Source of the DNA: Bacteroidota bacterium
Lineage (GTDB): Bacteria; Bacteroidota; Ignavibacteria; UBA10030; UBA8401
Length of the DNA stretch: 64,000 nt
Reading direction: 5' to 3'
Assembly (NCBI GenBank): GCA_035506275.1
Contig: DATJPT010000014.1
Coordinates: 23,736 to 87,735 of the forward strand
Shown: piece by piece, positions 1 to 64,000 of the stretch
Numbering within the stretch: the stretch's first letter is position 1
Layout of the letters: each line of letters opens with the position of its first letter
Notes under the pieces: generated by a model
What the model saw: only the letters and a program-made list of their open reading frames with translations
Database searches by the model: none
Told to the model about the DNA's origin: nothing
Position numbers and translations under genes: made by a program

Positions 1-26
1 GGAAAATCGGTTCTGTAATCTCGGAA

Positions 27-605
27 TTGGCCGATGAGGATATTTTCACTTGGTTAAGATCTAAAAGTAAGCCTACCAAAGATGAAGTTTACCGCGCTTC
101 TACGGTCGTGGCTGATAGGTTATGCGGCGCTGTTGCGGACCCAATAATCCGCAATGCTCAGGAGAAACGGCAGCTCGCCTCAGTGAAGAAATGGCTTGAG
201 GATCGGGGCTATCGATATATTGACTTTCGTCATGGATTGAAGATGGAGAGTATGGAACCTGGGACATTCTCGTTCCGTTTTAACGTTCAGGTGAAGCAAA
301 CCGGTCGCAGTGAGCAAGTCAACATACCCATCGATATTATTATCAAGCCGCTCAAGGGCCCGAAAAGCCATTTACCCATTCTTGTTGAAGCAAAATCAGC
401 GGGCGATTTCGCTAACACAAACAAAAGGCGAAAAGAAGAGGCGATGAAGGTGGCTCAGTTACGGGCAACATACGGCAAAGGAGTCCAATTTATTCTGTTC
501 CTCTGCGGTTATTTTGACAGTGGTTACCTCGGTTACGAAGCCGCGGAAGGGATCGACTGGGTATGGGAACATCGGATGGAAGATCTCGCGAAGTTGGGAC
601 TTTAA
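27..605 (+). CDS. putative restriction endonuclease (PD-(D/E)xK-like); reading frame open to window start, so probably 5'-truncated
   Basis: D...ExK-like motif (PIDIIIKP...LVEAKS); stop at 603-605 lies 2 nt before the ATG of the adjacent adenine methyltransferase (R-M operon layout). Confidence 0.4.
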   Translation: MADEDIFTWLRSKSKPTKDEVYRASTVVADRLCGAVADPIIRNAQEKRQLASVKKWLEDRGYRYIDFRHGLKMESMEPGTFSFRFNVQVKQTGRSEQVNIPIDIIIKPLKGPKSHLPILVEAKSAGDFANTNKRRKEEAMKVAQLRATYGKGVQFILFLCGYFDSGYLGYEAAEGIDWVWEHRMEDLAKLGL

Positions 606-607
606 AT

Positions 608-2200
608 ATGCAAAAAAATGATACCATAGAGGCATTGCGCATCCGCTCTCAGGTAACGCTTGACAGCGCCAAGACACAAACGGAGAGGAACAAGCTCGGC
701 CAGTTTGCGACCCCACCGCACCTTGCGCTCGCTATCCTTGATGAGACACGGAAGTACTTTGGCTCGGATGAAAAAGTGCGTTTCCTTGATCCCGCTTTCG
801 GGACCGGTGCTTTCTATTCCGCGTTGTTGCGGACGTTCCGGGCGGCGCGTATCGAATCAGCGTGTGGATTTGAAATAGATTCCCATTACGGGGGCGAGGC
901 AGAAAGGCTTTGGACCGATTTGCCCCTGGATCTGGAGATAGGCGATTTCTTCCGTGTGAAAATTCCTGGGACAGACAGCGGAAAGGCCAATCTCATCGTA
1001 TGCAACCCCCCTTATGTCCGGCATCATCATCTTTCCGCTGAGCAGAAGGAGGAGATGGGCAGGAGCATTGGCAAATCGATCGGTTTGAAAGTCAACGGTC
1101 TCTCCGGACTCTATTGTTATTTCCTCATCTACGCCCACAATTGGCTTGCGGACAACGGCACTGGATGTTGGCTTGTTCCCAGCGAGTTCATGGATGTGAA
1201 CTATGGGGGCGTTGTGAAGGAGTATCTCCTGCGGAAGGTGACTCTTGCCCGTATCCATCGCTTCGATCCTAATGAATCACAGTTCGACGATGCGCTCGTC
1301 TCCTCGGCCGTGATCTGGTTCAGGAAAACGCCGCCTCCGAATAATCATACCGTCGAATTCACCTTCGGCGGAACGCTCGCATCGCCGCGCGTCTCACGGC
1401 AGGTGCCGGTCGCCGAAATTCTGCGAGTTCCAAAATGGACGAGATTCACGAACGGTCATTCGACGAGTGCTGATGCGAAGGTGAGACTGTCTGATCTCTT
1501 CGACGTGAAGCGGGGATTGGCGACGGGGGCGAATGAATTTTTCATCTTGACCCCGGAAGATGCAAAGAAATATGACCTTCCGTCGAAGTTCCTCATACCG
1601 ATTTTGCCGAGTCCCCGTTACCTGAAGACAGATATCATCAAGGCGGACAAGAAAGGAAACCCGATCACGGAAAAGCCCCGCTTCTTACTCTCATGTAAAC
1701 TTCCGCCAAGTCAGGTCAAACGAGAATTTTCTTCTCTCTGGAAATATCTGGAATCTGGAATCGGGCAGGGAATCCGCGACGGTTATCTTTGCCAGCACCG
1801 GACGCCTTGGTATGGGCAGGAGGATCGACCGGCTTCTCCCTTTCTCTGCACGTACATGGGGAGGCACGATTCGCCGAACGGGAGTCCCTTCAGATTCATC
1901 CTCAATACTTCAAAGGCGACAGCAGCAAACGTGTATCTGTTTCTCTATCCTAAACCCTGGCTGTCGAAATTGATTGATGAGCGTCCGGCCCTCGTGAAGG
2001 AAATCTGGAAGCGATTAAATAGCATTTCTTCGGAATCCTTGGTCGCTGAAGGCCGTGTCTATGGCGGAGGGCTGCATAAAATGGAACCGAAGGAACTCGG
2101 AAATGCGTCCGCAGACGGCATTCTTGAATCACTTCCCGAGCTTCGCTCGCGTTTCCGACACTCAAGTTCTGCGTATTTCTTATCTCAGCCATTTCTCTGA
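608..2200 (+). CDS. N6-adenine DNA methyltransferase, gamma-class (Type II R-M methylase)
   Basis: AdoMet motif I DPAFGTGAF followed by catalytic motif IV NPPY (CNPPYVRHH); C-terminal ~250 aa probable target-recognition domain; start moved to ATG at 608 immediately after upstream stop (the track ORF 563.. overlaps the upstream gene). Confidence 0.7.
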   Translation: MQKNDTIEALRIRSQVTLDSAKTQTERNKLGQFATPPHLALAILDETRKYFGSDEKVRFLDPAFGTGAFYSALLRTFRAARIESACGFEIDSHYGGEAERLWTDLPLDLEIGDFFRVKIPGTDSGKANLIVCNPPYVRHHHLSAEQKEEMGRSIGKSIGLKVNGLSGLYCYFLIYAHNWLADNGTGCWLVPSEFMDVNYGGVVKEYLLRKVTLARIHRFDPNESQFDDALVSSAVIWFRKTPPPNNHTVEFTFGGTLASPRVSRQVPVAEILRVPKWTRFTNGHSTSADAKVRLSDLFDVKRGLATGANEFFILTPEDAKKYDLPSKFLIPILPSPRYLKTDIIKADKKGNPITEKPRFLLSCKLPPSQVKREFSSLWKYLESGIGQGIRDGYLCQHRTPWYGQEDRPASPFLCTYMGRHDSPNGSPFRFILNTSKATAANVYLFLYPKPWLSKLIDERPALVKEIWKRLNSISSESLVAEGRVYGGGLHKMEPKELGNASADGILESLPELRSRFRHSSSAYFLSQPFL

Positions 2201-2295
2201 GGCTCATTAACCTTATCGTCTTTCCTGATTGACTCTCTATTTAACTGTCGCACGTTGCAAAACGAGCAATAATTTCCGGTTGCTTGAGCGACTGG

Positions 2296-2826
2296 TTAAG
2301 TGCCGCCTCGCAGTTCCCAAATCGGCGGATACTTCTTCCCGGTAATTAAATGATGAAGGCTTCTCAATGCAGAATTAATTTCTATCGGCACAATTTTCAA
2401 CTCATCAAGTGTCACAACTTCTACAGACGTTTTCAATTTTCCTCTTGCAGTACCAACACCCATCTCAATTTTTCCAGTTTGTTCATTTATTGTCATTCCA
2501 TTGTGCAAATAACGATTGCGCAATTTTTGAGCCTTCTTTAGTTCAACAATTGTCTCAGGGTACATTTTTAATCTTGGAAATTGTGGTATCAAGTATTCAC
2601 AAAGCGATGATAACATGTCAAGTTTTTGTGGGAAATTTGCGTGTGTTATCAAAATAAAATTCCTCATATCAGTCAAAGATTCAGAGCCAGCGAGTTTGGA
2701 AATATTCATATCTAGGGAAGATTCAAGATATGCCCACATTGTAGCAATGCGTCCCAACTCCATAAGGAATTCATTGGGAAGCGGCCAGCCATTTCTGTCA
2801 AATTCTGGAATTTTAGATTTAGTCAT
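2296..2826 (-). CDS. cassette ORF, hypothetical protein (last cassette of array; degenerate attC remnant downstream)
   Basis: ATG 4 nt after core site GTTAGGC (minus strand); downstream only a partial attC-like end (ttgagcgactggttaag at 2283-2297, overlapping the stop). Confidence 0.55.
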   Translation of the reverse strand: MTKSKIPEFDRNGWPLPNEFLMELGRIATMWAYLESSLDMNISKLAGSESLTDMRNFILITHANFPQKLDMLSSLCEYLIPQFPRLKMYPETIVELKKAQKLRNRYLHNGMTINEQTGKIEMGVGTARGKLKTSVEVVTLDELKIVPIEINSALRSLHHLITGKKYPPIWELRGGT

Positions 2827-2833
2827 TTTAGGC

Positions 2834-3017
2834 GCCTAACGGACCGGAGATAAGCTGCTGCGACGACCAGCCGCGACAAGGTAGCTCGTTGCGCGGACGT
2901 TCCAGTAGGGTGCTTCTAAGTCCGTCCCACAACGCCCGGCGAAATCGTCGACAGCTGGTTCGGTCAGTGAGCGCTTTTCGCCATCACGCTTTGCGTGACT
3001 TGAGCGACTGGTTAGGG
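2834..3017 (-). repeat. attC-like recombination site 1 (184 bp)
   Basis: left end GCCTAAC (RYYYAAC), right end GTTAGGG (GTTRRRY-like), imperfect internal inverted repeats with unpaired bases; right ~65 bp near-identical to the other copies. Confidence 0.7.
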
Positions 3018-3027
3018 CGCACACACG

Positions 3028-3885
3028 TCATGGTGGTTGGTGTAATAACAATTGAGCAAATTGAATTTCATTGCAAGCTTCTTGAAACCTGCCGGCAACT
3101 GCAAATTTTAATCTCGGATGGAAAGTCTTCGGACTAGTCCGAACAGGTAATTGCTTCAGGATATTTAATGTGAAGAAATGCGCACTTATATCATCTGCTT
3201 TTGTAAGAAGAACAATAATGCCAAAATGTGCATTTGGATAGTTTAATAGGTGTGGTTCGAACTTCTTCTGGAATTTATTCTTGATAATTGCGATTAAGCA
3301 TTTAATAGCTTCTTCATGATCATCAGATAGATAAGCACCTTGGCTTGGCACTAACTTCAGGTTTTTGCACTCTTCTAATTCCAGAGTTGGTGTGGTACAA
3401 TCAAGGAGCCAAATAGGTTGATCATTTGCATCAATAATGGCAACATCAGCGTTTGGAGGTGAGAGCCCTTTGCTTGGCTTCTGTAAGGGAAAATCAAATT
3501 TTATATTTAAGTTGGCCTTTTTTAATCGAGCCGCGAACCAGAGCTCTGATGCGGTGTCCCAGAATGAAGTGCTACCAATATTTGAAAGTTTATGACTTAT
3601 TTCCTTTTTGTCATTCTCAGTCAGCATTGGCAAAATTCTAGTTAGGCTCGCTTCGATATTTCTTAGATTCGTTCGGGGATCGTAAGCCGAGGGCGGGAAA
3701 TCGCTTGTGGCAACTAAGAGAGCTTCAAGCAAGTTGAATGGGCGATTTTTGTGACTTAGGGATAAGTCGATGATTCCATTGGATAACTGCGCTCGAATGC
3801 TTCCCCAATCTAAAATTTGATTAAGCTGGGGAAAACTCAGAGCGTTTCTTTGAGCGGTTTCTAGTTGTGAGTTAAATGCTGTCAT
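3028..3885 (-). CDS. cassette ORF, hypothetical protein (285 aa)
   Basis: stop 10 nt before attC-1 core; same orientation as all other cassette ORFs. Confidence 0.6.
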   Translation of the reverse strand: MTAFNSQLETAQRNALSFPQLNQILDWGSIRAQLSNGIIDLSLSHKNRPFNLLEALLVATSDFPPSAYDPRTNLRNIEASLTRILPMLTENDKKEISHKLSNIGSTSFWDTASELWFAARLKKANLNIKFDFPLQKPSKGLSPPNADVAIIDANDQPIWLLDCTTPTLELEECKNLKLVPSQGAYLSDDHEEAIKCLIAIIKNKFQKKFEPHLLNYPNAHFGIIVLLTKADDISAHFFTLNILKQLPVRTSPKTFHPRLKFAVAGRFQEACNEIQFAQLLLHQPP

Positions 3886-3927
3886 TTGTGCGCCCTAACG
3901 TACCGCGGTTAAGCTGCGGCGGCGAGA
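3886..3927 (-). repeat. half attC-like site (R''/L'' arm only)
   Basis: gcgccctaacgtaccgcggttaagctgcggcggcgag matches the left arm of the full elements, but no right arm; it fills the whole 42-bp gap between two cassette ORFs. Confidence 0.5.
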
Positions 3928-4620
3928 TTAACGCAAATACAGTTGATTTCTTGTCGTTAAATATTGGTAGACATAAGGTTTCTCCCTAAAGGCATCGACC
4001 TTAGATGTATCGACTTCATTCCCAAAATGGAGGAGAGTTGGTTTGATTCGAATTGAATCTATGCTCCATTTCATGTCCAGGGCATTCTTGTGTACTGCAG
4101 TGGGGAAGAAGGCATCGACGTCAAGTTCCTCAAAAGTGTTTGATGGTATTCGGAGAATTTGAGTTTGCTCACTCTCTTCGTTAGGGTCAAGATACCAATC
4201 CGTAAAGAGTCTGCCAGTAGACAAAAGAGTTCGATGTTTTCCAGTAAACCCTCTTTCCATAATTCCAAGGGGCTTGGCGAGAGCGGAATCGGCCATATAA
4301 ATAAAAGATTTGTCGTCCCGATTCTGATCATATTCAACATCACGTCCGTAGGCCGCCCAGACACTTGGGAGGAGCTCTACTCGGCGCGAGCTGGGATTCT
4401 TAATTGAGGCTTTCATTTCTACGATAAGAACGGAGGTCGATTGACCGTTAGTTTTCAGTGGATAGGCTCCAATTTTTTTCAACTCGAGGTGCGCAGTGAT
4501 ATTCGCTGGCTCGTTATACTCTTTGTACAAAAATATCGATGCAGCCCATATGCCAGCGACAATAATTCCAAGTGTCTGAACCCAAGTATTAATCTGTTCG
4601 CTAATTGATCGATTCGACAT
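3928..4620 (-). CDS. cassette ORF, hypothetical protein with N-terminal TM helix
   Basis: internal ATG at 4620 preceded by GGAGGA 9 nt upstream; the track start at 4647 is only 11 nt from the attC core, hence the revised start. Confidence 0.55.
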   Translation of the reverse strand: MSNRSISEQINTWVQTLGIIVAGIWAASIFLYKEYNEPANITAHLELKKIGAYPLKTNGQSTSVLIVEMKASIKNPSSRRVELLPSVWAAYGRDVEYDQNRDDKSFIYMADSALAKPLGIMERGFTGKHRTLLSTGRLFTDWYLDPNEESEQTQILRIPSNTFEELDVDAFFPTAVHKNALDMKWSIDSIRIKPTLLHFGNEVDTSKVDAFREKPYVYQYLTTRNQLYLR

Positions 4621-4657
4621 AAAGACAGTCCTCCGAATTAATTGCATGAATCTCGCC

Positions 4658-4832
4658 GCCTAACGGACCGGAGCTAAGCTGCGGCGACGTGCAACGTCGC
4701 CGCGGTAGTCATTCCGTGCGTGGTATGTCATGTCCGATAGTAACTCCCATTTGCGCGCACAAGATCGCCGACGGCTGGTTCCGTCAGTGAGCTCCAAAAG
4801 CGCCATCCGCCTTTAGCGTGACTTGAGGGATT
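4658..4832 (-). repeat. attC-like site 3 (right core degenerate, GTTATTC)
   Basis: GCCTAAC left core, conserved ctaagctgcggcg and ggctggttccgtcagtgag...cgtgacttgag blocks. Confidence 0.6.
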
Positions 4833-4864
4833 GGTTATTCCGCTAGCGCTTACTTTGTTATCAT

Positions 4865-5575
4865 CTACGGTGTCGGTGTGTACCCGCCACCACGAAGCCA
4901 ATGAACTTTCATATGATTCTTTACCAACTGGTCACCGATCTGAAAAGTGAGCTTTTCCATCCACTCTTCATCGAACACTTTGTCAAAGATCACCAAAAGT
5001 TGCTGAATCAGGTCATTGAGATTTTGAAAAACTAATTTCGCGTGTTTAGGACTCAGTTCAAACGGATTAAAAGGGATTTGTGTATGTGGCCAGTAATTTT
5101 TCCCATGTAACACTTTAAGGTCGGGAGCATAGTCATCTTCTGAAGAAATATAAAGTCCAAGGCGTTGCGCATCCAGATAAATTCCGGTTTTTGGATGTAC
5201 CCATGAATTCCTAATTCTTACAAGTTCAACGAAAGTTTGAAATACATTTCCAGCTTTATCAAAACCTTTGGTCGAGACTTCCACCCCGCAGAATTTTGGA
5301 GCCAATAACCACTTTTCTGGAAGGCTTAGTTTATCAATGGCTTTGAAAGTGTCATCACCAACTTTGCCAATGTAGAATTCGGAATAAACCTTATTGATCA
5401 ACGCCTCACTGGCAAAAACAGTAGAAAGAAGGCAATGCCGTGCAAAATAGGAAATTAGCTTCCCTTTTTGATCTTTTGTGAATTCTTCTTCAGCAAGTTC
5501 CAAGAATTTTTCCGCATCTCTGTAGTGCACGTAGAAGAAATTTAGCTCAATCTTAGCTTCTAGATTAGGAGGCAT
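4865..5575 (-). CDS. cassette ORF, hypothetical protein (236 aa)
   Basis: ORF between attC-like sites 3 and 4, same orientation. Confidence 0.55.
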   Translation of the reverse strand: MPPNLEAKIELNFFYVHYRDAEKFLELAEEEFTKDQKGKLISYFARHCLLSTVFASEALINKVYSEFYIGKVGDDTFKAIDKLSLPEKWLLAPKFCGVEVSTKGFDKAGNVFQTFVELVRIRNSWVHPKTGIYLDAQRLGLYISSEDDYAPDLKVLHGKNYWPHTQIPFNPFELSPKHAKLVFQNLNDLIQQLLVIFDKVFDEEWMEKLTFQIGDQLVKNHMKVHWLRGGGYTPTP

Positions 5576-5640
5576 GGATTAATCGTCTGTAAGTATGGTT
5601 TCTTTACCGAGCCGCCTGCGGTTTTGTAGAAGCGCAAGCG

Positions 5641-5792
5641 GTATAACAGACCGGAGCAAAGCTGCGGCGGTGAACGGCTGCCACCAGTTAGTTCGTTGCG
5701 GAGACCTTCCAGCCAGAAGTGCTAAATCCGGCCAACAACGCGCGACGAAATTGTCTACGGCTGTTTCCGCCCGCTTGAATACCGGTTAGTGC
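5641..5792 (-). repeat. attC-like site 4 (diverged; cores GTATAAC / GTTAGTG)
   Basis: retains ccggagcaaagctgcggcgg and inverted gcaagcgg/ccgcttga arms but is shorter and has degenerate cores. Confidence 0.5.
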
Positions 5793-5804
5793 GCAAAATA
5801 TTGA

Positions 5805-6206
5805 TCATGGTTGATTCATGCAATATTTATCCCACCATTTAGAGAGAATTCCGGGCGGAATCGATCCATTAAGGTCCCGTATTCTGCGAAGTTCTCGACA
5901 AATGCATTTCTTAACAGCTACAGTAGCGCTATCAACTTCATTAGGAAGATAGCCGTCTTCATCCACAAGCACATCATTATAGCTAGTCCAACAACGCTCA
6001 ACACGCACCTGCATGTTATTAAGCACATCGACTGGCACTAAATTTTCAAGTTGCGTTGCCTCCAATTGTAACTGCCGGTCAGAGTTGATCTTTGGATATG
6101 TTTCTTTAAATGCATTGTTGGCTTTCTTTCTATCTCTTAGAGTAGCCCAAAGATCAACGGCTTGCATTGTAGCCGATATGCCTGCGATGATTATTTCAGC
6201 TGCCAT
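5805..6206 (-). CDS. cassette ORF, hypothetical protein (133 aa)
   Basis: ORF between attC-like sites 4 and 5. Confidence 0.5.
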   Translation of the reverse strand: MAAEIIIAGISATMQAVDLWATLRDRKKANNAFKETYPKINSDRQLQLEATQLENLVPVDVLNNMQVRVERCWTSYNDVLVDEDGYLPNEVDSATVAVKKCICRELRRIRDLNGSIPPGILSKWWDKYCMNQP

Positions 6207-6239
6207 CAGAACCTCCCGTAAAATGTTTTTTTGTTTTGC

Positions 6240-6390
6240 GCCTAACGAACCGGAGCTAAGCTGCGGCGCGGTGCAGCCAGTTCCATGTAAAATATACGCG
6301 CGGCAGACGTCGCCTTTTCCCTCAAAAACTATTTTCGCGCGCGGCGAAGAGCTGGCCGCTGGTTCCGTCAGCTTGAGCTGCTGGTTAGGC
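6240..6390 (-). repeat. attC-like site 5 (151 bp)
   Basis: GCCTAAC ... GTTAGGC; conserved ccggagctaagctgcggcg block. Confidence 0.65.
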
Positions 6391-6419
6391 AGCGGCTCGA
6401 ATTAAGTGTTGTGCACCGG

Positions 6420-7184
6420 CTAGTACATGTTCTTGTAGATGCTTGAAATGTCCTCCGTGATTTCGAGATAAGGCTTGGCCACCGCAAACAAGGCACCGAC
6501 CGAAACCAACAAGAACGCCAGTACCATAAGGACGGCCGTGACCTGGTAATCGAACTGTGTCCATGCTTCAGCACCCGCCTTGAAGAGGATTGTCATGCTG
6601 ACACCAATGGAGGCAGCCAGACCCAAGTAGGCTTGCACAGTTATTTTTAGATATTTGTCAACTTCTGATTTAAGATAAGAAATGTAGTCTCGCTTCTTTT
6701 GGAACTCTGATAGTCTCTGGCAAACAGCGACTTGATTTTTTATGTCGGCGAAGAAAAACTGTGCGAGAAGATAACCGCACAGTGTTCCGGTGAAAATGAC
6801 AGACCACACTACATTGATTATGCCAAAGCCCATAAAGCGCATGACGCTGACACTTGATAGTAAATTGGCTAAAGACGTCAGGAGAGAATTGTAAAATAGG
6901 TGCGGAATCGTCGTGACGAGGAAGATTTCAATTGCGCTCGACAGAGCAATTATCAAAAATGCGATATTCCAATTTCGGGCAACGACAGGATCGATGGTAA
7001 GGTATACACTGCCATTCAATAATGGTTTGCTGAAGAAGTAGACAGCAAGGCAAAGATTAATGTAGAGAACAGCAAATGCCTTGTTCTGTGCGTATTGATT
7101 TGAAGCATAGCTCGGGTAAGAGATCACAATCGCAAGCAACGCTATATAAGAAATTGTCAATGGTACAATGCCGAAGAGGTTCAT
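6420..7184 (-). CDS. cassette ORF, polytopic membrane protein (~6 TM)
   Basis: hydrophobic segments throughout; start revised to ATG at 7184 because the track start (7244) lies inside attC-6. Confidence 0.55.
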   Translation of the reverse strand: MNLFGIVPLTISYIALLAIVISYPSYASNQYAQNKAFAVLYINLCLAVYFFSKPLLNGSVYLTIDPVVARNWNIAFLIIALSSAIEIFLVTTIPHLFYNSLLTSLANLLSSVSVMRFMGFGIINVVWSVIFTGTLCGYLLAQFFFADIKNQVAVCQRLSEFQKKRDYISYLKSEVDKYLKITVQAYLGLAASIGVSMTILFKAGAEAWTQFDYQVTAVLMVLAFLLVSVGALFAVAKPYLEITEDISSIYKNMY

Positions 7185-7211
7185 GGGTTCTCGAAATATT
7201 TGGGTTCTGCT

Positions 7212-7395
7212 GCCTAACGAACCGGAGTTAAGCTGCGGCGGCAAAAAGCCGCCGCAAGGTAGCTCGTTGCGCGGACGTATCCGTTGATCATATCTTTTCC
7301 AGCGTACTATCGCGCGGCGAAATCGTCGACGGCTGGTTCGGTCAGTGAGCGCTTTTCGCCATCACGCTTTGCGTGACTTGAGCGACTGGTTAGGC
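7212..7395 (-). repeat. attC-like site 6 (184 bp)
   Basis: GCCTAAC ... GTTAGGC; nearly identical to site 1 over both ends. Confidence 0.7.
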
Positions 7396-7403
7396 GGTTG
7401 CAC

Positions 7404-8126
7404 CTAGATCCAAATAGCGTATGGCTTGATTTGAAACGATTCTATTTTGGGTATTGGAAAAAGTATTCCGAAAACGTTCAACGGAATATTTTCACCTGAA
7501 TATCCGGAAAAAAAGAATGCTTCGTGACGCGAAAAAGAGTGAAGACTCCCTTCGCTACTAGGAAATTTAGAAATGCTTGCAGCCATAGCTAATGGGACCT
7601 TAATTTCTTTGAAATAATTGTCAGAATATTTGTAGTTGTCAAGTTTCTTGTCTTTTTCAAAGTAGACATAACCAACGGAATTGATATTTTCGATAGCTCG
7701 TCGTCGGTCGCCATAAAACTGGGGAGCGTCGAAAGTGGATTTAACAAGAATATATACGGGACCATCTGACAATTTAGTTGCTTTAGATGCCTCGCCGAGA
7801 TTATCAAATAGACTAGGAGGAGAAATAGAAGAGAGTTTGTTTACGAGCCCACCCAAAAGATTTTCCGCTTTAATTTCAATCCGGACACTCTCATTTATAG
7901 ATTTTGATTTTGTGAACTCCCCAGTGCCATCAAGTTCCAAAAGTCGGAAGAGCGTACCGAGTGCTTTTGCTAAACCTATTTTTGCACCCAGCTTGCCTGC
8001 ACTTTGTTTGCCTTCTCCCTTTGTAATTTCTACTGGAACCCCTTGCTCAATTTGAGCGTAGAGGCTTCGGATTCCTTCTTCGTCAAGGTAAATGAATCGG
8101 CGTGGTATTTCAAGCATAGAGATCAT
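7404..8126 (-). CDS. cassette ORF, hypothetical protein
   Basis: ATG at 8126 preferred; the track start at 8153 is a TTG abutting the attC. Confidence 0.5.
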   Translation of the reverse strand: MISMLEIPRRFIYLDEEGIRSLYAQIEQGVPVEITKGEGKQSAGKLGAKIGLAKALGTLFRLLELDGTGEFTKSKSINESVRIEIKAENLLGGLVNKLSSISPPSLFDNLGEASKATKLSDGPVYILVKSTFDAPQFYGDRRRAIENINSVGYVYFEKDKKLDNYKYSDNYFKEIKVPLAMAASISKFPSSEGSLHSFSRHEAFFFSGYSGENIPLNVFGILFPIPKIESFQIKPYAIWI

Positions 8127-8155
8127 GGTTCCGTCTATATGTTTTGAGTGCAACC

Positions 8156-8339
8156 GCCTAACGGACCGCAGCTAAGCTGCGGCAACGTGCAGCCAGTTCC
8201 ATGTAGAATATACGCGCGGCAGACATCGCCATTTCCCTAAATAAATTTTTCAGGCGCGCGGCGAAATCGCCAACGGCTGGTTCCGTCAGTGAGCGCTTTT
8301 CGCCATCACGCTTTGCGTGACTTGAGCCGCTGGTTAGGC
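8156..8339 (-). repeat. attC-like site 7 (184 bp)
   Basis: GCCTAAC ... GTTAGGC; conserved ends. Confidence 0.7.
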
Positions 8340-8360
8340 AGCCCATCGGTATGATACAAG

Positions 8361-8831
8361 CTATCTCTTATTCGGATTATGAAGAAGCATAGACACTTTT
8401 TCGACTACCCAAAAGAATAATGGAATCTCAGACATTAAAGCAAGCTGTCCAAAGATAGGGAAGTATGTCTTGAGATCCCCAGGACTTTCGTAGTGAAGAT
8501 AAATTGTAATCCCTATCCAAGCGAAGACAGGTAGCAGGCCGACAAAAATATAGAATACGATTCCGATAATGATTGTTGCGAGACTTTGTTGCTCAAACGT
8601 ACTCTTATCTTCCGGAAGACGGCGAGGCAGTAAGAGAATTACTCCGGCAACAAGCAAGGCAAAACCGGCTGATGTCGTCGAAAACTTCCCGCCAAAGAAT
8701 TCAAAATTGAGTCCAATCTCCCCTGTACCAGAAATACCTTTCCATAGGAAAGCTATCGAAGAAAGACATAGAATGGCACCGACAATGGTTCGGACTATTG
8801 TTATTTGTTTATTGAAATTTGATTCATCCAT
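8361..8831 (-). CDS. cassette ORF, small membrane protein (4 TM)
   Basis: hydrophobic helices; ATG at 8831. Confidence 0.5.
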   Translation of the reverse strand: MDESNFNKQITIVRTIVGAILCLSSIAFLWKGISGTGEIGLNFEFFGGKFSTTSAGFALLVAGVILLLPRRLPEDKSTFEQQSLATIIIGIVFYIFVGLLPVFAWIGITIYLHYESPGDLKTYFPIFGQLALMSEIPLFFWVVEKVSMLLHNPNKR

Positions 8832-8854
8832 ATGGCACAATGTTTTTTGGGGCT

Positions 8855-9040
8855 GCCTAACGGACCGGAGCTATGCTGCGGCGGCGAAGCGCCGCAGCGA
8901 CAGAATTCAGTCCGCGCGAGACGAGTCATGTCCAACAAGTAACAGGTTGTTTCGCGCGCATTGAATTATCGACGGCTGGTTCTGTCAGTGAGTGCTTGAA
9001 GCACCATGGCGTAGAGCGCCACTTGAGCGACGGGTTAGGG
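8855..9040 (-). repeat. attC-like site 8 (186 bp)
   Basis: GCCTAAC ... GTTAGGG; conserved ggctggttctgtcagtgag block. Confidence 0.65.
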
Positions 9041-9061
9041 CGCACCATATGAGAAATTTAA

Positions 9062-9673
9062 CTAGTGGAGAATTTCCATAAATGTCGGCGATTTTCTAAA
9101 AGCCTTAAATTGACTATCTTCTCGAATAATGGATTTAAAGTCGTCATCAATTTGAATAACTTTTGCCACCTCCGAGATCGCACTTTGCTGAAAACCAGAA
9201 CTCCAATAGGCCAAAGCGAGATTATAGTGGGCCCATATATTGGTCGAATCTAGTTGGACAGAGCGCTGAAGGTCAGCCAAGGCTGATGGTAGATTCTTGT
9301 TCTTGTAGTACAAGTAGCCTCTCAAATTGTAGGCAGTTGAACTTGAGGAATCTAGTTGGATTGCCTTTGTGTAAGAGTCTATAGCTTGTTTCCGTTTTCC
9401 TGTTTCAGCATATGCGATTCCATTGTTCAGGAACTCTGTGGAGATCCGTTCCCTTTCATTTTCCTTAAGGAGCAATGATACGGAATCGCGAAGGATAGAA
9501 GCCACGGCGAAATGGTTCTTATCTTCATTGATCACTTTGTTGACCTCTACTTGCCTAGTGTGATTCCACCATATCAGAGAAATGAAAGAGATCAACATCG
9601 CTATTACGCCCAATGAAGTTACTAGAGCGCCTATTCTTGAGTTCTTTTTGAGTTTGAGCAATTCATCGTCCAT
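9062..9673 (-). CDS. TPR-repeat protein with N-terminal TM anchor (first cassette, gene 2 of 2)
   Basis: N-terminal TM helix then tetratricopeptide-like repeats (AIQLDSSSSTAYNLRGYLYYKNKNLPSALADLQRSVQLD...AHYNLALAYW). Confidence 0.55.
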   Translation of the reverse strand: MDDELLKLKKNSRIGALVTSLGVIAMLISFISLIWWNHTRQVEVNKVINEDKNHFAVASILRDSVSLLLKENERERISTEFLNNGIAYAETGKRKQAIDSYTKAIQLDSSSSTAYNLRGYLYYKNKNLPSALADLQRSVQLDSTNIWAHYNLALAYWSSGFQQSAISEVAKVIQIDDDFKSIIREDSQFKAFRKSPTFMEILH

Positions 9674-9960
9674 GATTCGTATCCTTTCTGCCCACGGGGT
9701 TTAAGAGCTGGAGGGCGTCACTCCACATTTTGAGTAGCCTTCCGCTAGTAAAGGCAATTCCCCCAGATGAGCCGAACATTCCGATTATTGAAGGGATCTC
9801 CTCCTGGCCTTTTGAATAAATTAAATAGATCGCACATCCTAAGAGAGAACAAAAGGAAACGATAGTGACGATCAAATACACGATTCTTTCCATCTTAAAC
9901 ATCTTAAGCAGTTTACCGATGGCTTCTACTTTCTTATCAAGATCATCTTGTTCGGCCATT
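9663..9960 (-). CDS. small membrane protein (first cassette, gene 1 of 2)
   Basis: two hydrophobic helices; 11-nt overlap with downstream TPR gene; a lone core site GTTAGGG (minus) sits ~55 nt upstream. Confidence 0.45.
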
Positions 9961-10242
9961 TTGCTCACTCTGATGAGAATATTTAATCATGGTGATCAAT
10001 CTCTGTATTCAGCCTCCGTGTGCCCTAACTATGATTAGATTGCATATGCAGGTATGCGCTGGTTTTTAGTGTGATATATTGCTCCCTGTAGGATAGATAA
10101 TAGAATAATTGAGGGATAGTCCGGTAGGTTTTTGAACGCCCCCTCGCGATTGTCTCTGCTGCAAAACTACGGCAATTCAAATACAGATGCAACTTTAGAA
10201 GGGAGCCGAATGATGGAAGTGTAATGATGGAAAAATGAAGAA

Positions 10243-10283
10243 AACAAAAAAGCCCGACGTGGGGGGACGCCGGGCTCTGACCC
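10243..10283 (-). terminator. rho-independent terminator
   Basis: minus strand gcccggcgtcccccc/acgtcgggc hairpin followed by ttttttgtttt, downstream of the T9SS gene. Confidence 0.6.
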
Positions 10284-10472
10284 TTTCTAGGTGCGACGCT
10301 CAGGGGAGGAAGCGTCACACAGGTCATTTGAATGAAAATATGAAAACGTATTTTGTTTGTCAAGAAAAATAAGACGATGTTTCGTCCGCGCTCATCACTC
10401 CCGCATAGAAACTTACTTCAGGAGTTCCATCTTACGCGTCTGGACAAATTCTCCGGACTGCAACCGGTAGAA

Positions 10473-11651
10473 TTAAGTGCCGCTTGGCAAAGAGCTGGCA
10501 GAGAAGGAAATTTCATGAATCCCAGTATTTTCTTCACCTTCGACAAGCTTCTGAACTTCTTGTCCGAGGACATTGTAGATCTTGAGCGTCATAAAACTCC
10601 GAGTTGGGAGCGAGTATTGGATTGTCGTCGTTGGATTGAACGGATTTGGATAGTTCTGGCTAAGCTCGAATTGATTCGGGATCTGGTTTGTGTGACCCTT
10701 GATTGAAGTTATCATATCCGATAACGGTCGCATCCAAACATTATTCACCGAGGTTTGAACGAAGAGGTTCGAGCCCATTACGGCCAATGATATAACACTG
10801 GTATCAGTCAATCCGGCATTAACCGTCATCCAATTCGCGCCGTTATTAGTGGAAAGGAAAACTCCGTGATCGGTTCCCGCAAAAAGATTACCGTCACTGG
10901 CGGCAAGCACATTGACCGACGATATATTCGTCAATTCGGACCAGCTTGCACCGTTGTTAGTGGAAAGAAAAAGATCACCGTTTACTCCGGCAAAAAGATT
11001 ACTGCCACAGGCGACGAGTGCATAAACAGATATTTGCGGCACATAAGAGCCCGTTGGGTTTGGCAAACCGGAATCAACCTGGGCCCAACTGTTGCCATTG
11101 TTGGTTGATAAACAAACTCCTCCCTGCGTCGCGGCAAAAACGTTTGTTCCGATAAAAGCAAAGGATAAAATGGAATAATTCGTCAAACCATCATCGCTTT
11201 GCTGCAAGGATGAAAACATATCAGTCGATAACCAAATACCATATTCCAATGATCCCAAAAATATATTGGTGCCATTGGCTGCAATAGTATAGAGGTACTC
11301 ATCCGGAAGTTCATTTTTATAATTCCAAGTTGTGCCATTATCAGTTGACAACCAAATTTGATTATAGCCATATACTGTGACAAGATCGGTATTTATACCG
11401 ACAAGAGCGGTGACGTTATGATATCCGCTGTCCTGCAGGCTCCAGCTTAAGCCGTTGTTTGTAGAAAGATAAAAACCTTCTTTTGTCCCGACAAAAAGAT
11501 TTTTGCCGCCCGCTCCATTTGAACATGTGGTAAAGTATCTCCCGCCGAAGATACTGCTGTCTATGTCGGTTTTTTGCCACTGCGCGAACAATGGATTCAT
11601 ACCTGCAACGAAAAATGTAAAAAATGCTAAGACGTAATTTTTAATCTTCAT
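10473..11651 (-). CDS. T9SS-targeted BNR/Asp-box repeat protein; T9SS C-terminal domain interrupted by an in-frame TAA (intact gene would be 10413..11651)
   Basis: signal peptide, repeated S-x-D/N-x-G-x-x-W motifs, NYPNPFNPTTTIQY T9SS motif; minus-strand reading continues after the stop as FYRLQSGEFVQTRKMELLK*. Confidence 0.7.
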   Translation of the reverse strand: MKIKNYVLAFFTFFVAGMNPLFAQWQKTDIDSSIFGGRYFTTCSNGAGGKNLFVGTKEGFYLSTNNGLSWSLQDSGYHNVTALVGINTDLVTVYGYNQIWLSTDNGTTWNYKNELPDEYLYTIAANGTNIFLGSLEYGIWLSTDMFSSLQQSDDGLTNYSILSFAFIGTNVFAATQGGVCLSTNNGNSWAQVDSGLPNPTGSYVPQISVYALVACGSNLFAGVNGDLFLSTNNGASWSELTNISSVNVLAASDGNLFAGTDHGVFLSTNNGANWMTVNAGLTDTSVISLAVMGSNLFVQTSVNNVWMRPLSDMITSIKGHTNQIPNQFELSQNYPNPFNPTTTIQYSLPTRSFMTLKIYNVLGQEVQKLVEGEENTGIHEISFSASSLPSGT

Positions 11652-11787
11652 TTATTGATCTCCTTACCCGGTAAAATTATTTTAAATGGCCGCTGGGCCC
11701 GAACACGATCAAAAGTATCGAGAGCGGATTTCAAGTGTTGAATTCCAGCCCCTTTCTGATTTGAGGGGCCGAATGGAGTTTTATTGT

Positions 11788-12171
11788 TTAATGGGGCGTA
11801 TTCGATGCCGCGCTTGAAAAGAGCAGAACCAAAAGAAGAACGGTGACCCCAACCGATCCGGCAACCCAAGCGATGGTAGTTTGGTTTTCGGCCTCTTTCG
11901 CTTTCAGGTTCCAGTCCTGTGCCGCGCGGTCATAAGCACTCTTGGCGACCGGGGGATACTCCATGGGCGGCGCGATCACCTTTCCGCGGTTCGCATCAAA
12001 CTGGTCCTGCCAGTATTCGAACCAGATAGTTTCATTCGTCTCCGTGAGGGCTGGTCGATGTTTGTATGAAATGCCAGCATGCTCTGAAGCAGTGCACGAC
12101 ATGAGCAGGAGAGATGCAATAAGCATCGGTGCCAGGAAACGTGTTGTTTCAGGAATAACTTTGGACATCAT
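11788..12171 (-). CDS. hypothetical lipoprotein/membrane protein
   Basis: N-terminal signal with Cys (LLLMSCTAS) and C-terminal TM helix. Confidence 0.4.
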   Translation of the reverse strand: MMSKVIPETTRFLAPMLIASLLLMSCTASEHAGISYKHRPALTETNETIWFEYWQDQFDANRGKVIAPPMEYPPVAKSAYDRAAQDWNLKAKEAENQTTIAWVAGSVGVTVLLLVLLFSSAASNTPH

Positions 12172-12608
12172 ATCGAACCTCCATAATTGTTTTGATAGAT
12201 TGGTTGATTAGGTTTTTGTACAGCGATTTTCACTTTTAGAAAATAAAAAGGGCGTGAACTCTACACGCTCTCAACCCAAGCCCTGTCACAGGCCCATTCT
12301 GAAAGCGCTTCGAGCCACGCCCTTTTCTAGGGCGCAGTTCGAGCAACCGTTTCAGAATTGTGAATAGTGACAGTATTCGGGTTGAAACAGTAGCCGAAGC
12401 TACGCTATGTTTTTATTTCTTTATCTAGATATTTACGATCTCCTTTTGTTTTACGTCGGTAATTTATAGGAATTAGGAGCCAACCGCAACCCGAAGAAGA
12501 GGAATATTTTGCTGAATATTTTGCTGAATTCATCGTCAAGCAAAGTTGTCGGAAGCGGCAATTTCTCCCACCTTATTTTCTATATAGGTCGATTGGTATT
12601 CTTAAACG

Positions 12609-12896
12609 ATGTCGATTCAAACATATAAAAAGATTCCGAATCTTCTCAGGAAGTATCGTAGGATCCGGGGTCTCAATCAAAAAGAGATCGCTGCCATTCT
12701 GGGCCTGAGGAGTGCCAGCCTTGTATCGAGGTGGGAGAAAGGTCGCTGCATTCCAAGTCTCATGAACGCGATCCGGCTAGCGATCCTCTGCCGGAGCATG
12801 GTCGATGCGCTCTTCTTCGATCACGTGAGAGCGCTGCGCGTGGAAATCCGTGATCGGGAGGAAAGGGTTCTCGGGACAAAGAATTCCAACCAATGA
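12609..12896 (+). CDS. XRE-family HTH transcriptional regulator
   Basis: LNQKEIAAILGLRSASLVSRWEKG HTH_XRE-like motif. Confidence 0.6.
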   Translation: MSIQTYKKIPNLLRKYRRIRGLNQKEIAAILGLRSASLVSRWEKGRCIPSLMNAIRLAILCRSMVDALFFDHVRALRVEIRDREERVLGTKNSNQ

Positions 12897-13573
12897 ACGG
12901 AATAGCGCCACAAAATGATATCAGGAAAATGGAAGACGGGGGATGGTATTGGGTCTCAAAACCAGTGATCCAGGAATATGCCCCGAAAGTCGGGTTTCTT
13001 TCTGCGTGCGTTTACCACCTCTTGGCCAGCATGGCCGACGAGAACCAGAGTTGCTATCCGTCTCAGCGCTACATCGCGGAAAAACTCGGCTGCTGCCGGT
13101 CATCCGTGTCGAGAGCCGTGAGAAAGCTAAAGGATCAGGGCCTTATCAGATCCAACGGAAAGGGGAGGGATCACTCCGTTTATCAGCTTCTGAAAGTCAG
13201 AAGTTGCACCAGTGCAATTCAGGTGTCGCACCGGTGCAATTCAGATGATGCACCAGTTGACACTAACAATACTAGTTTAACAAGAAATAATAACAACAAT
13301 GTTGTTAGTGTAAAAAAAATTAACCGACGAACGGATTCTAATGAAGAATTCAAACCGCAGACGAAAGAGGAACTCCTGGCGTTGGAAATCGCTCAGACAC
13401 TCGGTGATCCAAGGAATCCCCGGAAATATCTGCAATATACCAAGCGTTATGCCGAATCACTGCTCAGGGAGGTGTTATCTCAGGTAAAACAAACCCCGGA
13501 AGAGAAAATCAAAAAGAGCCGCGTCGCGCTCTTCGTCTACCTCGTAAACCACTATGCAAAAAGATCAGCTTAA
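12893..13573 (+). CDS. winged-helix/HTH_36-like protein (phage or plasmid replication-associated type)
   Basis: YPSQRYIAEKLGCCRSSVSRAVRKLKDQGLI motif typical of replication-initiator-type HTH domains; Asn-rich linker; overlaps neighbours by 4 and 20 nt (operon). Confidence 0.5.
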   Translation: MNGIAPQNDIRKMEDGGWYWVSKPVIQEYAPKVGFLSACVYHLLASMADENQSCYPSQRYIAEKLGCCRSSVSRAVRKLKDQGLIRSNGKGRDHSVYQLLKVRSCTSAIQVSHRCNSDDAPVDTNNTSLTRNNNNNVVSVKKINRRTDSNEEFKPQTKEELLALEIAQTLGDPRNPRKYLQYTKRYAESLLREVLSQVKQTPEEKIKKSRVALFVYLVNHYAKRSA

Positions 13574-14057
13574 TATTTTGGCGATCAACCCTGGCAGCCG
13601 GTATCTCGGCATCGCCATCTTCGTCGGAGACGAACTCCGCGATTGGGCGGTAAAGCTTGCCAGGCGGGAGAATATTCGGGAGATGATTTCGGAATATATA
13701 AATCAGTATGGTGTTCACGTTGTCGCGTTCAAGAAATTCCATCCTTCGAGAAGCTCCCGTGATCTTCGCATGATCATCTCTTTGATGCAGGAGGTCGCAA
13801 AAAAGGCCGGACTCGCGCTTCGTGAGTACTCCATCGGCGAAGTAGAAGAGGCATTGCTGCCGGAGAAGAGAAAGAACAAGCAGCTCCTGATGCAAGAAGT
13901 CGTCGCTCGATATCCCTTCCTATCGAACGAGCTTCAGCGGGAAGCGAAAAACAAAAACCCTTATCTGATTCGGATGTTTGAAACCGTCGGGATTGGGAAG
14001 GTTTGTATGAGTGAACTTGAGACTGGTGTCCGAAAGGTCGAAAAAAAACAATTATGA
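13554..14057 (+). CDS. RuvC-like resolvase paralog, catalytically degenerate
   Basis: ILAINPGSRYLGIAIF aligns with RuvC N-terminal motif but has Asn in place of the first catalytic Asp; second acidic residue and the H/D pair also missing. Confidence 0.5.
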   Translation: MQKDQLNILAINPGSRYLGIAIFVGDELRDWAVKLARRENIREMISEYINQYGVHVVAFKKFHPSRSSRDLRMIISLMQEVAKKAGLALREYSIGEVEEALLPEKRKNKQLLMQEVVARYPFLSNELQREAKNKNPYLIRMFETVGIGKVCMSELETGVRKVEKKQL

Positions 14058-14063
14058 GCGAAA

Positions 14064-14561
14064 ATGAAGAAAGCAAAAAAGATACTCGCAATTGATCCAG
14101 GGACAAAACATCTCGGTTTCGCCTTGCTAGAAGGATCTGCGCTGATTCACTACGGGGTGAAGACAATTTCGGATGGGAGAACAGGGCAATTCCGTTTGGT
14201 CCAAGGGAGAGCGATCGTTTCAAGATTGATTGAAGACTTCAATCCGGATATCCTGTTTGTCGAGAAAACATATTTTGGAAATAACAAGGACTCGAAGACC
14301 TTGAATCAGCTTACAGAGCAGATTCGAAGAATGGGATTGAAAAAGGGGGTTATAGTCCAAACCATCGCAACGAATTCGGTGAGAAAAATTGTGTGTGGTA
14401 ACGGGGAGGCAGGTAAAGAGGATGTCGCGAAAGCGATGGTATCGAAATATCCGGAGCTTCGGCCATATCTCACTTCGGACAGGCGATGGAAGGAAGAATA
14501 TCACCGGAATATGTTTGACGCGGTGGCACTTGGATTGGCCGGCTGCGGATTGGTCAAATAA
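14064..14561 (+). CDS. ruvC: crossover junction endodeoxyribonuclease RuvC-like (catalytic residues intact)
   Basis: ILAIDPGTKHLGFALL (Asp), ILFVEKTYFGNN (Glu), HRNMFDAVALGLA (His/Asp); 165 aa. Confidence 0.6.
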   Translation: MKKAKKILAIDPGTKHLGFALLEGSALIHYGVKTISDGRTGQFRLVQGRAIVSRLIEDFNPDILFVEKTYFGNNKDSKTLNQLTEQIRRMGLKKGVIVQTIATNSVRKIVCGNGEAGKEDVAKAMVSKYPELRPYLTSDRRWKEEYHRNMFDAVALGLAGCGLVK

Positions 14562-14778
14562 CAAGGCCGATTTGATTTTAGAAGTTATCGACATGCAAAA
14601 AATGGAAACCATGGTTAGATAAGTTATGCGCGGCCTGAATATCATCCATTTGAATCCTGCCTTGAATCCTGCCTTGGGACCCATGCCTTGATTATTTGAA
14701 TGTGTTTGTTTAAGTTTCCGACTGGGGCGGGGGGCTGATCCCACCTCAAAACTCACTTTCACTTATCATGGAGATCGT

Positions 14779-14946
14779 ATGCCATCGACGGGAGATACTT
14801 GCTCTGTTTCCGGGATATACGAGGTTGTTAACCACATAGCCCATCCTCATCAGATCACAATGGTCGCGGGGAAAGAGTTTCCGCCGTGCCGGGAATGCCA
14901 CCAAAAAGTCGTGTACAGGCTAGTGCGAGCAACGCAACATTGATTT
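14779..14946 (+). CDS. small (55 aa) putative zinc-ribbon protein, not in ORF track
   Basis: MPSTGDTCSVSGIYEVV...GKEFPPCRECHQKVVYRLV; a Cys pair and FPPC-x-x-C motif are all I can see; weak SD. Confidence 0.25.
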
Positions 14947-15350
14947 TAACGTTGCGGTCCGGCGTTACCATCGAACAAATAGCCGAATCCACCCAACGCC
15001 GTTGTTGATTTTTTGGAGCCAGATTTAACAATAATCTGCTCATTGGCTTGCGGGTGCCCCGCTTCTTCGCTTTCAAGATTTTCCTGAAATGTTTTGAACT
15101 ATTTTTGGGGGCGAGGGAGGATGACCATTCTTTCCGGGTAAACATTGAAAGGGGTACTATGGTAGCTTCTCAAAATGTTGTAAATGTTGAAGACCAACTC
15201 GATGGGGTCACTCCGTTGTGCCTGAGTCATTTGTTGTTCAAAAAGTATTTCTTCCTACTTTGAATTTTTGACTCAAGAAAATTGGACTATTCATTTCTTG
15301 TGAACTGGATCAAACAATCAAGAAGTCATTCATTTTAACTGGGGACACTT

Positions 15351-15908
15351 ATGATTGGACTCACGGTCTTTACATTATTTGTTTTTTTTGTTATCGCGTT
15401 GATACGCCCCAAAAAACCGGTGATCGTCTCGCACTGGCATAATCTGATCCAGGGGCTTCAATTCTCGGTCGAAGACTACTACAATGCGCTCGACGCGGTG
15501 ATCGAGAAGCGAAAAGTTCCGGAAGTAAAGGTCGAGGTCACGCATTATCGTGAGGGTGGAATCGCGTCGGCGAAAAGGATGTACTTGAGGATTGGCCGGC
15601 GAGATCACATTTTCGATGTCTGTGCCGCTCCGTTTGGGACGGATTTCTTTGTTTCTTGGTGGCTGGGGCAAAACATGAAAACCATGGGCGCTATCATCAA
15701 CGGGCTCCCGTTCATCGGCCCTCCGCTGATCAGATTGTTCAGTCCCGAAACGTTCTACCGCATAGACACGGCTCTCATGTTTCAGGATTCGGTGCATCAG
15801 GCCGTTCTTGAAGTTCTCGACGACAGGATCAAGGGGCAGGGACTCCGTTCGATGACGGAATCGGAACGGAAACCGATCATGCGCGAACTCTTCAAACAGA
15901 GGAGGTAG
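15351..15908 (+). CDS. membrane-anchored hypothetical protein (gene 1 of ATPase module)
   Basis: single N-terminal TM helix; ends 4 nt before the next gene. Confidence 0.45.
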   Translation: MIGLTVFTLFVFFVIALIRPKKPVIVSHWHNLIQGLQFSVEDYYNALDAVIEKRKVPEVKVEVTHYREGGIASAKRMYLRIGRRDHIFDVCAAPFGTDFFVSWWLGQNMKTMGAIINGLPFIGPPLIRLFSPETFYRIDTALMFQDSVHQAVLEVLDDRIKGQGLRSMTESERKPIMRELFKQRR

Positions 15909-15912
15909 GCAG

Positions 15913-18900
15913 GTGGGAGACTTTTATGCGGAAGAATTAACAAAGCAATTCTACGACTGGGAAGTGAAGGGGAGGGGCTGGCTCTTGTGGGATTCGACGA
16001 TTGAGCTCGAGCCTCCGTTCCAGCCGTTCCAATTCCATGCATCGCGCAGGGACGATCTCTTCATCGACGACGGCCGCAAATCGACCTTCCTCAGTAATCT
16101 GGCCGATGATCTTAAAAAGGCGTTCGGGAATGGGCCAAAGATGGAGCTGCCAGCGGAACCGGCGGCGGAGATCATGCCGACCGTCGATTCCGATGAGAGC
16201 GAATTGATAGAATTCGCCGTCACGCTCCCTTCCAACAGCGAATTGTCGCACGAATACGCCGAGCATTTTCTCCTTAGCCTAAGTTCCTGCTCTTCTCCCG
16301 TCAGCTTTGAGATTCTCGGAACGGAGGGTGCGATCATCGTCCAGTTCAGTTGCCGCGAGCGGGACGTTCGGTACGTGAAGCAGCAAATCAGGTCTTTCTT
16401 TCCCGATGCAACCGTCCAGGAGAAAAAATCATTTGCCGCAATCCTTGCCGAAGGTCACACCGTAATCGCCGATTGCGGGTTGAGCGATGAGTTCATGCGG
16501 CCGCTCCGCACGTATAAGAATTTCAGTCCCGACACGCTCACCACGATCTTCGGCGCTCTGGAGAATCTGGGACAGGGCGAGGTCGGCCTCGTGCAGGTTC
16601 TTTTCAAAGCGGCCGAGGCTCCCTGGGCATTGAGCATTCTGCGGGCGGTGCGGAACAACGACGGCAGTTCCTTTTTTATCGACGCGCCGGAAATGGTTGA
16701 TCTTGCGGAACAAAAAATCGACCGGCCCCTCTTCTCGGTGATTCTCCGCCTTGTCGGACAAAGCCTTTCAAGCGAACGCGCCTGGGACATCGTGAGAGAT
16801 CTTTACGCTGGGCTCCATCCGTTCACGGATCCTGCCTCCAATGAACTGATTCCCCTCACGAACGATGACTACGACGATGCGCTGCATTTCTATGACGTGA
16901 AAAATCGCACGTCCCACCGCAGCGGCATGCTTTTGAACAGCGACGAATTGCTCGGTCTCGTTCATCTTCCCTCGCCTTCGATCCATTCCTCAAAGCTCAA
17001 GCGGGATTCGGGGAAGACAAAAGCGGTTCCTTCCATTGCACGGGGGCACGCATTTGTTCTCGGTGAAAACCTCAACCGCGACTTAAAGACGAAAGCTTCT
17101 TTAAGCGTCGATCAAAGGCTCCGTCATGTTCATATCATTGGCAAAACGGGGACCGGAAAATCCACCCTCCTTCTCAATATGATCAAACAGGACATCGAAG
17201 GCGGAAGAGGAGTCGCCGTGCTCGACCCGCACGGGGACCTCGTGGAGAAGATCGAAGAAATTGTTCCCGAGAGAAGATTGGATGACGTGATTCTCTTTGA
17301 TCCAAGCGATGCCGGATATCCTGTCGGCTTCAACATCCTTGAGGCCCGTTCCGACATAGAGCAGACCGTTCTCTCATCCGATCTTACGGAACTCTTCCGG
17401 CGCTTCTCGACGAGCTGGGGAGACCAGATGACAACCGTCTTATCGAACGCGATTGAAGCGGTGCTCGGCAGCATGGAAGGTGGGACGCTGCTAGAGCTGA
17501 AACGGTTCCTCTTGGAAAATGATTTTCGCCGCTCTATCCTCCGGGCCGGAGCCGATCCTGCCGTTATTTACTTTTGGGAGAAAGAGTATCCGCTTTTAAG
17601 AGGTGGCTCACAGATATCGATCATCACGCGGCTCGACGCGATTCTGCGTTCAAAGATCGTCCGCAATATCGTGGCGCAGAGGGAAGGGCTTGATTTCAGG
17701 AAGATCATCGAGACCGGAAAAATATTCCTGGCAAAGCTCCCGCAGGGAATCATAGGCGAAGAAAATTCTTACCTTCTCGGCTCGCTCATAGTTTCCAAGT
17801 TGCACCAGGCGGTCATGGGCAGGCAGGCAATGAGCGTAAGCGAACGCACGCCGTTCTTTCTGTATATCGATGAGTTCCAGAATTTTGCGACTCCTTCCAT
17901 GATCTCGACGCTTTCAGGTTCACGAAAATACGGTTTTGGTTTGGTCTTGGCGCATCAGGACCTTCACCAGATCGCGGACGCAGCCTTGGAGAATTCGGTG
18001 ATCACGAACCCTTCGACACGCATTTGTTTTGCGTTGGGGGACAACGATGCCCAAAAGCTGGCATCGGGTTTCACTCACTTCGACGCGACGGATTTGATGA
18101 ATCTCGGCGTGGGGGAGGCAATCGTCCGGGTGGAGCGGAGCGACTATGATTTCAATCTCAAAACCTACGAAGTAACTCCGGTAGCGCCCGAGACGGCTTC
18201 AACGAGGCGTGAGAAAATAATCGCATTTACGAGAGAGCGGTACGGGCGCAAAGTGTCGCCTGTGGAGACCCAGAAGCCTCAAACCGAAACACCGCAACCG
18301 CAAAGTACCCCGGTCGAAATAAACCGAGCGCCGCAGCCGCGAGTCAAACCGAAAGAGGAGGACACTCCGAAACCGAGGCCAACTCCACCGCCTCAACGAG
18401 ACTCGATTCCTTCCGGCGATCTTACGGCACGCAAGGACATTTCGCAGCACCGGTATTTCCAAACCTTGGTCAAAAAGATGGCCGAACAACGCGGCTATAA
18501 GGCCGTGATTGAAGAGCCGAGCGGTGACGGCGGGCGGGTGGATGTCGGTTTGGAACGGGATGGAAAACGTATTGCCGTTGAAATATCTGTCACGACAGGA
18601 GATGTACAAGAGCTTCATAATATAGAGAAGTGCCTCAAGGCGGGATATAATCCGGTCGTCGTTTGTTCAACGGACAAGAAGAACCTTGAGGCGATTAGGA
18701 AGCTGATGACAGAGAAGCTGCCACCTTCTGACCAGAGCAAAGTGCTTTTCTTCGAGCCTGAAGGGCTGTTCCTTTTTCTTGATAAACCGGGGGCTGTGGA
18801 GGTCACGAGCGAACAGAAGTTTAAGGGATACCGTGTCAAAGTGCACTATCAGGCCGTTTCCGAAAGTGAGAATAGGAGGAGGCGTGAAACGGTTGCCGAG

Positions 18901-18945
18901 GTCATCGGCCAAACATTAAAACGAATAAAGAAGGGTGCAAAGTGA
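15913..18945 (+). CDS. FtsK/HerA/TraD-superfamily P-loop ATPase with unknown N-terminal domain, Pro-rich linker and C-terminal Hjc-like PD-(D/E)xK-fold domain
   Basis: Walker A IIGKTGTGKST, VAVLDPHGD, Walker B FFLYIDEFQNF, GSRKYGFGLVLAHQD; linker PQTETPQPQSTP...PRPTPPP; C-terminal GRVDVGLERDGKRIAVEISVT resembles the Hjc core (VDLVA...IEVK). Confidence 0.6.
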   Translation: MGDFYAEELTKQFYDWEVKGRGWLLWDSTIELEPPFQPFQFHASRRDDLFIDDGRKSTFLSNLADDLKKAFGNGPKMELPAEPAAEIMPTVDSDESELIEFAVTLPSNSELSHEYAEHFLLSLSSCSSPVSFEILGTEGAIIVQFSCRERDVRYVKQQIRSFFPDATVQEKKSFAAILAEGHTVIADCGLSDEFMRPLRTYKNFSPDTLTTIFGALENLGQGEVGLVQVLFKAAEAPWALSILRAVRNNDGSSFFIDAPEMVDLAEQKIDRPLFSVILRLVGQSLSSERAWDIVRDLYAGLHPFTDPASNELIPLTNDDYDDALHFYDVKNRTSHRSGMLLNSDELLGLVHLPSPSIHSSKLKRDSGKTKAVPSIARGHAFVLGENLNRDLKTKASLSVDQRLRHVHIIGKTGTGKSTLLLNMIKQDIEGGRGVAVLDPHGDLVEKIEEIVPERRLDDVILFDPSDAGYPVGFNILEARSDIEQTVLSSDLTELFRRFSTSWGDQMTTVLSNAIEAVLGSMEGGTLLELKRFLLENDFRRSILRAGADPAVIYFWEKEYPLLRGGSQISIITRLDAILRSKIVRNIVAQREGLDFRKIIETGKIFLAKLPQGIIGEENSYLLGSLIVSKLHQAVMGRQAMSVSERTPFFLYIDEFQNFATPSMISTLSGSRKYGFGLVLAHQDLHQIADAALENSVITNPSTRICFALGDNDAQKLASGFTHFDATDLMNLGVGEAIVRVERSDYDFNLKTYEVTPVAPETASTRREKIIAFTRERYGRKVSPVETQKPQTETPQPQSTPVEINRAPQPRVKPKEEDTPKPRPTPPPQRDSIPSGDLTARKDISQHRYFQTLVKKMAEQRGYKAVIEEPSGDGGRVDVGLERDGKRIAVEISVTTGDVQELHNIEKCLKAGYNPVVVCSTDKKNLEAIRKLMTEKLPPSDQSKVLFFEPEGLFLFLDKPGAVEVTSEQKFKGYRVKVHYQAVSESENRRRRETVAEVIGQTLKRIKKGAK

Positions 18946-19091
18946 GTATTTATCATTGCCATATTTTTTGAGGATTGAATTAAGACGGGTCGGTATCATG
19001 AGATTCTTGCGCCAGATTGAAATGTGCAGGGTGAGCGTGGTGAAAATGGCCACTTAGGAATTGTCTGGATATCAACACACCTAAGTGGCTA

Positions 19092-19355
19092 CTATCCTCC
19101 TTGTTTATCGTGATCTTCTCGTGAATAGACCTTGACGCCCTCGGGGTGCGGAACATCATTGGAACTATCCCAGCTATCAAATTCTAAAATAGTGCCATCA
19201 TCAAAAGTTATTTTGACAATGAATGCCCCCATGTGTTCAATTTCGAATCCTGAAACTTTCTTATTAATCAAACTCCTCAATCTTTTCTCCAGCAACTCTT
19301 GTTCTCTTAGAAGTTGTTCGTCTGGTGTTTCGCTTTTATTTCCAAATAATTCCAT
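19092..19355 (-). CDS. small hypothetical protein
   Basis: 87-aa ORF convergent with the ATPase gene; no recognisable motif. Confidence 0.3.
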   Translation of the reverse strand: MELFGNKSETPDEQLLREQELLEKRLRSLINKKVSGFEIEHMGAFIVKITFDDGTILEFDSWDSSNDVPHPEGVKVYSREDHDKQGG

Positions 19356-19482
19356 ACACTGTCATTTAACACCTCTGTATCCTTGAAGTCAATCCAGTCC
19401 AATGATCTCTGCGGCCAACAAGATCAATGTAAATTGGACTTGAGAGTTCTTCTTTTACTACTAGCGCTTTGGGGCATGCACC

Positions 19483-21276
19483 ATGAATGAAGACATTGAT
19501 GCGCGGGCAATTCTAGAATTGCCATTTGTAAAACGGTTGATTTGGGTTTTGCAATTGTTCACACTAATGGTAGGCGGCCTCTTAATCTACGTATCATCAA
19601 TTTTCGCCTCCACTCCTACCAAAGCCATACTTTTCTTTTTTGGGCTCTATATTTTCTTCCTTGGCCTACTCAGCATATTTAACAGATTTTCATATTTTTT
19701 TATCTCTGCAAAACACATAAAGGTTATAGCCGCTGCTCTTGCGGCATGGCCGACGATTGCATTCTTTCTCATACCACCCGGAACATTTCGTTGGCTGATA
19801 AGTGCAGGGATTGCATTTGCGTACGCAAGCCTCCTTCTTGTTTCTGGGATGATGTGGTTCTTTTTTGAACGCTTCTTCCCCGGCCAATACTATAAGAGCT
19901 ATCAATCAGGAGAATACAGTGGCTGGAGTGCCGTTGGCGTGGTTGTCCTTGAGCACGGAGCTCCTGGATTCTACGGTCTCAAAATTCTTCGCAAACTCCG
20001 GACGGCAATCATGATGCAAGCGATGAATACTCCATTCTTTTTTGTAAATGTAGATTCATTCGGGAGGCGTTCAACAGATTTAACGCTTGAGGCCATAAAT
20101 CGAACTCAGGCATTACTATTGATTGTTTCCGCCAAGGATCGGCCCTCAAACGAATTCAAATTGACGATACAGAATTATATGAGGATCTGCACCGGCCGAA
20201 TTTTTGTCATTCAGGTGGAATCAACTCTTAAGATATCTACAAGCATTTTCGAAGGTCGGGGGATACAGACTTTCAATTTTCTTCCTTCATCAGAGGAAGC
20301 GGATCGACAGAGGATTTCAAGCATTATTTCAGAATTGACCAATGGACTGACCTCAACGGCAATCCCAATTGGCAAATCGGATGATGAACTTCCATCTGAA
20401 CTTCTACTCCAAATTAGATTGCTTTCCACGGAAGGAATCCCATGCCTGGCTAACAACTACTTAAGATTCAGGCTTTCACAAAGCAATACAGAAAGGTTTC
20501 TGAATCTGCTAGATTGTATCGAGGTTATTCTTAAACTCTCGGTCATGTATCTTTCCGTAAGCCAATGGACAAGAGCTGCGGCCAATAATGCATATAGATA
20601 CGACCTTGACCAGCCCGGGTTGGGACGTTGGATAGACTTGGTCAAAACGCTCGTTCCCGCAAGCACCAATGACGATATCATTCAGTGCATTAAAAATTTT
20701 CTGAGGCAGTCCCCGCACGAGGTTGCCAAAAAAGTGATAGAGGATATTTCGGTTGAAGGTTTGAAATGGACCGGTTCGCAGCCGACGACTTATCTGGAAT
20801 GGCTGAAATGGTTCCGGTGGATTCGCAACATTACGCGCGGTCATGGCACGGTGGAAGAAGATCAAATTGCCGCCCACTGGCATGGATTTCACGCCATTTT
20901 TTTGGATATGGTTTTGAGACTTGACCCATTGCTCATCAAATGCTCATTCGTTCCATCAATGAAACCATTTGATGCGAATGTTATTAAGGGATGGCAACGT
21001 ACGTCAGACGTCACAGGTACCGCACATGAAGAAGATCACTCGTGGGAGCCGCTATCTCTTATCGTAAAGAAGGAAGACACGAATGTCAGTTATTCGGTTT
21101 ACCCCTTCGCGATATTGAAGGCTGGGGATGTCCTTTTCTGGAACGGAGCAAAAAAAGGAATTGTCGAATACATGAATTTTACCTCAGGCAAGCCTCACGC
21201 CTTTGATGATTTCCAGGGCACGAAACCTTACGATTTGTGGAAATCAAAAAATGCCCAGTACATCGAATTGAAATAA
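19483..21276 (+). CDS. membrane protein: N-terminal 4-5 TM helices plus ~450-aa cytoplasmic domain of unknown function
   Basis: hydrophobic helices between residues 17-130; no catalytic motif recognised. Confidence 0.45.
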   Translation: MNEDIDARAILELPFVKRLIWVLQLFTLMVGGLLIYVSSIFASTPTKAILFFFGLYIFFLGLLSIFNRFSYFFISAKHIKVIAAALAAWPTIAFFLIPPGTFRWLISAGIAFAYASLLLVSGMMWFFFERFFPGQYYKSYQSGEYSGWSAVGVVVLEHGAPGFYGLKILRKLRTAIMMQAMNTPFFFVNVDSFGRRSTDLTLEAINRTQALLLIVSAKDRPSNEFKLTIQNYMRICTGRIFVIQVESTLKISTSIFEGRGIQTFNFLPSSEEADRQRISSIISELTNGLTSTAIPIGKSDDELPSELLLQIRLLSTEGIPCLANNYLRFRLSQSNTERFLNLLDCIEVILKLSVMYLSVSQWTRAAANNAYRYDLDQPGLGRWIDLVKTLVPASTNDDIIQCIKNFLRQSPHEVAKKVIEDISVEGLKWTGSQPTTYLEWLKWFRWIRNITRGHGTVEEDQIAAHWHGFHAIFLDMVLRLDPLLIKCSFVPSMKPFDANVIKGWQRTSDVTGTAHEEDHSWEPLSLIVKKEDTNVSYSVYPFAILKAGDVLFWNGAKKGIVEYMNFTSGKPHAFDDFQGTKPYDLWKSKNAQYIELK

Positions 21277-21322
21277 ACACGCAATCGGCGAAGTGAAAGG
21301 AAAACGGGATAAATTGCCTGGA

Positions 21323-21760
21323 TCATCGTTCAGTCCTACCGTCGCCTGAAAGAATCTCCGTAAAGAATAGCTCCAGCCTTGTTTTGAGTTTTCCTGTCGG
21401 AAAACTTTCATCTCTTTCCCACCGCCCCAGCGTTCCCGGATCGACGTTCAATTCAAGGGCCAACGCCCGCTGGCTCATTCCACGGACGTGCCTGTACGTG
21501 ACGATCTTCTGCCCGGTCGTTTGTCCGTGGAAGAGCGGAGGGGTGTAGCCGAGGAATTGTGTTAGCCTAGGTATCAGGTGCACCATGGGATCTGTCCGGG
21601 CCCTCTCCCAATCATAAACCGAGGTTTCAGCGACTTTCCAGAATTTGAACTACTTCTCGTCGCAGAAGTCCCAGCTCAAGCTGCTGCTTATTGATATTAT
21701 CTCCCCAGGTTTTAGAATTTGTCGAAATTCCCGAGGTTTTCGAGAAACGAGGATGATATA
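21323..21760 (-). pseudogene. tandem-HTH (XRE-type) regulator, frameshifted copy
   Basis: C-terminal half (MVHLIPRLTQFLGYT...) intact; N-terminal HTH is homologous to the 41-kb copy but carries a 1-nt insertion creating an in-frame TAG. Confidence 0.55.
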
Positions 21761-22922
21761 GCAAAAAAGGCCACCCAAATCTGAATGGTAAGTCCACTCA
21801 TCCTGATGAACAATGCCTGCAATTTGCCCGACGGGATTACCAAGGGGTGGATTAATTCTGTTCTTGAGTGCACCATTTTTCACCTTCCAATAAGTTTGTT
21901 CGCATATTACCCTATCATCCTTGGTGAGCGCGATTGGAGGCGTTAACATAAACTGACTGAATTATGGTATCTCGGCTGCGTTCTCCCATGCGTACATCGT
22001 TGGTGCCCAGACTAAATGTCTTTCCAAGCGCTAATTTTTAGGAGGTGGACGCGAGCATGCGGGTTAAATTCTCAAAATCATACGGCCAGTTTGCTGTTGG
22101 ACCAGGCTTCAGTTATCTCAATAATCCATCCATTTTAGTGGAGATTTCTCCATTTCCATCGGCGAAGGGGATATATAATGTAGAGGAGAATTTACCAGGA
22201 TTCGAATATGGGTCGGTCCAAATCGACTATCATTTCACTATACAAGTCACGGAGGTGACGTATGGAAAGATTGGTATCGCCTCGAGTTAGTGTATTGATG
22301 CCGTTGTTGATCATTGCCTGCATGATTTCAGTTGTGCCGACAAATAGTAAAGATAAAGATTACGCTCATGGGGCAGACCACATCGTCACCGATTAGACTA
22401 CTTTGGTAAACATAGTTGATATTAAGAAAAATGAGAAAACAAATTGGCAACCCGTACTGAATTGGTTCTATGGGCCGATTGAAGACGAGCACCTACCTGA
22501 TCTCATCATTTTTATCAATAAGGTGGGTAATAAGGACACTGTTACGATGCAACTTCTCAAGGGGGAAAGGGCGTGGATCACCTTTGGGAGGAGCCATACA
22601 TTTATGTTCTTGTCTTGGCTACTCATGATTTGAATATTCATGATTCCACAATGGTCTATAAATCCTATTCAACCTTCACTCTTAAAGATACTCGATCCCA
22701 GAAGGACTCACTTATGACTCGTCAGCGTACCTTCCCGGTAGACCCTACAGATTCATCCGTGGCTTTCATCATGACAAGAAACGTGCTTAACTATCAGACA
22801 CCCCCAACGCGCTGGCCTTAAGCTCAATCCTGGGATTTGCCGCCTCACTAGTTGGTGGCACGCACCTTGGTAGTGAGGCAAATCAACCCAGCCCTGTATC
22901 GGATTCATCAATTAAGATCCGC

Positions 22923-23432
22923 TTGACTTATCTCGCATCGATTCCCCAAAAGGATTCGTTATTCTGTGCGACCGCAAAATTCAGCTTGGCTACAAATACA
23001 AAAGACCGGATCGAACTTGTGCCACCTTTTGGGAGGAAGCAGCCATTTGATTATATAAACTTCAATTTTGAGAATCCGGATAGGTCACGTTTAGGGGTAG
23101 GGTTTGCCGTGATGGATAATTTTTCCGATAATTCCAGTGCGAATATATTCTTGTTGGCACATTTGTATATTTTACGCCCCATGAAGCCTTACGACTCAAG
23201 GTGCCTTGGTTTAGTTGCAGGTACAAATCTCGGGAGCAAGATATTCGGCGACAACGCAGTGGTTGGGTTCAGGGCAAGCCTGGATTACCTCGATTGTTTA
23301 ACTTCTTTGGTGGGATGGTCTTGGCAACCATTTTTCGATTATGCCGGGTTGGTAGTTGCAGTTTCAACACGCAATATAGATAAACAGGCGATTGGTACCT
23401 TCCCCATGCTGGGTATAGATTACAATTTCTAA
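22923..23432 (+). CDS. outer-membrane beta-barrel-like fragment (possibly the 3' part of a decayed OMP gene)
   Basis: alternating amphipathic beta-strand pattern, C-terminal GIDYNF with terminal Phe; upstream 22.0-22.9 kb holds only short broken ORFs. Confidence 0.3.
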   Translation: MTYLASIPQKDSLFCATAKFSLATNTKDRIELVPPFGRKQPFDYINFNFENPDRSRLGVGFAVMDNFSDNSSANIFLLAHLYILRPMKPYDSRCLGLVAGTNLGSKIFGDNAVVGFRASLDYLDCLTSLVGWSWQPFFDYAGLVVAVSTRNIDKQAIGTFPMLGIDYNF

Positions 23433-23592
23433 GTGTGCCGCCGGCGCATATCTAATAATTAGATTGAACCCACATTGAGAAAAAGATAACGTCAATTTGA
23501 TTACAGGACCTGGAACTATCACAAGATAAATAATCTGGAGCACACTCATTAAATAATAGTCGGCTTGTTTTTTCGTTGAAAAAATACAAAAT

Positions 23593-24828
23593 GTGAATTG
23601 TTATCAGAAAGGAATACGGAAAATGTCCTCTGCAAAGAAGAAGGCGAGACTCGCCACGACAACATTATCGGCCAGAGTTACTCCTAAAATAATAAAAGGT
23701 CAAGCTAACTTTGGCTCAGATATTTTGCCTTTACATTTTCATGCGCCTTTGGATGAGAAGAAAATTCCTCCTCAACCATGGCAAAACCTCCCTCAGCCAA
23801 CTGGCCAGTCACCTTTTCGCTTATCGCTGGAATCTGTTTTGTCGCCTGACGAGATTCAAAGAATCAATGCAACAGGGAAATTGGTGTTTCATACGGTTGG
23901 TGATACTGGGGGAGTCAATGAAACCACCGATATTGAGAATGTAGCTTCTTATATGGAAAAAGATTTTTCTCCTAACAAGGGAGAATCAAGCCCGGCCTTT
24001 TTTTACCATCTTGGCGATGTTGTGTATTATGAGGGGCAAGCGATGAATTACTTCGCTCAGTTCTATGAACCTTATATGCGCTACCCGGCTCCCATATTTG
24101 CAATTCCGGGGAACCATGACGGTGATGTGGATCCAACAACAGGAGAAAAATCATTGGATGCCTTTGTGAATAATTTCTGCGCGCGTGCCCCCATCCATAC
24201 TCCTGAAGCAAAGGAGGCGCCGCGCGATGCGATGACTCAGCCTAATGTATATTGGACGCTCGAAACACCGTTAGCAACCATTATCGGTTTGTACAGCAAT
24301 TGCCCTGAAGGTGGCGAGCTTAAGCCAGATCAAATTGCATGGTTTGAATCAGAGTTGATCGCCGCTCCGAAGGATAAAGCACTCATTGTGGCGGTTCACC
24401 ATCCCATCTATTCCGCTTTCGGAGCCCATCCGGGAAGCCAGCATCTCAAGGATGTCTTTGAACAGGCTTGCGGGAAGGCAAATCGGATCCCGCATGCAGT
24501 GCTGTCCGGACACGTTCACAATTATCAACGTTTCAACGGTGAATTATGGGGGGAGGAAGTGCCTTTCTTTGTCATTGGCGCTGGAGGCTACAATCATCGG
24601 TTGCATGTACTATCAGAGAAAATTCATCGGACCAAGTTGCCAATTCAAATGCCAGGATCTGTTGGTACTTTAGAATGCTATTGCGACCAGAATCATGGTT
24701 ACATGGTTGTTGAGATCACAAAAAAACAAATGGCCTTCAAATATTATGCCGTCCCCGAAACGGGCGCCTCTCCGACCAAGGCATTGAAGCCGTACGACAC
24801 GATCACAATCGGCCTCAATTTGAAATAA
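23593..24828 (+). CDS. calcineurin-like metallophosphoesterase (purple acid phosphatase-like)
   Basis: GDxxY (HLGDVVYYEG), GNHD, VAVHHPIYS, SGHVHNYQRF; alternative start at 23623 (MSSAKKK) with SD. Confidence 0.7.
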   Translation: MNCYQKGIRKMSSAKKKARLATTTLSARVTPKIIKGQANFGSDILPLHFHAPLDEKKIPPQPWQNLPQPTGQSPFRLSLESVLSPDEIQRINATGKLVFHTVGDTGGVNETTDIENVASYMEKDFSPNKGESSPAFFYHLGDVVYYEGQAMNYFAQFYEPYMRYPAPIFAIPGNHDGDVDPTTGEKSLDAFVNNFCARAPIHTPEAKEAPRDAMTQPNVYWTLETPLATIIGLYSNCPEGGELKPDQIAWFESELIAAPKDKALIVAVHHPIYSAFGAHPGSQHLKDVFEQACGKANRIPHAVLSGHVHNYQRFNGELWGEEVPFFVIGAGGYNHRLHVLSEKIHRTKLPIQMPGSVGTLECYCDQNHGYMVVEITKKQMAFKYYAVPETGASPTKALKPYDTITIGLNLK

Positions 24829-25082
24829 ATAAATAGGTTGGAGTCAGAAAAAAAGTTGAATGCAAAACGCAAAGAGCATCCAATCAAATACGGAGGAACA
24901 GAGTTCCCGATCCTGATCAGGTAGAAGGTTACACAGAACGCACTCGTTAATTCATTCCTAGAAAAATGGCAACGGGTGGATTTCTGACATATTTCGACCT
25001 GACGAATGATTAAAGATCGGAATCTAAGGCGTGAGTTTGAGCGCGATTAAGTTACTATTCAACTAAGAACATTTTATCTCCA

Positions 25083-25574
25083 ATGCGTGACGAAACATCA
25101 ATTTTCAGTTCTCGGAGAAATCCGAAAATTGACGGTTATCAACCCGACCCGAACATGTTTGGGGTCCATTTAGAGCTCTGCTCACCAATAATAAGAATGG
25201 CTGTATTAAGGCTTATGACGGATTTTAGAAATAACATTAGGATAGAGAATCTTGCAAAGGATCTGAATGTTCATCCAAGTCATCTTGAACGGCAGTTCAA
25301 AAACCAGAACGATACTATCACGCTGAAACAGCTGCTCATTGGATTTCGTCTACACTACGCAACTTTTCTTATATGTTTCGAAAATCTAAAATTAAACGAA
25401 ATCGCGGAAAAAGCAGGATTTGCCAGTGCGAGAGACCTTTATCGGAGTTTTCGTCACCATCTTGGAATTACTGCAGCACATTACAAACAAAGTTGCAAAT
25501 TCGAACACTTCAAGTCGATTTATGATAAAGGAACACGAATGCGAGCTGCAAGGCGAAATGTAGAGAAAAAATAA
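25083..25574 (+). CDS. AraC-family transcriptional regulator
   Basis: C-terminal HTH_18-like LNEIAEKAGFASARDLYRSFRHHLGITAAHYKQ. Confidence 0.6.
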   Translation: MRDETSIFSSRRNPKIDGYQPDPNMFGVHLELCSPIIRMAVLRLMTDFRNNIRIENLAKDLNVHPSHLERQFKNQNDTITLKQLLIGFRLHYATFLICFENLKLNEIAEKAGFASARDLYRSFRHHLGITAAHYKQSCKFEHFKSIYDKGTRMRAARRNVEKK

Positions 25575-26075
25575 ATGGCGCAAGAAATTGGCATTGACAT
25601 GAGCCTTCTTTAATCGTAATTTCCTTTCAGTTGATATTGAGATGGAGGAATGGTGATATTTGTAAATGGTCTATGGAAAAAGCCATTTAGATCCTTCCGA
25701 AGCGGAAATCTAATCTACTTTCTTTTCAATAAACCGAAATTCCCCGCTTTTGTCCTTCTATTATTAAAGCCTCCATTGTTTGTTCTCTTTACTTCAGGAC
25801 TGTTGCCTCTCGGGATATTCGGAACTTAGGGAGATCCGAAAAAGCAAAAAGTAATTTATTAAGTGATATTCTTTCCCGTTCCAGTGAGAAAGAGTTGATT
25901 TGCGAGATCGTTGTTGACTTATCAGTAGCTTGAGATTTGGCAACGACTGAAAAGAATCTTCAAAATGACCCATCTCTGGAATCTGGTTAAAGATGTAAAC
26001 ATTTTCCTAATTGCGTTCAGAAAAACGATATTAACCCTCAGCCGCGTAGACAAAACAACTGACAGAGGATATGAG

Positions 26076-28184
26076 ATGAAAAAGTTTGGGGCAATATCAT
26101 ACACTTTATTAACAATCTTACTTTCTATTTCAGATGTTCAGGGCGAATGGAAGCAACTTCCAGTTGGTTCAACTCGTGGAGGCTTATGGACAGTTGCTAT
26201 GGCTGGCTCAAACGTTTTCTCTGGAACCTCTGGAGGGATTTTTAGATCCACTAACAATGGTGTCACATGGACGAACGTAAGCAACATATACACTCTGTGC
26301 TTCACGCTGAAGGGGTCTGAATGTTTTGCGGGTACGGAGGACAAAGGTGTCATCGTTTCCACAGACAACGGCGAAACGTGGGTTCAACGAGATCTTGGAT
26401 TCACGGCCTATATAGAGGCTTTGGCGACCATGGACTCGACTATCTTTGCCGGAGGAGAGGGGGGCATGTTCAGATCAACCGATGACGGCGCGAGCTGGAC
26501 CGCTATTGAAAATGGCATGTCAGCTTATCAGGCAATGGTTACTGGTCTTGCTGTAGATGGCACAAGACTGCTAGCTACTACCCATGATGGTCTTATGATA
26601 TCCACTGACGAGGGCGATAGTTGGGCCAATCTCGTCAGTAACGGCTTGCCGTCTGGATTGACAAACTGTATCCTCATACACAACTCCATCGCACTGGAGG
26701 GGACGCCAAGCGGCGTGGTAAGATCCACCGATGATGGAATATCCTGGAATTCTGATAATACTGGGTTGCCTAAAGTGTCAGGGTCCTACGTCCCAATTCT
26801 TTCGTTAGCAGCGAATCAAAATATGATATTTGCAGGAACAAGCTCTGGACTCTATATCTCTATGGACAGTGGCGCTACATGGAATTCTTCAAACGATGGC
26901 TTACCGGGAAATCAGATTTTCTCAATCGCAATAGAAGATACGACTCTTTTCGTAGCAACAATTAACAATGGAGTATTCCGTTCAATTGATAATGGTGCAA
27001 GCTGGACTTCCACGTCTTCAGGGATTGTTCTATCAGAAGTAAATTCGATTGCAGGCAATGGTTCTGACGTTTTCGCGGTGATGGATCACAATTCATTATA
27101 CTCCTCTACCGATAATGGCGCAACGTGGGCTGCAGATACGGCCCTACACGGCGGGATTATTAGTTCGTTAACAGTGCTTGGTCAAGATGTTTACGCGATG
27201 ACGAATAGTGGAATCTATGTATCATCGGACAAAGGCAAAACGTGGAATACGATTAATGGCGGAGTGATAGATACGACTCATCCATCGATGCTTGTCCAAA
27301 GCGCTTCAAATCTCGTGTCGGCAACTCAGGATAGCGGAGGAGTTTTTCTTTCATCAGACAATGGCACAACATGGAAAAATGTAGGCCAATACCTACCTGA
27401 GTTAGCCTCTTTGGCAACGTCAGGTTCAAATGTCGTCGCTGGGACACATGACGGCGTTTATCTTTCAACGGATAACGGCGAAACTTGGTCCAATGGGAAC
27501 GACACCTTAATAAACATCAACACGCTGGCATCAGCTGGTTCAATTGTCTTTGGTGGACGGTATTTTTGGCCATTTCCAATTGGCTTCTCGCCTCCGAGCC
27601 CCCCTGGAGGAGTCTTTCTTTCTACGGATGGAGGCCTAACGTGGTCGCCCTTTAGTTCCGGCATTCCTTTTAATCCACAAGTTTATGCAATCGCCGTACA
27701 TGGTAAGTATGTATTTGCTGGCGCCGAACCGGGACTTTATACCTCCACTATCAGCAATAACAATTGGGTCAACATGGGAGAGAATCTGCCAGACGGACCC
27801 GTCTTGTCATTATTCATCAATGACTCAAGCGTTTTTGTCGGAACAGAACTTAGCGGTATTTGGTGTGCCTCACTTTCTGCAGTAACAGGTGTCAATCAAC
27901 CTATTGCCTCTGTTATACCGGGGTCGTTTCAACTGGAACAAAATTATCCAAATCCATTTAACCCATCCACAACGATCAGCTATCAAATCTCAGAGGTCGC
28001 CAACGTGAAGTTGAGAGTTTATGACATCCTTGGCAGACAAGTTGCAACCCTAGTCGATGCCAAACAATATCCAGGAAATTACAAAGCAGTGTTTAACGCG
28101 GGAAACATTGCGAGTGGCGTTTACTTCTACAGGCTTGAGGTTAAGAACTATATGGCTGCCCGAAAGATGGCAGTAATAAAATAA
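26076..28184 (+). CDS. T9SS-secreted BNR/Asp-box (sortilin/Ycf48-like) repeat protein
   Basis: signal peptide MKKFGAISYTLLTILLSISDVQG with AGAGGA SD; >12 repeats STDNGxTW/STDDGASW; C-terminal T9SS sorting domain NYPNPFNPSTTISYQ...GVYFYRLEVKNY...K. Confidence 0.8.
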   Translation: MKKFGAISYTLLTILLSISDVQGEWKQLPVGSTRGGLWTVAMAGSNVFSGTSGGIFRSTNNGVTWTNVSNIYTLCFTLKGSECFAGTEDKGVIVSTDNGETWVQRDLGFTAYIEALATMDSTIFAGGEGGMFRSTDDGASWTAIENGMSAYQAMVTGLAVDGTRLLATTHDGLMISTDEGDSWANLVSNGLPSGLTNCILIHNSIALEGTPSGVVRSTDDGISWNSDNTGLPKVSGSYVPILSLAANQNMIFAGTSSGLYISMDSGATWNSSNDGLPGNQIFSIAIEDTTLFVATINNGVFRSIDNGASWTSTSSGIVLSEVNSIAGNGSDVFAVMDHNSLYSSTDNGATWAADTALHGGIISSLTVLGQDVYAMTNSGIYVSSDKGKTWNTINGGVIDTTHPSMLVQSASNLVSATQDSGGVFLSSDNGTTWKNVGQYLPELASLATSGSNVVAGTHDGVYLSTDNGETWSNGNDTLININTLASAGSIVFGGRYFWPFPIGFSPPSPPGGVFLSTDGGLTWSPFSSGIPFNPQVYAIAVHGKYVFAGAEPGLYTSTISNNNWVNMGENLPDGPVLSLFINDSSVFVGTELSGIWCASLSAVTGVNQPIASVIPGSFQLEQNYPNPFNPSTTISYQISEVANVKLRVYDILGRQVATLVDAKQYPGNYKAVFNAGNIASGVYFYRLEVKNYMAARKMAVIK

Positions 28185-28406
28185 TATGTTCCTTTAACCA
28201 ACAATTGGAAGAAAAGGAGAGGAATAAATGTTAGCGTTCAAATAACTATGGGCGGCGTAGTGGCGCCGCCCATAGCCTAGTATCGGCAAATAACTCGGCT
28301 AAACCCTGCTATCCCCGTTTTTAAGGGATGCGTATGCCATTTTATTTGCTATCAGTAATAGTAACGAATTAAAACTCAAAATTCAAGACATAAGGAGAAA
28401 ACTCAA

Positions 28407-31400
28407 ATGAAACCGATCAAAATGCTTTTTGTTTTTGCCCTTTTTTTCGTCTTCAGCTCTTTGAGCTTAGCACAGCAGAACCATGCCATGCAAGTGGTAC
28501 ATAGCCGGACGCCAGGCATTGTCAAGCAACTTTCTTTGAAATCCATCAGCCGCATGGATCCAACGGTTCGCTTGAATCTTGTTTTTTGCCTTCCACTACG
28601 CAATCAACAGGCTCTCACGACTTTGCTCCATGACCTTTACGATCCAACGAGTCCGCGGTATCACCAATTCCTGTCTCACTCAGAATTCATTTCGGAATTC
28701 AGTCCAACTGAGACAGATTATCAATCAGTGATTTCATTTGCTAAGGCTAATGGACTCCTCGTTACGAATACTGTCCCGGACAGGATGCTCATAGATGTAA
28801 ACGGTTCTGTTCCTGATATTCAAAAAGCTTTGAACGTCAACATGGTAATTTACAAACATCCAACGGAAAATCGAGAATTCTATTCATCGGATGTCGAACC
28901 GTCAGTAAACTTATCGGTACCAGTTCTTGCGATAAGGGGGTTAGATAATTATGAAATACCTCGCCCCGCAGATTTAAAAGTTAACCCTACTCAAACAGCT
29001 GTCCTTCCCGCGGTTGGAAGCGGGCCGAACGGAACGTACATCGGAAATGATTTCAGGACTGCATATGTTCCAAGCGTTTCGCTAAATGGTCACGGCCAGG
29101 CGGTTGGACTTCTCGAATTTAATTCGGGTTTTTATCAGAGCGATATAACTGCTTATGAACAACTCGCCGGTCTTCCAAATGTTCACATAAGTTCAGTTTT
29201 GTTGGATGGATGCAGTGGTACTCCTGACCAAAATGATATAGAGGTATCGATTGACATTGAGATGGCGATATCTATGGCTCCTAATTTGGATTCAGTGACA
29301 GTCTATGAAGGAGAATTCAGTACAGATATTCTGGAAGCTATGGCATCAAATACTTCCATCAAACAGTTTAGTGCATCGTGGGCCTTTTGGGAAGATTACT
29401 CGTCGGATCCTCAATGGTTCGCTACCCTTTCCGCACAAGGCCAATCTTTTTTTAATGCTTCAGGTGATTGGGGTGCATGGGGCTCTTACTATGGGTCTGC
29501 GATTGACGATCCCAACGTTACGATTGTAGGCGGAACAGTCCTATCCACGACGGCGCCTGGTGGTGCTTGGTCATCGGAAACAGCGTGGATTGCAAGCGGA
29601 GGCGGAATTTCCTCCAACGGAATTGGACTCCCAAGTTATCAGCAGGGCATTGCTAATTCCGCCAATGGCGCATCAAATACTTATCGAAACGGACCTGATG
29701 TTGCCATGAATGCCACCAATGTTTGGGATATTTATAACAATGGATCGGCGGAAGCCGTACAAGGTACTAGTGTATCATCCCCACTGTGGGCTGGTTTCAT
29801 GGCCTTAGCCAATCAACAAGCTGTGTCACTTGGTGATGGTCCGCTCGGCTGCATAAATTACGCGATTTACCCGCTCGGTGAAGGAAACGCATACACCTCT
29901 GCTTTCCACGACATAACAACTGGAAATAATAATAAATATGGAAACTTCGGATATAATGCAGTATCCGGTTACGATCTCGTTACAGGTTGGGGCTCTCCAA
30001 AAGGTCAAACACTGATTAATTTTCTCTCTAACCCTGTTTGGGGAGGTACGAAACTTTTATCGTCAAGTTATACAGTCCCAAGCGGACAATCTTTGATAAT
30101 TGAGCCGGGTGCAAACCTGAAATTTGCAAGTGGAGCTTCCCTTGTTGTAAACGGCATGCTGGAAGCCGTAGGTACCTCCTCCCAGCCGATCGCATTCACC
30201 TCAACAGGCTCAACATCTCCAGGTAGTTGGGGGTCGATTCAGTTAAACGGTTCCGCTGCAAACAGCTCAACTATCAGCTTTGCAAATATCCAGTATGGAA
30301 CAGAGGTGGATGTAAACACTGCTAATAATGTTACCATACAAAATTGTAATATCACAAATAATTTGCTGAATGGCATAAATGTCACGTCGTCCTCTAATTT
30401 TACCGCACAATATAACACAATCAAGAATACAAACGCCTATCATGGAATTATTATCACGGGCGGTTCAAATAACAATTGTTATTATAATGTTATTTCCAAA
30501 ACGAATCATGGGCACAACGGAGCCGGAATACTGTATTCTGGTTCGAGCGGAACAGTCGGAGAGAACGATATTGATTATTATAATTGGGGTATTGCTGGTA
30601 TCTGGGGCGCATCACCTAGTGCGGACCTTGACCAAGCTGGAATTAAAAACAACCGCGTTACGAACTGCTTGATTGGGCTTTATATGTATCATCTGAGTTA
30701 TGGTGAATTTGGAGTCAGCACTTCATATCCTTCATGGGGTTTAAATAGTATTTACAATAATAGTAGCTATAATGCCCTTGTTGGCGATGGGAGTACTGCG
30801 AGCGGACTTTATGCAGAGTGCGATTGGTGGGGGAGCTATCCTCCTAATTCATCGTTGTGGTACGTATACTCGGGGTGCTACGGTTACTTTACTTATCCGC
30901 TTACCGCTGACCCATGGGCTGGATATCCCACTCCGTCCATCAAACAGATTGAGAATAGTCTCGAAGTTACACCGCGCATAGCTCAAAACAATAGCCACAG
31001 CAGTCCCATGAACTCAATTCAAAATCCTGTTGCAGTTCAATCAAATCTTCCAGATTCTCTTTTAATTGGAGTAGCACTACGGGATCAGAATAACTTCACA
31101 GCAGCAAAAGATTTCTTCCTGTCATACCTGAATTCGCATCCGGATAACCAAGCGGCTTATGTGTATCTCTACAGCTGTGCGGATAGTGCAACGACACCGG
31201 CCATCATCCAGTATTTCACCAATCTGCCGAAGCAAGCCGCCCCCGACCACAAGCTCCTCTTGGCCAATCTGTATCTTATGCAGGGCAATGTTACTTCAGC
31301 TAAACAGGTTAACAATGCCATTATAGCTGCAAATCCAAATACGCCTCTTGCAGTAAGAGCAGAGCTCAACAACCTATCCATCGCGTTATATTCTGAGAAC

Positions 31401-31841
31401 GACGTTAGCACTGCTTCAGCAATTCTGACTCAGGTAGAGAGTCAGGCCAGCTTAACAACCCCGATGGAATTATCGACTGCTGAAGCCGCATTCAAGTATT
31501 ACGTTAATCCCCAGACAGGACAAATGTCCAATAGCAGCGCTGGACAAAGTGGTAGTTCAACCGATGTAGTTCAATCTAATGATACTGGGTCTCTTCAGAA
31601 TTATCCCAATCCTTTCAACCCGACGACCACCATCAGTTACCAAATTCAGAATAGTGGTCATGTCACGATCAAGGTATTTGATGTTCTGGGGAGAGATGTA
31701 ACGACATTGGTAGATGAATTCAAGCCAGCTGGCCGCTATACCGCGCAATTCGATGCCTCTCGTCTTGCAAGCGGCATTTACTTCTATTCGATCAAGTCGA
31801 GCAATTACAATGCTGTGAAAAAAATGTTATTGCTCAAGTAA
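28407..31841 (+). CDS. T9SS-secreted sedolisin (peptidase S53) with pro-kumamolisin N-domain and parallel beta-helix repeats
   Basis: signal peptide; S53 active-site GTSVSSPLWAG; PbH1-like repeats (NVTIQNCNITNN...); C-terminal NYPNPFNPTTTISYQ...GIYFYSIKSSNYNAVKKMLLLK; AAGGAG SD. Confidence 0.75.
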   Translation: MKPIKMLFVFALFFVFSSLSLAQQNHAMQVVHSRTPGIVKQLSLKSISRMDPTVRLNLVFCLPLRNQQALTTLLHDLYDPTSPRYHQFLSHSEFISEFSPTETDYQSVISFAKANGLLVTNTVPDRMLIDVNGSVPDIQKALNVNMVIYKHPTENREFYSSDVEPSVNLSVPVLAIRGLDNYEIPRPADLKVNPTQTAVLPAVGSGPNGTYIGNDFRTAYVPSVSLNGHGQAVGLLEFNSGFYQSDITAYEQLAGLPNVHISSVLLDGCSGTPDQNDIEVSIDIEMAISMAPNLDSVTVYEGEFSTDILEAMASNTSIKQFSASWAFWEDYSSDPQWFATLSAQGQSFFNASGDWGAWGSYYGSAIDDPNVTIVGGTVLSTTAPGGAWSSETAWIASGGGISSNGIGLPSYQQGIANSANGASNTYRNGPDVAMNATNVWDIYNNGSAEAVQGTSVSSPLWAGFMALANQQAVSLGDGPLGCINYAIYPLGEGNAYTSAFHDITTGNNNKYGNFGYNAVSGYDLVTGWGSPKGQTLINFLSNPVWGGTKLLSSSYTVPSGQSLIIEPGANLKFASGASLVVNGMLEAVGTSSQPIAFTSTGSTSPGSWGSIQLNGSAANSSTISFANIQYGTEVDVNTANNVTIQNCNITNNLLNGINVTSSSNFTAQYNTIKNTNAYHGIIITGGSNNNCYYNVISKTNHGHNGAGILYSGSSGTVGENDIDYYNWGIAGIWGASPSADLDQAGIKNNRVTNCLIGLYMYHLSYGEFGVSTSYPSWGLNSIYNNSSYNALVGDGSTASGLYAECDWWGSYPPNSSLWYVYSGCYGYFTYPLTADPWAGYPTPSIKQIENSLEVTPRIAQNNSHSSPMNSIQNPVAVQSNLPDSLLIGVALRDQNNFTAAKDFFLSYLNSHPDNQAAYVYLYSCADSATTPAIIQYFTNLPKQAAPDHKLLLANLYLMQGNVTSAKQVNNAIIAANPNTPLAVRAELNNLSIALYSENDVSTASAILTQVESQASLTTPMELSTAEAAFKYYVNPQTGQMSNSSAGQSGSSTDVVQSNDTGSLQNYPNPFNPTTTISYQIQNSGHVTIKVFDVLGRDVTTLVDEFKPAGRYTAQFDASRLASGIYFYSIKSSNYNAVKKMLLLK

Positions 31842-31868
31842 CTCAATTCTTTTTTTGTCGTGTAAACA

Positions 31869-31901
31869 ATCCCCGAAACAGATGATGTTTCGGGGATTGT
31901 T
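31869..31901. terminator. rho-independent terminator between convergent genes
   Basis: perfect 14-bp stem caatccccgaaaca/tgtttcggggattg with 5-nt loop, T-rich tail on + strand. Confidence 0.65.
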
Positions 31902-31907
31902 TATCTA

Positions 31908-32390
31908 TTAATATGTCCCTCCGTCCACTGAATGAATCTCCCTGAAGAACGGCTCAAGTCTTAATTTGAGTTTTCCTTTTGGAGAACTTTCATCTCTTTC
32001 CCACCTTCCCAATGTCCCCGGGTCGACTCTGAGAATGAGGGCCAATGCGTGTTGGCTCATTCCCCGGACTTGCCGGTACGAGACGATCTTCTGTCCGGTC
32101 GTTTGTCCGGTGAAGAATGGAGAGGTGTAGCCGAGGAACTGGGTTATCCGGGGTATCAGGTGCACCATGGGTTCTCTCCGGCTCTTTTCCCAGTTGTATA
32201 CCGTATTCGTTGATACTTTCAGCAACTGGGCAACGTGCGTTGCCCCCCATCCGAGTTGAAGCCTTCTCTTTTTTATATGGTCTCCTACCGTCTTCGGCGG
32301 TTCGGTATATTGCATTTTTTGAGGTATTTTGGCCAAAAGACGGATATGGCAAAAGGCAACGCAGGGATGTCGGTGAGGAAATTGCAGCAA
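31908..32390 (-). CDS. tandem-HTH (two XRE-type HTH domains) regulator, intact copy of a repeated family
   Basis: HIKKRRLQLGWGATHVAQLLKVSTNTVYNWEKS and MSQHALALILRVDPGTLGRWERDES; homologues at 21.3, 38.5 (fragment) and 41.0 kb. Confidence 0.6.
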   Translation of the reverse strand: MLQFPHRHPCVAFCHIRLLAKIPQKMQYTEPPKTVGDHIKKRRLQLGWGATHVAQLLKVSTNTVYNWEKSRREPMVHLIPRITQFLGYTSPFFTGQTTGQKIVSYRQVRGMSQHALALILRVDPGTLGRWERDESSPKGKLKLRLEPFFREIHSVDGGTY

Positions 32391-32500
32391 ACCAAATCAT
32401 AGATGCATTTGTACGCCAAATTTTAAGTGCAAAAGTACATGACAGGGACATCGAGACAAATACCTGATTCACGATATTGCGCTTGCCAATCTCATTCCTA
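32391..32500 (+). pseudogene. comM: decayed duplicate of a comM/yifB internal segment
   Basis: about 110 nt align with 41455-41580 (ggaaatt.c.gcaa...aagtacatg...acatcga), the start of the comM 3' fragment; frame broken by stops. Confidence 0.45.
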
Positions 32501-32937
32501 TTTTTTGGCGTCTATATGAACTGCCTTTTCAGAAAGACAATTCGGGGAATTAGATGCAACCATTCTTATAAATAATTCTCCATTTCATCAGAGAGTTCGG
32601 ATATATATACACGAAGGAGCGTATATATGGATTTTTGGAGTTGAATATGCTCTAAGGTGAAGTTTGCTTTGATCTAATCCTACAGAGGATATTCATATCA
32701 TCTAAGATTTTGGAAAAGTAATGGTAAAGTCCATATATAGTTCTTTTGATCCTAAAATGGTCCGAGCCGCTCTTTTGGCAAAACTGCATTAGGATTTTCA
32801 CAATGGAGGGCAGTGTAAATACCAATATCAATTCATGGGGCATAGGGGTATAATTGCCTAAATCTGTAACTAAACCATAGTCATAATGTATTTCACGTTC
32901 AATAATTATTATTAACTAAACTGTATGAGGAGAAAAA

Positions 32938-33219
32938 ATGGTTAACAAAATTGCAATTCAAGTGACCATTAACGGCGGGGCGGGCGGTCTTCACCTTAAT
33001 TTCAATATTGGCCTAGCCGGTGTCATAAATACCGACCATTCTCAGATACTCAACATTAATCTGAACAGTGGTCATTACACGATAATCGTTTCTGGATCGG
33101 CACCTTCGGGAGGCTCTGTTCAGGCAGTTTTTTCCGTTGTTGGAGGAGGAGTTTTGACAACCTCTCCCTTATATTCGAGTTCCTCTTTTGTGGACATGCT
33201 TTCCTTTGATGTTCCTTAA
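32938..33219 (+). CDS. small Gly/Ser-rich hypothetical protein
   Basis: 93-aa ORF directly upstream of a secreted protein gene; beta-rich composition. Confidence 0.35.
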   Translation: MVNKIAIQVTINGGAGGLHLNFNIGLAGVINTDHSQILNINLNSGHYTIIVSGSAPSGGSVQAVFSVVGGGVLTTSPLYSSSSFVDMLSFDVP

Positions 33220-33231
33220 GGAGGCTAGATC

Positions 33232-34428
33232 ATGAATAGTTTATATCTGATTTGTGCTTGTTTATTCGTAGTTCCGGATCTGACGATGTCCCAAGTGGGG
33301 CAATTTCAGGACTCATCAGCTGCGGCCAAAAATCCGATAGACTCTCTGATTTCGGTTTCCATTCAAAGGGCGAAAAATAGCTACAAAGTGAGTGCCAACT
33401 CGCAGCCGCAAAGCAGAAATTCCGAGACTTCCAACAAAATAGTCCAATTCTATGAGAGTGCCGTTAAGGGGAATTTTTTTTCTGGGGGGAACGGAAAGTA
33501 TGAATTTAAAGCGTCATTATACGGTCTCGAAGGTGTATTCCATGATTCTCTTTGGACAGTGGACACTGTCTACTTGCGTGGGGGGAACTATTGGACTAGA
33601 AATACCAACATTTCAGTAAATCTTTCCAGTGATCAAAATGGGGGAATTAATGGTCTCACTCCCACCATCAATTGCGCGATCATAAATAATAGAGATAGAA
33701 CAACAAAGAATTTTTTTGACGCTTTGGAACCGTATTGGACCAAAATTGACGGAGTTTTGCTCCCGGCAAGTTCGGTCCTCAATACAATGTCGAATCATGC
33801 AATGCGAGATAGTCTTCAAATTAATCTGAGGAATTGTTTACAACACAAGGATTTTTCGGGTCTTGATCGGTTTTGGTTAAGTTATATTGATGTCGATTCG
33901 TTAAAGAAAATCTTGAGTTCAATTAATGATTATTATGAAGATGTGGCTAAGTCTGTGGATCAAAGCTCGCTTTGGACAATTGGTGTTGGAGGGGGATTCC
34001 CAAAGGGGGCAGGGGATTCATTATTCCTGAACACTGAATATCATCATGGCCTGTTTGAGGGAAAGGACTTAGTGTTGAGTGGTACATTGGCTGTCGAGGA
34101 TACGGCAAATAACGGGTTATCGAAAATAAATAGAATCCAATGGCTCCTGTCAGCCGGAAGTGATTTTGTAATTTTGAGAGCGAATAAAGACTCCTCTTTG
34201 GTTGAAGGAAACTTTTCGCTTCAAGACGAGGGAATACCGATGGGATTGAAGAAAGGTGAGAACAATAATGAATTTGATCTGGCCCTGACCATTACTCCCT
34301 TAATATCGAAGAATCTTTACTTGCCTTTTACTATCAAATACGATCCGAGGATGCACAATTTTCTTGGATTTTTAGAATTGCAGTTTGATTTCAAACCCCC
34401 AAGTTCGAACGCTGTCGGTAGTGAGTAA
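33232..34428 (+). CDS. secreted hypothetical protein (398 aa)
   Basis: strong SD AAGGAGG; N-terminal signal peptide MNSLYLICACLFVVPDLTMSQ. Confidence 0.5.
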   Translation: MNSLYLICACLFVVPDLTMSQVGQFQDSSAAAKNPIDSLISVSIQRAKNSYKVSANSQPQSRNSETSNKIVQFYESAVKGNFFSGGNGKYEFKASLYGLEGVFHDSLWTVDTVYLRGGNYWTRNTNISVNLSSDQNGGINGLTPTINCAIINNRDRTTKNFFDALEPYWTKIDGVLLPASSVLNTMSNHAMRDSLQINLRNCLQHKDFSGLDRFWLSYIDVDSLKKILSSINDYYEDVAKSVDQSSLWTIGVGGGFPKGAGDSLFLNTEYHHGLFEGKDLVLSGTLAVEDTANNGLSKINRIQWLLSAGSDFVILRANKDSSLVEGNFSLQDEGIPMGLKKGENNNEFDLALTITPLISKNLYLPFTIKYDPRMHNFLGFLELQFDFKPPSSNAVGSE

Positions 34429-34746
34429 TGGAATAACAGTAATTACAAAAGGATCCAGGTGCGCAAAATGGAAAAGGTCAATATTTTTTTGGACAATGGA
34501 TTTTTTCTGCCTAGTGACCGAGCAAATAAATATTCCTGTGCACATTTGGCAAAAAGGGGGCCTTCGAGTTTGTTTAATGCGACGAATTCAACTGGTCGGT
34601 CATAGTGGTTTATCCGGGAAAACATGCAACGATGTGAGGGCGTGAGAATGTTGAGATGCGGATTATGTCCTTTTCATAGGAATATTCAATACTAGTTGCC
34701 GATACCTTTTTTGGGTAATGCGACGAGATAAAATAGGAGAAGGAGT

Positions 34747-35718
34747 ATGGAAAATGATGCTAAGTTATCGCCGCGCTGGTGGTTGGTGGGGTCAATTCTT
34801 TTTCTTTTGGTTGCGGTCGCAGGATATGTCTTATGGCACAATTACCATCAGGGGGCGAAAGACAATAGACTTAGCCGCTCTGAAATTGCTGAAGCGATAG
34901 CGATTTTGAAGAGCGATTCATCGAAATCGGACTTGGATCGGAAGAAAAATGCGATTGATTACGTAATGAAGAAAATGAAGCCCATATCTCATGCAGAGGA
35001 GGACAGCGTTCGAAGTGAGCTGATGAGTTATTCCGTAGACAAACTACAACTGAAGCTTGATGCTATTTATATTCGCACTCAGTCGTATTTCTGGCTGAGC
35101 GGAGATGAGAAGTACATCGAGGTGATCTTTTGGACGATTTTTGGCGTCCTGGCAAGTGTATTGTATTTTAGCTCAGAAGCCATGAGAGGTCTTGAATTCC
35201 GGAAGGAAGAATTCTATGTGTACGTGGCAAAAGTCTTTTATGCACCCCTGATCAGCCTTGTAATTGTGTTCAGCTACTCATTACTCACGGCGAGTAATGA
35301 TGTAAAATATGATTCCACATCTGTTGAGCTGCTCGCTATTTCTTTTGTTTTGGGATTTTTTTCTGGCCGGGCGATCGAGCTTCTCAACCGGCTCAAGGAA
35401 GTAATACTGCCTGCTGGTAAGAGTCCATCCTCCGAAAAGCAAATTACACTGACCGGCAAGATTGTTATTCCTCCCGAAGCAACAGATATTGATCCATCGA
35501 AAATTGAGGTCACGCTTGCTTCGAGCGCTAATCCGACGCAGAAAAACCAGGTCGTAGCAGATGTAAATGGAAGATACACCTTCACAGGGATCAAGGAGGG
35601 AATCTATGATATATCTGCATTAGCGCAAGGCAAAAGCAAAGCATATACAGCATCTGTCCCGAAGCGAAAGCTATCAAATGACAAACCGGATGATGTCGAG
35701 AACTTGACGCTTTCCTAA
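34747..35718 (+). CDS. membrane protein with C-terminal carboxypeptidase-regulatory-like beta-sandwich domain
   Basis: N-terminal and central TM helices; C-terminal VADVNGRYTFTGIKEGIYDISA CarbopepD_reg-like motif. Confidence 0.45.
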   Translation: MENDAKLSPRWWLVGSILFLLVAVAGYVLWHNYHQGAKDNRLSRSEIAEAIAILKSDSSKSDLDRKKNAIDYVMKKMKPISHAEEDSVRSELMSYSVDKLQLKLDAIYIRTQSYFWLSGDEKYIEVIFWTIFGVLASVLYFSSEAMRGLEFRKEEFYVYVAKVFYAPLISLVIVFSYSLLTASNDVKYDSTSVELLAISFVLGFFSGRAIELLNRLKEVILPAGKSPSSEKQITLTGKIVIPPEATDIDPSKIEVTLASSANPTQKNQVVADVNGRYTFTGIKEGIYDISALAQGKSKAYTASVPKRKLSNDKPDDVENLTLS

Positions 35719-35798
35719 TTATTATTGTAATTCACGGTTCCCTACTTGATTTGTTCGAAATTTAGATTCAATTCTTTGGTGGATGTAATTACGAAATA

Positions 35799-36446
35799 TT
35801 GAACATAGTGGAGGATACGACCATGAAGCCGAGATTTCTCATTCTGCTAATCCTACTGACCTCGTGCTCTTCCGGCTTTGCGCAAGATATTTATCATGAC
35901 TGCGGAATGGAGGGTAATGCAAAGCAAAGTAATGCGAAAGTGCTCAACAAGAAGAAGAATCGCTATGACATTCCAAAAGATTCTGACTATGACACAAAAG
36001 TTACACTGAAGGCCATGCTTGAACCTGGTGATGATGAAACGAGGTGGAGTGATGCTAAAGCAGGGGAAATCACCGGTTATGTAATTAGTGTTTCAAAAGG
36101 AGGAATTGAAACGTGTAATTGCAAAGCTACAGATCCATTTTATATGGATACACATATTGAGCTTCTGCTCGATCCGAAGCATCAGGATAAGACGAGCCGA
36201 GTCATAGTAGAAGTTACTCCAAGGTTTAGGAAAATGATGCAAGACAAACAAATTGACTGGACTACTGAAGGCTTGAAGAAAACAATATTGAAAAAATGGA
36301 TTAAGGTTCAGGGCTGGCTGTTGTTTGACGAAGAACACAAGGCTGAAGCTAAGAATACCAATCCAACAAATAAGAAAGATTGGCGAGCAACTGCGTGGGA
36401 AATTCACCCTTTGACTAACATTGAACTCCTTTCGAGTCCAAAATAA
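35799..36446 (+). CDS. lipoprotein, hypothetical
   Basis: lipobox LLTSCSSG; GGAGGA SD. Confidence 0.5.
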   Translation: MNIVEDTTMKPRFLILLILLTSCSSGFAQDIYHDCGMEGNAKQSNAKVLNKKKNRYDIPKDSDYDTKVTLKAMLEPGDDETRWSDAKAGEITGYVISVSKGGIETCNCKATDPFYMDTHIELLLDPKHQDKTSRVIVEVTPRFRKMMQDKQIDWTTEGLKKTILKKWIKVQGWLLFDEEHKAEAKNTNPTNKKDWRATAWEIHPLTNIELLSSPK

Positions 36447-37068
36447 TTCAATAATAAGGCTGGTGTATCCGATGCTTTACGCAATTCTTGGCTCACTTTG
36501 GTTCTGGATTCCTTTCGGATGGCTTTTTCTGATTGCGGTTTTGTCGTTACGAGAATTTAAAATTCACGGCACCCGCTCAGAGCCCTATTCATTAAAAATG
36601 ATTCGAGAATCTATCTCGACCGGAATTACTGTCGTAGGCATATTTATACTAGGCCTGGCGACACTTGTGATTTGGTTACGCGAACATTACGGCCAAGGAG
36701 TATCCACCGAGATTGTACCTGTCTTCGTGGCGATTTTCTTTTTTTCCGGTGCCCTCATTGTTGCGCTGTATCTTCTCTATTACAGTGCCACCGAATTTGA
36801 AGATGAAAATAAAATGATTGCCAAGAATAAGAAGAACCATCTATTTATGATTTGGTACGGCCTTGCCGCACATTTAGTTCTTGTAGGTGTCTTTGTCCTT
36901 TTTTCCTATTTCGGTTTCATATTTAGAATTGATAAACTTCATTTCGTACAACTAGAACAGACTGGACCGAATTACAAACATGATCAAGTGAATATCGGTG
37001 CGGATTCATCCGCATCACGAAACAAAGATTCGCTCGTTCTTTTTCCACAAATCCGAAAGGGAAAATAG
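36421..37068 (+). CDS. polytopic membrane protein (candidate immunity-type protein)
   Basis: 4-5 hydrophobic helices. Confidence 0.4.
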   Translation: MNSFRVQNNSIIRLVYPMLYAILGSLWFWIPFGWLFLIAVLSLREFKIHGTRSEPYSLKMIRESISTGITVVGIFILGLATLVIWLREHYGQGVSTEIVPVFVAIFFFSGALIVALYLLYYSATEFEDENKMIAKNKKNHLFMIWYGLAAHLVLVGVFVLFSYFGFIFRIDKLHFVQLEQTGPNYKHDQVNIGADSSASRNKDSLVLFPQIRKGK

Positions 37069-37070
37069 TC

Positions 37071-37535
37071 ATGTTGTCATCACTGGACTTTATTTCTCCT
37101 CATGATAATCAACTTCTTTTTGAGGGTGAAAACAAAGATGACCTAGCTACTGGAGCTGATCTCATTTTGGAATTTCGTAACCCTCAGGGTTTTAAAGAAG
37201 CGCCTAAGAAGGAATTTGCTTTGGTGTTTGGCATGCTTTGTCTCATTTTGATCGGTAGCCCACGAAAACACCGGAACTATCGACTCAAGACATACGCTTT
37301 GCGAGAGCAATTCTTACCAGGCATTGCTGAAGACCTCAACAAGCGAGCGGTTTTTCAGTCTTCATTCCGACCAGCACTCAAGGAGCTTCGAAATGACAAT
37401 CTACACACCCTGGACGACTTCGACCAATTTTTCGACAGCAGAATCCTTGGCCTGAAGGTAGAAGATCCTTTCGTAGAAGAACCTTTCATAGTGAAGATTC
37501 GAGTCCCGTTCTCCAAGAGAGAATTGACTCTATGA
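37071..37535 (+). CDS. hypothetical protein
   Basis: ORF starts 3 nt after the preceding gene; no motif recognised. Confidence 0.35.
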   Translation: MLSSLDFISPHDNQLLFEGENKDDLATGADLILEFRNPQGFKEAPKKEFALVFGMLCLILIGSPRKHRNYRLKTYALREQFLPGIAEDLNKRAVFQSSFRPALKELRNDNLHTLDDFDQFFDSRILGLKVEDPFVEEPFIVKIRVPFSKRELTL

Positions 37536-37677
37536 TCCACACCGTGATCGTATTTTCTTACCGTTCTACTTCGCCCACGGATCATCCAGGCCCTCACAAC
37601 ATTTTTGGATTCGACAAAGTAAAAAGCGAGATCATAATTACAGAATAATATTTTCAAGATGTTGCACTATCTGAGGT

Positions 37678-38460
37678 GTGCCGAAAATGCCACGAAAGTT
37701 TTACCTACTCGGTCATAATCCGAATACGGTTCCAGATGCCGTTCAATGTTTGCAGGATGGCGCGAATGGTCTCGAACCTGATGTTTATTATGACTCTGAA
37801 AAGCCCGAAAAATTTTTCGTTCAAGAGTCACCGGCGATATGGGATGTATTTTCAAAAACACCTCCATCCCTGCAAGAGTATCTGAAAGACCTTAGTGCTC
37901 AGCTTTTACAAAACCGTGGATTCAATTTGGCGTTGATCGCTTTTGATCTGAAAAACGCAAATGATTTTGATATAAGAGCATTATACGATATGATCAGAAT
38001 TCATTTTTCAAATACTCATCCCAAGGTTGCAATACTCACAACGGTCGGAGAATCGACATCGATGGGTAGTGTCACATGCATTCAAAATCAAGGATTGTAT
38101 GAGAGCATTGGGGTCGATGGAGGAACGACGGCTGATCAGGCGGATGATTTCTTCAAAAACCGAAATCTCCACTACACCTATGGCAATGGGAACAGCGTGC
38201 TATCGTCAACACTGGATCAATATGTGAACGAGATTCGCCGGGCAACTGAACTTCGCGATGCAGGAAATGGAAATAGTTTTAAGATGGTTTACCCATGGAC
38301 AGTAAATAATGAAAATAAAATGAAACTATACCTTGATATGCCAAGAGGAATTGATGGGATGATTACCGGAGAAGTAAAACAACTTTGGAATATCCTTCAA
38401 AAACCGGAATATCAGCAGAAATACTGTTTGGCGACGTCTGCAGACAAGCCGTTTTCTTAA
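37678..38460 (+). CDS. PLC-like phosphodiesterase, sphingomyelinase-D/GDPD-like
   Basis: N-terminal LLGHNPN...GANGLEPDVYYD matches the SMaseD pattern MGHMVN...GANSIETDVSFD (catalytic His plus E-x-D metal site). Confidence 0.45.
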   Translation: MPKMPRKFYLLGHNPNTVPDAVQCLQDGANGLEPDVYYDSEKPEKFFVQESPAIWDVFSKTPPSLQEYLKDLSAQLLQNRGFNLALIAFDLKNANDFDIRALYDMIRIHFSNTHPKVAILTTVGESTSMGSVTCIQNQGLYESIGVDGGTTADQADDFFKNRNLHYTYGNGNSVLSSTLDQYVNEIRRATELRDAGNGNSFKMVYPWTVNNENKMKLYLDMPRGIDGMITGEVKQLWNILQKPEYQQKYCLATSADKPFS

Positions 38461-38530
38461 TTACCGATGTTCTCAGTCCGTCCGCCGTCTGAAAGACACT
38501 CCCTGAAGAAAGGCTCAACCCTTAATTTGA
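38461..38530 (-). pseudogene. 3'-terminal remnant of the tandem-HTH regulator family
   Basis: minus strand encodes ...KLKLRVEPFFRE..., matching the family C-terminus; abuts palindrome gctgactagatatagtcagc. Confidence 0.45.
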
Positions 38531-38669
38531 GTTTTCCCGTAATCCGGTTGCTGACTAGATATAGTCAGCATACTGTCGGTTTGCACAGTACTTAAAAATG
38601 ACAAGATATTAGAACCGAGTTTGGACTATTAATTGTTCATAAAATTAAAACTGACAAAATTGAGACCTT

Positions 38670-50159: not shown

Positions 50160-50404
50160 ACCATCCTCCTTTGTTTGGTTGAAGAGAGTATAGCAACGAA
50201 TGTGCCAAACAATAAGGCTGATTTTTCAGTGGAATTGGCAATTCCTATCTTTTAGGGGTTTTAAATGGGTGCCACAAAACTGCAGAGTTATTAGGGGAAA
50301 AGCAGGTAGTGATTTGATCTTGAACAGATTACAGCTTGGAGGGTGGTCAACGGTAAAGTGAAGAAATGTGGCACTAGTCCAAGGTATGGACAATATATCG
50401 CCTT

Positions 50405-51832
50405 CTATTTTTCATCGGTTCGACGAAGCCTGTTGTTGAGTGCGCGCCGTGAAATTCCCAGCAGCTCGGCGGCGATCGTCTGGTTCCCGTCAGCGCGTTT
50501 TAATGCCTCTTCAATAAGAGCATCGTCAGCTTCCTCGAGTGTCGGAAATCTCCCCGGGAAAAAAAGGAGATCGTTTTTCTGCTGATCCGCCGAGCCGCTT
50601 CCTTCCTTTGAATTTCTTTCCTGATGGTGCTCTGAAATATTTTTTCTGATCGATTCGAGCGAGAGGATCCCGGAAGTATGAAGGCTTATCGCTTCAACCA
50701 TCATTCCTTCGAGCTCCCGCACATTGCCGGGGAACGAATAATTGTTGAGGAGGGTGTACAGTTCTTTCGGGACCGTCGGCCTTTTCTTGCCGAGCTCTGC
50801 GGCGGCTTTTGTGATAAAATGGTCGATCAAATACGGCACGTCAAGCTTCCTCTCGCGGAGCGGAGGAATCGTGATGTGGTGTGCCTTTAGCCGATAGTAG
50901 AGGTCTTGACGGAACGTGCCGTCCGATTGCATCGCCTTAATATCCCTGTGGGTTGCGACGATGATCCTTGCGTCAGAGAGTTTTGCGATATCCGACCCGA
51001 GCGGATAATAACTCCCGTCCTGCAGAAGACGGAGTAATTTCACCTGCGACGCCGTGCTCAGATCGCCGATTTCATCGAGAAATAACGTGCCGTCGTCCGC
51101 TTTTTCGATAAGCCCTTTCCGCTCCTGCTCCGCCCCGGTGAAGGCCCCTTTTTTATGGCCGAAGAGCGTGTCGGAAAAAAAATTATCGTCCACGCCGGCG
51201 ACGTTGACAGAAACCAGTTCTCCTTTTCTCCCGCTTGCCTTGTGAACCGCCTGAGCAAAAAGTTCTTTTCCCGTTCCCGTCTCGCCGGTGATAAGCACGG
51301 GGAGGTTCGTCTTTGCGATCGCTTCGATGTACCGAAAGATCGAGCGGATCGGCGCGCTGTGTGTCATGATTTCTTTGAAGGCCTCAGGGTCTTCGACATT
51401 CTCCCGGAGGAGCGATTGCTTCAACATTTCGTTTTCGTTCCGGATCTCGGCCAGCTCCAGTCCCCGTTTGATCGTCGTGACCAGCTTCTGCTCGTTGATC
51501 GGCTTGACCACGTAATCGAACGCCCCTTCCTTGATGCATTGTACTGCGCTATCGACGCTGTTGACCGCGGTGATCATGATGACAGGGATTTCCGGATAGG
51601 CGGCGACAATCTGCCGGAGAAGCTCTATGCCGGAAATGTGCTGCATGTTGATGTCGAGCGCGACGAGAGCGTAATACTTCTTCGAGAGTCGTTGCATCAC
51701 CTGACGGCTGTCCTTGCACGTTTCGATATTTGTGATGCCGTTCGACGAGAGGGTCAACTCGACGCTCAGCAGAAAATGCTCCTCATCATCGACAAAAAGA
51801 ATAGGAGCGGCTGGAAAGATTTTGGAACTCAT
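50405..51832 (-). CDS. sigma-54-dependent response regulator (NtrC family)
   Basis: receiver domain (ILFVDDEE...), AAA+ sigma-54 interaction domain (ITGETGTGKELFAQAVH, GAFTGA), C-terminal HTH (AAELLGISRRALNNRLRR). Confidence 0.85.
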   Translation of the reverse strand: MSSKIFPAAPILFVDDEEHFLLSVELTLSSNGITNIETCKDSRQVMQRLSKKYYALVALDINMQHISGIELLRQIVAAYPEIPVIMITAVNSVDSAVQCIKEGAFDYVVKPINEQKLVTTIKRGLELAEIRNENEMLKQSLLRENVEDPEAFKEIMTHSAPIRSIFRYIEAIAKTNLPVLITGETGTGKELFAQAVHKASGRKGELVSVNVAGVDDNFFSDTLFGHKKGAFTGAEQERKGLIEKADDGTLFLDEIGDLSTASQVKLLRLLQDGSYYPLGSDIAKLSDARIIVATHRDIKAMQSDGTFRQDLYYRLKAHHITIPPLRERKLDVPYLIDHFITKAAAELGKKRPTVPKELYTLLNNYSFPGNVRELEGMMVEAISLHTSGILSLESIRKNISEHHQERNSKEGSGSADQQKNDLLFFPGRFPTLEEADDALIEEALKRADGNQTIAAELLGISRRALNNRLRRTDEK

Positions 51833-53028
51833 TGAGGTATTTCCTCGCTGCTTTCTGAGATTGGAGGAAACGATGCGCGCGCAACAGTCCCTTTATCCGG
51901 TTTGCTGTTCAGGATCAAAAGGCCTCCGTGACTTTTTACGATGTTATAGGACACCGAAAGTCCAAGCCCGGTTCCTCCCATCTCCCGCTTTGTTGTGAAA
52001 AATGGGTCCATGATGTATTTTAAGTCATCCGGCTTGATTCCTACCCCCTGGTCTTCAACTTTGATCCTGACCTTGTTTCTCGTTCTATTGAAATACGTCG
52101 ATACGGTGATCCCCGCCGACGGATGTTTCAACGACTGGCAGGCATTATTAATGAGATTGATGACGACCTGTTCCAGTTGTTGAGCATTCCCCCGTATCAA
52201 CGGAATGTCCTTGCCGTAGTCAACCGTAAAATTACTCGTCGATTTTTTGATCAGGTTGCCGGTGATCAGAATAGCCATCTCCACAACCTTATTGATATTG
52301 ACGCGTTCGTTCAACGAGTCGCTGTCCGCTTTTGCGTACTCGGTAAGGCCGGCGGTGATGCTCTGAATTCTTTCGGACCCTTTGAAGATGCCTTCGAGGG
52401 ACTGCGCGATCTTTTCTTTCGAGGAACTGTACGGCATTCCGGCGACGCTGAAGTCGCCGTTCTCCACATAATAAGCATCGAGAATCGGAGTGACATCCTT
52501 CCATATTTTTGCGTAGAGCTGCGCGTTGAGGAGGATGAAATTATTAGGATTGTTGATCTCGTGAGCAATGCCGGACACGAGGATGCCGAGCGACGCCATC
52601 TTATCGGCCTGCTTCAGCTGTTGATTGCGGATGGTCGCGGCGATCTCGGCGCGCTTCAGCTCCGTGATGTCGTTGATAAGTCCGTCATACGCCAGGAGTG
52701 AACCGCTGTCGTCCTTTGTCAAAACAATTTTATTTCGTATCCAGCGGATCGTACCATCCTTATGGATAATGCGATGTTCGACCGGGCTGACTTCCTTTCC
52801 GGCAAGAGCGAGCCGCGCTTGTTCCAGAACTTTTTCGCGATCCTTGTGATGGACCATCCTGTACCAGAGTTGCGGGTCTTTTTTATAATTCTCCGATGTG
52901 TATCCTGTCACCGACACGCATCCCGGCCCGTGGAACGTATCGACCACCACGCCGTTTTTAACGGTGACGGTGTAGATATAATCGGTGAGATAATTGATCA
53001 GTTTTTCGTATCGCTGCTCGATATCCAT
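51829..53028 (-). CDS. PAS-domain sensor histidine kinase
   Basis: H-box IAHEINNPNNFI, N/G boxes (LINNACQS, GGTGLGLSVS); 4-nt overlap with the regulator gene. Confidence 0.8.
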   Translation of the reverse strand: MDIEQRYEKLINYLTDYIYTVTVKNGVVVDTFHGPGCVSVTGYTSENYKKDPQLWYRMVHHKDREKVLEQARLALAGKEVSPVEHRIIHKDGTIRWIRNKIVLTKDDSGSLLAYDGLINDITELKRAEIAATIRNQQLKQADKMASLGILVSGIAHEINNPNNFILLNAQLYAKIWKDVTPILDAYYVENGDFSVAGMPYSSSKEKIAQSLEGIFKGSERIQSITAGLTEYAKADSDSLNERVNINKVVEMAILITGNLIKKSTSNFTVDYGKDIPLIRGNAQQLEQVVINLINNACQSLKHPSAGITVSTYFNRTRNKVRIKVEDQGVGIKPDDLKYIMDPFFTTKREMGGTGLGLSVSYNIVKSHGGLLILNSKPDKGTVARASFPPISESSEEIPQ

Positions 53029-53171
53029 GCGTTTCTTTTGAAATTCCTGCCGTTAACGTTTCCTTAATATATGAATTTTAAGCCAATGTTGAAGGAAGGC
53101 GCATCACGCCGTGTTTAATCTTACAACTTTTTTTTGTATCTTAGGTTATTCTATGAACCATCATAGTCCGA

Positions 53172-53861
53172 ATGCATAAGGCAGCAGTTCGACACCTCTT
53201 CGATTCAATAGCCTATCGTTATGATCTGCTGAATCATCTTTTGAGCGGTGGAATTGATCTCTATTGGCGCCGCACGGCCGTTCAAAGCATTGCATCTCAA
53301 AAACCCCGGCGTATCCTTGATGTTGCCACCGGTACCGGTGATTTTGCCATCGCCGCCATGCGCTTAAACCCGGCCGAAGTTGTCGGTGTCGATATATCCA
53401 TGCCGATGCTGGAGTTAGGGAGGCGAAAACTTGCCGCAAAGAATTTGAACCATGCTGTTCGGCTCGAAGAGGGGGAAGCAGAACGGCTCGCATTTCCCGA
53501 GGGTTCCTTCGATGCGGCGATCGTCGCTTTCGGCGCGCGTAATTTTGAAAATCTTGAGGGGGGATTAAAAGAAATGCGCCGGGTCTTGAAAATCGGAGGC
53601 CAGATCCTCGTCCTCGAGTTTTCCAGACCGCGGGGATTTTTCTTCAAACAGATCTACTTCTTTTATTTCAAGCATATTCTTCCCCTTGTTGGAAGAGTGA
53701 TCTCCAAAGACAAGGAAGCTTACCAATACCTCCCCGATACCGTAATGAAATTTCCCGATGGGGAAGATTTTCTCAATGTCCTCCGCGGCGTAGGATTTTT
53801 GTCCGTCGCTCAACGCCCTCTGACGTTCGGCATCGCGACGATCTACACCGGGGAAAAATAA
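53172..53861 (+). CDS. ubiE: demethylmenaquinone methyltransferase UbiE/MenG
   Basis: N-terminal VRHLFDSIAYRYDLLNHLLSGGIDLYWRR; SAM motif VLDVATGTGDFA. Confidence 0.8.
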   Translation: MHKAAVRHLFDSIAYRYDLLNHLLSGGIDLYWRRTAVQSIASQKPRRILDVATGTGDFAIAAMRLNPAEVVGVDISMPMLELGRRKLAAKNLNHAVRLEEGEAERLAFPEGSFDAAIVAFGARNFENLEGGLKEMRRVLKIGGQILVLEFSRPRGFFFKQIYFFYFKHILPLVGRVISKDKEAYQYLPDTVMKFPDGEDFLNVLRGVGFLSVAQRPLTFGIATIYTGEK

Positions 53862-53882
53862 CCGAAAGAAGAATAAGGAATA

Positions 53883-54725
53883 TTGATCATGGCTGATAGA
53901 GTAGTGAGAGTTGGGCACAGTCCGGACCCGGACGATGCCTTCATGTTCTATGGATTGTCAAGCGGCAAAGTGAAGCTCGAAGGAGTTACGATCGAACACT
54001 TGCTCGAAGATATTCAATCCTTGAATGTCCGTGCAATGAAGGCCGAGCTGGAGGTAACGGCAATTTCGGCGCATGCCTTTCCGTATGTCGCTGATAAATA
54101 TTGGATTATGGCGACCGGCGCAAGCATGGGGGAAGGCTACGGTCCGGTCATCGTCTCAAAAAAATACAGAAACCTCGATGAGCTCAAGGGGAAAACAGTC
54201 GCGACTCCCGGCAAACTGACTACGGCCACACTCCTTTTCAAGACGTTCACCGAAGGAATCAAGAACGTCGATGTCCAATTTGACGCGATCATGGATAAGG
54301 TGGCCTCGGGTGAGTTCGACGCCGGACTGCTGATCCATGAGGGGCAGCTGACGTACGGAGCCGAGGGATTTCATAAAGTTCTCGATTTCGGTGAATTCTG
54401 GGAGAAGAGGTCGGGCGGTTTGCCGCTGCCGCTCGGGCTTGACGTTGTGAGAAAAGATCTGGGCGAAGATATGGCAAAACGTCTTTCATCCGGACTGAAG
54501 CAGAGCATTCATTTCGGCTATACGCATCAGCGCGAATCGATCCCGTACGCGCTTCAATGGGGGAGGGGAATCAACCAGCAGTTGGGAGAAAAATTCGTCA
54601 AGATGTACGTCAGTGAGCTGACAGTTGATATGGGAGAGAAGGGGAAAAAAGCGCTTGACCTTTTGTATAGATTCGGGGCGGAAAAAGGATTGATCCCGCC
54701 GGTTCCCTCGATCGAACTCTTTTAA
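53883..54725 (+). CDS. mqnD: MqnA/MqnD-family protein, probably 1,4-dihydroxy-6-naphthoate synthase
   Basis: N-terminal VRVGHSPDPDDAFMFYGL typical of the MqnD branch of the periplasmic-binding-protein-fold family. Confidence 0.5.
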   Translation: MIMADRVVRVGHSPDPDDAFMFYGLSSGKVKLEGVTIEHLLEDIQSLNVRAMKAELEVTAISAHAFPYVADKYWIMATGASMGEGYGPVIVSKKYRNLDELKGKTVATPGKLTTATLLFKTFTEGIKNVDVQFDAIMDKVASGEFDAGLLIHEGQLTYGAEGFHKVLDFGEFWEKRSGGLPLPLGLDVVRKDLGEDMAKRLSSGLKQSIHFGYTHQRESIPYALQWGRGINQQLGEKFVKMYVSELTVDMGEKGKKALDLLYRFGAEKGLIPPVPSIELF

Positions 54726-54734
54726 TGCTTCGCG

Positions 54735-55601
54735 ATGAATCTGTTTGAGTTGTTTCGAAGATTTCGTACCGGCATCGTCGTCGCCACGCTTCTCGTCATT
54801 ATTGAGAACGTGGCATGGATCGCCGAGCCCGCGCTCTTCGGCAACGTCATCGACGCTCTCATCGAGAAAGCGACGTCCGAAACTGCAGTCTCCTACCTTC
54901 TCCCGTTGCTCATTTGGATAGGTACGTTTCTTGTCAACTCCGGAGTCGGCGCCCTCCGCCGTTCTCTTGACCCGAAGATCTTTCTCCGGATGTTCATTGA
55001 AATCGCCACCGACGTTGCGCGCTCGGCCAAAGAAAAAGGGCACTCTGTCTCGAAGACTGCGGCGCGCGCCGAATTGTCGCGCGAGTTCATCACGTTTGCC
55101 GAATATCGGGTCCCTGATATCATTGAACAACTGATTTCGATCGGCGGCGCGGTTGTTGCACTTCTCTTTTTTGATTGGAGGATCGCCTGTTCGTGCCTCT
55201 TCATCGTCCTCCCGCTCCTTCTCATCTCGCGCATCTATAACAAACGCGTGTTGGCGCTCCAAAAAGACCTTCATGACAACCGCGAGGAGGCCTACGATGC
55301 ATTTTCGACGAAGGATCCGGAAAAGGTTCGCGAGTATTATTCCGCCCAGTCCCGCGTCGAGCAGCGGATCGCCAACTGGGGAGCGTTCAATTTCGGAGCG
55401 ATGAGGATCATCTTGCTCTTGATTTTTCTCGTCGTCCTTTATATCGCGATTGATCTTGACGATTTCAGTACTGGAAATATTTATTCGATCGTCGCATACT
55501 TATGGACATTCGTGACGTCGTCTGAGTACCTGCCGGAATTAATGGAGTCGTGGACTTCATTAAAAGACATTTCTGACCGGCTTGCGACCGAGAATGTTTA
55601 G
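54735..55601 (+). CDS. membrane protein resembling an ABC-exporter transmembrane domain, no ATPase domain
   Basis: 6 predicted TM helices; ORF ends before a convergent gene. Confidence 0.4.
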   Translation: MNLFELFRRFRTGIVVATLLVIIENVAWIAEPALFGNVIDALIEKATSETAVSYLLPLLIWIGTFLVNSGVGALRRSLDPKIFLRMFIEIATDVARSAKEKGHSVSKTAARAELSREFITFAEYRVPDIIEQLISIGGAVVALLFFDWRIACSCLFIVLPLLLISRIYNKRVLALQKDLHDNREEAYDAFSTKDPEKVREYYSAQSRVEQRIANWGAFNFGAMRIILLLIFLVVLYIAIDLDDFSTGNIYSIVAYLWTFVTSSEYLPELMESWTSLKDISDRLATENV

Positions 55602-55649
55602 GAATGTGGGCTGGACGAAACGAGGATTTGTCGGCAGGGTCGATGAAAG

Positions 55650-56741
55650 CTAGGCAGCTTTGTTCTTCGGGAAAACCTTCCTTAGATCATACAATGTTCC
55701 TCGCTGGGCCGCGTCAAATCCCGATTCGTGAATAAGCTGGATGCATTCTGCGGTATTGGTTTTGTTGACAAAATTGGCAGCCGCATGAACGTTCTCTTCA
55801 AGCAGCGTTCCGCCGAAATCGTCGGCGCCGAAGTGAAGCGCGATCTGACCGGTCTTTTTCCCTTCTGAAAACCATGACGCCTGAATGTGTGGGAAATTGT
55901 CCAAATATATTCTCGAGACTGCGATCATCTGCAGATAGCGTGTCGGCGTGGCATAGTGCGGAATAATTTTTTCAAGGGGAGTATTGCCCGGCTTGAAGCT
56001 CCAGGGGACGAACGCTGTGAACCCATGGAAATCGTCCTGGAGCTGGCGGATGCTCTCGAAGTGGGCAACGATGTCCTCGTCGGTCTCGAGATGTCCGTAC
56101 ATCATCGTGGCCGTCGATTTGTAGCCAATCCTGTGCGCCTCCCGCATTACGTTCAGCCAATCCTCCGAAGTTCCCTTTTTGTTGCTGATCTTCTTCTTCA
56201 CACGGTCAGAAAGGATCTCAGCGCCGCCTCCCGGAATCGAACGCAAGCCTGCATCCCATAATTGTTTCAACACTTCCTGCAGCGAGAGTCCGGAAACCTG
56301 CTTCATCCCCAAAATTTCCGACGTAGAGTAAAAATGCGGATAGATCTCCGGCACTTCAGCGACCGTTCGTCTGACCATCTCGAGATAGTAGTCGAACGGA
56401 AGTGAGGGATTCACTCCTCCCTGTAGCAAGACGGTGGTCACTCCTTTTGCCGCAGCTCCCTTGAAATTCTCGATCATCTGGTCGACGGAGTAAGTGTATT
56501 CGCCTTTCTCGCCGGGATGTCGGTAAAACGCGCAGAAGATGCAGTCGATGTTGCAGATATTGGAATAGTTCGGATTTGTGTCGACGACAAATGTTACACG
56601 GGGGTCAGGATTCTTCTTGAACCGGATTTCGTTTGCCAGGTCCGCAAGGTCGAGCAATTCGGTGCTCCGAAGAAGGAACAGACCCTCTTCCGGAGTGATC
56701 CGTTTTCCGTTTCTTATCTTTGAATACAGGTCGGATTGCAT
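55650..56741 (-). CDS. mqnC: radical SAM menaquinone (futalosine-pathway) enzyme, MqnC/MqnE family
   Basis: CNIDCIFCAF cluster motif; start revised to ATG at 56741 (MQSDLYSKIRNGKRITPEEGLFLL), which removes the overlap with the next gene. Confidence 0.65.
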   Translation of the reverse strand: MQSDLYSKIRNGKRITPEEGLFLLRSTELLDLADLANEIRFKKNPDPRVTFVVDTNPNYSNICNIDCIFCAFYRHPGEKGEYTYSVDQMIENFKGAAAKGVTTVLLQGGVNPSLPFDYYLEMVRRTVAEVPEIYPHFYSTSEILGMKQVSGLSLQEVLKQLWDAGLRSIPGGGAEILSDRVKKKISNKKGTSEDWLNVMREAHRIGYKSTATMMYGHLETDEDIVAHFESIRQLQDDFHGFTAFVPWSFKPGNTPLEKIIPHYATPTRYLQMIAVSRIYLDNFPHIQASWFSEGKKTGQIALHFGADDFGGTLLEENVHAAANFVNKTNTAECIQLIHESGFDAAQRGTLYDLRKVFPKNKAA

Positions 56742-56752
56742 AAGGCGCTTAC

Positions 56753-57532
56753 CTAAATAGAAACTGAATATCCTGCCGCTTTCAGCTCTTTGACAAGGCT
56801 GAAGCTGATCTCTTCCAACTTCACGATGATCTCTTTCCGCTGAACGCCGGGGATATTTTTTGGAACTGCGGCGTCTTTCTGGAAAATGCAGCACACTTTG
56901 TTGGCGCCGATTTTTCCGACGAGGTACCCCATCTCGAACATTGCACTTGGAATGTCGTCGGACCCGATCAGGTAGAACGCATAATGCGTTGCCGGTTGCT
57001 TCTCGACATGCGAGAGAAGCGCGTCGCTTCCCCCCCCGGTACGTTGGTAAACCGACGCTTCGATGCCAAGCTCTTTCAGCAGGGAAGTCAACTGCCCTAA
57101 CAATGGATTGTTGGCGGCGGATACGACAAGTACTCGGTTTGTCGTGCCCGTTCCGGTCTTCGGTGCTGGGGGTTTTGGAGGTTCCGGTGCTTTTGGTTGT
57201 TCCGGTTCAGCAGCTTGTTTTGGCTGAGAATGCGGTGTCGGAACGGGTGCTGCAATCTCCGCCGATCTCAAGGCTTCTTTTAAGGCCTCATGGACCTTTT
57301 GAGCGGACGTTTGATAAAAGTAAGCGCCGTTCTCGTCGTTGGCAAGCTGCGTACGAAGAGCCATCCCTTTTTCGCCGCACTTGCTCAAGACGTCCAGGCT
57401 GTTCTTTCGCCAGAGCAAATACTGGCTCTGCATTTTCGCATTGTATCCGGAGAACTCGAGTCCTCCTTCGGGAACAAGCTTGTCTCCCTGGTGAATTAGG
57501 TCTTGCAGCTTCGCGGCCGGCGACGTGTCCAT
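56753..57532 (-). CDS. hypothetical protein with central Pro-rich linker
   Basis: PEQPKAPEPPKPPAPKTGTGT linker between two globular halves; no motif recognised. Confidence 0.35.
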   Translation of the reverse strand: MDTSPAAKLQDLIHQGDKLVPEGGLEFSGYNAKMQSQYLLWRKNSLDVLSKCGEKGMALRTQLANDENGAYFYQTSAQKVHEALKEALRSAEIAAPVPTPHSQPKQAAEPEQPKAPEPPKPPAPKTGTGTTNRVLVVSAANNPLLGQLTSLLKELGIEASVYQRTGGGSDALLSHVEKQPATHYAFYLIGSDDIPSAMFEMGYLVGKIGANKVCCIFQKDAAVPKNIPGVQRKEIIVKLEEISFSLVKELKAAGYSVSI

Positions 57533-57558
57533 GATGAGTTTTTAGAGAATGATCGAGA

Positions 57559-59418
57559 TTAAATGGTGACTTCGATTTCCTGAAAATATTTCCTGAAAAC
57601 TTGCATTGCCGTTCGCTCCCGATCGCCCAGCCGGTAGTTGAATCCTTCAAGATACTCCCGCACTTCGTTCGGCGTCAGGCCGATCTGTTTCCCATGAAGC
57701 CTTCCAACCAGTTCAAGCTTCGTTTCGTTCCGCTCGAGCGTTGCCTCCAGGAGCGATTTCAATTGCGCCTTTTCTTCCTGCGGCAGCGATTTCTTGATGG
57801 CCCAGACCGCAAAGACGAACGGGAGCTTTTGCCAATCATACCATTCCTTCGCGAGGTCAAAGACAAGTTCAAATCCGGGAAGCCCGAATTTGTTGCGCTT
57901 CAGCGCCTCGTCGCCGATAAGAAGGACGGCATCATATGCGCTGTGGTCATTGACGCCCGAATGCATTCTGACAAGCGAAGCGTGAACCCCATATTTCTTT
58001 TTCAGCAATACTTGAAGGAGGCGGATTGAGGTGGCAGTGTCATCCGTGATCCCGATGCGTTTTCCCTCAAGGTCGCGCCATCCCTCTTTTGAAAAGAGCA
58101 TAACGCTTTTCACCTGATCGCGCGTTGCAATACCGTAGTTCAGGAGGTCAAGGTTTTGTTCCTGCGAGAAATAATTCATCAACGAGAAAATTCCCGCGTC
58201 GATCACGTTGGCGGTTGACAGCTCCCCCATGCGCCGTGGAACGACCGGGAAAATTTTGAACCCCCGCTTTTCGAAATCCGCATAGAACGGAACGGAATTG
58301 AGATACGGGATCTTTCCAATCACGTGGTCGGTGTGCAGTTTCAGAGGGTGATAGTAGACGTCCCGCTCAACCGGAATTTTTCCGGCATCCCTGATGATCT
58401 TGACAATGTGGTCTTTCGCAAGGCTCATCGGACTGACCGCGCCTGCGTCGTGCGCGATGTTTTCTCCTCCGACGGTCCCGTCCATATCGTCCGCGCCGAA
58501 ATTCAGCGCCACGGACGCGACTTCCTCCGTCAGCATCACCCAGTACGCTTTGATGTGGGGGAAGTTGTCGAGCATCAGCCGGGCGACGGCGATCGTTTTT
58601 AGATCATCGATCGCGGAGGTGAATTCGTTTCTCGGTTTAATGCCCGTGACTCCCGGCTGGAACGCAAGGGGAATGAACGACAAAAATCCGCCGGTCTCAT
58701 CCTGCGCTTCGCGGAGCTTCATCATGTGGACGACCCGCTCCTCGTATGTCTCGACGTGGCCGTAGAGCATCGTGGAGTTTGTCGGAATGCCGAGCTTGTG
58801 TGCGGTTTTGTGCACTTCAAACCATGTCTTTGCGCCGATCTTCTGATTGAAGAGCAGCTTTCGGACCCGTTCCGAAAATACCTCAGCCCCTCCGCCGGGC
58901 ATTGTCCGCAAGCCGGCTTCCTTTAATTGCAGCAGGACCTCTTCGATCGTCATCTTAAATTTCTTGTGGAAGAAATCGATCTCGACCGCCGTAAACGCCT
59001 TAACATCGGCGGCGGGGAAATTCTTTTTGATCTGCCGAACCATGTCGAGATAATAATTCCATTCCCAATCCGGATGCAAACCGCCGGTAATGTGCACTTC
59101 CTGAATTTCCGGCGTCAATTTCTTGAGGATCTCTTCGACGGTCATCTCATACGCGTTCGGCCTCCCCGCTTTTGTCGCGAAATCGCAGAACTTGCAGGAA
59201 AGCACGCAGATGTTCGTCGGCTCGATCTTTTGATTGATGACAAAATAGACGGCGTCACCGCTTTTTTGCTGCTGGACAGCGTGAGCCATCTTCCCGATCG
59301 AAATGACGTCGTTCGATTCGAACATCGCAACGCCGTCTGCGAGGGAAAGCCGTTCGCCGGCCTCGATTTTTTTCCAAATTGGGGCAAGCGATTGATCTCT
59401 AAAATTTATGTTCAGCAC
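57559..59418 (-). CDS. mqnE: fused radical SAM aminofutalosine synthase-like (MqnE/C-type) N-domain with MqnA-like (chorismate dehydratase) C-domain
   Basis: N-terminal CVLSCKFCDFA cluster motif; C-terminal ~250 aa IGKIPYLNSVPFY...VFAVWAI typical of MqnA. Confidence 0.6.
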   Translation of the reverse strand: MLNINFRDQSLAPIWKKIEAGERLSLADGVAMFESNDVISIGKMAHAVQQQKSGDAVYFVINQKIEPTNICVLSCKFCDFATKAGRPNAYEMTVEEILKKLTPEIQEVHITGGLHPDWEWNYYLDMVRQIKKNFPAADVKAFTAVEIDFFHKKFKMTIEEVLLQLKEAGLRTMPGGGAEVFSERVRKLLFNQKIGAKTWFEVHKTAHKLGIPTNSTMLYGHVETYEERVVHMMKLREAQDETGGFLSFIPLAFQPGVTGIKPRNEFTSAIDDLKTIAVARLMLDNFPHIKAYWVMLTEEVASVALNFGADDMDGTVGGENIAHDAGAVSPMSLAKDHIVKIIRDAGKIPVERDVYYHPLKLHTDHVIGKIPYLNSVPFYADFEKRGFKIFPVVPRRMGELSTANVIDAGIFSLMNYFSQEQNLDLLNYGIATRDQVKSVMLFSKEGWRDLEGKRIGITDDTATSIRLLQVLLKKKYGVHASLVRMHSGVNDHSAYDAVLLIGDEALKRNKFGLPGFELVFDLAKEWYDWQKLPFVFAVWAIKKSLPQEEKAQLKSLLEATLERNETKLELVGRLHGKQIGLTPNEVREYLEGFNYRLGDRERTAMQVFRKYFQEIEVTI

Positions 59419-59433
59419 GTCGTTTCTCTGCTT

Positions 59434-64000: not shown

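Follow-up and report, generated by a model that had tools for sequence, protein, structure and literature searches.

A sedentary chromosomal integron in an uncultured Bacteroidota/Ignavibacteria-type host, probably left without its integrase gene by deletion

We find that positions 2239-10212 of the window (the whole 64-kb stretch of DNA that was analysed) very probably hold a sedentary chromosomal integron from which the integrase gene has been deleted; the host is an uncultured bacterium of Bacteroidota/Ignavibacteria type (FCB group). The integron reading of the cassette array, which the first-pass annotation had proposed, is supported, because canonical attC anatomy, cross-recognition of class 1 attCs by a matrix made from this family, integrase genes adjoining related arrays, discrete cassettes with cassette-bounded homology, and confinement of the repeats to arrays, without scatter, all agree. 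The locus is a further example of a known integron system, and no new kind of system. The integrase searches, the repeat searches and the ORF inventory cover the 64-kb window.

The array comprises nine co-oriented cassettes with 10 ORFs on the minus strand (window 2239-10028); the ORFs encode 98-285 aa and span 2296-9968. The first-pass annotation had described about ten small minus-strand ORFs between repeats, and 10 ORFs and one co-oriented repeat family were indeed found, but they make nine cassettes and not ten, because the ORFs at 9663-9959 and 9062-9673 overlap within one cassette. The spacing given for them (stop codons about 10 nt before one core, the next ATG 4-15 nt after the other) proved too narrow: the ATG follows the R' core at 7-65 nt, and the stop codon precedes R'' by -7 to 29 nt. 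From the head of the array, the cassettes are:

8861..10027, minus strand: cassette 1, 1167 nt; overlapping ORFs 9663-9959 (98 aa, membrane-like) and 9062-9673 (203 aa, TPR); attC a8 at its end
8162..8860, minus strand: cassette 2, 699 nt; ORF 8361-8831, 156 aa, membrane-like
7218..8161, minus strand: cassette 3, 944 nt; ORF 7404-8126, 240 aa, with an N-terminal DUF6414 match (PF19952, 34 bits)
6246..7217, minus strand: cassette 4, 972 nt; ORF 6420-7184, 254 aa, membrane-like
5647..6245, minus strand: cassette 5, 599 nt; ORF 5805-6206, 133 aa
4664..5646, minus strand: cassette 6, 983 nt; ORF 4865-5575, 236 aa
3900..4663, minus strand: cassette 7, 764 nt; ORF 3928-4647, 239 aa; its attC is truncated, so that it is now fused to cassette 8
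2840..3899, minus strand: cassette 8, 1060 nt; ORF 3028-3885, 285 aa
2245..2839, minus strand: cassette 9, 595 nt; ORF 2296-2826, 176 aa, with its stop codon inside R''

Cassette 1 and the same attI junction are present, identical, on Logan contig L124, and the window cassettes were found in no other context. Cassettes of this attC family nevertheless appear to be discrete mobile units, judged from those of the relatives: a 785-nt BrnT/BrnA-like toxin-antitoxin cassette is 90-95% identical in four genomes, with unrelated cassettes downstream of it and, upstream, similarity in the preceding attC only.

At the head of the array, window 10019-10212 is 84% identical to positions 1487-1702 of L003 and 82% identical to positions 2356-2568 of L106, two related loci in which the counterpart region separates a full-length intI from the first cassette. 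The alignment runs from the GTTAGG core to the intI ATG; on the cassette side of the attI core, the sequence differs between the genomes. By this homology to known platforms, 10022-10212 would contain the attI site at the array head. The features of the platform and of the genes that bound the array are:

27-605, plus strand: XamI-type restriction endonuclease, left boundary, cut by the window start
563-2200, plus strand: Eco57I-type methylase, left boundary
10022..10212, minus strand: platform, consisting of attI and the attI-intI intergenic (promoter) region through the intI start codon, by homology to L003 and L106
10022..10028, minus strand: attI R-box core GTTAGGG, with the G|TT junction between attI and cassette 1; the platform homology starts exactly here
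10162..10169, minus strand: candidate cassette promoter (Pc), a conserved Bacteroidetes-type -7 box TAGTTTTG that points into the array
10210..10212, plus strand: intI remnant, the start codon only, aligned with the ATG of the intI ORFs of L003 (1700-2659) and L106 (2566-3525)
10241..10277, minus strand: intrinsic-terminator-like hairpin and T-run 3' of the BNR gene (AGCCCGGCGTCCCCCCACGTCGGGCTTTTTT on the minus strand, read from the sequence)
10473..11651, minus strand: BNR-repeat protein with a type IX secretion C-terminal sorting domain (BNR and Por_Secre_tail matches), right boundary

The array thus lies between restriction endonuclease and methylase genes on the left and the gene of a T9SS-substrate BNR protein on the right. 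The earlier guess of a T9SS-bearing, FCB-like lineage holds. The attI motif CAATCTAATCATAGTTAGG recurs in L003, L106, L093 and L095, and TAGTTTTG is shared by the window, L003, L106 and L093, with one base changed in L095 and L028; from its sequence, TAGTTTTG at 10162-10169 may be the promoter for the array.

No tyrosine recombinase was found in the 64-kb window, either by Pfam comparison of all ORFs of at least 250 aa or by tblastn with IntI1 and the L003 IntI, even at E<10. The first-pass annotation, which had no integrase in view, was right about this absence but stopped short of the attI and the intI start codon, which lie at 10022-10212, just outside its interval. In related Bacteroidota MAGs, full-length IntI genes adjoin arrays of this attC family at eight loci (L003, L106, L075, L007, L087, L052, L129, and L130); their proteins are 44-54% identical to IntI1, and the three that were tested against TIGR02249 score 434-457 bits (cut-off 265). 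Because the homology stops at the intI ATG and no further intI remnant is present in the window, intI appears to have been deleted from a platform that is still recognisable, and not to be merely out of view. The terminator-like hairpin at 10241..10277 occupies the space expected for intI.

An intI that was separated from the array by a large mobile element or a rearrangement, and that lies intact or split beyond the window, is the alternative that survives best, and we consider it improbable. It would fit the mobile-element-like genes past the boundary (HTH regulators, a RuvC-like nuclease, and a TrwB/TraG-type coupling protein, at 12.6-18.9 kb), and rearrangements do occur in integrons of this attC family, since the arrays of the related complete chromosome OY970334.1 show three orientation blocks. 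However, tblastn with the two IntI queries at E<10 recovered no fragment in the 54 kb downstream or elsewhere in the window; the junction comes directly after the ATG, and next to it lie the terminator and 3' end of the resident T9SS-substrate gene, with no recognisable element end; and the identical ATG junction is present in an independent ENA assembly. Deletion of intI on a retained platform remains the preferred reading.

The window holds seven full attC sites of 150-186 nt, one truncated remnant (a2), and one short terminal site (a0):

8855..9040, minus strand: attC a8, 186 nt; two-hairpin module at 8989-9021
8156..8339, minus strand: attC a7, 184 nt; module at 8290-8320
7212..7395, minus strand: attC a6, 184 nt; module at 7346-7376
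6240..6390, minus strand: attC a5, 151 nt; standard family form without the module, the best-preserved site
5641..5791, minus strand: attC a4, 151 nt, degenerate; cores CACTAAC and GTTATAC, several L-box mismatches
4658..4840, minus strand: attC a3, 183 nt; diverged module at 4788-4821, weakened R'' (GAATAAC)
3894..3927, minus strand: attC remnant a2; L'-R' end only (…CGCCGCAGCTTAACCGCGGTACGTTAGGG)
2834..3017, minus strand: attC a1, 184 nt; module at 2968-2998
2239..2301, minus strand: terminal site a0, 63 nt, a candidate short attC or half-site; family R''-L'' half ACTTAACCAGTCGCTCAAG, the other half unrelated and ending in GTTAAAT

The elements begin with GCCTAAC and end with GTTAGGC or GTTAGGG on the plus strand, as had been claimed. 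Complementary cores of the RYYYAAC/GTTRRRY form (GCCTAAC and GTTAGGC) are found in a5, a6, and a7; a1 and a8 are off by one base, and a3 and a4 are degenerate. Near-identity of the arms, another claim of the earlier reading, holds for a1, a6, and a7 (84 nt, 92-98% identical, family D3) but not for the other sites. In a5, a member of alignment A2, all R/L-box pairs are kept (13/13) and pfold is predicted at 0.18, whereas a4 has 13 mismatches to the consensus arms and keeps 7/13 box pairs (counted on 5641-5790, which lacks one base at the R'' end). At a2 the 3' arm was found with 2 mismatches, and a search with the 5' arm pattern found no 5' arm there. The hairpin of a0 is short (-12 kcal/mol), and this site marks the end of the array.

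On the cassette strand, a site reads GCCTAAC-CAGTC-GCT[C]AAGCTG[A]CGG … CCGCAGCTTAGC-TCCGGTCC-GTTAGGC, and its L boxes are formed by pairing of GCT[C]AAGCTG[A]CGG with CCGCAGCTTAGC. The bottom strand is the window's plus strand, on which G16 and T23 are extrahelical with a 6-bp stem between them; this agrees with the published rule (PMC5027507), by which an attC extrudes G16 and either T23 or T24, the two bases being separated by 6 bp of stem. The L-box stem with both bulges was recovered by RNAalifold from 41 diverse family members, and 96.8% of cells are paired in the canonical structure, as against 23-41% with the partners slid. The four inner R-box pairs are invariant in 41/41 members; the outermost pair is unpaired in 12/41, and the outermost positions are those most often unpaired, as would be expected from TTRRRY being part of the cassette that follows. 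Since the box stems are almost invariant, covariation adds little support. The spacer arms are non-complementary, with 5 nt (CAGTC) on the 5' side and 8 nt (TCCGGTCC) on the 3' side, the latter being 2 nt longer than the usual unpaired spacer of 5-6 nt per arm (PMC5027507). The bottom-strand fold that the first-pass annotation had put forward for checking is present, with its R''/R' cores, its L box with extrahelical G and T, and its unpaired spacer.

At 150-186 nt, the window sites lie outside the classical attC range of 57-141 bp (PMC5371416, PMC5027507). The length mode of the family is 152 nt among 293 copies. The default upper limit for attC sites in IntegronFinder is 200 nt. Five of the window sites carry a two-hairpin module of 31-34 nt that interrupts the 6-bp stem at position 20, the very point at which a third extrahelical base occurs in some attCs; the usual family form has ~152 nt, and its 184-nt sub-variant has this module inserted. 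Most window sites have a low predicted probability of the recombinogenic fold, from 2e-7 to 6e-4 in sites that carry the module and about 1e-10 to 1e-12 in a3 and a4, compared with a family median of 0.018.

We also considered that the elements work chiefly as RNA, serving as terminators or processing structures between the genes of a long operon, with vestigial attC-like ends. Both strands fold about equally well (in a7, -38.9 kcal/mol on the plus strand and -40.3 kcal/mol on the minus strand), and the stems of the module are kept through compensatory changes, a pattern that fits RNA as well as single-stranded DNA. Against this, Rfam gave no matches, conservation falls exactly on the integrase-binding R and L boxes and their extrahelical bases, with a variable interior, and the association with integrases and the mobility of cassettes are explained only by attC function; an RNA role could, moreover, be additional to attC function instead of an alternative to it. 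As a replacement for the integron reading, it seems very unlikely.

A weight matrix made from this family's arms alone, which served as a surrogate for the attC covariance model of IntegronFinder, was run on the class 1 integrons of R100 and pSTM6-275; it ranked the real attCs of aadA1, aadA2, psp, and cmlA1 first and on the correct strand, with scores of 14-25 bits against a shuffled maximum of 11.9 (the aadA1 attC sequence was located at 100% identity directly after aadA1 in R100).

The repeats are also confined to arrays. The 3' arm pattern GCAGCTTNNCTCCGGTNNGTTA has 8 matches in the window against 0.03 expected from shuffles, and the 5' arm pattern 7 against 0.35; all of these matches are on the minus strand within 2283-9038, and the remaining 54 kb of the window has zero matches. 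In OY970334.1, family matches are confined to 3.68-3.89 Mb, apart from one single arm-only match. The scatter without ORF alternation that the first-pass annotation had named as contrary to its reading was thus not found: window copies form one array on one strand, and those of OY970334.1 lie in arrays. A generic intergenic repeat family of the REP/MITE kind, with no relation to integron recombination, would account for long, GC-rich, structured intergenic repeats whose stems show almost no covariation, and for a window that lacks an integrase, but we reject it as scarcely credible, given the uniform orientation and single array in the window, the occurrence of the family in arrays in complete chromosomes, the matrix that picks out class 1 attCs, the TIGR02249 integrases at eight related loci, and the cassette-delimited homology between genomes; its expectations, dispersed copies without association with intI, are already contradicted in the relatives.

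By established integron biology, we infer that the integron would work as follows. The bottom strand of an attC (the window's plus strand) would fold to a hairpin in which R' pairs with R'' and L' with L'', G16 and T23 are extruded, and the tip carries a long branched terminal structure. Acting on this fold, an integron integrase would recombine it with attI or with another attC, by which cassettes would be inserted, excised, and reordered, and attI-proximal cassettes would be transcribed from the platform promoter. The parts that appear to be retained are the attI with its crossover G|TTAGGG (10022-10028), an attI-intI intergenic region of ~185 nt, a bare intI start codon, and nine promoterless minus-strand cassettes, each ending in a lineage-specific attC. 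As there is no integrase in cis, any movement now would need IntI made elsewhere in the genome. The degenerate a2, a3, and a4, together with the low predicted folding probabilities, suggest that the array is largely frozen.

Among known systems, the locus resembles the superintegron of Vibrio cholerae, which is chromosomal and has many small, mostly unannotatable cassettes in one orientation (PMC5371416). Like the VCRs, its attCs are homogeneous within the lineage, have long, branched, variable terminal structures, and have a low predicted folding probability; related genomes add toxin-antitoxin cassettes and giant arrays comparable in size to those of Vibrio (at least 151 attCs over 128 kb). 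It differs in its uncultured Bacteroidota-type host, in attCs of 150-186 nt (120-129 nt in VCRs), in the 3' spacer arm of 8 nt, in the 31-34 nt two-hairpin module at extrahelical position 20 of five window sites, and in the loss of intI from the window copy. CALINs (clusters of attC sites lacking an integron integrase), a category of IntegronFinder, comprise at least two attC sites without intI nearby and are read as degraded integrons (PMC9024848), a description that fits the window, with no intI in 64 kb; the origin is directly visible here, since attI, the intergenic stretch and the start codon of intI are all kept, and what remains is the whole platform minus the ORF, not an anonymous fragment. 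The attCs of aadA1 and aadA7 share with the window sites an R'' of 7 nt followed by a 5-nt spacer, an R' core of the form GTTAGxx, and an L'' with an extra base at the fourth position and a second one 6 bp on, and by eye ~19/24 bases agree in the R''-L'' arm; the aadA1 attC, however, has ~60 nt with a small terminal loop, whereas the window sites have ~95-130 nt between the arms, and its 3' spacer is 6 nt as against 8. Integrons with an inverted intI are known as the Treponema denticola type. In L007 and L075, intI is upstream of the cassettes and co-oriented with them, as in that type, whereas the platform of the window matches the canonical divergent type of L003 and L106.

The locus is an integron cassette array. 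Ten ORFs (98-285 aa) run along 2296-9968, on the minus strand throughout, and one repeat family fills the gaps between them, much as the first-pass annotation had described; the elements it delimited are real repeats, but one (a2) is truncated, the terminal one (a0) shares only its R''-L'' half with the family, and the two ORFs nearest the head form one cassette. On the cassette (minus) strand a full attC starts with GCCTAAC-CAGTC-GCTCAAG and ends with CGCCGCAGCTTAGC-TCCGGTCC-GTTAGGC, and the seven full sites in the window are 151-186 nt long. The 3′ arm pattern has eight matches in the window (0.03 expected) and the 5′ arm pattern seven (0.35 expected), all on the minus strand within 2283-9038; both patterns are absent from the other 54 kb of the window.

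attC sites of the cassette array (window coordinates)
8855-9040, minus strand, full site (a8)
8156-8339, minus strand, full site (a7)
7212-7395, minus strand, full site (a6)
6240-6390, minus strand, full site (a5)
5641-5791, minus strand, full site (a4)
4658-4840, minus strand, full site (a3)
3894-3927, minus strand, L'-R' end alone left (a2)
2834-3017, minus strand, full site (a1)
2239-2301, minus strand, 63-nt terminal site, with the R''-L'' half alone common to the family (a0)

Since a2 keeps its L'-R' end alone, cassettes 7 and 8 are now fused; and since the two head-proximal ORFs overlap within one cassette, the array holds nine cassettes. The spacing is looser than had been claimed (a stop codon about 10 nt before one core and an ATG 4-15 nt after the other): we measured 7-65 nt from the R' core to the ATG, and -7 to 29 nt from the stop codon to R''.

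Read along the cassette strand, the 5′ arm is GCT[C]AAGCTG[A]CGG and its pairing partner, the 3′ arm, is CCG-CAGCTT-AGC, so that the bottom strand (plus in the window) extrudes a G and a T with a 6-bp stem between them; the R boxes GCCTAAC and GTTAGGC also pair, and the spacer between the R and L boxes is unpaired. Counting R'' as positions 1-7 and the spacer as 8-12, the extrahelical bases fall at positions 16 and 23, the canonical numbering: the extrahelical bases of attC sites are G16, inside L'', a conserved T that occupies 23 or 24, and optionally a third one at 20, the first and last of them enclosing a 6-bp stem (PMC5027507). The bottom-strand fold anticipated in the first-pass annotation, with R''/R' and L''/L' pairing and extrahelical bases, was recovered by RNAalifold from 41 members (pairwise <90% identical, two of them from the window), including the L-box stem with both bulges. 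Among these members 96.8% of cells pair in the canonical structure, versus 23-41% with the partners slid by 1-3 columns; covariation is no guide here, as the stems hardly vary. In 12 of the 41 members the outermost R-box bases do not pair, an expected outcome, since the TTRRRY of R' is part of the next cassette.

The layout equals that of the aadA1 attC (R'', a 5-nt spacer, GTT[C]AAGCCG[A]CGCC), whose query sequence was checked to lie, at 100% identity, directly 3′ of the aadA1 gene of R100, in its class 1 integron. Of five class 1 attCs, three are near-identical, and MAFFT misaligned the 3′ arms of the set; a weight-matrix test therefore served as a surrogate for the attC covariance-model scan that the first-pass annotation had asked for, with a position weight matrix made from the arms of the Bacteroidota family alone and run on R100 and pSTM6-275. 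The matrix puts the true aadA1, aadA2, psp, and cmlA1 attCs first, on the correct strand, with 14-25 bits (the best score in 20 shuffles was 11.9). Rfam gave no matches in the window or in five related loci, and itself appears to be without an attC family, so that this result counts neither for nor against the attC reading. The 3′ arm motif GCAGCTTNNCTCCGGTNNGTTA, which resembles the aadA2 attC arm GCGGCTTAACTCCGGCGTT, also occurs in single-match loci (L021, L022, L027, L031, L047, L077, L083, L112, and L115-L117) from MAGs of Anaerolineae, Gemmatimonadota, Thermoleophilia, Dehalococcoidia, KSB1, Calditrichota, Phycisphaerales, and Thermodesulfobacteriota; its distribution suggests that this arm type may be widely shared across phyla.

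A scan with the 3′ arm pattern, taking one genome per species, returned at least 120 tiles, mostly from Bacteroidota or Ignavibacteriota MAGs, many of them Microflora Danica (among the matches listed). Using an IntI1 query checked to be identical to the R100 IntI1, tblastn found full-length homologues in six of these loci (among the matches listed), with 44-54% identity over ∼320 aa; the three homologues tested against TIGR02249 (“integron integrase”) scored 434-457 bits against a cut-off of 265 and spanned the whole model. Two contigs added by a protein search likewise combine an IntI with this attC family, and close IntI homologues are also present in other samples of the ENA series that includes ERZ27256505. 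L003, L106, L129, and L130 have the canonical arrangement, in which integrase and cassettes diverge. Elsewhere intI is co-oriented with the cassettes (L007 1759-2739, L075 5876-6898, L087 1685-2632, L052 1203-2147, and L159 3425-4180): in L007 and L075 it lies upstream of them, an “inverted” arrangement, and in L052 only 55 nt separate the end of an attC from the start codon of intI, as though the gene sat in a cassette position.

Cut at G|TT, the related arrays yield at least 382 cassettes with a median of 752 nt. Four genomes share a 785-nt cassette for a BrnT/BrnA-like toxin-antitoxin pair at 90-95% identity; the cassettes downstream of it are unrelated, and upstream similarity is confined to the preceding attC. 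In these relatives, cassettes of this attC family behave as units. The cargo of the window's own cassettes, compared as DNA and protein with 120 related loci, matched nothing but a weak TPR hit. Searches of the ten cargo proteins against Pfam, NCBIfam, and PADLOC recognized TPR repeats and a partial DUF6414 match only, and no defence-system model matched any of the ten; the cargo had been called unannotatable, with a TPR protein among it, and apart from that protein and the partial DUF6414 match this holds.

Upstream of cassette 1, window 10019-10212 has counterparts in two intI-bearing relatives, L003 (84% identity) and L106 (82%); in both, the aligned stretch lies between intI and the first cassette. 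One end of the alignment is exactly the core at 10022-10028 (CCTAAC, or GTTAGG when read on the cassette strand); past it, towards the cassettes, the three sequences are unrelated, as expected at an attI/cassette junction. The other end is exactly the ATG (10210-10212) that opens the 319-aa intI ORFs of L003 and L106. Unrelated sequence follows this ATG, with an intrinsic-terminator-like hairpin at 10241-10277, and beyond the hairpin lies the 3′ end of a BNR/T9SS-substrate gene (10473-11651). The first-pass annotation had seen no integrase, and indeed tblastn detected no IntI fragment in the 64 kb even at E<10, and no recombinase domain was found in window ORFs of at least 250 aa. Contig k141_3603160 of ENA assembly ERZ27256505, an independent assembly, is identical to the window over 19.7 kb, including the junction after the ATG, and a Logan contig has an identical junction between attI and cassette 1, so an assembly artefact is unlikely. 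The most economical reading is that the intI ORF was deleted from an otherwise intact platform (attI plus the attI-intI intergenic region). The platform keeps TAGTTTTG at 10162-10169 on the cassette strand, as do related platforms; it matches the Bacteroidetes -7 promoter consensus, and we propose it as a candidate cassette promoter.

At least three platforms without intI (the window, L095, and L028) retain one set of conserved blocks. By identity, that of the window is nearer to the intI-bearing platforms (82-84%) than to L095 and L028 (65-68%), so that intI was lost at least twice, in the window independently of the other two; on this grouping, one ancestral deletion behind all three, which their common T9SS-tail neighbor had suggested, was set aside as the only cause. 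Each of the three (L095 3092-3345, L028 5849-6130, and window 10022-10472) abuts the 3′ end of a T9SS-sorting-domain gene; the C-terminal domains of these neighbors are 49-53% identical and the N-terminal parts unrelated. The intI-bearing loci have other neighbors, a GH2 enzyme and a DUF3857 protein. The shared T9SS neighbor may be a coincidence in T9SS-rich genomes, or a trace of how intI was lost. Further arrays of the same attC family, L056/L102 (OY969888.1) and L017/L026 (OY969815.1), have a different junction motif, CTATAATTAGCC…, and start directly 3′ of housekeeping genes (an MFS transporter, a multihaem cytochrome, and a GMC oxidoreductase); no integrase is present within the tile. These are additional integrase-less arrays.

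Just past the integron boundary, window 12609-18945 encodes HTH regulators, a RuvC-like nuclease (14064-14561), and a 1010-aa TrwB/TraG-type coupling-protein-like ATPase (15913-18945), and may be an integrated mobile element. The other flank (27-2200) holds a XamI-type restriction-modification pair, preceded on the ENA contig (L123, 19069-20612) by BubE and ThiF/DUF6791 genes, which places the array in a defence-island-like neighborhood. A futalosine-pathway menaquinone cluster at 53883-62592 (VitK2_biosynth/MqnA-like, radical SAM CofH/MqnC-like, UbiD, UbiX-like, and UbiA) is ordinary housekeeping, and the window is therefore chromosomal. Several large secreted proteins with Por_Secre_tail domains (25965-31841 and 10473-11651; BNR/sortilin-like, and a 1144-aa pro-kumamolisin-type peptidase) confirm that the lineage uses a type IX secretion system, as had been suspected at first sight.

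attC lengths are usually quoted as 57-141 bp. In this family the mode is 152 nt (293 copies), window sites reach 186 nt, and the unpaired spacer measures 8 nt on its 3′ arm. Compared with two giant arrays, the window has arms that mismatch the family consensus more often (Mann-Whitney p = 1e-4); part of this may come simply from the phylogenetic distance to those genomes that contribute most of the consensus. A 31-34 nt module of two hairpins is inserted in five of the seven full window sites, between AAG and CTG of the L'' arm, exactly at position 20, where the VCR and oxa2 attCs have their optional third extrahelical base. Outside the window the module occurs, among the matches listed for genome loci, in one chromosome alone (OY969888.1); metagenomes hold 30 more sites in 24 loci, and one of these contigs also carries an IntI homologue. 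The same two hairpins form in eight of ten module sequence variants, with stems that differ and compensate (TCACGC/GCGTGA, TCCCGC/GCGGGA, TGGCG/CGCCA, and GTGCC/GGCAC), so the module is an old, structure-constrained part of a sub-family, not random damage. It may be a functional addition through which the folding of attC or the binding of integrase is tuned.

Two readings of the present state of the window array have to be weighed. It may be decayed: no integrase is encoded in cis, one attC is truncated and two are degenerate, and the predicted folding probabilities are low. By thermodynamic estimate, the R/L-box fold has a probability of 2e-7 to 6e-4 in module-bearing sites, about 1e-10 to 1e-12 in a3 and a4, and 0.18 in a5, against a family median of 0.018. 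Alternatively the array may be maintained. L095 and L028, likewise without intI, retain the conserved blocks, the loss happened at least twice (the window platform being nearer the intI-bearing ones), one MAG (MFD05467 bin20) holds both an intI-bearing integron (L003) and an intI-less platform (L028), and the cassette content of the three intI-less platforms is completely different; together these make mobilization in trans possible. Such platforms may be maintained “satellite” arrays, with attI and promoter under selection and cassettes exchanged by the IntI of another integron in the same genome. That the window array itself is mobilized by an IntI encoded elsewhere we consider rather unlikely, and the satellite reading joined to that of the module as a tuner is similarly doubtful.

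The least tenable alternative, that the repeats are a REP or MITE family (scattered copies without alternating ORFs, as the first-pass annotation had allowed for), is contradicted by their confinement to arrays, their uniform orientation (a single one in the window), their association with integrases, and homology delimited by cassettes.

Among relatives, CAWGZY010000005.1 (1-128 kb; tiles L036, L041, L018, L039, L030, L037, L009, L091, L053, L045, L108, L088, L097, and L093) holds an array of 127.8 kb in which at least 151 attCs all point the same way; one end is at an attI motif and the other is cut by the contig start. In the closed chromosome OY970334.1, at least 137 attCs occupy 18 of the 26 tiles of a 208-kb region (3.68-3.888 Mb, L066…L106), where they form three orientation blocks and are accompanied by one intI (among the matches listed). 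Both counts rest on 8-kb tiles, among the matches listed, and the arrays are comparable in size to the Vibrio cholerae superintegron. They contain multi-copy cassettes of ∼404 nt (at least 44 copies) and ∼375 nt (at least 17 copies), for example in L009 (cassettes 2 and 9), L025, L059, and L036, with 225-250 nt of cargo that has no convincing ORF, is kept across genomes, and shares the motif TCTACAAGCAGTC; Rfam found nothing in them, and they may be non-coding (an sRNA or a promoter).

In IntegronFinder terms the window locus would be a CALIN, with attI and the intI start still identifiable. It departs from a complete integron in the integrase only, and from the classical attC description only in length and one spacer arm. 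Proteobacteria are the group in which integrons are best known. They have already been reported in Bacteroidota (PMC8618304), and IntegronFinder 2.0 found a single complete integron in complete genomes of Bacteroidetes proper, where they are very rare (PMC9024848). The points of interest here are the long attC family, the position-20 module, the apparently clean integrase deletion, and the giant arrays in relatives. The module is a natural test of how much structural baggage an attC can carry and still recombine, and the integrase has been lost from an otherwise intact platform more than once. In uncultured soil bacteria of Bacteroidota type the cassette pool is large and lineage-specific, and it has an attC family of its own, with sites of ∼152 nt, beyond the 57-141 bp range. 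Some relatives' genomes hold arrays as big as the Vibrio superintegron. The integron paradigm is unchanged; it is extended taxonomically and structurally, and these loci offer a large reservoir of uncharacterized cassettes.

Follow-up and report, generated by a model that had tools for sequence, protein, structure and literature searches.

The window, the whole 64-kb stretch of Bacteroidota DNA analysed here, contains a minus-strand integron cassette array that is headed by a region homologous to attI sites. On the far side of this region from the cassettes lie what remains of an integrase gene, a predicted terminator, a candidate small RNA and the 3' end of a gene for a T9SS-sorted protein. 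The features are listed below in the order of the plus strand, with a slash marking the crossover point.

2239-2301, minus strand: array tail, a truncated attC 5' part (CTTAACCAGTCGCTCAAG), followed by unrelated sequence and then by convergent R-M genes
2834-9040, minus strand: cassette array with seven full attC sites of 150-186 nt and one 3' half-site
9040-8855, 8339-8156, 7395-7212, 6390-6240, 5795-5640, 4840-4658 and 3017-2834, minus strand: the seven full attC sites (nhmmer)
3930-3893, minus strand: attC 3' half-site (nhmmer)
8855-10022, minus strand: cassette 1, with ORFs 9959/9968-9663 and 9673-9062 (TPR protein) and the attC at 9040-8855
10023-10029, minus strand: crossover core G/TTAGGG, a composite attI x attC junction with G from attI and TTAGGG from cassette 1
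10023-10208 (186 nt), minus strand: attI region by homology to other heads, with the simple site TCTAAT-CATA-GTTAGG and conserved blocks upstream of it
10162-10169, minus strand: candidate Pc -7 box TAGTTTTG, pointing into the cassettes and conserved in the head alignment
10209-10236, plus strand: intI 5'-end remnant, a 14-nt tandem duplication AATGATGGAAGTGT / AATGATGGAAAAAT
10249-10278, minus strand: predicted intrinsic terminator, hairpin and T-run, with a stem kept in a related locus (L124) through G.T to A-T and C-G to T.G changes
10245-10348, minus strand: candidate small RNA, with two hairpins at 10332-10245, of which the first has loop UCCUCCCC and the second is the terminator
10335-10363, minus strand: sigma-70-like promoter match TTGACA-17-TATTTT, agreeing at 10 of 12 positions, with about 1.2 such sites expected by chance in the region
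10413-11651, minus strand: gene for a T9SS-sorted BNR-repeat protein (Pfam BNR and Por_Secre_tail) with an in-frame TAA at 10475-10473

An attC profile built from the array's own sites matched eight times in 64 kb, always on the minus strand within 2834-9039, at a density of about one attC per ORF. The array's attC sites are intact and highly similar to one another, and their R boxes pair in five to seven of the seven sequences, with R'/R'' covariation; RNAalifold recovered the R-box helix and chose alternative inner helices. The cassettes are therefore bounded by attC sites with paired R''/R' boxes, and the same attC family flanks intI-headed arrays elsewhere. The locus also has the clustered same-strand attC sites (two or more) that define a CALIN, together with the absence, within 10 kb, of intI or of an intI pseudogene detectable by homology, as judged by tblastn with close lineage integrases. 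By the IntegronFinder definition it is a CALIN, as the earlier note had thought possible. Hardly any relatives of the window's cassette proteins occur among the other sampled arrays, and cassette sharing therefore cannot serve as evidence of exchange. A database look-up of the 545-aa methylase ORF returned nothing; the called gene starts 15 codons later.

No integrase gene was detected beside the array. In tblastn, an IntI1 probe detected six integron integrases in related loci and had no match in the 64-kb window. When these six lineage integrases were used as queries against the window, the best match (E 0.03) was noise inside a radical-SAM gene at 56 kb, and a Pfam scan of 30 ORFs returned no tyrosine recombinase. 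The earlier note's observations that the array has no adjacent intI and that no tyrosine recombinase lies nearby are thereby borne out. The next 9.4 kb beyond the R-M genes (L123) gave no IntI match by tblastn either. This stretch encodes the rest of a XamI-type endonuclease, a Multi_ubiq/ThiF/BubE cluster, a LexA-like protein, a large serine recombinase and sugar-modification genes. Thus, across the window and these 9.4 kb, the adjacent integron-integrase gene of a complete integron was not found, and where an intact intI had been considered conceivable past the R-M genes there is instead a Bub-like/LexA-like cluster with a large serine recombinase.

At the head of the array, the minus strand reads GTTAGGG at 10029-10023 (CCCTAAC at 10023-10029 on the plus strand). 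The first cassette ORF starts with a GTG at 9968, 61 nt downstream of 10029 and within the 55-65 nt reported previously; public annotation starts the gene at an ATG at 9959. GTTAGGG occurs eight times in the 64-kb window against 3.9 expected, a count reached in 4 of 100 shuffles, and GTTRRRY is found 106 times where 104 are expected. Taken alone, the 7-mer is not above chance. What gives the core site its meaning is where it lies and what it is homologous to, and not the motif.

This homology leads to integrons that still carry their integrase. Scanning GTDB genomes for the attC 3' motif yielded 120 stretches, nearly all from MAGs of uncultured Bacteroidota and Ignavibacteriota. In two of these loci, L003 and L092, an integron integrase gene (TIGR02249, 457 bits against a cutoff of 265) is divergent from the array, and a single GTTAGG is found some 200 nt upstream of the intI start codon. 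Positions 10024-10148 of the window match the L003 intergenic region at 84% identity over 125 nt (blastn, E 1e-30); blastn of the window head also found L092 (E 1.5e-28) and, in L079, the head of an array of 128 kb (E 8e-26). A profile of the attI regions of related heads matched the window with an E-value of 3e-50 (nhmmer). Three further intact integrons at other loci (L131, L132 and L133), reached through IntI homologues, carry attI variants that are not close to that of the window. In all, a region of this type adjoins an intact intI in five loci (L003, L092, L131, L132 and L133), and the head alignment covers ten loci from at least eight genomes, five of them beside an intact intI.

All ten aligned heads end in AATCTAAnCATAG/TTAG (CATAG/TTAG) and diverge right after GTTAG. 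Platform sequence that is shared up to G/TTRRRY and followed by variable cassettes is, as read from this alignment, the defining behaviour of attI, and the window head follows it. By homology, we regard 10023-10208 as a bona fide attI site. The earlier statement that the array head has no attI does not hold, given these 186 nt of homology to attI regions adjoining intact intI in five related loci. Overall, the window attI is 65-69% identical to the attI sites of the intI+ loci. It lacks a 27-nt block, GGGAAGATACTAAACCTCACAGAAAAAA, that all five intI+ heads and L079 have, with a length of 27-32 nt, and that may be PintI or its operator. Another block, GTAGTTTTGC (10170-10161, cassette strand), is nearly invariant across the ten heads. 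GTAGTTTTGC and the TAGTTTTG box within it fit the published Bacteroidota -7 promoter consensus, TAnnTTTG (Bacteroides/Flavobacterium), and a sigma-70 scan gave nothing at 10169-10162. On this consensus match, the block may be the cassette promoter Pc.

The junction between attI and the first cassette carries a further signature. The sequence GTTAGGGCACAC complements the 5' flank of cassette 1's own attC, GTGCGCCCTAAC (9045-9034), at 11 of 12 positions, and the cassette side of the junction is complementary to the flank of its own attC in other heads as well (13/13 in L124, 12/12 in L092 and 12/12 in L081). The seventh core base covaries among cassettes, such that GTTAGGG pairs with an attC beginning CCCTAAC and GTTAGGC with one beginning GCCTAAC; in the window array, the two cassettes that start with GTTAGGG are the two whose attC begins with CCCTAAC. 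Because the bases after G/TT complement the attC flank of cassette 1, the core is a true attI x attC junction. Such complementarity is the trace that integrase-mediated attI x attC insertion leaves.

The intI start codon, at which L003 and L092 read ATGGAAAAAGGTAAACTTCTC (MEKGKLL), marks the end of the homology to the intact loci. The window reads AATGATGGAAGTGT AATGATGGAAAAAT GA at 10209-10238, and this duplication carries ATGGAA (10213-10218) and ATGGAAAAA (10227-10235), corresponding to the first two to three intI codons (MEK in L003 and L092). The spacing from the start codon to the AAGTTGCAT block is 19 nt in the window and 20 nt in L003. The T-run of the terminator directly adjoins the remnant, and 10240-10412 has no counterpart of the intI 3' end or of the sequence downstream of intI in L003, L092 or L131. 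As placed by this alignment, the breakpoint of the intI deletion lies just past the intI start codon. These first two to three codons are all that is left at 10.0-10.5 kb, where the earlier note had allowed for a degraded intI pseudogene. When an intact ancestor was sought through orthologues of the T9SS protein (P0002, 60%; P0003, 56%), R-M genes followed and there was no attI, attC or sRNA homology. As no intact ancestral version of the exact locus was found, we infer deletion in situ from the remnant.

Upstream of the remnant, the minus-strand terminator is predicted to end transcription from the T9SS/sRNA side just ahead of it. The sRNA-like element that contains this terminator folds at -43.1 kcal/mol (z = -7.17) and resembles two Rfam families below their gathering thresholds: ar14 at 36.1 bits (E 1.6e-5; gathering 58.8) and anti-hemB at 29.3 bits (E 2.8e-5; gathering 49.5). 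The homologue in L124 gives the same two sub-threshold matches, and the element was not found at the intact intI+ loci. Like the ar14 and anti-hemB sRNAs (RF02344 and RF02837, with CCUCCUCCC loops), it has a hairpin with a C-rich UCCUCCCC loop and a second, terminator hairpin with a C-rich loop; unlike ar14, it lacks one of three hairpins, and its host belongs to a different phylum. Thus, 10245-10348 is a candidate small RNA by resemblance and not a member of the ar14 or anti-hemB family. The promoter-like site upstream of it (10363-10335) is 68% identical in L124. A 112-aa ORF at 10025-10363 was rejected as coding, because indels of 1 nt and 5 nt disrupt the reading frame in the homologous L124 sequence.

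The T9SS gene ends at 10413. The in-frame TAA at 10475-10473 replaces a conserved Tyr (SGT-stop-FYRL in the window versus SGVYFYRL in homologues), and the last 20 codons of the CTD (FYRLQSGEFVQTRKMELLK) are still in frame after it. The Por_Secre_tail match spans profile positions 2-56 of 75 and scores 26.6 bits against a cutoff of 27, such that the protein lacks a complete C-terminal Por_Secre_tail; the identical 392-aa product is found in the ENA, Logan and NCBI assemblies. The earlier note had described the 450 bp next to the array as containing only a terminator and low-complexity ORFs, followed by the 3' end of a T9SS protein gene. The terminator (10278-10249) and the T9SS-CTD gene ending here were confirmed, but the word "only" was not, since the interval also holds the 186-nt attI, the intI remnant and the sRNA-like element, and the T9SS gene extends to 10413. 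Four of the five attI heads without intI described below lie directly downstream of a gene for a T9SS-sorted protein in the same orientation; these genes share the sorting domain alone.

The junction is reproduced by other assemblies. An ENA contig, k141_3603160, and a JGI contig from another sample, Ga0335069_10850592 (L125), both span it at 99.9-100% identity, and a Logan assembly recovers it as well. The region lies on a 213,822-bp contig at NCBI, ENA ERZ27256505 holds it as two contigs of 66 and 147 kb, and a Logan contig (L122) ends at window position 10301, inside the intergenic region. Because independent assemblies reproduce the junction, we consider it real.

A third metagenome contains a syntenic relative, L124, whose T9SS protein is 43% identical at the amino acid level and whose replication/HTH genes are 76% identical at the nucleotide level. 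L124 shares with the window the deletion breakpoint, the 14-nt duplication and the terminator. The two attI sites are identical at 183 of 186 positions (98.4%), compared with 96% for the sRNA hairpin and 62% for the end of the T9SS gene, and the cassettes are unrelated from G/TT onward. Overall, a block of about 310 nt (10332-10023) is approximately 94-98% identical between the two loci, and both flanks are far more diverged. Since L124 has the same deletion, either the loss of intI predates the split between the lineages or the allele moved between them. Should both lineages have inherited the ΔintI platform, one or more attI x attC events would have followed the loss of the integrase. Alternatively, homologous replacement of an intI+ allele by a ΔintI allele, with one crossover inside attI, would also place different cassettes on near-identical attI sites. 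A comparison of L003 with L092 calibrates the rates: attI is 87.3% and intI 86.9% identical, so attI evolves like intI, which argues against simple purifying selection as the cause of the 98.4%. Relaxed selection in the T-tract/intI-remnant segment (75% identity, MAFFT) was considered and rejected, because the difference consists of just two substitutions and two slippage-type indels and the contrast is not significant.

Further attI heads without intI were found at L081, L024 and L010, and such orphan heads occur in at least four genomes. L024 shares its MAG with the intact integron L003, and L010 shares its MAG with L079. A metagenome scan with the attI pattern returned two loci in all, both ΔintI. 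All four orphan heads of type A (the window and L124) and type B (L081 and L024) lack the GGGAAGATACTAAACCTCACAGAAAAAA block, with deletion boundaries that differ between the types. Orphan heads arose at least twice, as type A and as type B.

An intact integrase that could act on the window array is at hand. The integrase P0123 (NCBI HTY09682.1) is 88% identical to the L003 IntI. It carries the same organism name as the window's T9SS protein, HTY11513.1, and the two accession numbers are 1,831 apart; on the basis of this numbering, the integrase and the window probably belong to one MAG. The tetranucleotide correlation of the integrase contig with the window (r = 0.906) is compatible with this and non-discriminating, as L003 (0.900) and L132 (0.913) give similar values. 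At its own locus (L131), attI and intI are followed by GH2, GFO and GH31 genes, and L092 and L003 have the same neighbours. This GH2/GFO/GH31 locus looks like the clade's primary sedentary integron, and the window head is a second platform at another locus. An integrase located elsewhere, as the earlier note suggested, is the likely partner of the array. Recognition of the window attI by HTY09682.1 is putative, as this attI lacks the GGGAAGATACTAAACCTCACAGAAAAAA block and is 65-69% identical to the sites beside intact intI.

Taken together, we consider it probable, at roughly 80%, that the array head is a chromosomal integron platform of an uncultured Bacteroidota that lost intI by deletion and kept attI, probably together with the cassette promoter. 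In operational terms the locus counts as a CALIN, whereas its biology is that of a ΔintI integron. According to this model, the integrase gene would have been lost down to its first codons with attI left in place, the array would be transcribed from a promoter inside the attI region, and the upstream terminator would insulate it from T9SS and sRNA transcripts. Cassettes could still be inserted and excised at the orphan attI and the attC sites by an integrase supplied in trans, for which HTY09682.1 would be the candidate.

That the head is instead an ordinary CALIN without attI, in which the core is a chance match or the decayed R' end of an attC and the array a drifting remnant, is very improbable. 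The 7-mer count (8 against 3.9) is indeed not significant by itself, and MAFFT aligns the head weakly to the attC 3' half, but the attC profile finds nothing there, the 186 nt are 98.4% conserved in L124, and their match to attI regions beside intact intI (E ~1e-30) refutes this explanation. Equally hard to sustain is an assembly artefact at 10.2 kb, whether intI was dropped or contigs were mis-joined. The attC repeats do make assembly harder, and the Logan contig ends at 10301, but contigs from different assemblies span the junction and the breakpoint recurs, 14-nt duplication included, in a different species, represented by L124. The possibility that the 310 nt were kept chiefly for a non-integron function (sRNA and terminator, or a regulatory 3' UTR of the T9SS gene), with attI merely carried along, deserves somewhat more weight and is still unlikely. 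The sRNA-like element folds strongly (z = -7.2), is 96% conserved and has sub-threshold Rfam matches in both species. However, the attI part is conserved better still (98.4%) and is homologous to integron platforms that have no sRNA, and the sRNA accounts for 10245-10348 and not for 10023-10208.

The preferred reading, a platform that lost intI and kept attI, leaves two views of what the orphan site does, and we hold each of them only tentatively. In one, the orphan attI platforms of this clade, with attI and cassette promoter and no intI, would not stem from decay but be maintained as secondary docking sites, such that one integrase at the primary GH2/GFO/GH31 locus serves several attI-headed arrays in trans. 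The recurrence of orphan heads fits this view, as do the independent losses of the 27-37-nt intI-side block in types A and B, the precise attI x attC junctions, the lineage-specific cassettes and an attI that is 98.4% identical between the window and L124 against 43-76% for the flanks. In the other, the platform is dead: nothing acts on it in trans, the ΔintI allele spread horizontally by homologous recombination, with crossovers placed in the sRNA region and inside attI, and attI was kept only as a promoter or leader for the array. The high identity of the 310-nt block against far more diverged flanks is in line with such a transfer, and the equal pace of attI and intI evolution favours recent shared ancestry over selection. 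Loss of the PintI-side block GGGAAGATACTAAACCTCACAGAAAAAA and the absence of the window's cassettes from the other sampled arrays point the same way. Against a dead platform are the first-cassette junctions, each of which is, in the two lineages alike, an exact product of attI x attC recombination, the genomes of the clade that hold an intact intI alongside orphan heads, and the array's intact and highly alike attC sites.

A classical integron platform consists of intI, PintI, attI and Pc, and the attI1 site of class 1 integrons has a simple site with direct repeats. The present platforms agree with it in three respects: intI is divergent in the intact relatives, crossover takes place at the G/TT of GTTRRRY, and some 190 nt of conserved sequence separate intI from the core. 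The window head also has an imperfect inverted partner, TCTAAT, 4 nt upstream of the core. Its attI shows no sequence similarity to attI1, attI2 or attI3, and its attC sites stand out by their length (150-186 nt) and by how much they resemble one another. In the sedentary chromosomal integrons of Xanthomonas, the array reportedly persists after intI is lost or inactivated, usually with a pseudogene still present at a conserved locus. The window likewise contains a chromosomal array that persists without a working integrase, but here the intI ORF has been almost wholly removed and the platform lies away from the primary GH2/GFO/GH31 locus.

CALINs are about as numerous in bacterial genomes as complete integrons. 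To our knowledge, attI sites are known for the clinical classes only, and for this reason the origin of a CALIN usually cannot be known. The locus described here is a clean, mapped case of CALIN origin by integrase loss, with a breakpoint placed within a few bases and attI preserved, and it shows that attI can be recognised in uncultured phyla once intact relatives are compared. If orphan attI sites are still used in trans, arrays counted as "dead" CALINs would belong, as live components, to a multi-platform integron. This would also change counts of the cassette reservoir in Bacteroidota, where integrons are thought to be very rare and where very few were found in complete genomes of Bacteroidetes (Neron et al. 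2022, PMC9024848). The study that defined CALINs proposed integrase loss from a complete integron as their origin, found intI pseudogenes near just 15 of 279 CALINs (5%) and could not search for attI, since most integrons have no known attI (Cury et al. 2016, PMC4889954). Like the CALINs of these studies (PMC4889954, PMC9024848), the window locus has at least two same-strand attC sites (eight matches) and no intI within 10 kb on either side. It differs from them in that its attI was identified through intact relatives, its breakpoint has been mapped at the start codon of intI and a second species carries the same beheaded platform. The locus fits both the CALIN definition and the proposed origin; what it contributes is a breakpoint that is mapped and an attI that is preserved.

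Alignment of ten attI heads, five of which adjoin an intact intI (alignment A6), revealed a block of 27–32 nt, GGGAAGATACTAAACCTCACAGAAAAAA, that was present in all five intI-bearing attI regions and in the related locus L079. By contrast, the block was missing from all four orphan heads compared, that is, attI sites without intI: those of the window and of L124, a syntenic relative species with the same intI deletion, which share one attI type, and those of L081 and L024, which have the other. The deletion boundaries are not alike in the two attI types. The block may be PintI or a PintI operator. Its place in the window and the features discussed below are as follows.

Features at the orphan attI heads and at the array tail
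Between window 10137 and 10136: place of the missing block in alignment A6
Window 10245–10363, minus strand, and L124 4095–4223: candidate small RNA with promoter-like site, hairpin and terminator
Window 10413–11651: T9SS-CTD gene by the orphan attI head
L124 4219–5436: T9SS-CTD gene by the orphan attI head
L081 3329–5365: T9SS-CTD gene by the orphan attI head
L024 6132–8000: T9SS-CTD gene by the orphan attI head
L123 4079–9998 (flanking sequence beyond the R-M genes) with window 27–2200: defence-type cluster at the array tail

Of the five orphan attI heads, four have a gene for a protein with a T9SS C-terminal sorting domain (CTD) directly upstream and in the same orientation, whereas the neighbours of intact integrons are glycosidase genes. 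The sorting domain is the sole part common to these T9SS-CTD genes. In the window, where the gene encodes a T9SS-sorted BNR protein, an in-frame TAA takes the place of a conserved tyrosine codon (10475–10473, minus strand), and the last 20 sorting-domain codons are intact past it (10413–10475, minus strand). The resulting 392-aa product is identical across several assemblies. The stop codon seems to have arisen very recently, by a nonsense mutation that should block secretion.

The candidate small RNA between this gene and attI consists, in order, of a promoter-like TTGACA-17-TATTTT, a hairpin with a UCCUCCCC loop and a terminator. It is 96% conserved between the window and L124, its predicted folding gave z = -7.2, and in both loci it matched the Rfam families ar14 and anti-hemB below threshold. 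Beside intact integrons it is absent.

Towards the other end of the array, two attC sites are incomplete. Cassette 7 (gene 4647–3928) is followed by an attC 3' half alone, GCCGCAGCTTAACCGCGGTACGTTAGGG (3893–3930, minus strand), which starts exactly at the stop codon of the cassette gene, the 5' half having been deleted. Of the last attC (2239–2301), only the 5' 18 nt remain, followed by convergent R-M genes. A 12-nt string resembling an attC 3' end, CGGTACGTTAGG, lies at L123 3860–3882, approximately 5.5 kb before the window start and beyond the R-M/Bub-like cluster, in opposite orientation and adjoining a 64-aa ORF and the gene for a large serine recombinase. This string and the truncated attC together suggest that a defence island was either inserted into the array tail or inverted against it. 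The cluster itself comprises genes for a XamI-type endonuclease, an Eco57I-like methylase, Multi_ubiq, ThiF (DUF6791) and BubE, as well as a LexA-like S24 peptidase and a 613-aa serine recombinase.

Across the window, G+C content rises from approximately 43–46% (1–42 kb) to approximately 51% (42–64 kb), with a step at about 42,000–42,500 that coincides with a split of the region in the ENA assembly, where one contig ends near 42,396 and the other near 42,465. This step places the array and its neighbours in a lower-G+C segment that was probably acquired. Within it, a 287-nt direct repeat of 92% identity (21348–21634 and 41019–41305) covers a small HTH gene, and the approximately 20 kb between the copies encode further T9SS-sorted proteins. 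The module at 12609–18945 is plasmid- or phage-like, with genes for an HTH protein, a replication-initiator-like protein (phrog_270), a RuvC-like resolvase and a 1010-aa FtsK/TrwB-like ATPase (phrog_5156). L124 is syntenic with it at 76% nucleotide identity.

Platform geometry varies within the attC family of the window, since intI is oriented as the attC sites are in the related loci L006 and L065, and in L045 intI shares its strand with an attC whose 3' end is 56 nt upstream of the gene. Uncultured Bacteroidota carry very large integron arrays: in OY970334.1, at least 238 attC matches span approximately 216 kb (L092 and 25 further tiles, 3,672,001–3,888,000), with an intact intI at the head and an internal block of approximately 64 kb inverted, and CAWGZY010000005.1 has at least 186 in 128 kb (1–128,000). 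The superintegrons of Vibrio are similar in size to these two arrays, or smaller.

Follow-up and report, generated by a model that had tools for sequence, protein, structure and literature searches.

A predicted RuvC-like nuclease and its maintained, catalytically disabled paralog in the replication module of a putative integrative element

RuvC-family resolvases are symmetric homodimers with two identical active sites that introduce two mirror-image cuts. What, then, is the use of two adjacent genes of this fold when one of them has lost most of its catalytic residues? This question is raised by ORFs A and B in a stretch of 64,000 nucleotides, the whole of which was analysed and is called the window here; all positions are counted from its first letter. 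The original prediction saw in them a tandem pair of one intact and one substituted RuvC-like protein. Both ORFs are present on the + strand and carry the RuvC-signature motifs on which the prediction was based. The features of the locus are the following.

12609-12896, + strand: XRE-family HTH regulator, gene 1 of the operon (Pfam HTH_3, 2.2e-7, and HTH_31)
12893-13573, + strand: HTH_36 winged-helix protein, similar to phage replication initiators/replisome organizers (Pfam HTH_36, 2.6e-14)
13191-13257, strand not applicable: candidate iterons, three direct repeats of 22/23 nt with an exact spacing of 22 nt, within the initiator gene (repeat search)
13257-13314, strand not applicable: AT-rich stretch with inverted repeat (13257-13269 / 13302-13314) directly 3' of the iterons (repeat search)
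13554-14057, + strand: ORF A, RuvC-fold pseudo-nuclease with N12, K60, R140 and E143 replacing D, E, N/H and D, respectively (BLASTP against B, AF2 model)
14064-14561, + strand: ORF B, predicted RuvC-like junction endonuclease with D11-E67-N149-D152 intact (Pfam RuvC, PHROG 159, AF2 model)
15351-15908, + strand: 185-aa protein with a hydrophobic N-terminal segment, function unassigned, partner gene of the ATPase (no Pfam match)
15913-18945, + strand: FtsK/HerA/TrwB-like P-loop ATPase of 1010 aa, its C-terminus giving a weak Mrr-like match (Pfam, NCBIfam, PHROG)

The operon runs from the XRE regulator over the HTH_36 initiator to A (167 aa) and B (165 aa), its final two genes, which are separated by 6 nt. 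The start of A overlaps the 3' end of the HTH_36 gene by 20 nt. A and B thus share one operon with replication-type HTH proteins (XRE, HTH_36), as had been proposed. The module sits in a low-GC island and is followed by a gap of 790 nt, in which a 54-aa ORF (14779-14943) shows no conservation in related loci. Neither Rfam families nor tRNAs were found across the window, and scans of it for promoters and terminators gave chance level. No RuvC-like ORF other than A and B occurs within the 64 kb.

B is readily recognised as a RuvC-like protein. It passes the gathering score of Pfam RuvC (PF02075; 46.8 bits, gathering score 22.2) and matches PHROG 159 'RuvC-like Holliday junction resolvase' with residues 5-161 (3.3e-20, 73 bits). 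In contrast, it reaches only 36.4 bits on TIGR00228, the equivalog of the housekeeping RuvC (cut-off 100.65), covering model positions 1-125 only, whereas the canonical RuvCs used as controls in the same scan (L067, L073, L075 and L088) score 110-136 bits at full length. It also stays below the cut-off of the equivalog NF000711 (41.8 bits, cut-off 163). The AF2 model of B (pLDDT 91) has bacterial RuvC as top PDB matches (E 1e-11). For the models of both A and B, bacterial RuvC is followed by Ydc2, MOC1 and RuvX among the fold matches. The genes ruvA and ruvB are not neighbours of B; its neighbours are the repressor, the initiator and the translocase-like ATPase.

D11, E67, N149 and D152 are each 97-100% conserved across the B family, and D, E and D are jointly retained in 120 of 123 relatives. 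The first Asp, the Glu and the final Asp are kept as predicted. The His of the HRNMFDAV motif (H147), which had been counted among the catalytic residues, is neither conserved nor located at a catalytic position. Three residues ahead of the final Asp lies N149, so the tetrad of B reads D-E-N-D. N149 is conserved to 97% in the B family, with His at that position in some sister clades. The third catalytic residue of RuvC is D138 in the E. coli enzyme and H143 in that of T. thermophilus. N149 presumably is their equivalent, judged by the motif register (N-M-F-D-A-V-A vs D/H-A-A-D-A-L-A), the HMM alignments ending at residue ~127. Compared with the canonical D-E-(D/H)-D, three of four residues are canonical and a conserved Asn occupies the D/H position. 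Such a tetrad seems compatible with nuclease activity. Judged by its sequence, B is a predicted element-encoded RuvC-like nuclease and not the housekeeping ruvC.

ORF A shows no match in Pfam, NCBIfam or PHROG profile searches, and Pfam RuvC is matched by only a few distant members of its family (P0023 and the gene upstream in L008). Its AF2 model (pLDDT 88) nevertheless finds RuvC as best PDB matches (TM 0.71-0.80, E 2e-8), so that both ORFs, including the upstream one, have RuvC at the top in the structural comparison. Three of the four catalytic residues are lost in A, the respective positions being N12, K60, R140 and E143. K60 was assigned to the Glu position by gapless alignment; neither alignment has an acidic residue there or adjacent to it. 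The predicted exchange of Asp for Asn (N12) and the loss of the Glu (K60) and of the third residue (R140) were found, while the assumption that no other acidic residue is left does not hold for E143. This residue is a conserved Glu (92-96%) opposite D152 of B. The models and fold matches thus bear out the picture of an intact RuvC-like nuclease beside a disabled paralog of the same fold.

The pattern of substitutions is common to ~170 relatives of A. Position 1 is N in 88, S in 55, hydrophobic or other in 12 and D in 2 of them, ranging over N, S, V, I, A, L and T. Position 2 is K in 166/171 (97%) and the last position E in 158/171 (92%). The third position holds R/K, as opposed to N/H in active clades. 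Conservation in the family is at least 93% for K60, S68, Y137 and E143, and 84% for R66 and 64% for H63 in the HPSRSS loop. The dN/dS values are 0.21-0.34 for A and 0.23 for B (a single close pair in the case of B). A is under purifying selection and hence a maintained pseudo-nuclease. By sequence and model it is most probably a structural member of the RuvC fold and not an active RuvC.

A and B are paralogs. They share 24% identity over 151 residues in BLASTP (E=5e-13), and the profile-profile comparison yields E=5e-40. In hhalign, A scores 241 and 219 against the element's own B and the single-copy clades, respectively, but 84 against canonical/viral RuvC. With A as query, B follows directly in 65 of 71 evaluable metagenome loci (92%); in the other six, from at least three lineages, A has no adjacent B. 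Every B-family gene of at least 190 bits, L045 excepted, has a RuvC-like paralog immediately upstream, and some elements carry B alone. Hence each protein can persist in cis without the other, and the six A-only loci suggest that A may also have a role independent of B. The divergence of A and B is correlated (Mantel r=0.64, a value reached by none of 2000 permutations). In L120 and L121, A shows 66-68% identity, but the paired B only 47-48%. Related elements have either one active copy or two tandem copies both retaining D-E-D, and these single-active and double-active elements are presumed to represent intermediate states. Covariation between the two proteins (MI + APC, 90 non-redundant A/B pairs, Neff ~70) yielded hub-like, clade-driven phylogenetic signals only. 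An A-B fusion by read-through of the stop codon was considered as well and rejected: A and B are in frame in this window, yet this holds for ~12/45 loci, near the one-third expected by chance.

The module of XRE, HTH_36, A and B recurs, with identities of 45-64%, in ~40 species-level MAGs whose labels cover at least 14 phyla. According to the labels the carriers include CPR bacteria, anammox Planctomycetota and Bacteroidota. Nearly all related loci have an XRE homolog 5' of the module, and a large serine recombinase is often found nearby. Using the recombinases of the relatives as queries, no serine or tyrosine recombinase was detected in the window; this copy may be immobilised, or the integrase may lie outside the window. 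IMG/VR contains a single close relative, and none was found in cultured phages or plasmids. We rejected a prophage, as no structural PHROG matches were obtained for the nine ORFs at 33.2-40.9 kb or the 597-aa ORF at 19.5 kb. A defence system was rejected likewise: PADLOC has no match for A, B, the 185-aa and the 597-aa proteins, and merely a generic mad8/HerA-type match for the ATPase. The four genes are probably the replication module of an uncharacterised family of integrative elements.

The HTH_36 protein fits this assignment, matching PHROG 270/428/678 'replication initiation protein' and 186 'DnaD-like helicase loader' with 1e-11 to 3e-16. Its gene is conserved directly 5' of A, overlapping it by 20 nt in 5/6 gene-called contexts and by 35 nt in 1/6. 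The inverted repeat after the iterons has arms of 13 nt that are 92% complementary. Tandem repeats of 22-23 nt in the middle of the gene are found in 13/42 homologous initiator loci (TRF). Iterons and AT-rich inverted repeat together form a candidate origin. A hairpin test of the origin region gave a weak signal (14/37 loci with z < -2, mononucleotide shuffles only). The arrangement resembles that of lambda O-type initiators and phage replisome organizers with an intragenic origin: the protein matches phage initiator PHROGs, and the three 22-nt iterons followed by the AT-rich inverted repeat lie in the linker-coding part of the gene. Unlike in those phages, the RuvC-like pair replaces the helicase or helicase-loader gene downstream of the HTH_36 gene.

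In the RuvC dimer the two active sites cut one after the other and independently of each other, and Mus81-Eme1 is a pair of an active and an inactive protein (PMC2670506). As RuvC-family enzymes work as dimers, we consider an A-B heterodimer the most likely mechanism. What we infer is heterodimer formation, nicking and a role in replication. A would go back to a duplicated copy of the RuvC-like gene that the element already carried. The residues of A for metal binding would then have been replaced (Asp by Asn, Ser or hydrophobic residues, Glu by Lys, Asn/His by Arg/Lys and Asp by Glu) and the protein retained by selection, with B continuing as active RuvC-type nuclease on branched DNA. In the heterodimer both subunits would grip four-way or other branched DNA, and one would cut. 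This would leave a single nick, or cut a fork or D-loop asymmetrically, in contrast to the paired cuts of a homodimeric resolvase. The element could use this for its replication, e.g. for restart, a theta-to-sigma switch or the debranching of intermediates. We give this course of events, duplication followed by inactivation of one subunit and a heterodimer with a single active site that serves element replication, about even chances. Phage resolvases have been implicated in replication restart (PMC3485210).

A more specific version remains speculative, and we put it forward tentatively. A-B would be a half-dead, structure-specific nickase. The initiator bound to the iterons would extrude or expose a branched or cruciform structure at the origin within its own gene, and the pair would hold it with both subunits while cutting one strand. 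This would supply a primer with a 3'-OH end or bring about a theta-to-sigma switch, and would avoid the double-strand break expected of a homodimeric resolvase. The pair would thereby be the replication trigger of an undescribed, very widespread family of integrative elements composed of serine recombinase, XRE regulator, initiator with origin, RuvC pair and FtsK/HerA-like translocase.

It is possible, if rather doubtful, that A and B do not act together. B homodimers would then be a conventional Holliday junction resolvase, and A homodimers would bind branched DNA or the origin without cutting, so as to clamp or protect junctions or forks or to aid the initiator. The existence of A-only modules (6/71 loci, at least three lineages) and of B-only modules speaks for such separate roles, and so does the overlap of A with the initiator gene in all six contexts (20 nt in five, 35 nt in one). 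The conservation of the remodelled site in A (K 97%, E 92%, R/K) is what one would expect if this site still bound DNA phosphate. The strong conservation of K60, R140 and E143, where the active site used to be, could equally reflect separate DNA binding by an A homodimer. Moreover the divergence of A and B can be mismatched, which in L120 and L121 is unexpected for a tightly co-adapted interface and counts against a heterodimer. With TEFM, which is among the fold matches, there is already one RuvC-fold pseudonuclease that has been turned into a DNA clamp (PMC9950373). On the other hand, B follows A in 92% of the evaluable loci and both co-diverge. Tandem RuvC-like paralogs have arisen or persisted repeatedly in this element family, which is easier explained by subunit specialisation within one dimer.

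The heterodimer could also serve another purpose. As a regulatory 'poison' subunit, A would pair with B or with the host RuvC to give dimers that are dead or half-dead and so limit junction cleavage, thereby lowering the toxicity of a broad-specificity resolvase or shielding the replication intermediates of the element. A shares the fold, a RuvC-type dimer surface is plausible, and A is translated before B in the operon. Exchange of the first catalytic Asp for Asn is the classical route to a RuvC that binds junctions but does not cut them. Yet this proposal overlaps the heterodimer model and differs from it in purpose only, and A is closest to B rather than to canonical RuvC, so pairing with the host RuvC is unlikely. 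We regard it as improbable. That A has gained a metal-independent chemistry by means of its conserved Lys, Arg/Lys, Glu, His and Ser would agree with the conservation of K60, S68, Y137 and E143 (at least 93%), R66 (84%) and H63 (64%), but seems very improbable. Position 1 varies freely (N, S, V, I, A, L, T), no similarity of A to other enzyme families emerged from Pfam, NCBIfam, PHROG or PADLOC, and we know of no precedent for such chemistry in an RNase H-like fold. Least credible of all is that B is the housekeeping ruvC of the genome and A a decaying duplicate, even though the NCBI and JGI pipelines label B-family proteins 'crossover junction endodeoxyribonuclease RuvC'. B belongs to a four-gene module with repressor and initiator in a low-GC island, and the same module is found at 45-64% identity in MAGs whose labels cover at least 14 phyla, frequently accompanied by a serine recombinase and a TrwB/HerA-like ATPase. 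The 36 bits on TIGR00228 over positions 1-125 contrast with 110-136 bits at full length for canonical RuvCs, and A is intact, under purifying selection and shares its substitutions with ~170 relatives. An element-borne rather than housekeeping origin of the pair, as originally suggested, is well in line with these data.

Among known systems, bacterial RuvC (E. coli, T. thermophilus, D. radiodurans) has the fold common to A and B (PDB 7xhj, 4ep4, 1hjr and 6lw3; TM 0.66-0.81). B shares with it the N-terminal DPGT, the Glu at a strand end with an aromatic residue, and the C-terminal (N/H)xxDA(V/L)A. It differs by its score far under the equivalog cut-off (36 vs 100.65 bits), a C-terminal third that does not align to the models, the Asn at the third catalytic position and its location in a mobile-element replication operon with no adjacent ruvA/ruvB; A differs by the loss of three of four catalytic residues. 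Phage RuvC-like resolvases (PHROG 159; RuvC of Lactococcus phage bIL67, PDB 4ktw) are similar in structure to B (TM ~0.70 to 4ktw), which likewise is part of a replication module beside a replisome-organizer-type gene. However, no virion genes were recognised near B, and the search of IMG/VR gave one close relative, that of cultured phages and plasmids none. To our knowledge there is no phage with a conserved dead paralog beside its resolvase, and a literature search for such an adjoining paralog returned no case. Nor did the literature yield a prior description of a RuvC pseudo-paralog or tandem pair; the pairing of active and dead RuvC is apparently undescribed.

Adjacent conserved paralogs of which one has no catalytic residues are what we find in A and B, and a conserved paralog pair of this kind is also typical of the XPF-family heterodimers (Mus81-Eme1/Mms4, XPF-ERCC1). 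For these a homodimeric ancestor is presumed, and one active site per dimer with a preference for asymmetric or nicked branched DNA is expected (PMC2670506). They are eukaryotic and of an unrelated fold, and the physical heterodimer of A and B is a proposal. The mitochondrial transcription elongation factor TEFM, whose structures are among the fold matches of both models, retains a RuvC-like RNase H fold for DNA handling but no catalytic residues, and is described as a pseudonuclease sliding clamp (PMC9950373). In contrast to A, TEFM is a homodimeric clamp acting with RNA polymerase, with an added HhH domain and no active paralog beside it, and A has no specific sequence relationship to it.

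If A and B do form a heterodimer, it would be the bacterial RuvC-fold counterpart of the eukaryotic Mus81-Eme1 and XPF-ERCC1, and a compact, structure-specific nickase of ~2 x 165 aa could become a reagent. The single-copy, double-active and active-plus-dead states would then offer a comparative series for the evolution from symmetric to asymmetric nucleases, and the four-gene module would serve well to mark a class of integrative elements that has gone unrecognised in uncultured phyla. If they act separately, the finding amounts to a new pseudonuclease family and an ordinary element-encoded resolvase.

The large ATPase downstream of the module has homologs within 10 kb of it in about half of the loci. 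It matches TrwB_AAD_bind (9.3e-12), DUF87 (1.4e-7) and Mrr_cat (0.036) in Pfam, gives partial NCBIfam matches of the TraD/VirD4 type and is assigned to PHROG 5156 (2.5e-63). The 185-aa protein seemingly travels with it, as its homologs are encoded directly 5' of the ATPase homolog in L008, L010-L014, L034, L035, L039 and L057.

The tandem pair of RuvC-like genes named in the original prediction is present in the window. ORF A, the upstream gene, and ORF B, the downstream gene, are separated by 6 nt, and the ATG of A lies 20 nt within the gene 5' of it. The source annotations list B as 'RuvC' and A as 'hypothetical protein'.

Features of the window (positions refer to the whole stretch)
13554..14057, + strand: ORF A, 167 aa, predicted RuvC-fold protein
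14064..14561, + strand: ORF B, 165 aa, RuvC-like
13191-13257: three direct repeats of 22 nt with exact 22-nt spacing in the HTH_36 gene, candidate iterons
15351-18945: genes for a 185-aa protein and an FtsK/HerA/TrwB-like ATPase, a pair found near the module (XRE regulator, HTH_36 initiator-like protein, A, B) in about half of the loci (ATPase ~1000 aa)
15913-18945: the FtsK/HerA/TrwB-like ATPase itself, 1010 aa, weak C-terminal Mrr-like nuclease match
27-2200: restriction-modification pair at the left edge, XamI-type endonuclease and Eco57I/N6-type methylase

By sequence comparison A and B are paralogs: BLASTP aligns 151 residues with 24% identity (E=5e-13), and the family profiles align end to end (E=5e-40). 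In Pfam, B is assigned to RuvC with 46.8 bits, above the gathering score of 22.2, and in PHROG to family 159, 'RuvC-like Holliday junction resolvase' (3.3e-20). No family in Pfam, NCBIfam or PHROG was matched by A. AlphaFold2 models built from the family alignments are confident for A (pLDDT 88, pTM 0.85) as well as B (pLDDT 91, pTM 0.88). For each model the top solved structures are bacterial RuvC (7xhj, 4ep4, 1hjr, 6lw3; TM 0.66-0.81), followed by Ydc2, MOC1, RuvX and the TEFM pseudonuclease, and viral predicted structures again return a RuvC-type answer for A. Paralogy and models together argue that the pair is real and that A, like B, adopts a RuvC fold.

The pair had also been proposed to differ from the housekeeping ruvC, in agreement with the profile scores. 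Against cut-offs of 100.65 for TIGR00228 and 163 for NF000711, B reaches 36.4 and 41.8 bits, and only the first ~125 model positions are aligned. Canonical RuvC genes that appeared at the tail of the genome scan for B relatives reach 110-136 bits at full length. Judged by these values B is not the housekeeping ruvC. Besides A and B no further RuvC-like ORF was found within the window.

In the B family D11, E67 and D152 are each conserved to 98-100% and occur jointly in 120 of 123 sequences; the downstream copy thus keeps Asp, Glu and the final Asp as predicted. The His assigned to its catalytic site (H147) is variable and off the third position, which is occupied by N149 (97%). This residue precedes the last Asp by three positions in the motif N-M-F-D-A-V-A, for which canonical RuvC (E. 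coli, T. thermophilus) has D/H-A-A-D-A-L-A. Sister clades of B carry His at the third position.

The A family was sampled with ~170 sequences. Some of these represent clusters at 50% identity and stem from an exhaustive profile search, in which 95 representatives reached E<=1e-30. Its first position is N in 88, S in 55, hydrophobic or other in 12 and D in 2 sequences. The Glu position is K in 166/171, an assignment relying on a gapless strand alignment from which MAFFT is offset by one residue; in either alignment an acidic residue is found neither there nor adjacent. At the third position R predominates over K, and the last one is E in 158/171. Hence the predicted exchange of Asp for Asn in the upstream copy is borne out, N being the commonest residue, but not the loss of all other acidic residues, as the last position keeps Glu. 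In A the metal-binding carboxylates have thus given way to a Glu and two basic residues, which on sequence grounds disables a two-metal nuclease. Since the replacement residues are themselves conserved, the former active site was probably remodelled for another purpose and did not merely drift.

From its dN/dS of 0.21-0.34 (against three relatives of 66-77% identity) we conclude that A is kept by selection; B shows 0.23 in the only pair with unsaturated dS. Among 38 genomes with both genes A is the faster-evolving one (mean pairwise identity 41.5% vs 57% for B). The distance matrices of A and B are correlated (Mantel r=0.64, reached in 0 of 2000 permutations), and in a neighbour-joining tree the same locus groups recur inside the A clade and inside the B clade. 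Two metagenome loci (L120, L121) are 66-68% identical to the window in A and only 47-48% in B, a mismatch that suggests recombination between elements reshuffling the two genes.

The gene order HTH_3/XRE, HTH_36, A-type, B is found in all six gene-called contexts, which come from Bacteroidota, Ignavibacteriales, Schekmanbacteria and Deltaproteobacteria; the A-type gene overlaps HTH_36 by 20 nt in five of them and by 35 nt in one. A scan with one genome per species yielded 389 relatives of B. Those with >=190 bits are, with one exception, immediately preceded by a RuvC-like paralog, and almost all have XRE and HTH_36 homologs alongside. Carriers are exclusively MAGs, labelled among others as Bacteroidota, Kryptoniota, Saccharibacteria, Paceibacterota, Planctomycetota (including anammox lineages), Desulfobacterota/'delta proteobacteria', Nitrospirota, Aminicenantes, Aerophobetes, Armatimonadetes, Actinomycetota and one betaproteobacterium. 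Single labels need caution because binning of mobile DNA into MAGs is error-prone, while the overall breadth is independent of any one label.

A large serine recombinase is encoded upstream on the opposite strand in about one third of the loci, a tyrosine recombinase in a few. The ATPase matches PHROG 5156 (unknown function, 2.5e-63), is distantly related to proteins of large Bacillus phages such as G gp156 and 0305phi8-36 ORF201, and its homologs are always preceded by a ~185-aa protein with hydrophobic N-terminus; DNA transfer, packaging or partition are candidate roles. GC content in 2-kb bins is 0.41-0.48 (one bin 0.54) from ~2 to 42 kb, where A and B are located, vs 0.50-0.55 in the flanks. 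Operon context, recombinase and ATPase neighbours, an initiator with repeats and the lower GC argue that the pair is part of an integrative element's replication module, in line with the element-borne context proposed before. The window yielded no recombinase. Possibly this copy can no longer move, or its integrase is encoded elsewhere. In Bacteroidota-type element copies, genes for a T9SS-sorted BNR-repeat protein (Por_Secre_tail) and for a small protein lie immediately upstream and divergent from the operon (10473-12171; L003 6548-8767; L006 4071-5904) and look like conserved cargo.

Among PHROG families, the HTH_36 protein hits phage replication initiators and replisome organizers. The 22-nt repeats inside its gene are followed directly by an AT-rich inverted repeat (together 13191-13314), and comparable 22-23-nt tandem repeats occur mid-gene in 13 of 42 homologous loci. 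The region is a candidate origin within the initiator gene, in the style of lambda O. Perfect 12-nt tandem duplications are located on both sides of the operon, GAATATTTTGCT x2 upstream of the XRE gene (12502-12525) and TTGAATCCTGCC x2 downstream of B (14650-14673); they could be operators or binding sites.

Related elements show other arrangements. Some have a single RuvC-like gene with D-E-N/H-D after the initiator (e.g. L047, L049-L052), some two copies in tandem, each with D-E-x-D intact (L048, L053, L054). In others (L026, L032, L044, L046, L059, L061) a normal B follows a paralog from a different clade, with D, E and D kept and a variable third position. A scores 241 against B and 219 against the single-copy clade, its closest profiles, 164 against the other upstream clade and 84 against canonical/viral RuvC. 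In the simplest history the element's own resolvase gene duplicated and the copies specialised, the upstream one then losing catalysis in the largest clade.

The two active sites of the RuvC dimer make their cuts one after the other and independently, and Mus81-Eme1 is the classic pair of active nuclease and non-catalytic partner (PMC2670506). We see an even chance that A and B form a heterodimer with one active site, taking the route of Mus81-Eme1 in the RuvC fold. Such an enzyme would nick junctions or cut asymmetric branched DNA, avoiding the double-strand break of a symmetric resolvase on a cruciform. Within a replication module it could act on forks that have stalled or reversed, or set off concatemeric replication, comparable to the roles proposed for the SPP1 resolvase G44P (PMC3485210). 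The heterodimer fits the tight linkage (B comes next after A in 65 of 71 evaluable metagenome loci found with A), the co-divergence, the recurrent emergence or persistence of tandem paralogs among these elements and the selective upkeep of a dead copy.

The main alternative, which we consider less likely, is that A and B each form homodimers of their own, A serving as an accessory factor that binds DNA and does not cut it. It is favoured by six loci with A only in at least three lineages, by the conservation of the remodelled site and by loci coupling a close A with a distant B; TEFM is a precedent for a RuvC-fold pseudonuclease in such a role (PMC9950373).

Full-text literature searches turned up no relevant description of RuvC pseudo-paralogs, of RuvC genes in tandem or of elements of this kind, and cultured phage and plasmid collections hold no close relatives. 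We regard the combination of a RuvC-like resolvase and a linked pseudo-nuclease paralog in an undescribed, widespread integrative-element replication module as a novel variation on a known type. It would gain interest if a single-active-site heterodimer was shown.

Further repeats are present in the window. Between 2827 and 9050 eight to nine repeat copies (starts near 2827, 3886, 4651, 5634, 6233, 7205, 8149 and 8848) lie between successive minus-strand ORFs of unknown function; the six that were aligned measure ~190 nt. Most copies begin with GCCTAAC (RYYYAAC), and GGTTAGG(C/G), close to GTTRRRY, forms the end of four of the aligned six. The ends are mutually inverted repeats, the interior is partly self-complementary, and one copy folded as ssDNA gave z=-1.95. 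The region resembles a gene-cassette array of the integron type, with attC sites; an integrase for it was not found in the window. A 287-nt repeat occurs three times (21348-21634, 31930-32216, 41019-41305; 78-92% identity), two copies containing a minus-strand gene for an 87-aa HTH_3 protein, and these two proteins are 91% identical. The copies could point to regulatory modules that were duplicated, or to boundaries of elements inside the low-GC island. A REP-type-like 29-nt palindromic motif (TCGTTCCCAACGGGACGTTGGGAACGAGA) is found in six to seven intergenic copies at 41964-47074. At the left edge the XamI-type endonuclease (Pfam RE_XamI, 8.7e-84) is clipped by the window start, and GC of the restriction-modification pair is 0.51 vs ~0.43 immediately downstream.

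Follow-up and report, generated by a model that had tools for sequence, protein, structure and literature searches.

A VirB4-like ATPase fused to a nuclease-fold domain and its small partner: a candidate two-gene conflict cassette

ATPases of the VirB4 family are the hallmark ATPases of conjugation. In type IV secretion systems (T4SS) the inner-membrane ATPase VirB4/TrwK works with a small membrane partner, VirB3/TrwM, an arrangement that is among the closest known to the locus described here. The defence systems HerA-DUF4297 and Sir2-HerA pair a ring ATPase of the FtsK-HerA superfamily with a nuclease effector, of PD-(D/E)xK type or another, as does HerA-NurA. Upx and Hna are single-protein NTPase-REase defence enzymes, and the small integrative, replicative elements of actinomycetes (AICEs) carry a lone superfamily ATPase, TraB, along with genes for an integrase, a regulator and a Rep-like protein. 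MADS, an 8-gene methylation-based system that includes the ATPase mad8, is experimentally supported (bioRxiv 10.1101/2023.03.30.534895).

Here we analyse a 64-kb stretch of DNA (the window) containing a gene pair, c1-c0, whose larger product belongs to a large, widespread and unstudied family with an N-terminal domain known only as a DUF. Our literature search returned no description of this VirD4-/VirB4-like ATPase-nuclease architecture in defence systems, and no paper on DUF8128.

Domain architecture of c0 and its partner c1

Public data hold one protein identical to c0 and 2757 relatives (protein clusters at 90% identity), so the gene is real. The relatives are mostly ~1000 aa long and conserved end to end, with a mean column identity of 61% along the whole length, and the DUF8128-type N-domain is matched by 616 clusters (50% identity) at E<=1e-30. 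The sequence-only reading of this DNA had placed the three reading frames of c1, c0 and a downstream 597-aa protein correctly (Table 1), and the strings it quoted from c0 (IIGKTGTGKST, VAVLDPHGD, FFLYIDEFQNF, GSRKYGFGLVLAHQD and GRVDVGLERDGKRIAVEISVT) are all present in the translation. It erred in having the large gene end 4 nt after the small one: c0 starts 4 nt past the stop codon of c1. Its statement that c0 has no N-terminal transmembrane (TM) helices is confirmed by a hydropathy scan, which finds zero TM segments in the 1010 aa.

Table 1 Features of the c1-c0 locus and its surroundings (positions in the window)
Feature	Residues	Position (nt)	Strand	Source
XRE repressor-like gene, mobile-element block		12609-12896	+	Pfam/PHROG
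HTH_36 replication-initiator-like gene, mobile-element block		12893-13573	+	Pfam/PHROG
Two RuvC-like genes, mobile-element block		13554-14057, 14064-14561	+	Pfam/PHROG
c1, partner gene	185 aa	15351-15908	+	
c0, GTG start	1010 aa	15913-18945	+	ORF list of the 64-kb window
c0 N-terminal domain, Pfam DUF8128, VirB4/TrwK N-terminal domain fold	aa 1-380	15913-17052	+	
c0 P-loop ATPase domain, T4SS coupling-protein/VirB4 class	aa ~381-780	17053-18252	+	
c0 Walker A, GKTGTGKST	aa 410-418	17140-17166		
c0 Walker B, LYIDEF	aa 650-655	17860-17877		
c0 linker, low-complexity, Pro/Gln/Thr-rich	aa ~781-835	18253-18417	+	
c0 PD-(D/E)xK (restriction-endonuclease-fold) domain	aa 836-957	18418-18783	+	
D877 codon	D877	18541-18543		
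E890 codon	E890	18580-18582		
K906 codon	K906	18628-18630		
c0 C-terminal tail: beta-hairpin (KGYRVKV), basic helix, stop codon	aa 958-1010	18784-18945	+	
597-aa protein, ~four N-terminal TM helices (hydropathy)	597 aa	19483-21276	+	

Judged by its sequence, the P-loop ATPase of c0 keeps an intact catalytic site, with G410, G413, G415, K416, T418, D653 and E654 invariant in 30 sequences. The ATPase domain matches the Pfam families TrwB_AAD_bind (9e-12), DUF87 and TraG-D_C, and PF10412, the TrwB-type ATPase/DNA-binding domain, exceeds its cut-off of 20.5 with 45 bits over aa 396-717. PDB profiles of DotL (6e-8), TrwB (2.6e-6) and HerA (0.015) are matched as well, as is the PADLOC model mad8 (2.6e-22). 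The domain had been read as HerA/VirD4-type, of which the coupling-protein half stands and the HerA half does not: the HerA family NF040819 gives 19.8 bits where 970 are required, the match on that side is limited to the generic DUF87 P-loop region, and the N-domain is VirB4-like with no HAS-barrel. That N-domain had been taken to be unrelated; it has the VirB4 N-terminal-domain fold and is therefore not unrelated to the ATPase class. Sequence profiles do not place c0 within the VirB4 family, as TIGR00929 (VirB4_CagE) reaches 24 bits against a cut-off of 643, and the Pfam family CagE_TrbE_VirB has no match at E<=1. A PDB profile search with the N-domain gave chance-level matches only. All NCBIfam coupling-protein and VirB4 models remain far under their cut-offs, SXT_TraD for instance reaching 40 of the 366 bits needed. 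Our analysis shows c0 to be a motor of VirB4 architecture that has been co-opted from secretion systems and joined to a nuclease-fold domain.

The expected Pro/Gln/Thr linker follows the ATPase domain, with 15 Pro among 55 residues (aa ~782-836), a variable length and poor conservation in the family alignment. Beyond it lies a domain with the alpha-beta-beta-beta-alpha-beta core of the PD-(D/E)xK fold, universal in the c0 family and similar to the nuclease domains found in Upx, Can2 and Hna, which are defence proteins. The proposed Hjc-like module is thus upheld as a nuclease fold, but Hjc is not its closest structural or sequence family; a PDB profile search with this domain gave matches at chance level only. 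H846, Q850, E867, D877, E890, E900, N903 and K906 are invariant, and the canonical Lys position (x+2 after E890) is occupied by S892, the Ser noted in the first reading. Nuclease activity is consequently not assured, and three invariant residues of the next helix, K906, E900 and N903, may, from their conservation, stand in for the missing Lys. The C-terminal tail is modelled with low confidence (pLDDT 41-65).

In 83 of 85 loci a c1 homologue immediately precedes c0 in the same orientation, and the median gap of ~4 nt suggests translational coupling. This gene is the sole obligate neighbour of c0, no other being universal. The conserved core of c1 comprises SHW..., REYLR, FDICAAPFGTGFFVSWWL, TYY..DT..MF and ERKP, and the protein has no match in Pfam, NCBIfam, PADLOC or PHROG and only chance-level matches in a PDB profile search. 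The window copy is membrane-anchored as described, by one predicted TM helix at aa 1-27, but the description does not extend to the family as a whole, in which the TM segment is N-terminal, lies in a central insertion or is missing.

Distribution and genomic settings

The c1-c0 pair occurs in at least 588 species of the GTDB representative set and in more than 10 phyla, among them Bacteroidota, Acidobacteriota, Verrucomicrobiota, Planctomycetota, Chloroflexota and Patescibacteria. Its distribution is patchy, phylum boundaries are crossed at 40-55% identity, and some MAGs hold two copies (L023/L055; L024/L038). Relatives are annotated as 'T4SS DNA-binding domain protein', 'HerA-like ATPase' or hypothetical. 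Lacibacter luteus TTM-7 (NZ_SDHW01000006.1) and two Mucilaginibacter strains are cultured carriers, making experiments feasible.

Integrative islands are a frequent setting, with a serine recombinase, comM as the target and an XRE/HTH_36/RuvC block. Counted raw from crude ORF calls, with no genome-wide background for enrichment, mobile-element hallmarks are found in 56 of 81 loci and are missing within 10 kb of the pair in the other 25. A serine recombinase is present in 30 of the 81 loci (immediately downstream in ~14-17), a tyrosine integrase in nine and a Replic_Relax/primase/ArdC/RadC set in seven, and integrases are the commonest class of immediate neighbour. Elsewhere the intact pair stands alone among ordinary chromosomal genes. 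An ATPase-only, coupling-protein-type paralogue (c0short), 30-39% identical to aa ~380-790 of c0, accompanies the pair in 24 of the 81 loci, often directly upstream of c1. Among 2.9 million viral contigs only two carry a full-length c0 relative, on which ground a virion-packaging role was rejected; phage and plasmid collections contain only distant relatives that combine N-domain and ATPase, without the nuclease domain.

In the window the pair lies in a low-GC island that ends at a comM 3' fragment and also carries a XamI-type R-M pair. The island is inserted in comM, with c1-c0 adjoining a variable cargo slot. Upstream, the XRE/HTH_36/RuvC block is linked to the pair while lying outside its core; it recurs in the same position in Bacteroidota, Patescibacteria and Anaerolineales loci, and on the 13-kb contig of L009 the order is serine recombinase-XRE-HTH_36-RuvC-c1-c0. 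Both block and pair are 78% nt-identical to those of L088, a close, 79%-identical relative, which holds three different genes in place of the 597-aa gene. The product of that gene, expected as the third member of a conserved neighbourhood, does have about four TM helices, but it matches nothing in Pfam, PADLOC, PHROG or NCBIfam and has zero homologues among 87 related loci; of the proposed three-gene unit only c1-c0 recurs, and the 597-aa protein was rejected as a component and assigned to the variable cargo. A downstream Metallophos gene, which the window shares with L088 alone, was likewise rejected as a third component. The 64-kb window contains no integrase, serine recombinase, comM 5' fragment or tRNA gene, and att-like direct repeats were sought on either side of the module without a convincing result.

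Candidate functions of the pair

Our preferred reading, at about even odds, is that c1-c0 forms a two-gene cassette that is autonomous, moves horizontally and belongs to the biological-conflict type, acting in defence or in competition between elements. For this reading speak the architecture itself (a VirB4-type N-domain, ATPase, flexible linker and PD-(D/E)xK fold), the strict pairing, the autonomy of the pair, which is found intact on differing element backbones or without any, and the patchy, phylum-crossing distribution with its duplicated copies. The closest model in the defence library is mad8, and the resemblance of the nuclease domain to Upx, Can2 and Hna points the same way. Several loci have flanking defence genes, again in raw counts with no background correction: Patatin, Endonuclease_NS, caspase and Kiwa KwaA/KwaB; PAPS_reduct, a GHKL ATPase, a DEAD helicase and PLD; Eco57I and an OLD-family nuclease; GmrSD; and TCAD9. 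Some 10 DNA methyltransferases and matches to GajA, AriA, PglX, Mrr and AbiL occur among 139 immediate neighbours, and the window island contributes its XamI-type R-M pair. The first reading, of a defence-type ATPase-nuclease fusion, is supported in part. No catalogued system matches: PADLOC-DB v2 recognises no described system, mad8 being the single, domain-level match, and the window pair has no further mad gene beside it.

The predicted target of such a cassette is most likely foreign DNA. The ATPase would form a ring, as VirB4 and TrwB do, and c1 would hold that ring at or near the inner membrane, taking the place of VirB3 on the VirB4 N-domain. Driven by ATP, the ring could load onto or translocate DNA, which the tethered nuclease domains would cut; incoming or replicating DNA of a phage, plasmid or rival element would be the likely substrate. 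Against the conflict reading stand, besides the PADLOC result and the lack of any match for c1, the end-to-end column identity, higher than is usual for fast-evolving defence genes, the element hallmarks in over half of the loci, and the position of the pair in the window's lineage as conserved backbone beside a variable slot, not as cargo. S892 in place of the active-site Lys also counts against it, as does the lack of a linked methyltransferase or other obvious self/non-self discrimination.

The main rival is a VirB3/VirB4-derived DNA-processing and pumping motor that serves the life cycle of an integrative element, either like the single FtsK-like TraB of AICEs or like a terminase, whose ATPase and nuclease would cut and move the DNA of the element following excision and replication. 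The hallmarks and the adjoining serine recombinases would fit such a motor, as would the six-gene block XRE-HTH_36-RuvC-RuvC-c1-c0, found repeatedly over three or four phyla, the retention of the pair at 78% nt identity together with this block while adjacent cargo is swapped, the c0short paralogue, and the signature role of VirB4-family ATPases in conjugation. We nevertheless find this explanation doubtful, since 25 of 81 loci keep the intact pair with no element genes in 10 kb, the accompanying backbones are heterogeneous, and the pair is not linked to any set of channel, pilus or relaxase genes. The hosts are moreover mostly diderm, where a lone cytoplasmic ATPase cannot export DNA, and the scarcity of viral relatives speaks against a packaging version. 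A related and bolder idea, which we regard as rather improbable, is that c1-c0 is a minimal T4SS-free DNA translocation apparatus, derived from VirB3/VirB4 by adding a nuclease. Such an apparatus would let small comM-targeting elements move or process DNA and spread among distant phyla, including Patescibacteria, and if real it would be a novel way of transferring DNA horizontally, or of intercepting it in a membrane-coupled manner, that falls outside the conjugation types known so far.

XerD is activated by FtsK, and by analogy the pair might control or help a neighbouring site-specific recombinase, for example by setting its direction, resolving dimers or segregating the element after excision. 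A large serine recombinase does adjoin it on the same strand in ~20% of loci; yet most loci, the window included, have no adjacent recombinase, some have tyrosine integrases instead, and the nuclease domain is left unexplained, so that we give this role a slim chance. Slimmer still is the chance that c0 is a conventional coupling protein (VirD4/TraD) or the VirB4 of a T4SS encoded elsewhere. The TrwB_AAD_bind and TraG-D_C matches, the NCBI name of its relatives ('type IV secretion system DNA-binding domain-containing protein') and the VirB4-like fold of the N-domain would suit it. Opposed to these are the NCBIfam scores far short of their cut-offs, the missing TM anchor, the occurrence of the pair in Patescibacteria and a universal fused nuclease domain foreign to both protein classes. 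T4SS genes (VirB6/8/9/10, Bacteroidota Tra) are absent from the 64-kb window and from the recurrent or immediate neighbours in the flanks of the 81 loci, and with Replic_Relax in only seven of these no consistent relaxase or T4SS linkage emerges. The sequence-only reading, which saw no relaxase or T4SS genes nearby and thought a conjugative coupling role unlikely, is in keeping with this. As a candidate, c1-c0 can be tested in concrete terms, whether as a new system against foreign DNA or as a new DNA motor carried by mobile elements.

Comparison with known systems

Compared with VirB4/TrwK, c0 falls below the family threshold, has no other T4SS genes linked to it and adds the linker and PD-(D/E)xK domain, while c1 has no detectable similarity to VirB3/TrwM and a TM segment whose position varies. 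For the ATPase domain, type IV coupling proteins (TrwB, TraD, VirD4, DotL) match best in sequence; c0 differs from them in lacking an N-terminal TM domain and any linkage to a relaxase or T4SS, and it adds the VirB4-like N-domain and the nuclease domain. The mad8 protein and c0short share the ATPase class of c0 but are only ~310-450 aa long, without N-domain or nuclease, and the other genes of MADS are absent from the window.

The HerA systems resemble c0 in coupling a ring ATPase to a nuclease, but theirs are separate proteins, the HerA N-domain is a HAS-barrel in place of the VirB4-type domain, and HerA models match c0 only around the P-loop. Upx and Hna have a motor of a different class. 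Relative to these two and to the NucS, AF1548 and FokI cleavage domains, c0 has Ser for Lys, an invariant Lys on the next helix and no sequence-level relationship. In its element setting c0 resembles AICE TraB, a lone superfamily ATPase on a small element; TraB differs in possessing a TM domain and a C-terminal wHTH and in lacking a nuclease, and its hosts are actinomycetes, whereas those of the c0 family are mostly diderm or CPR bacteria.

An ATPase-nuclease gene and its obligate partner

The 1010-aa ORF (hereafter c0) is a real gene. Its relatives, one identical and 2757 others, are nearly all ~1000 aa long and share 49-79% identity over the full length; their hosts include Bacteroidota, Ignavibacteriota, Patescibacteria, Planctomycetota, Chloroflexota, Nitrospinota and others. 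In a 30-sequence family alignment, mean column identity is 61% and every domain has invariant residues. ORF calling returned exactly the coordinates that the sequence-only reading had given for c0, the upstream 185-aa gene (c1) and the downstream 597-aa gene, and every motif quoted for c0 is found in the translation. A hydropathy scan likewise bears out the absence of TM helices from c0 and places one, N-terminal, in c1. The 4-nt spacing between the two genes is correct as a distance, with c0 beginning, rather than ending, 4 nt past the c1 stop codon.

Beyond the Pfam matches (see table), the c0 family profile matches the solved structures of DotL (6e-8), TrwB (2.6e-6), HerA (0.015) and DptH (0.057), and NCBIfam TraD, VirD4-like, TrbC, CedD, VirB4 and HerA models match c0 weakly, all far under their cut-offs. 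Because of these matches and sub-cut-off scores, sequence comparison places the ATPase within the FtsK-HerA superfamily, on its coupling-protein/VirB4 branch but in no named family. PHROG 5156 matches c0 at 2.5e-63. c0 has the architecture of a VirB4 ATPase, its catalytic site is intact, and Walker A residues G410, G413, G415, K416 and T418 and Walker B residues D653 and E654 are invariant in the alignment. It also carries a fused, conserved REase-fold domain of the PD-(D/E)xK type, with D877 (strand 2) and E890 (strand 3) invariant. As already noticed from the sequence, the canonical Lys is replaced by Ser (Ser892, two residues past E890); E900, N903 and K906 in the helix after strand 3 are invariant, a pattern compatible with a putative relocated catalytic lysine.

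We clustered all ORFs of the window and 87 related loci; scanning GTDB species representatives had supplied 80 of these loci, and looking up individual contigs the other 7. In 83 of 85 loci a c1 homologue directly precedes c0 in the same orientation, with a median gap of 4 nt, and c0 has no other universal neighbour. The two genes form an obligate co-encoded unit travelling through many backbones and phyla. Searches of Pfam, NCBIfam, PADLOC and PDB gave no match for c1, and each of its 894 relatives is annotated 'hypothetical'. Its conserved core looks soluble and contains a hydrophobic FFVSWWL motif. The TM helix is N-terminal in the Bacteroidota group, a central insertion in acidobacterial and planctomycete members, and missing from other members; because of this variation, membrane association of c1 is plausible and recurrent rather than fixed, and the earlier description of a membrane-anchored partner holds for the window copy and not family-wide.

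The island in the window and its cargo slot

Features of the window and Pfam domains of c0
Feature	Position	Strand	Remarks
XamI-family restriction endonuclease	27-605	+	Pfam 8.7e-84; N-terminus cut by window edge
Eco57I/MmeI-type methyltransferase gene	563-2200	+	overlaps XamI-family gene
Run of ~7 genes	2296-8840	-	almost no Pfam match
L088-like intergenic stretches	6242-6389, 8158-8295, 10239-10363		84-87% identical to L088 3760-3905, 5195-5319
HTH_36 gene	12893-13573		replication-initiator-like; lambda O-like by PHROG
22-nt direct repeats	13191-13257		three head-to-tail copies
First RuvC-like gene	13554-14057	+	too divergent for Pfam; clusters with second
Second RuvC-like gene	14064-14561	+
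c1, 185 aa	15351-15908	+	ORF call
c0, 1010 aa	15913-18945	+	ORF call; GTG start
TrwB_AAD_bind	c0 aa 396-717		Pfam; 45 bits, cut-off 20.5
DUF87	c0 aa 392-500		Pfam
TraG-D_C	c0 aa 647-717		Pfam
597-aa gene	19483-21276	+	ORF call
Double-XRE HTH gene, copy 1	21323-21949	-	frameshifted
Double-XRE HTH gene, copy 2	31908-32390	-
Run of ~7 genes	35799-40867	+	almost no Pfam match
Double-XRE HTH gene, copy 3	41018-41470	-	abuts comM fragment
comM (Mg-chelatase/YifB) 3' fragment	41301-41945	+	aa ~353-511 only, at 41445-41936; abuts double-XRE gene

T9SS sorting domains encoded in the window indicate that it belongs to a Bacteroidota MAG. At element ends in other loci, too, a double-XRE gene adjoins a comM 3' fragment. 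This junction and a GC step (0.448 over 2.3-41.4 kb, 0.513 beyond 42 kb) imply that the window left of the junction, at least 2.3-41.4 kb, is an island inserted in comM, with the pair inside; neither the comM 5' part nor an integrase is present in the 64-kb window. The island is possibly tandemly accreted: its three double-XRE copies are paralogous (80-87% nt-identical over 270-360 nt), which suggests accretion of three element units at one comM site. The XamI-family and methyltransferase genes at its left look like a type II R-M pair.

A 127-aa gene, XRE, HTH_36, the two RuvC-like genes, c1 and c0 make up a block that is ~78% nt-identical to L088, a closely related locus with different flanks, and that recurs in Patescibacteria and Anaerolineales. 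The RuvC-like duplication after XRE and HTH_36 is also seen in Patescibacteria and other Bacteroidota loci. The repeats inside the HTH_36 gene (TGMAAKTCAGRWGWYGCACCRG) persist as two copies in L088, are not seen in more distant loci and, by analogy with lambda, may be iterons of an origin within the initiator gene. In the two nearly Pfam-free runs, both within the island, one gene matches DUF6414 and another only sub-threshold TctB. The L088-like intergenic stretches, one present twice in the window, lie among genes that differ from those of L088 and may serve the island as repeats or regulatory elements.

The 597-aa gene fills a variable cargo slot that separates c0 from the HTH gene at the element end. 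Its product begins with ~4 TM helices, has a large soluble portion towards the C-terminus and gave no match in any library searched. Neither this gene nor the downstream Metallophos gene has a homologue in the 87 related loci, which rules both out as system parts; the 597-aa gene is no conserved neighbour of the pair. In L088 (79% identical) the slot (L088 13112-20323) is occupied instead by genes for a 1499-aa protein and a TCAD9/APH-domain protein and by an NAD-synthase-like gene, a trio that may be a ternary conflict system.

Neighbours across the related loci

Mobile-element genes around the pair are recurrent, not universal. Among 81 loci we found a large serine recombinase in 30 (immediately downstream in ~14-17), an ATPase-only paralogue in 24 (~430 aa, 30-39% identical to c0 aa 380-790, matching PADLOC mad8), an XRE regulator in 15, RuvC-like genes in 11, full-length or nearly full-length comM in 10, a tyrosine integrase in 9, RadC in 8, and a comM 3' fragment, the HTH_36 gene, Replic_Relax, primase and ArdC in 7 each. 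An element hallmark lies within 10 kb of the pair in 56 loci and none in 25.

The coupling-protein-like paralogue often sits directly upstream of c1 in a three-gene arrangement (loci with the paralogue include L014, L037, L042, L044, L051, L054, L057, L060 and L072), and the window lacks it; in Verrucomicrobiota loci, Replic_Relax, primase, ArdC and RadC follow it.

The 139 immediate neighbours include 15-18 serine recombinases, 7-9 mad8-like ATPases, ~10 DNA methyltransferases and a few GajA, AriA, PglX, Mrr or AbiL matches. Full-length c0 relatives number only 2 in 2.9 million viral contigs and none in phage and plasmid collections, where only distant N-domain-plus-ATPase proteins lacking the nuclease occur (e.g. 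Bacillus phage G gp156 and Bacillus plasmid 'DUF87' proteins).

Possible roles of the pair

The pair is autonomous, staying intact without element genes nearby and in heterogeneous backbones, and also stands alone amid ordinary chromosomal genes. Several settings resemble defence islands: one has Patatin, Endonuclease_NS, caspase and Kiwa, a second PAPS reductase, GHKL ATPase, DEAD helicase and PLD, and others Eco57I with OLD nuclease, or GmrSD. Because of this autonomy, the defence-gene company and the motor-plus-nuclease logic of validated defence systems, we favour a conflict or defence role, at about even odds. No description of this architecture was found in the defence library or in the literature searched.

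The main rival, that the pair helps the element to process or transfer its own DNA, draws on its strong linkage to element genes, its backbone-like conservation beside a variable slot and the compact XRE-Rep-RuvC-c1-c0 unit; we consider it possible, if rather doubtful. A recombinase-accessory role is conceivable, at low probability, and explains little. That c0 is a conventional coupling protein or VirB4 is very unlikely: the earlier judgement against conjugation stands, with T4CP-type NCBIfam scores far under cut-offs and T4SS channel genes absent both from the 64-kb window and from the recurrent and immediate neighbours in related loci, the largest ones included.

For the favoured conflict role, the ATPase would form a ring that c1 might position at the membrane, acting there as VirB3 does on the N-domain of VirB4; c0 would engage DNA using ATP, and the tethered nuclease would cut that DNA. 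The family is experimentally testable, since it is large and has cultured carriers. Motor-plus-nuclease logic operates in the validated defence systems MADS (through mad8), HerA-nuclease systems and Upx; the pair resembles all of these in that logic, and joins features of T4SS-type ATPases and motor-nuclease conflict systems.
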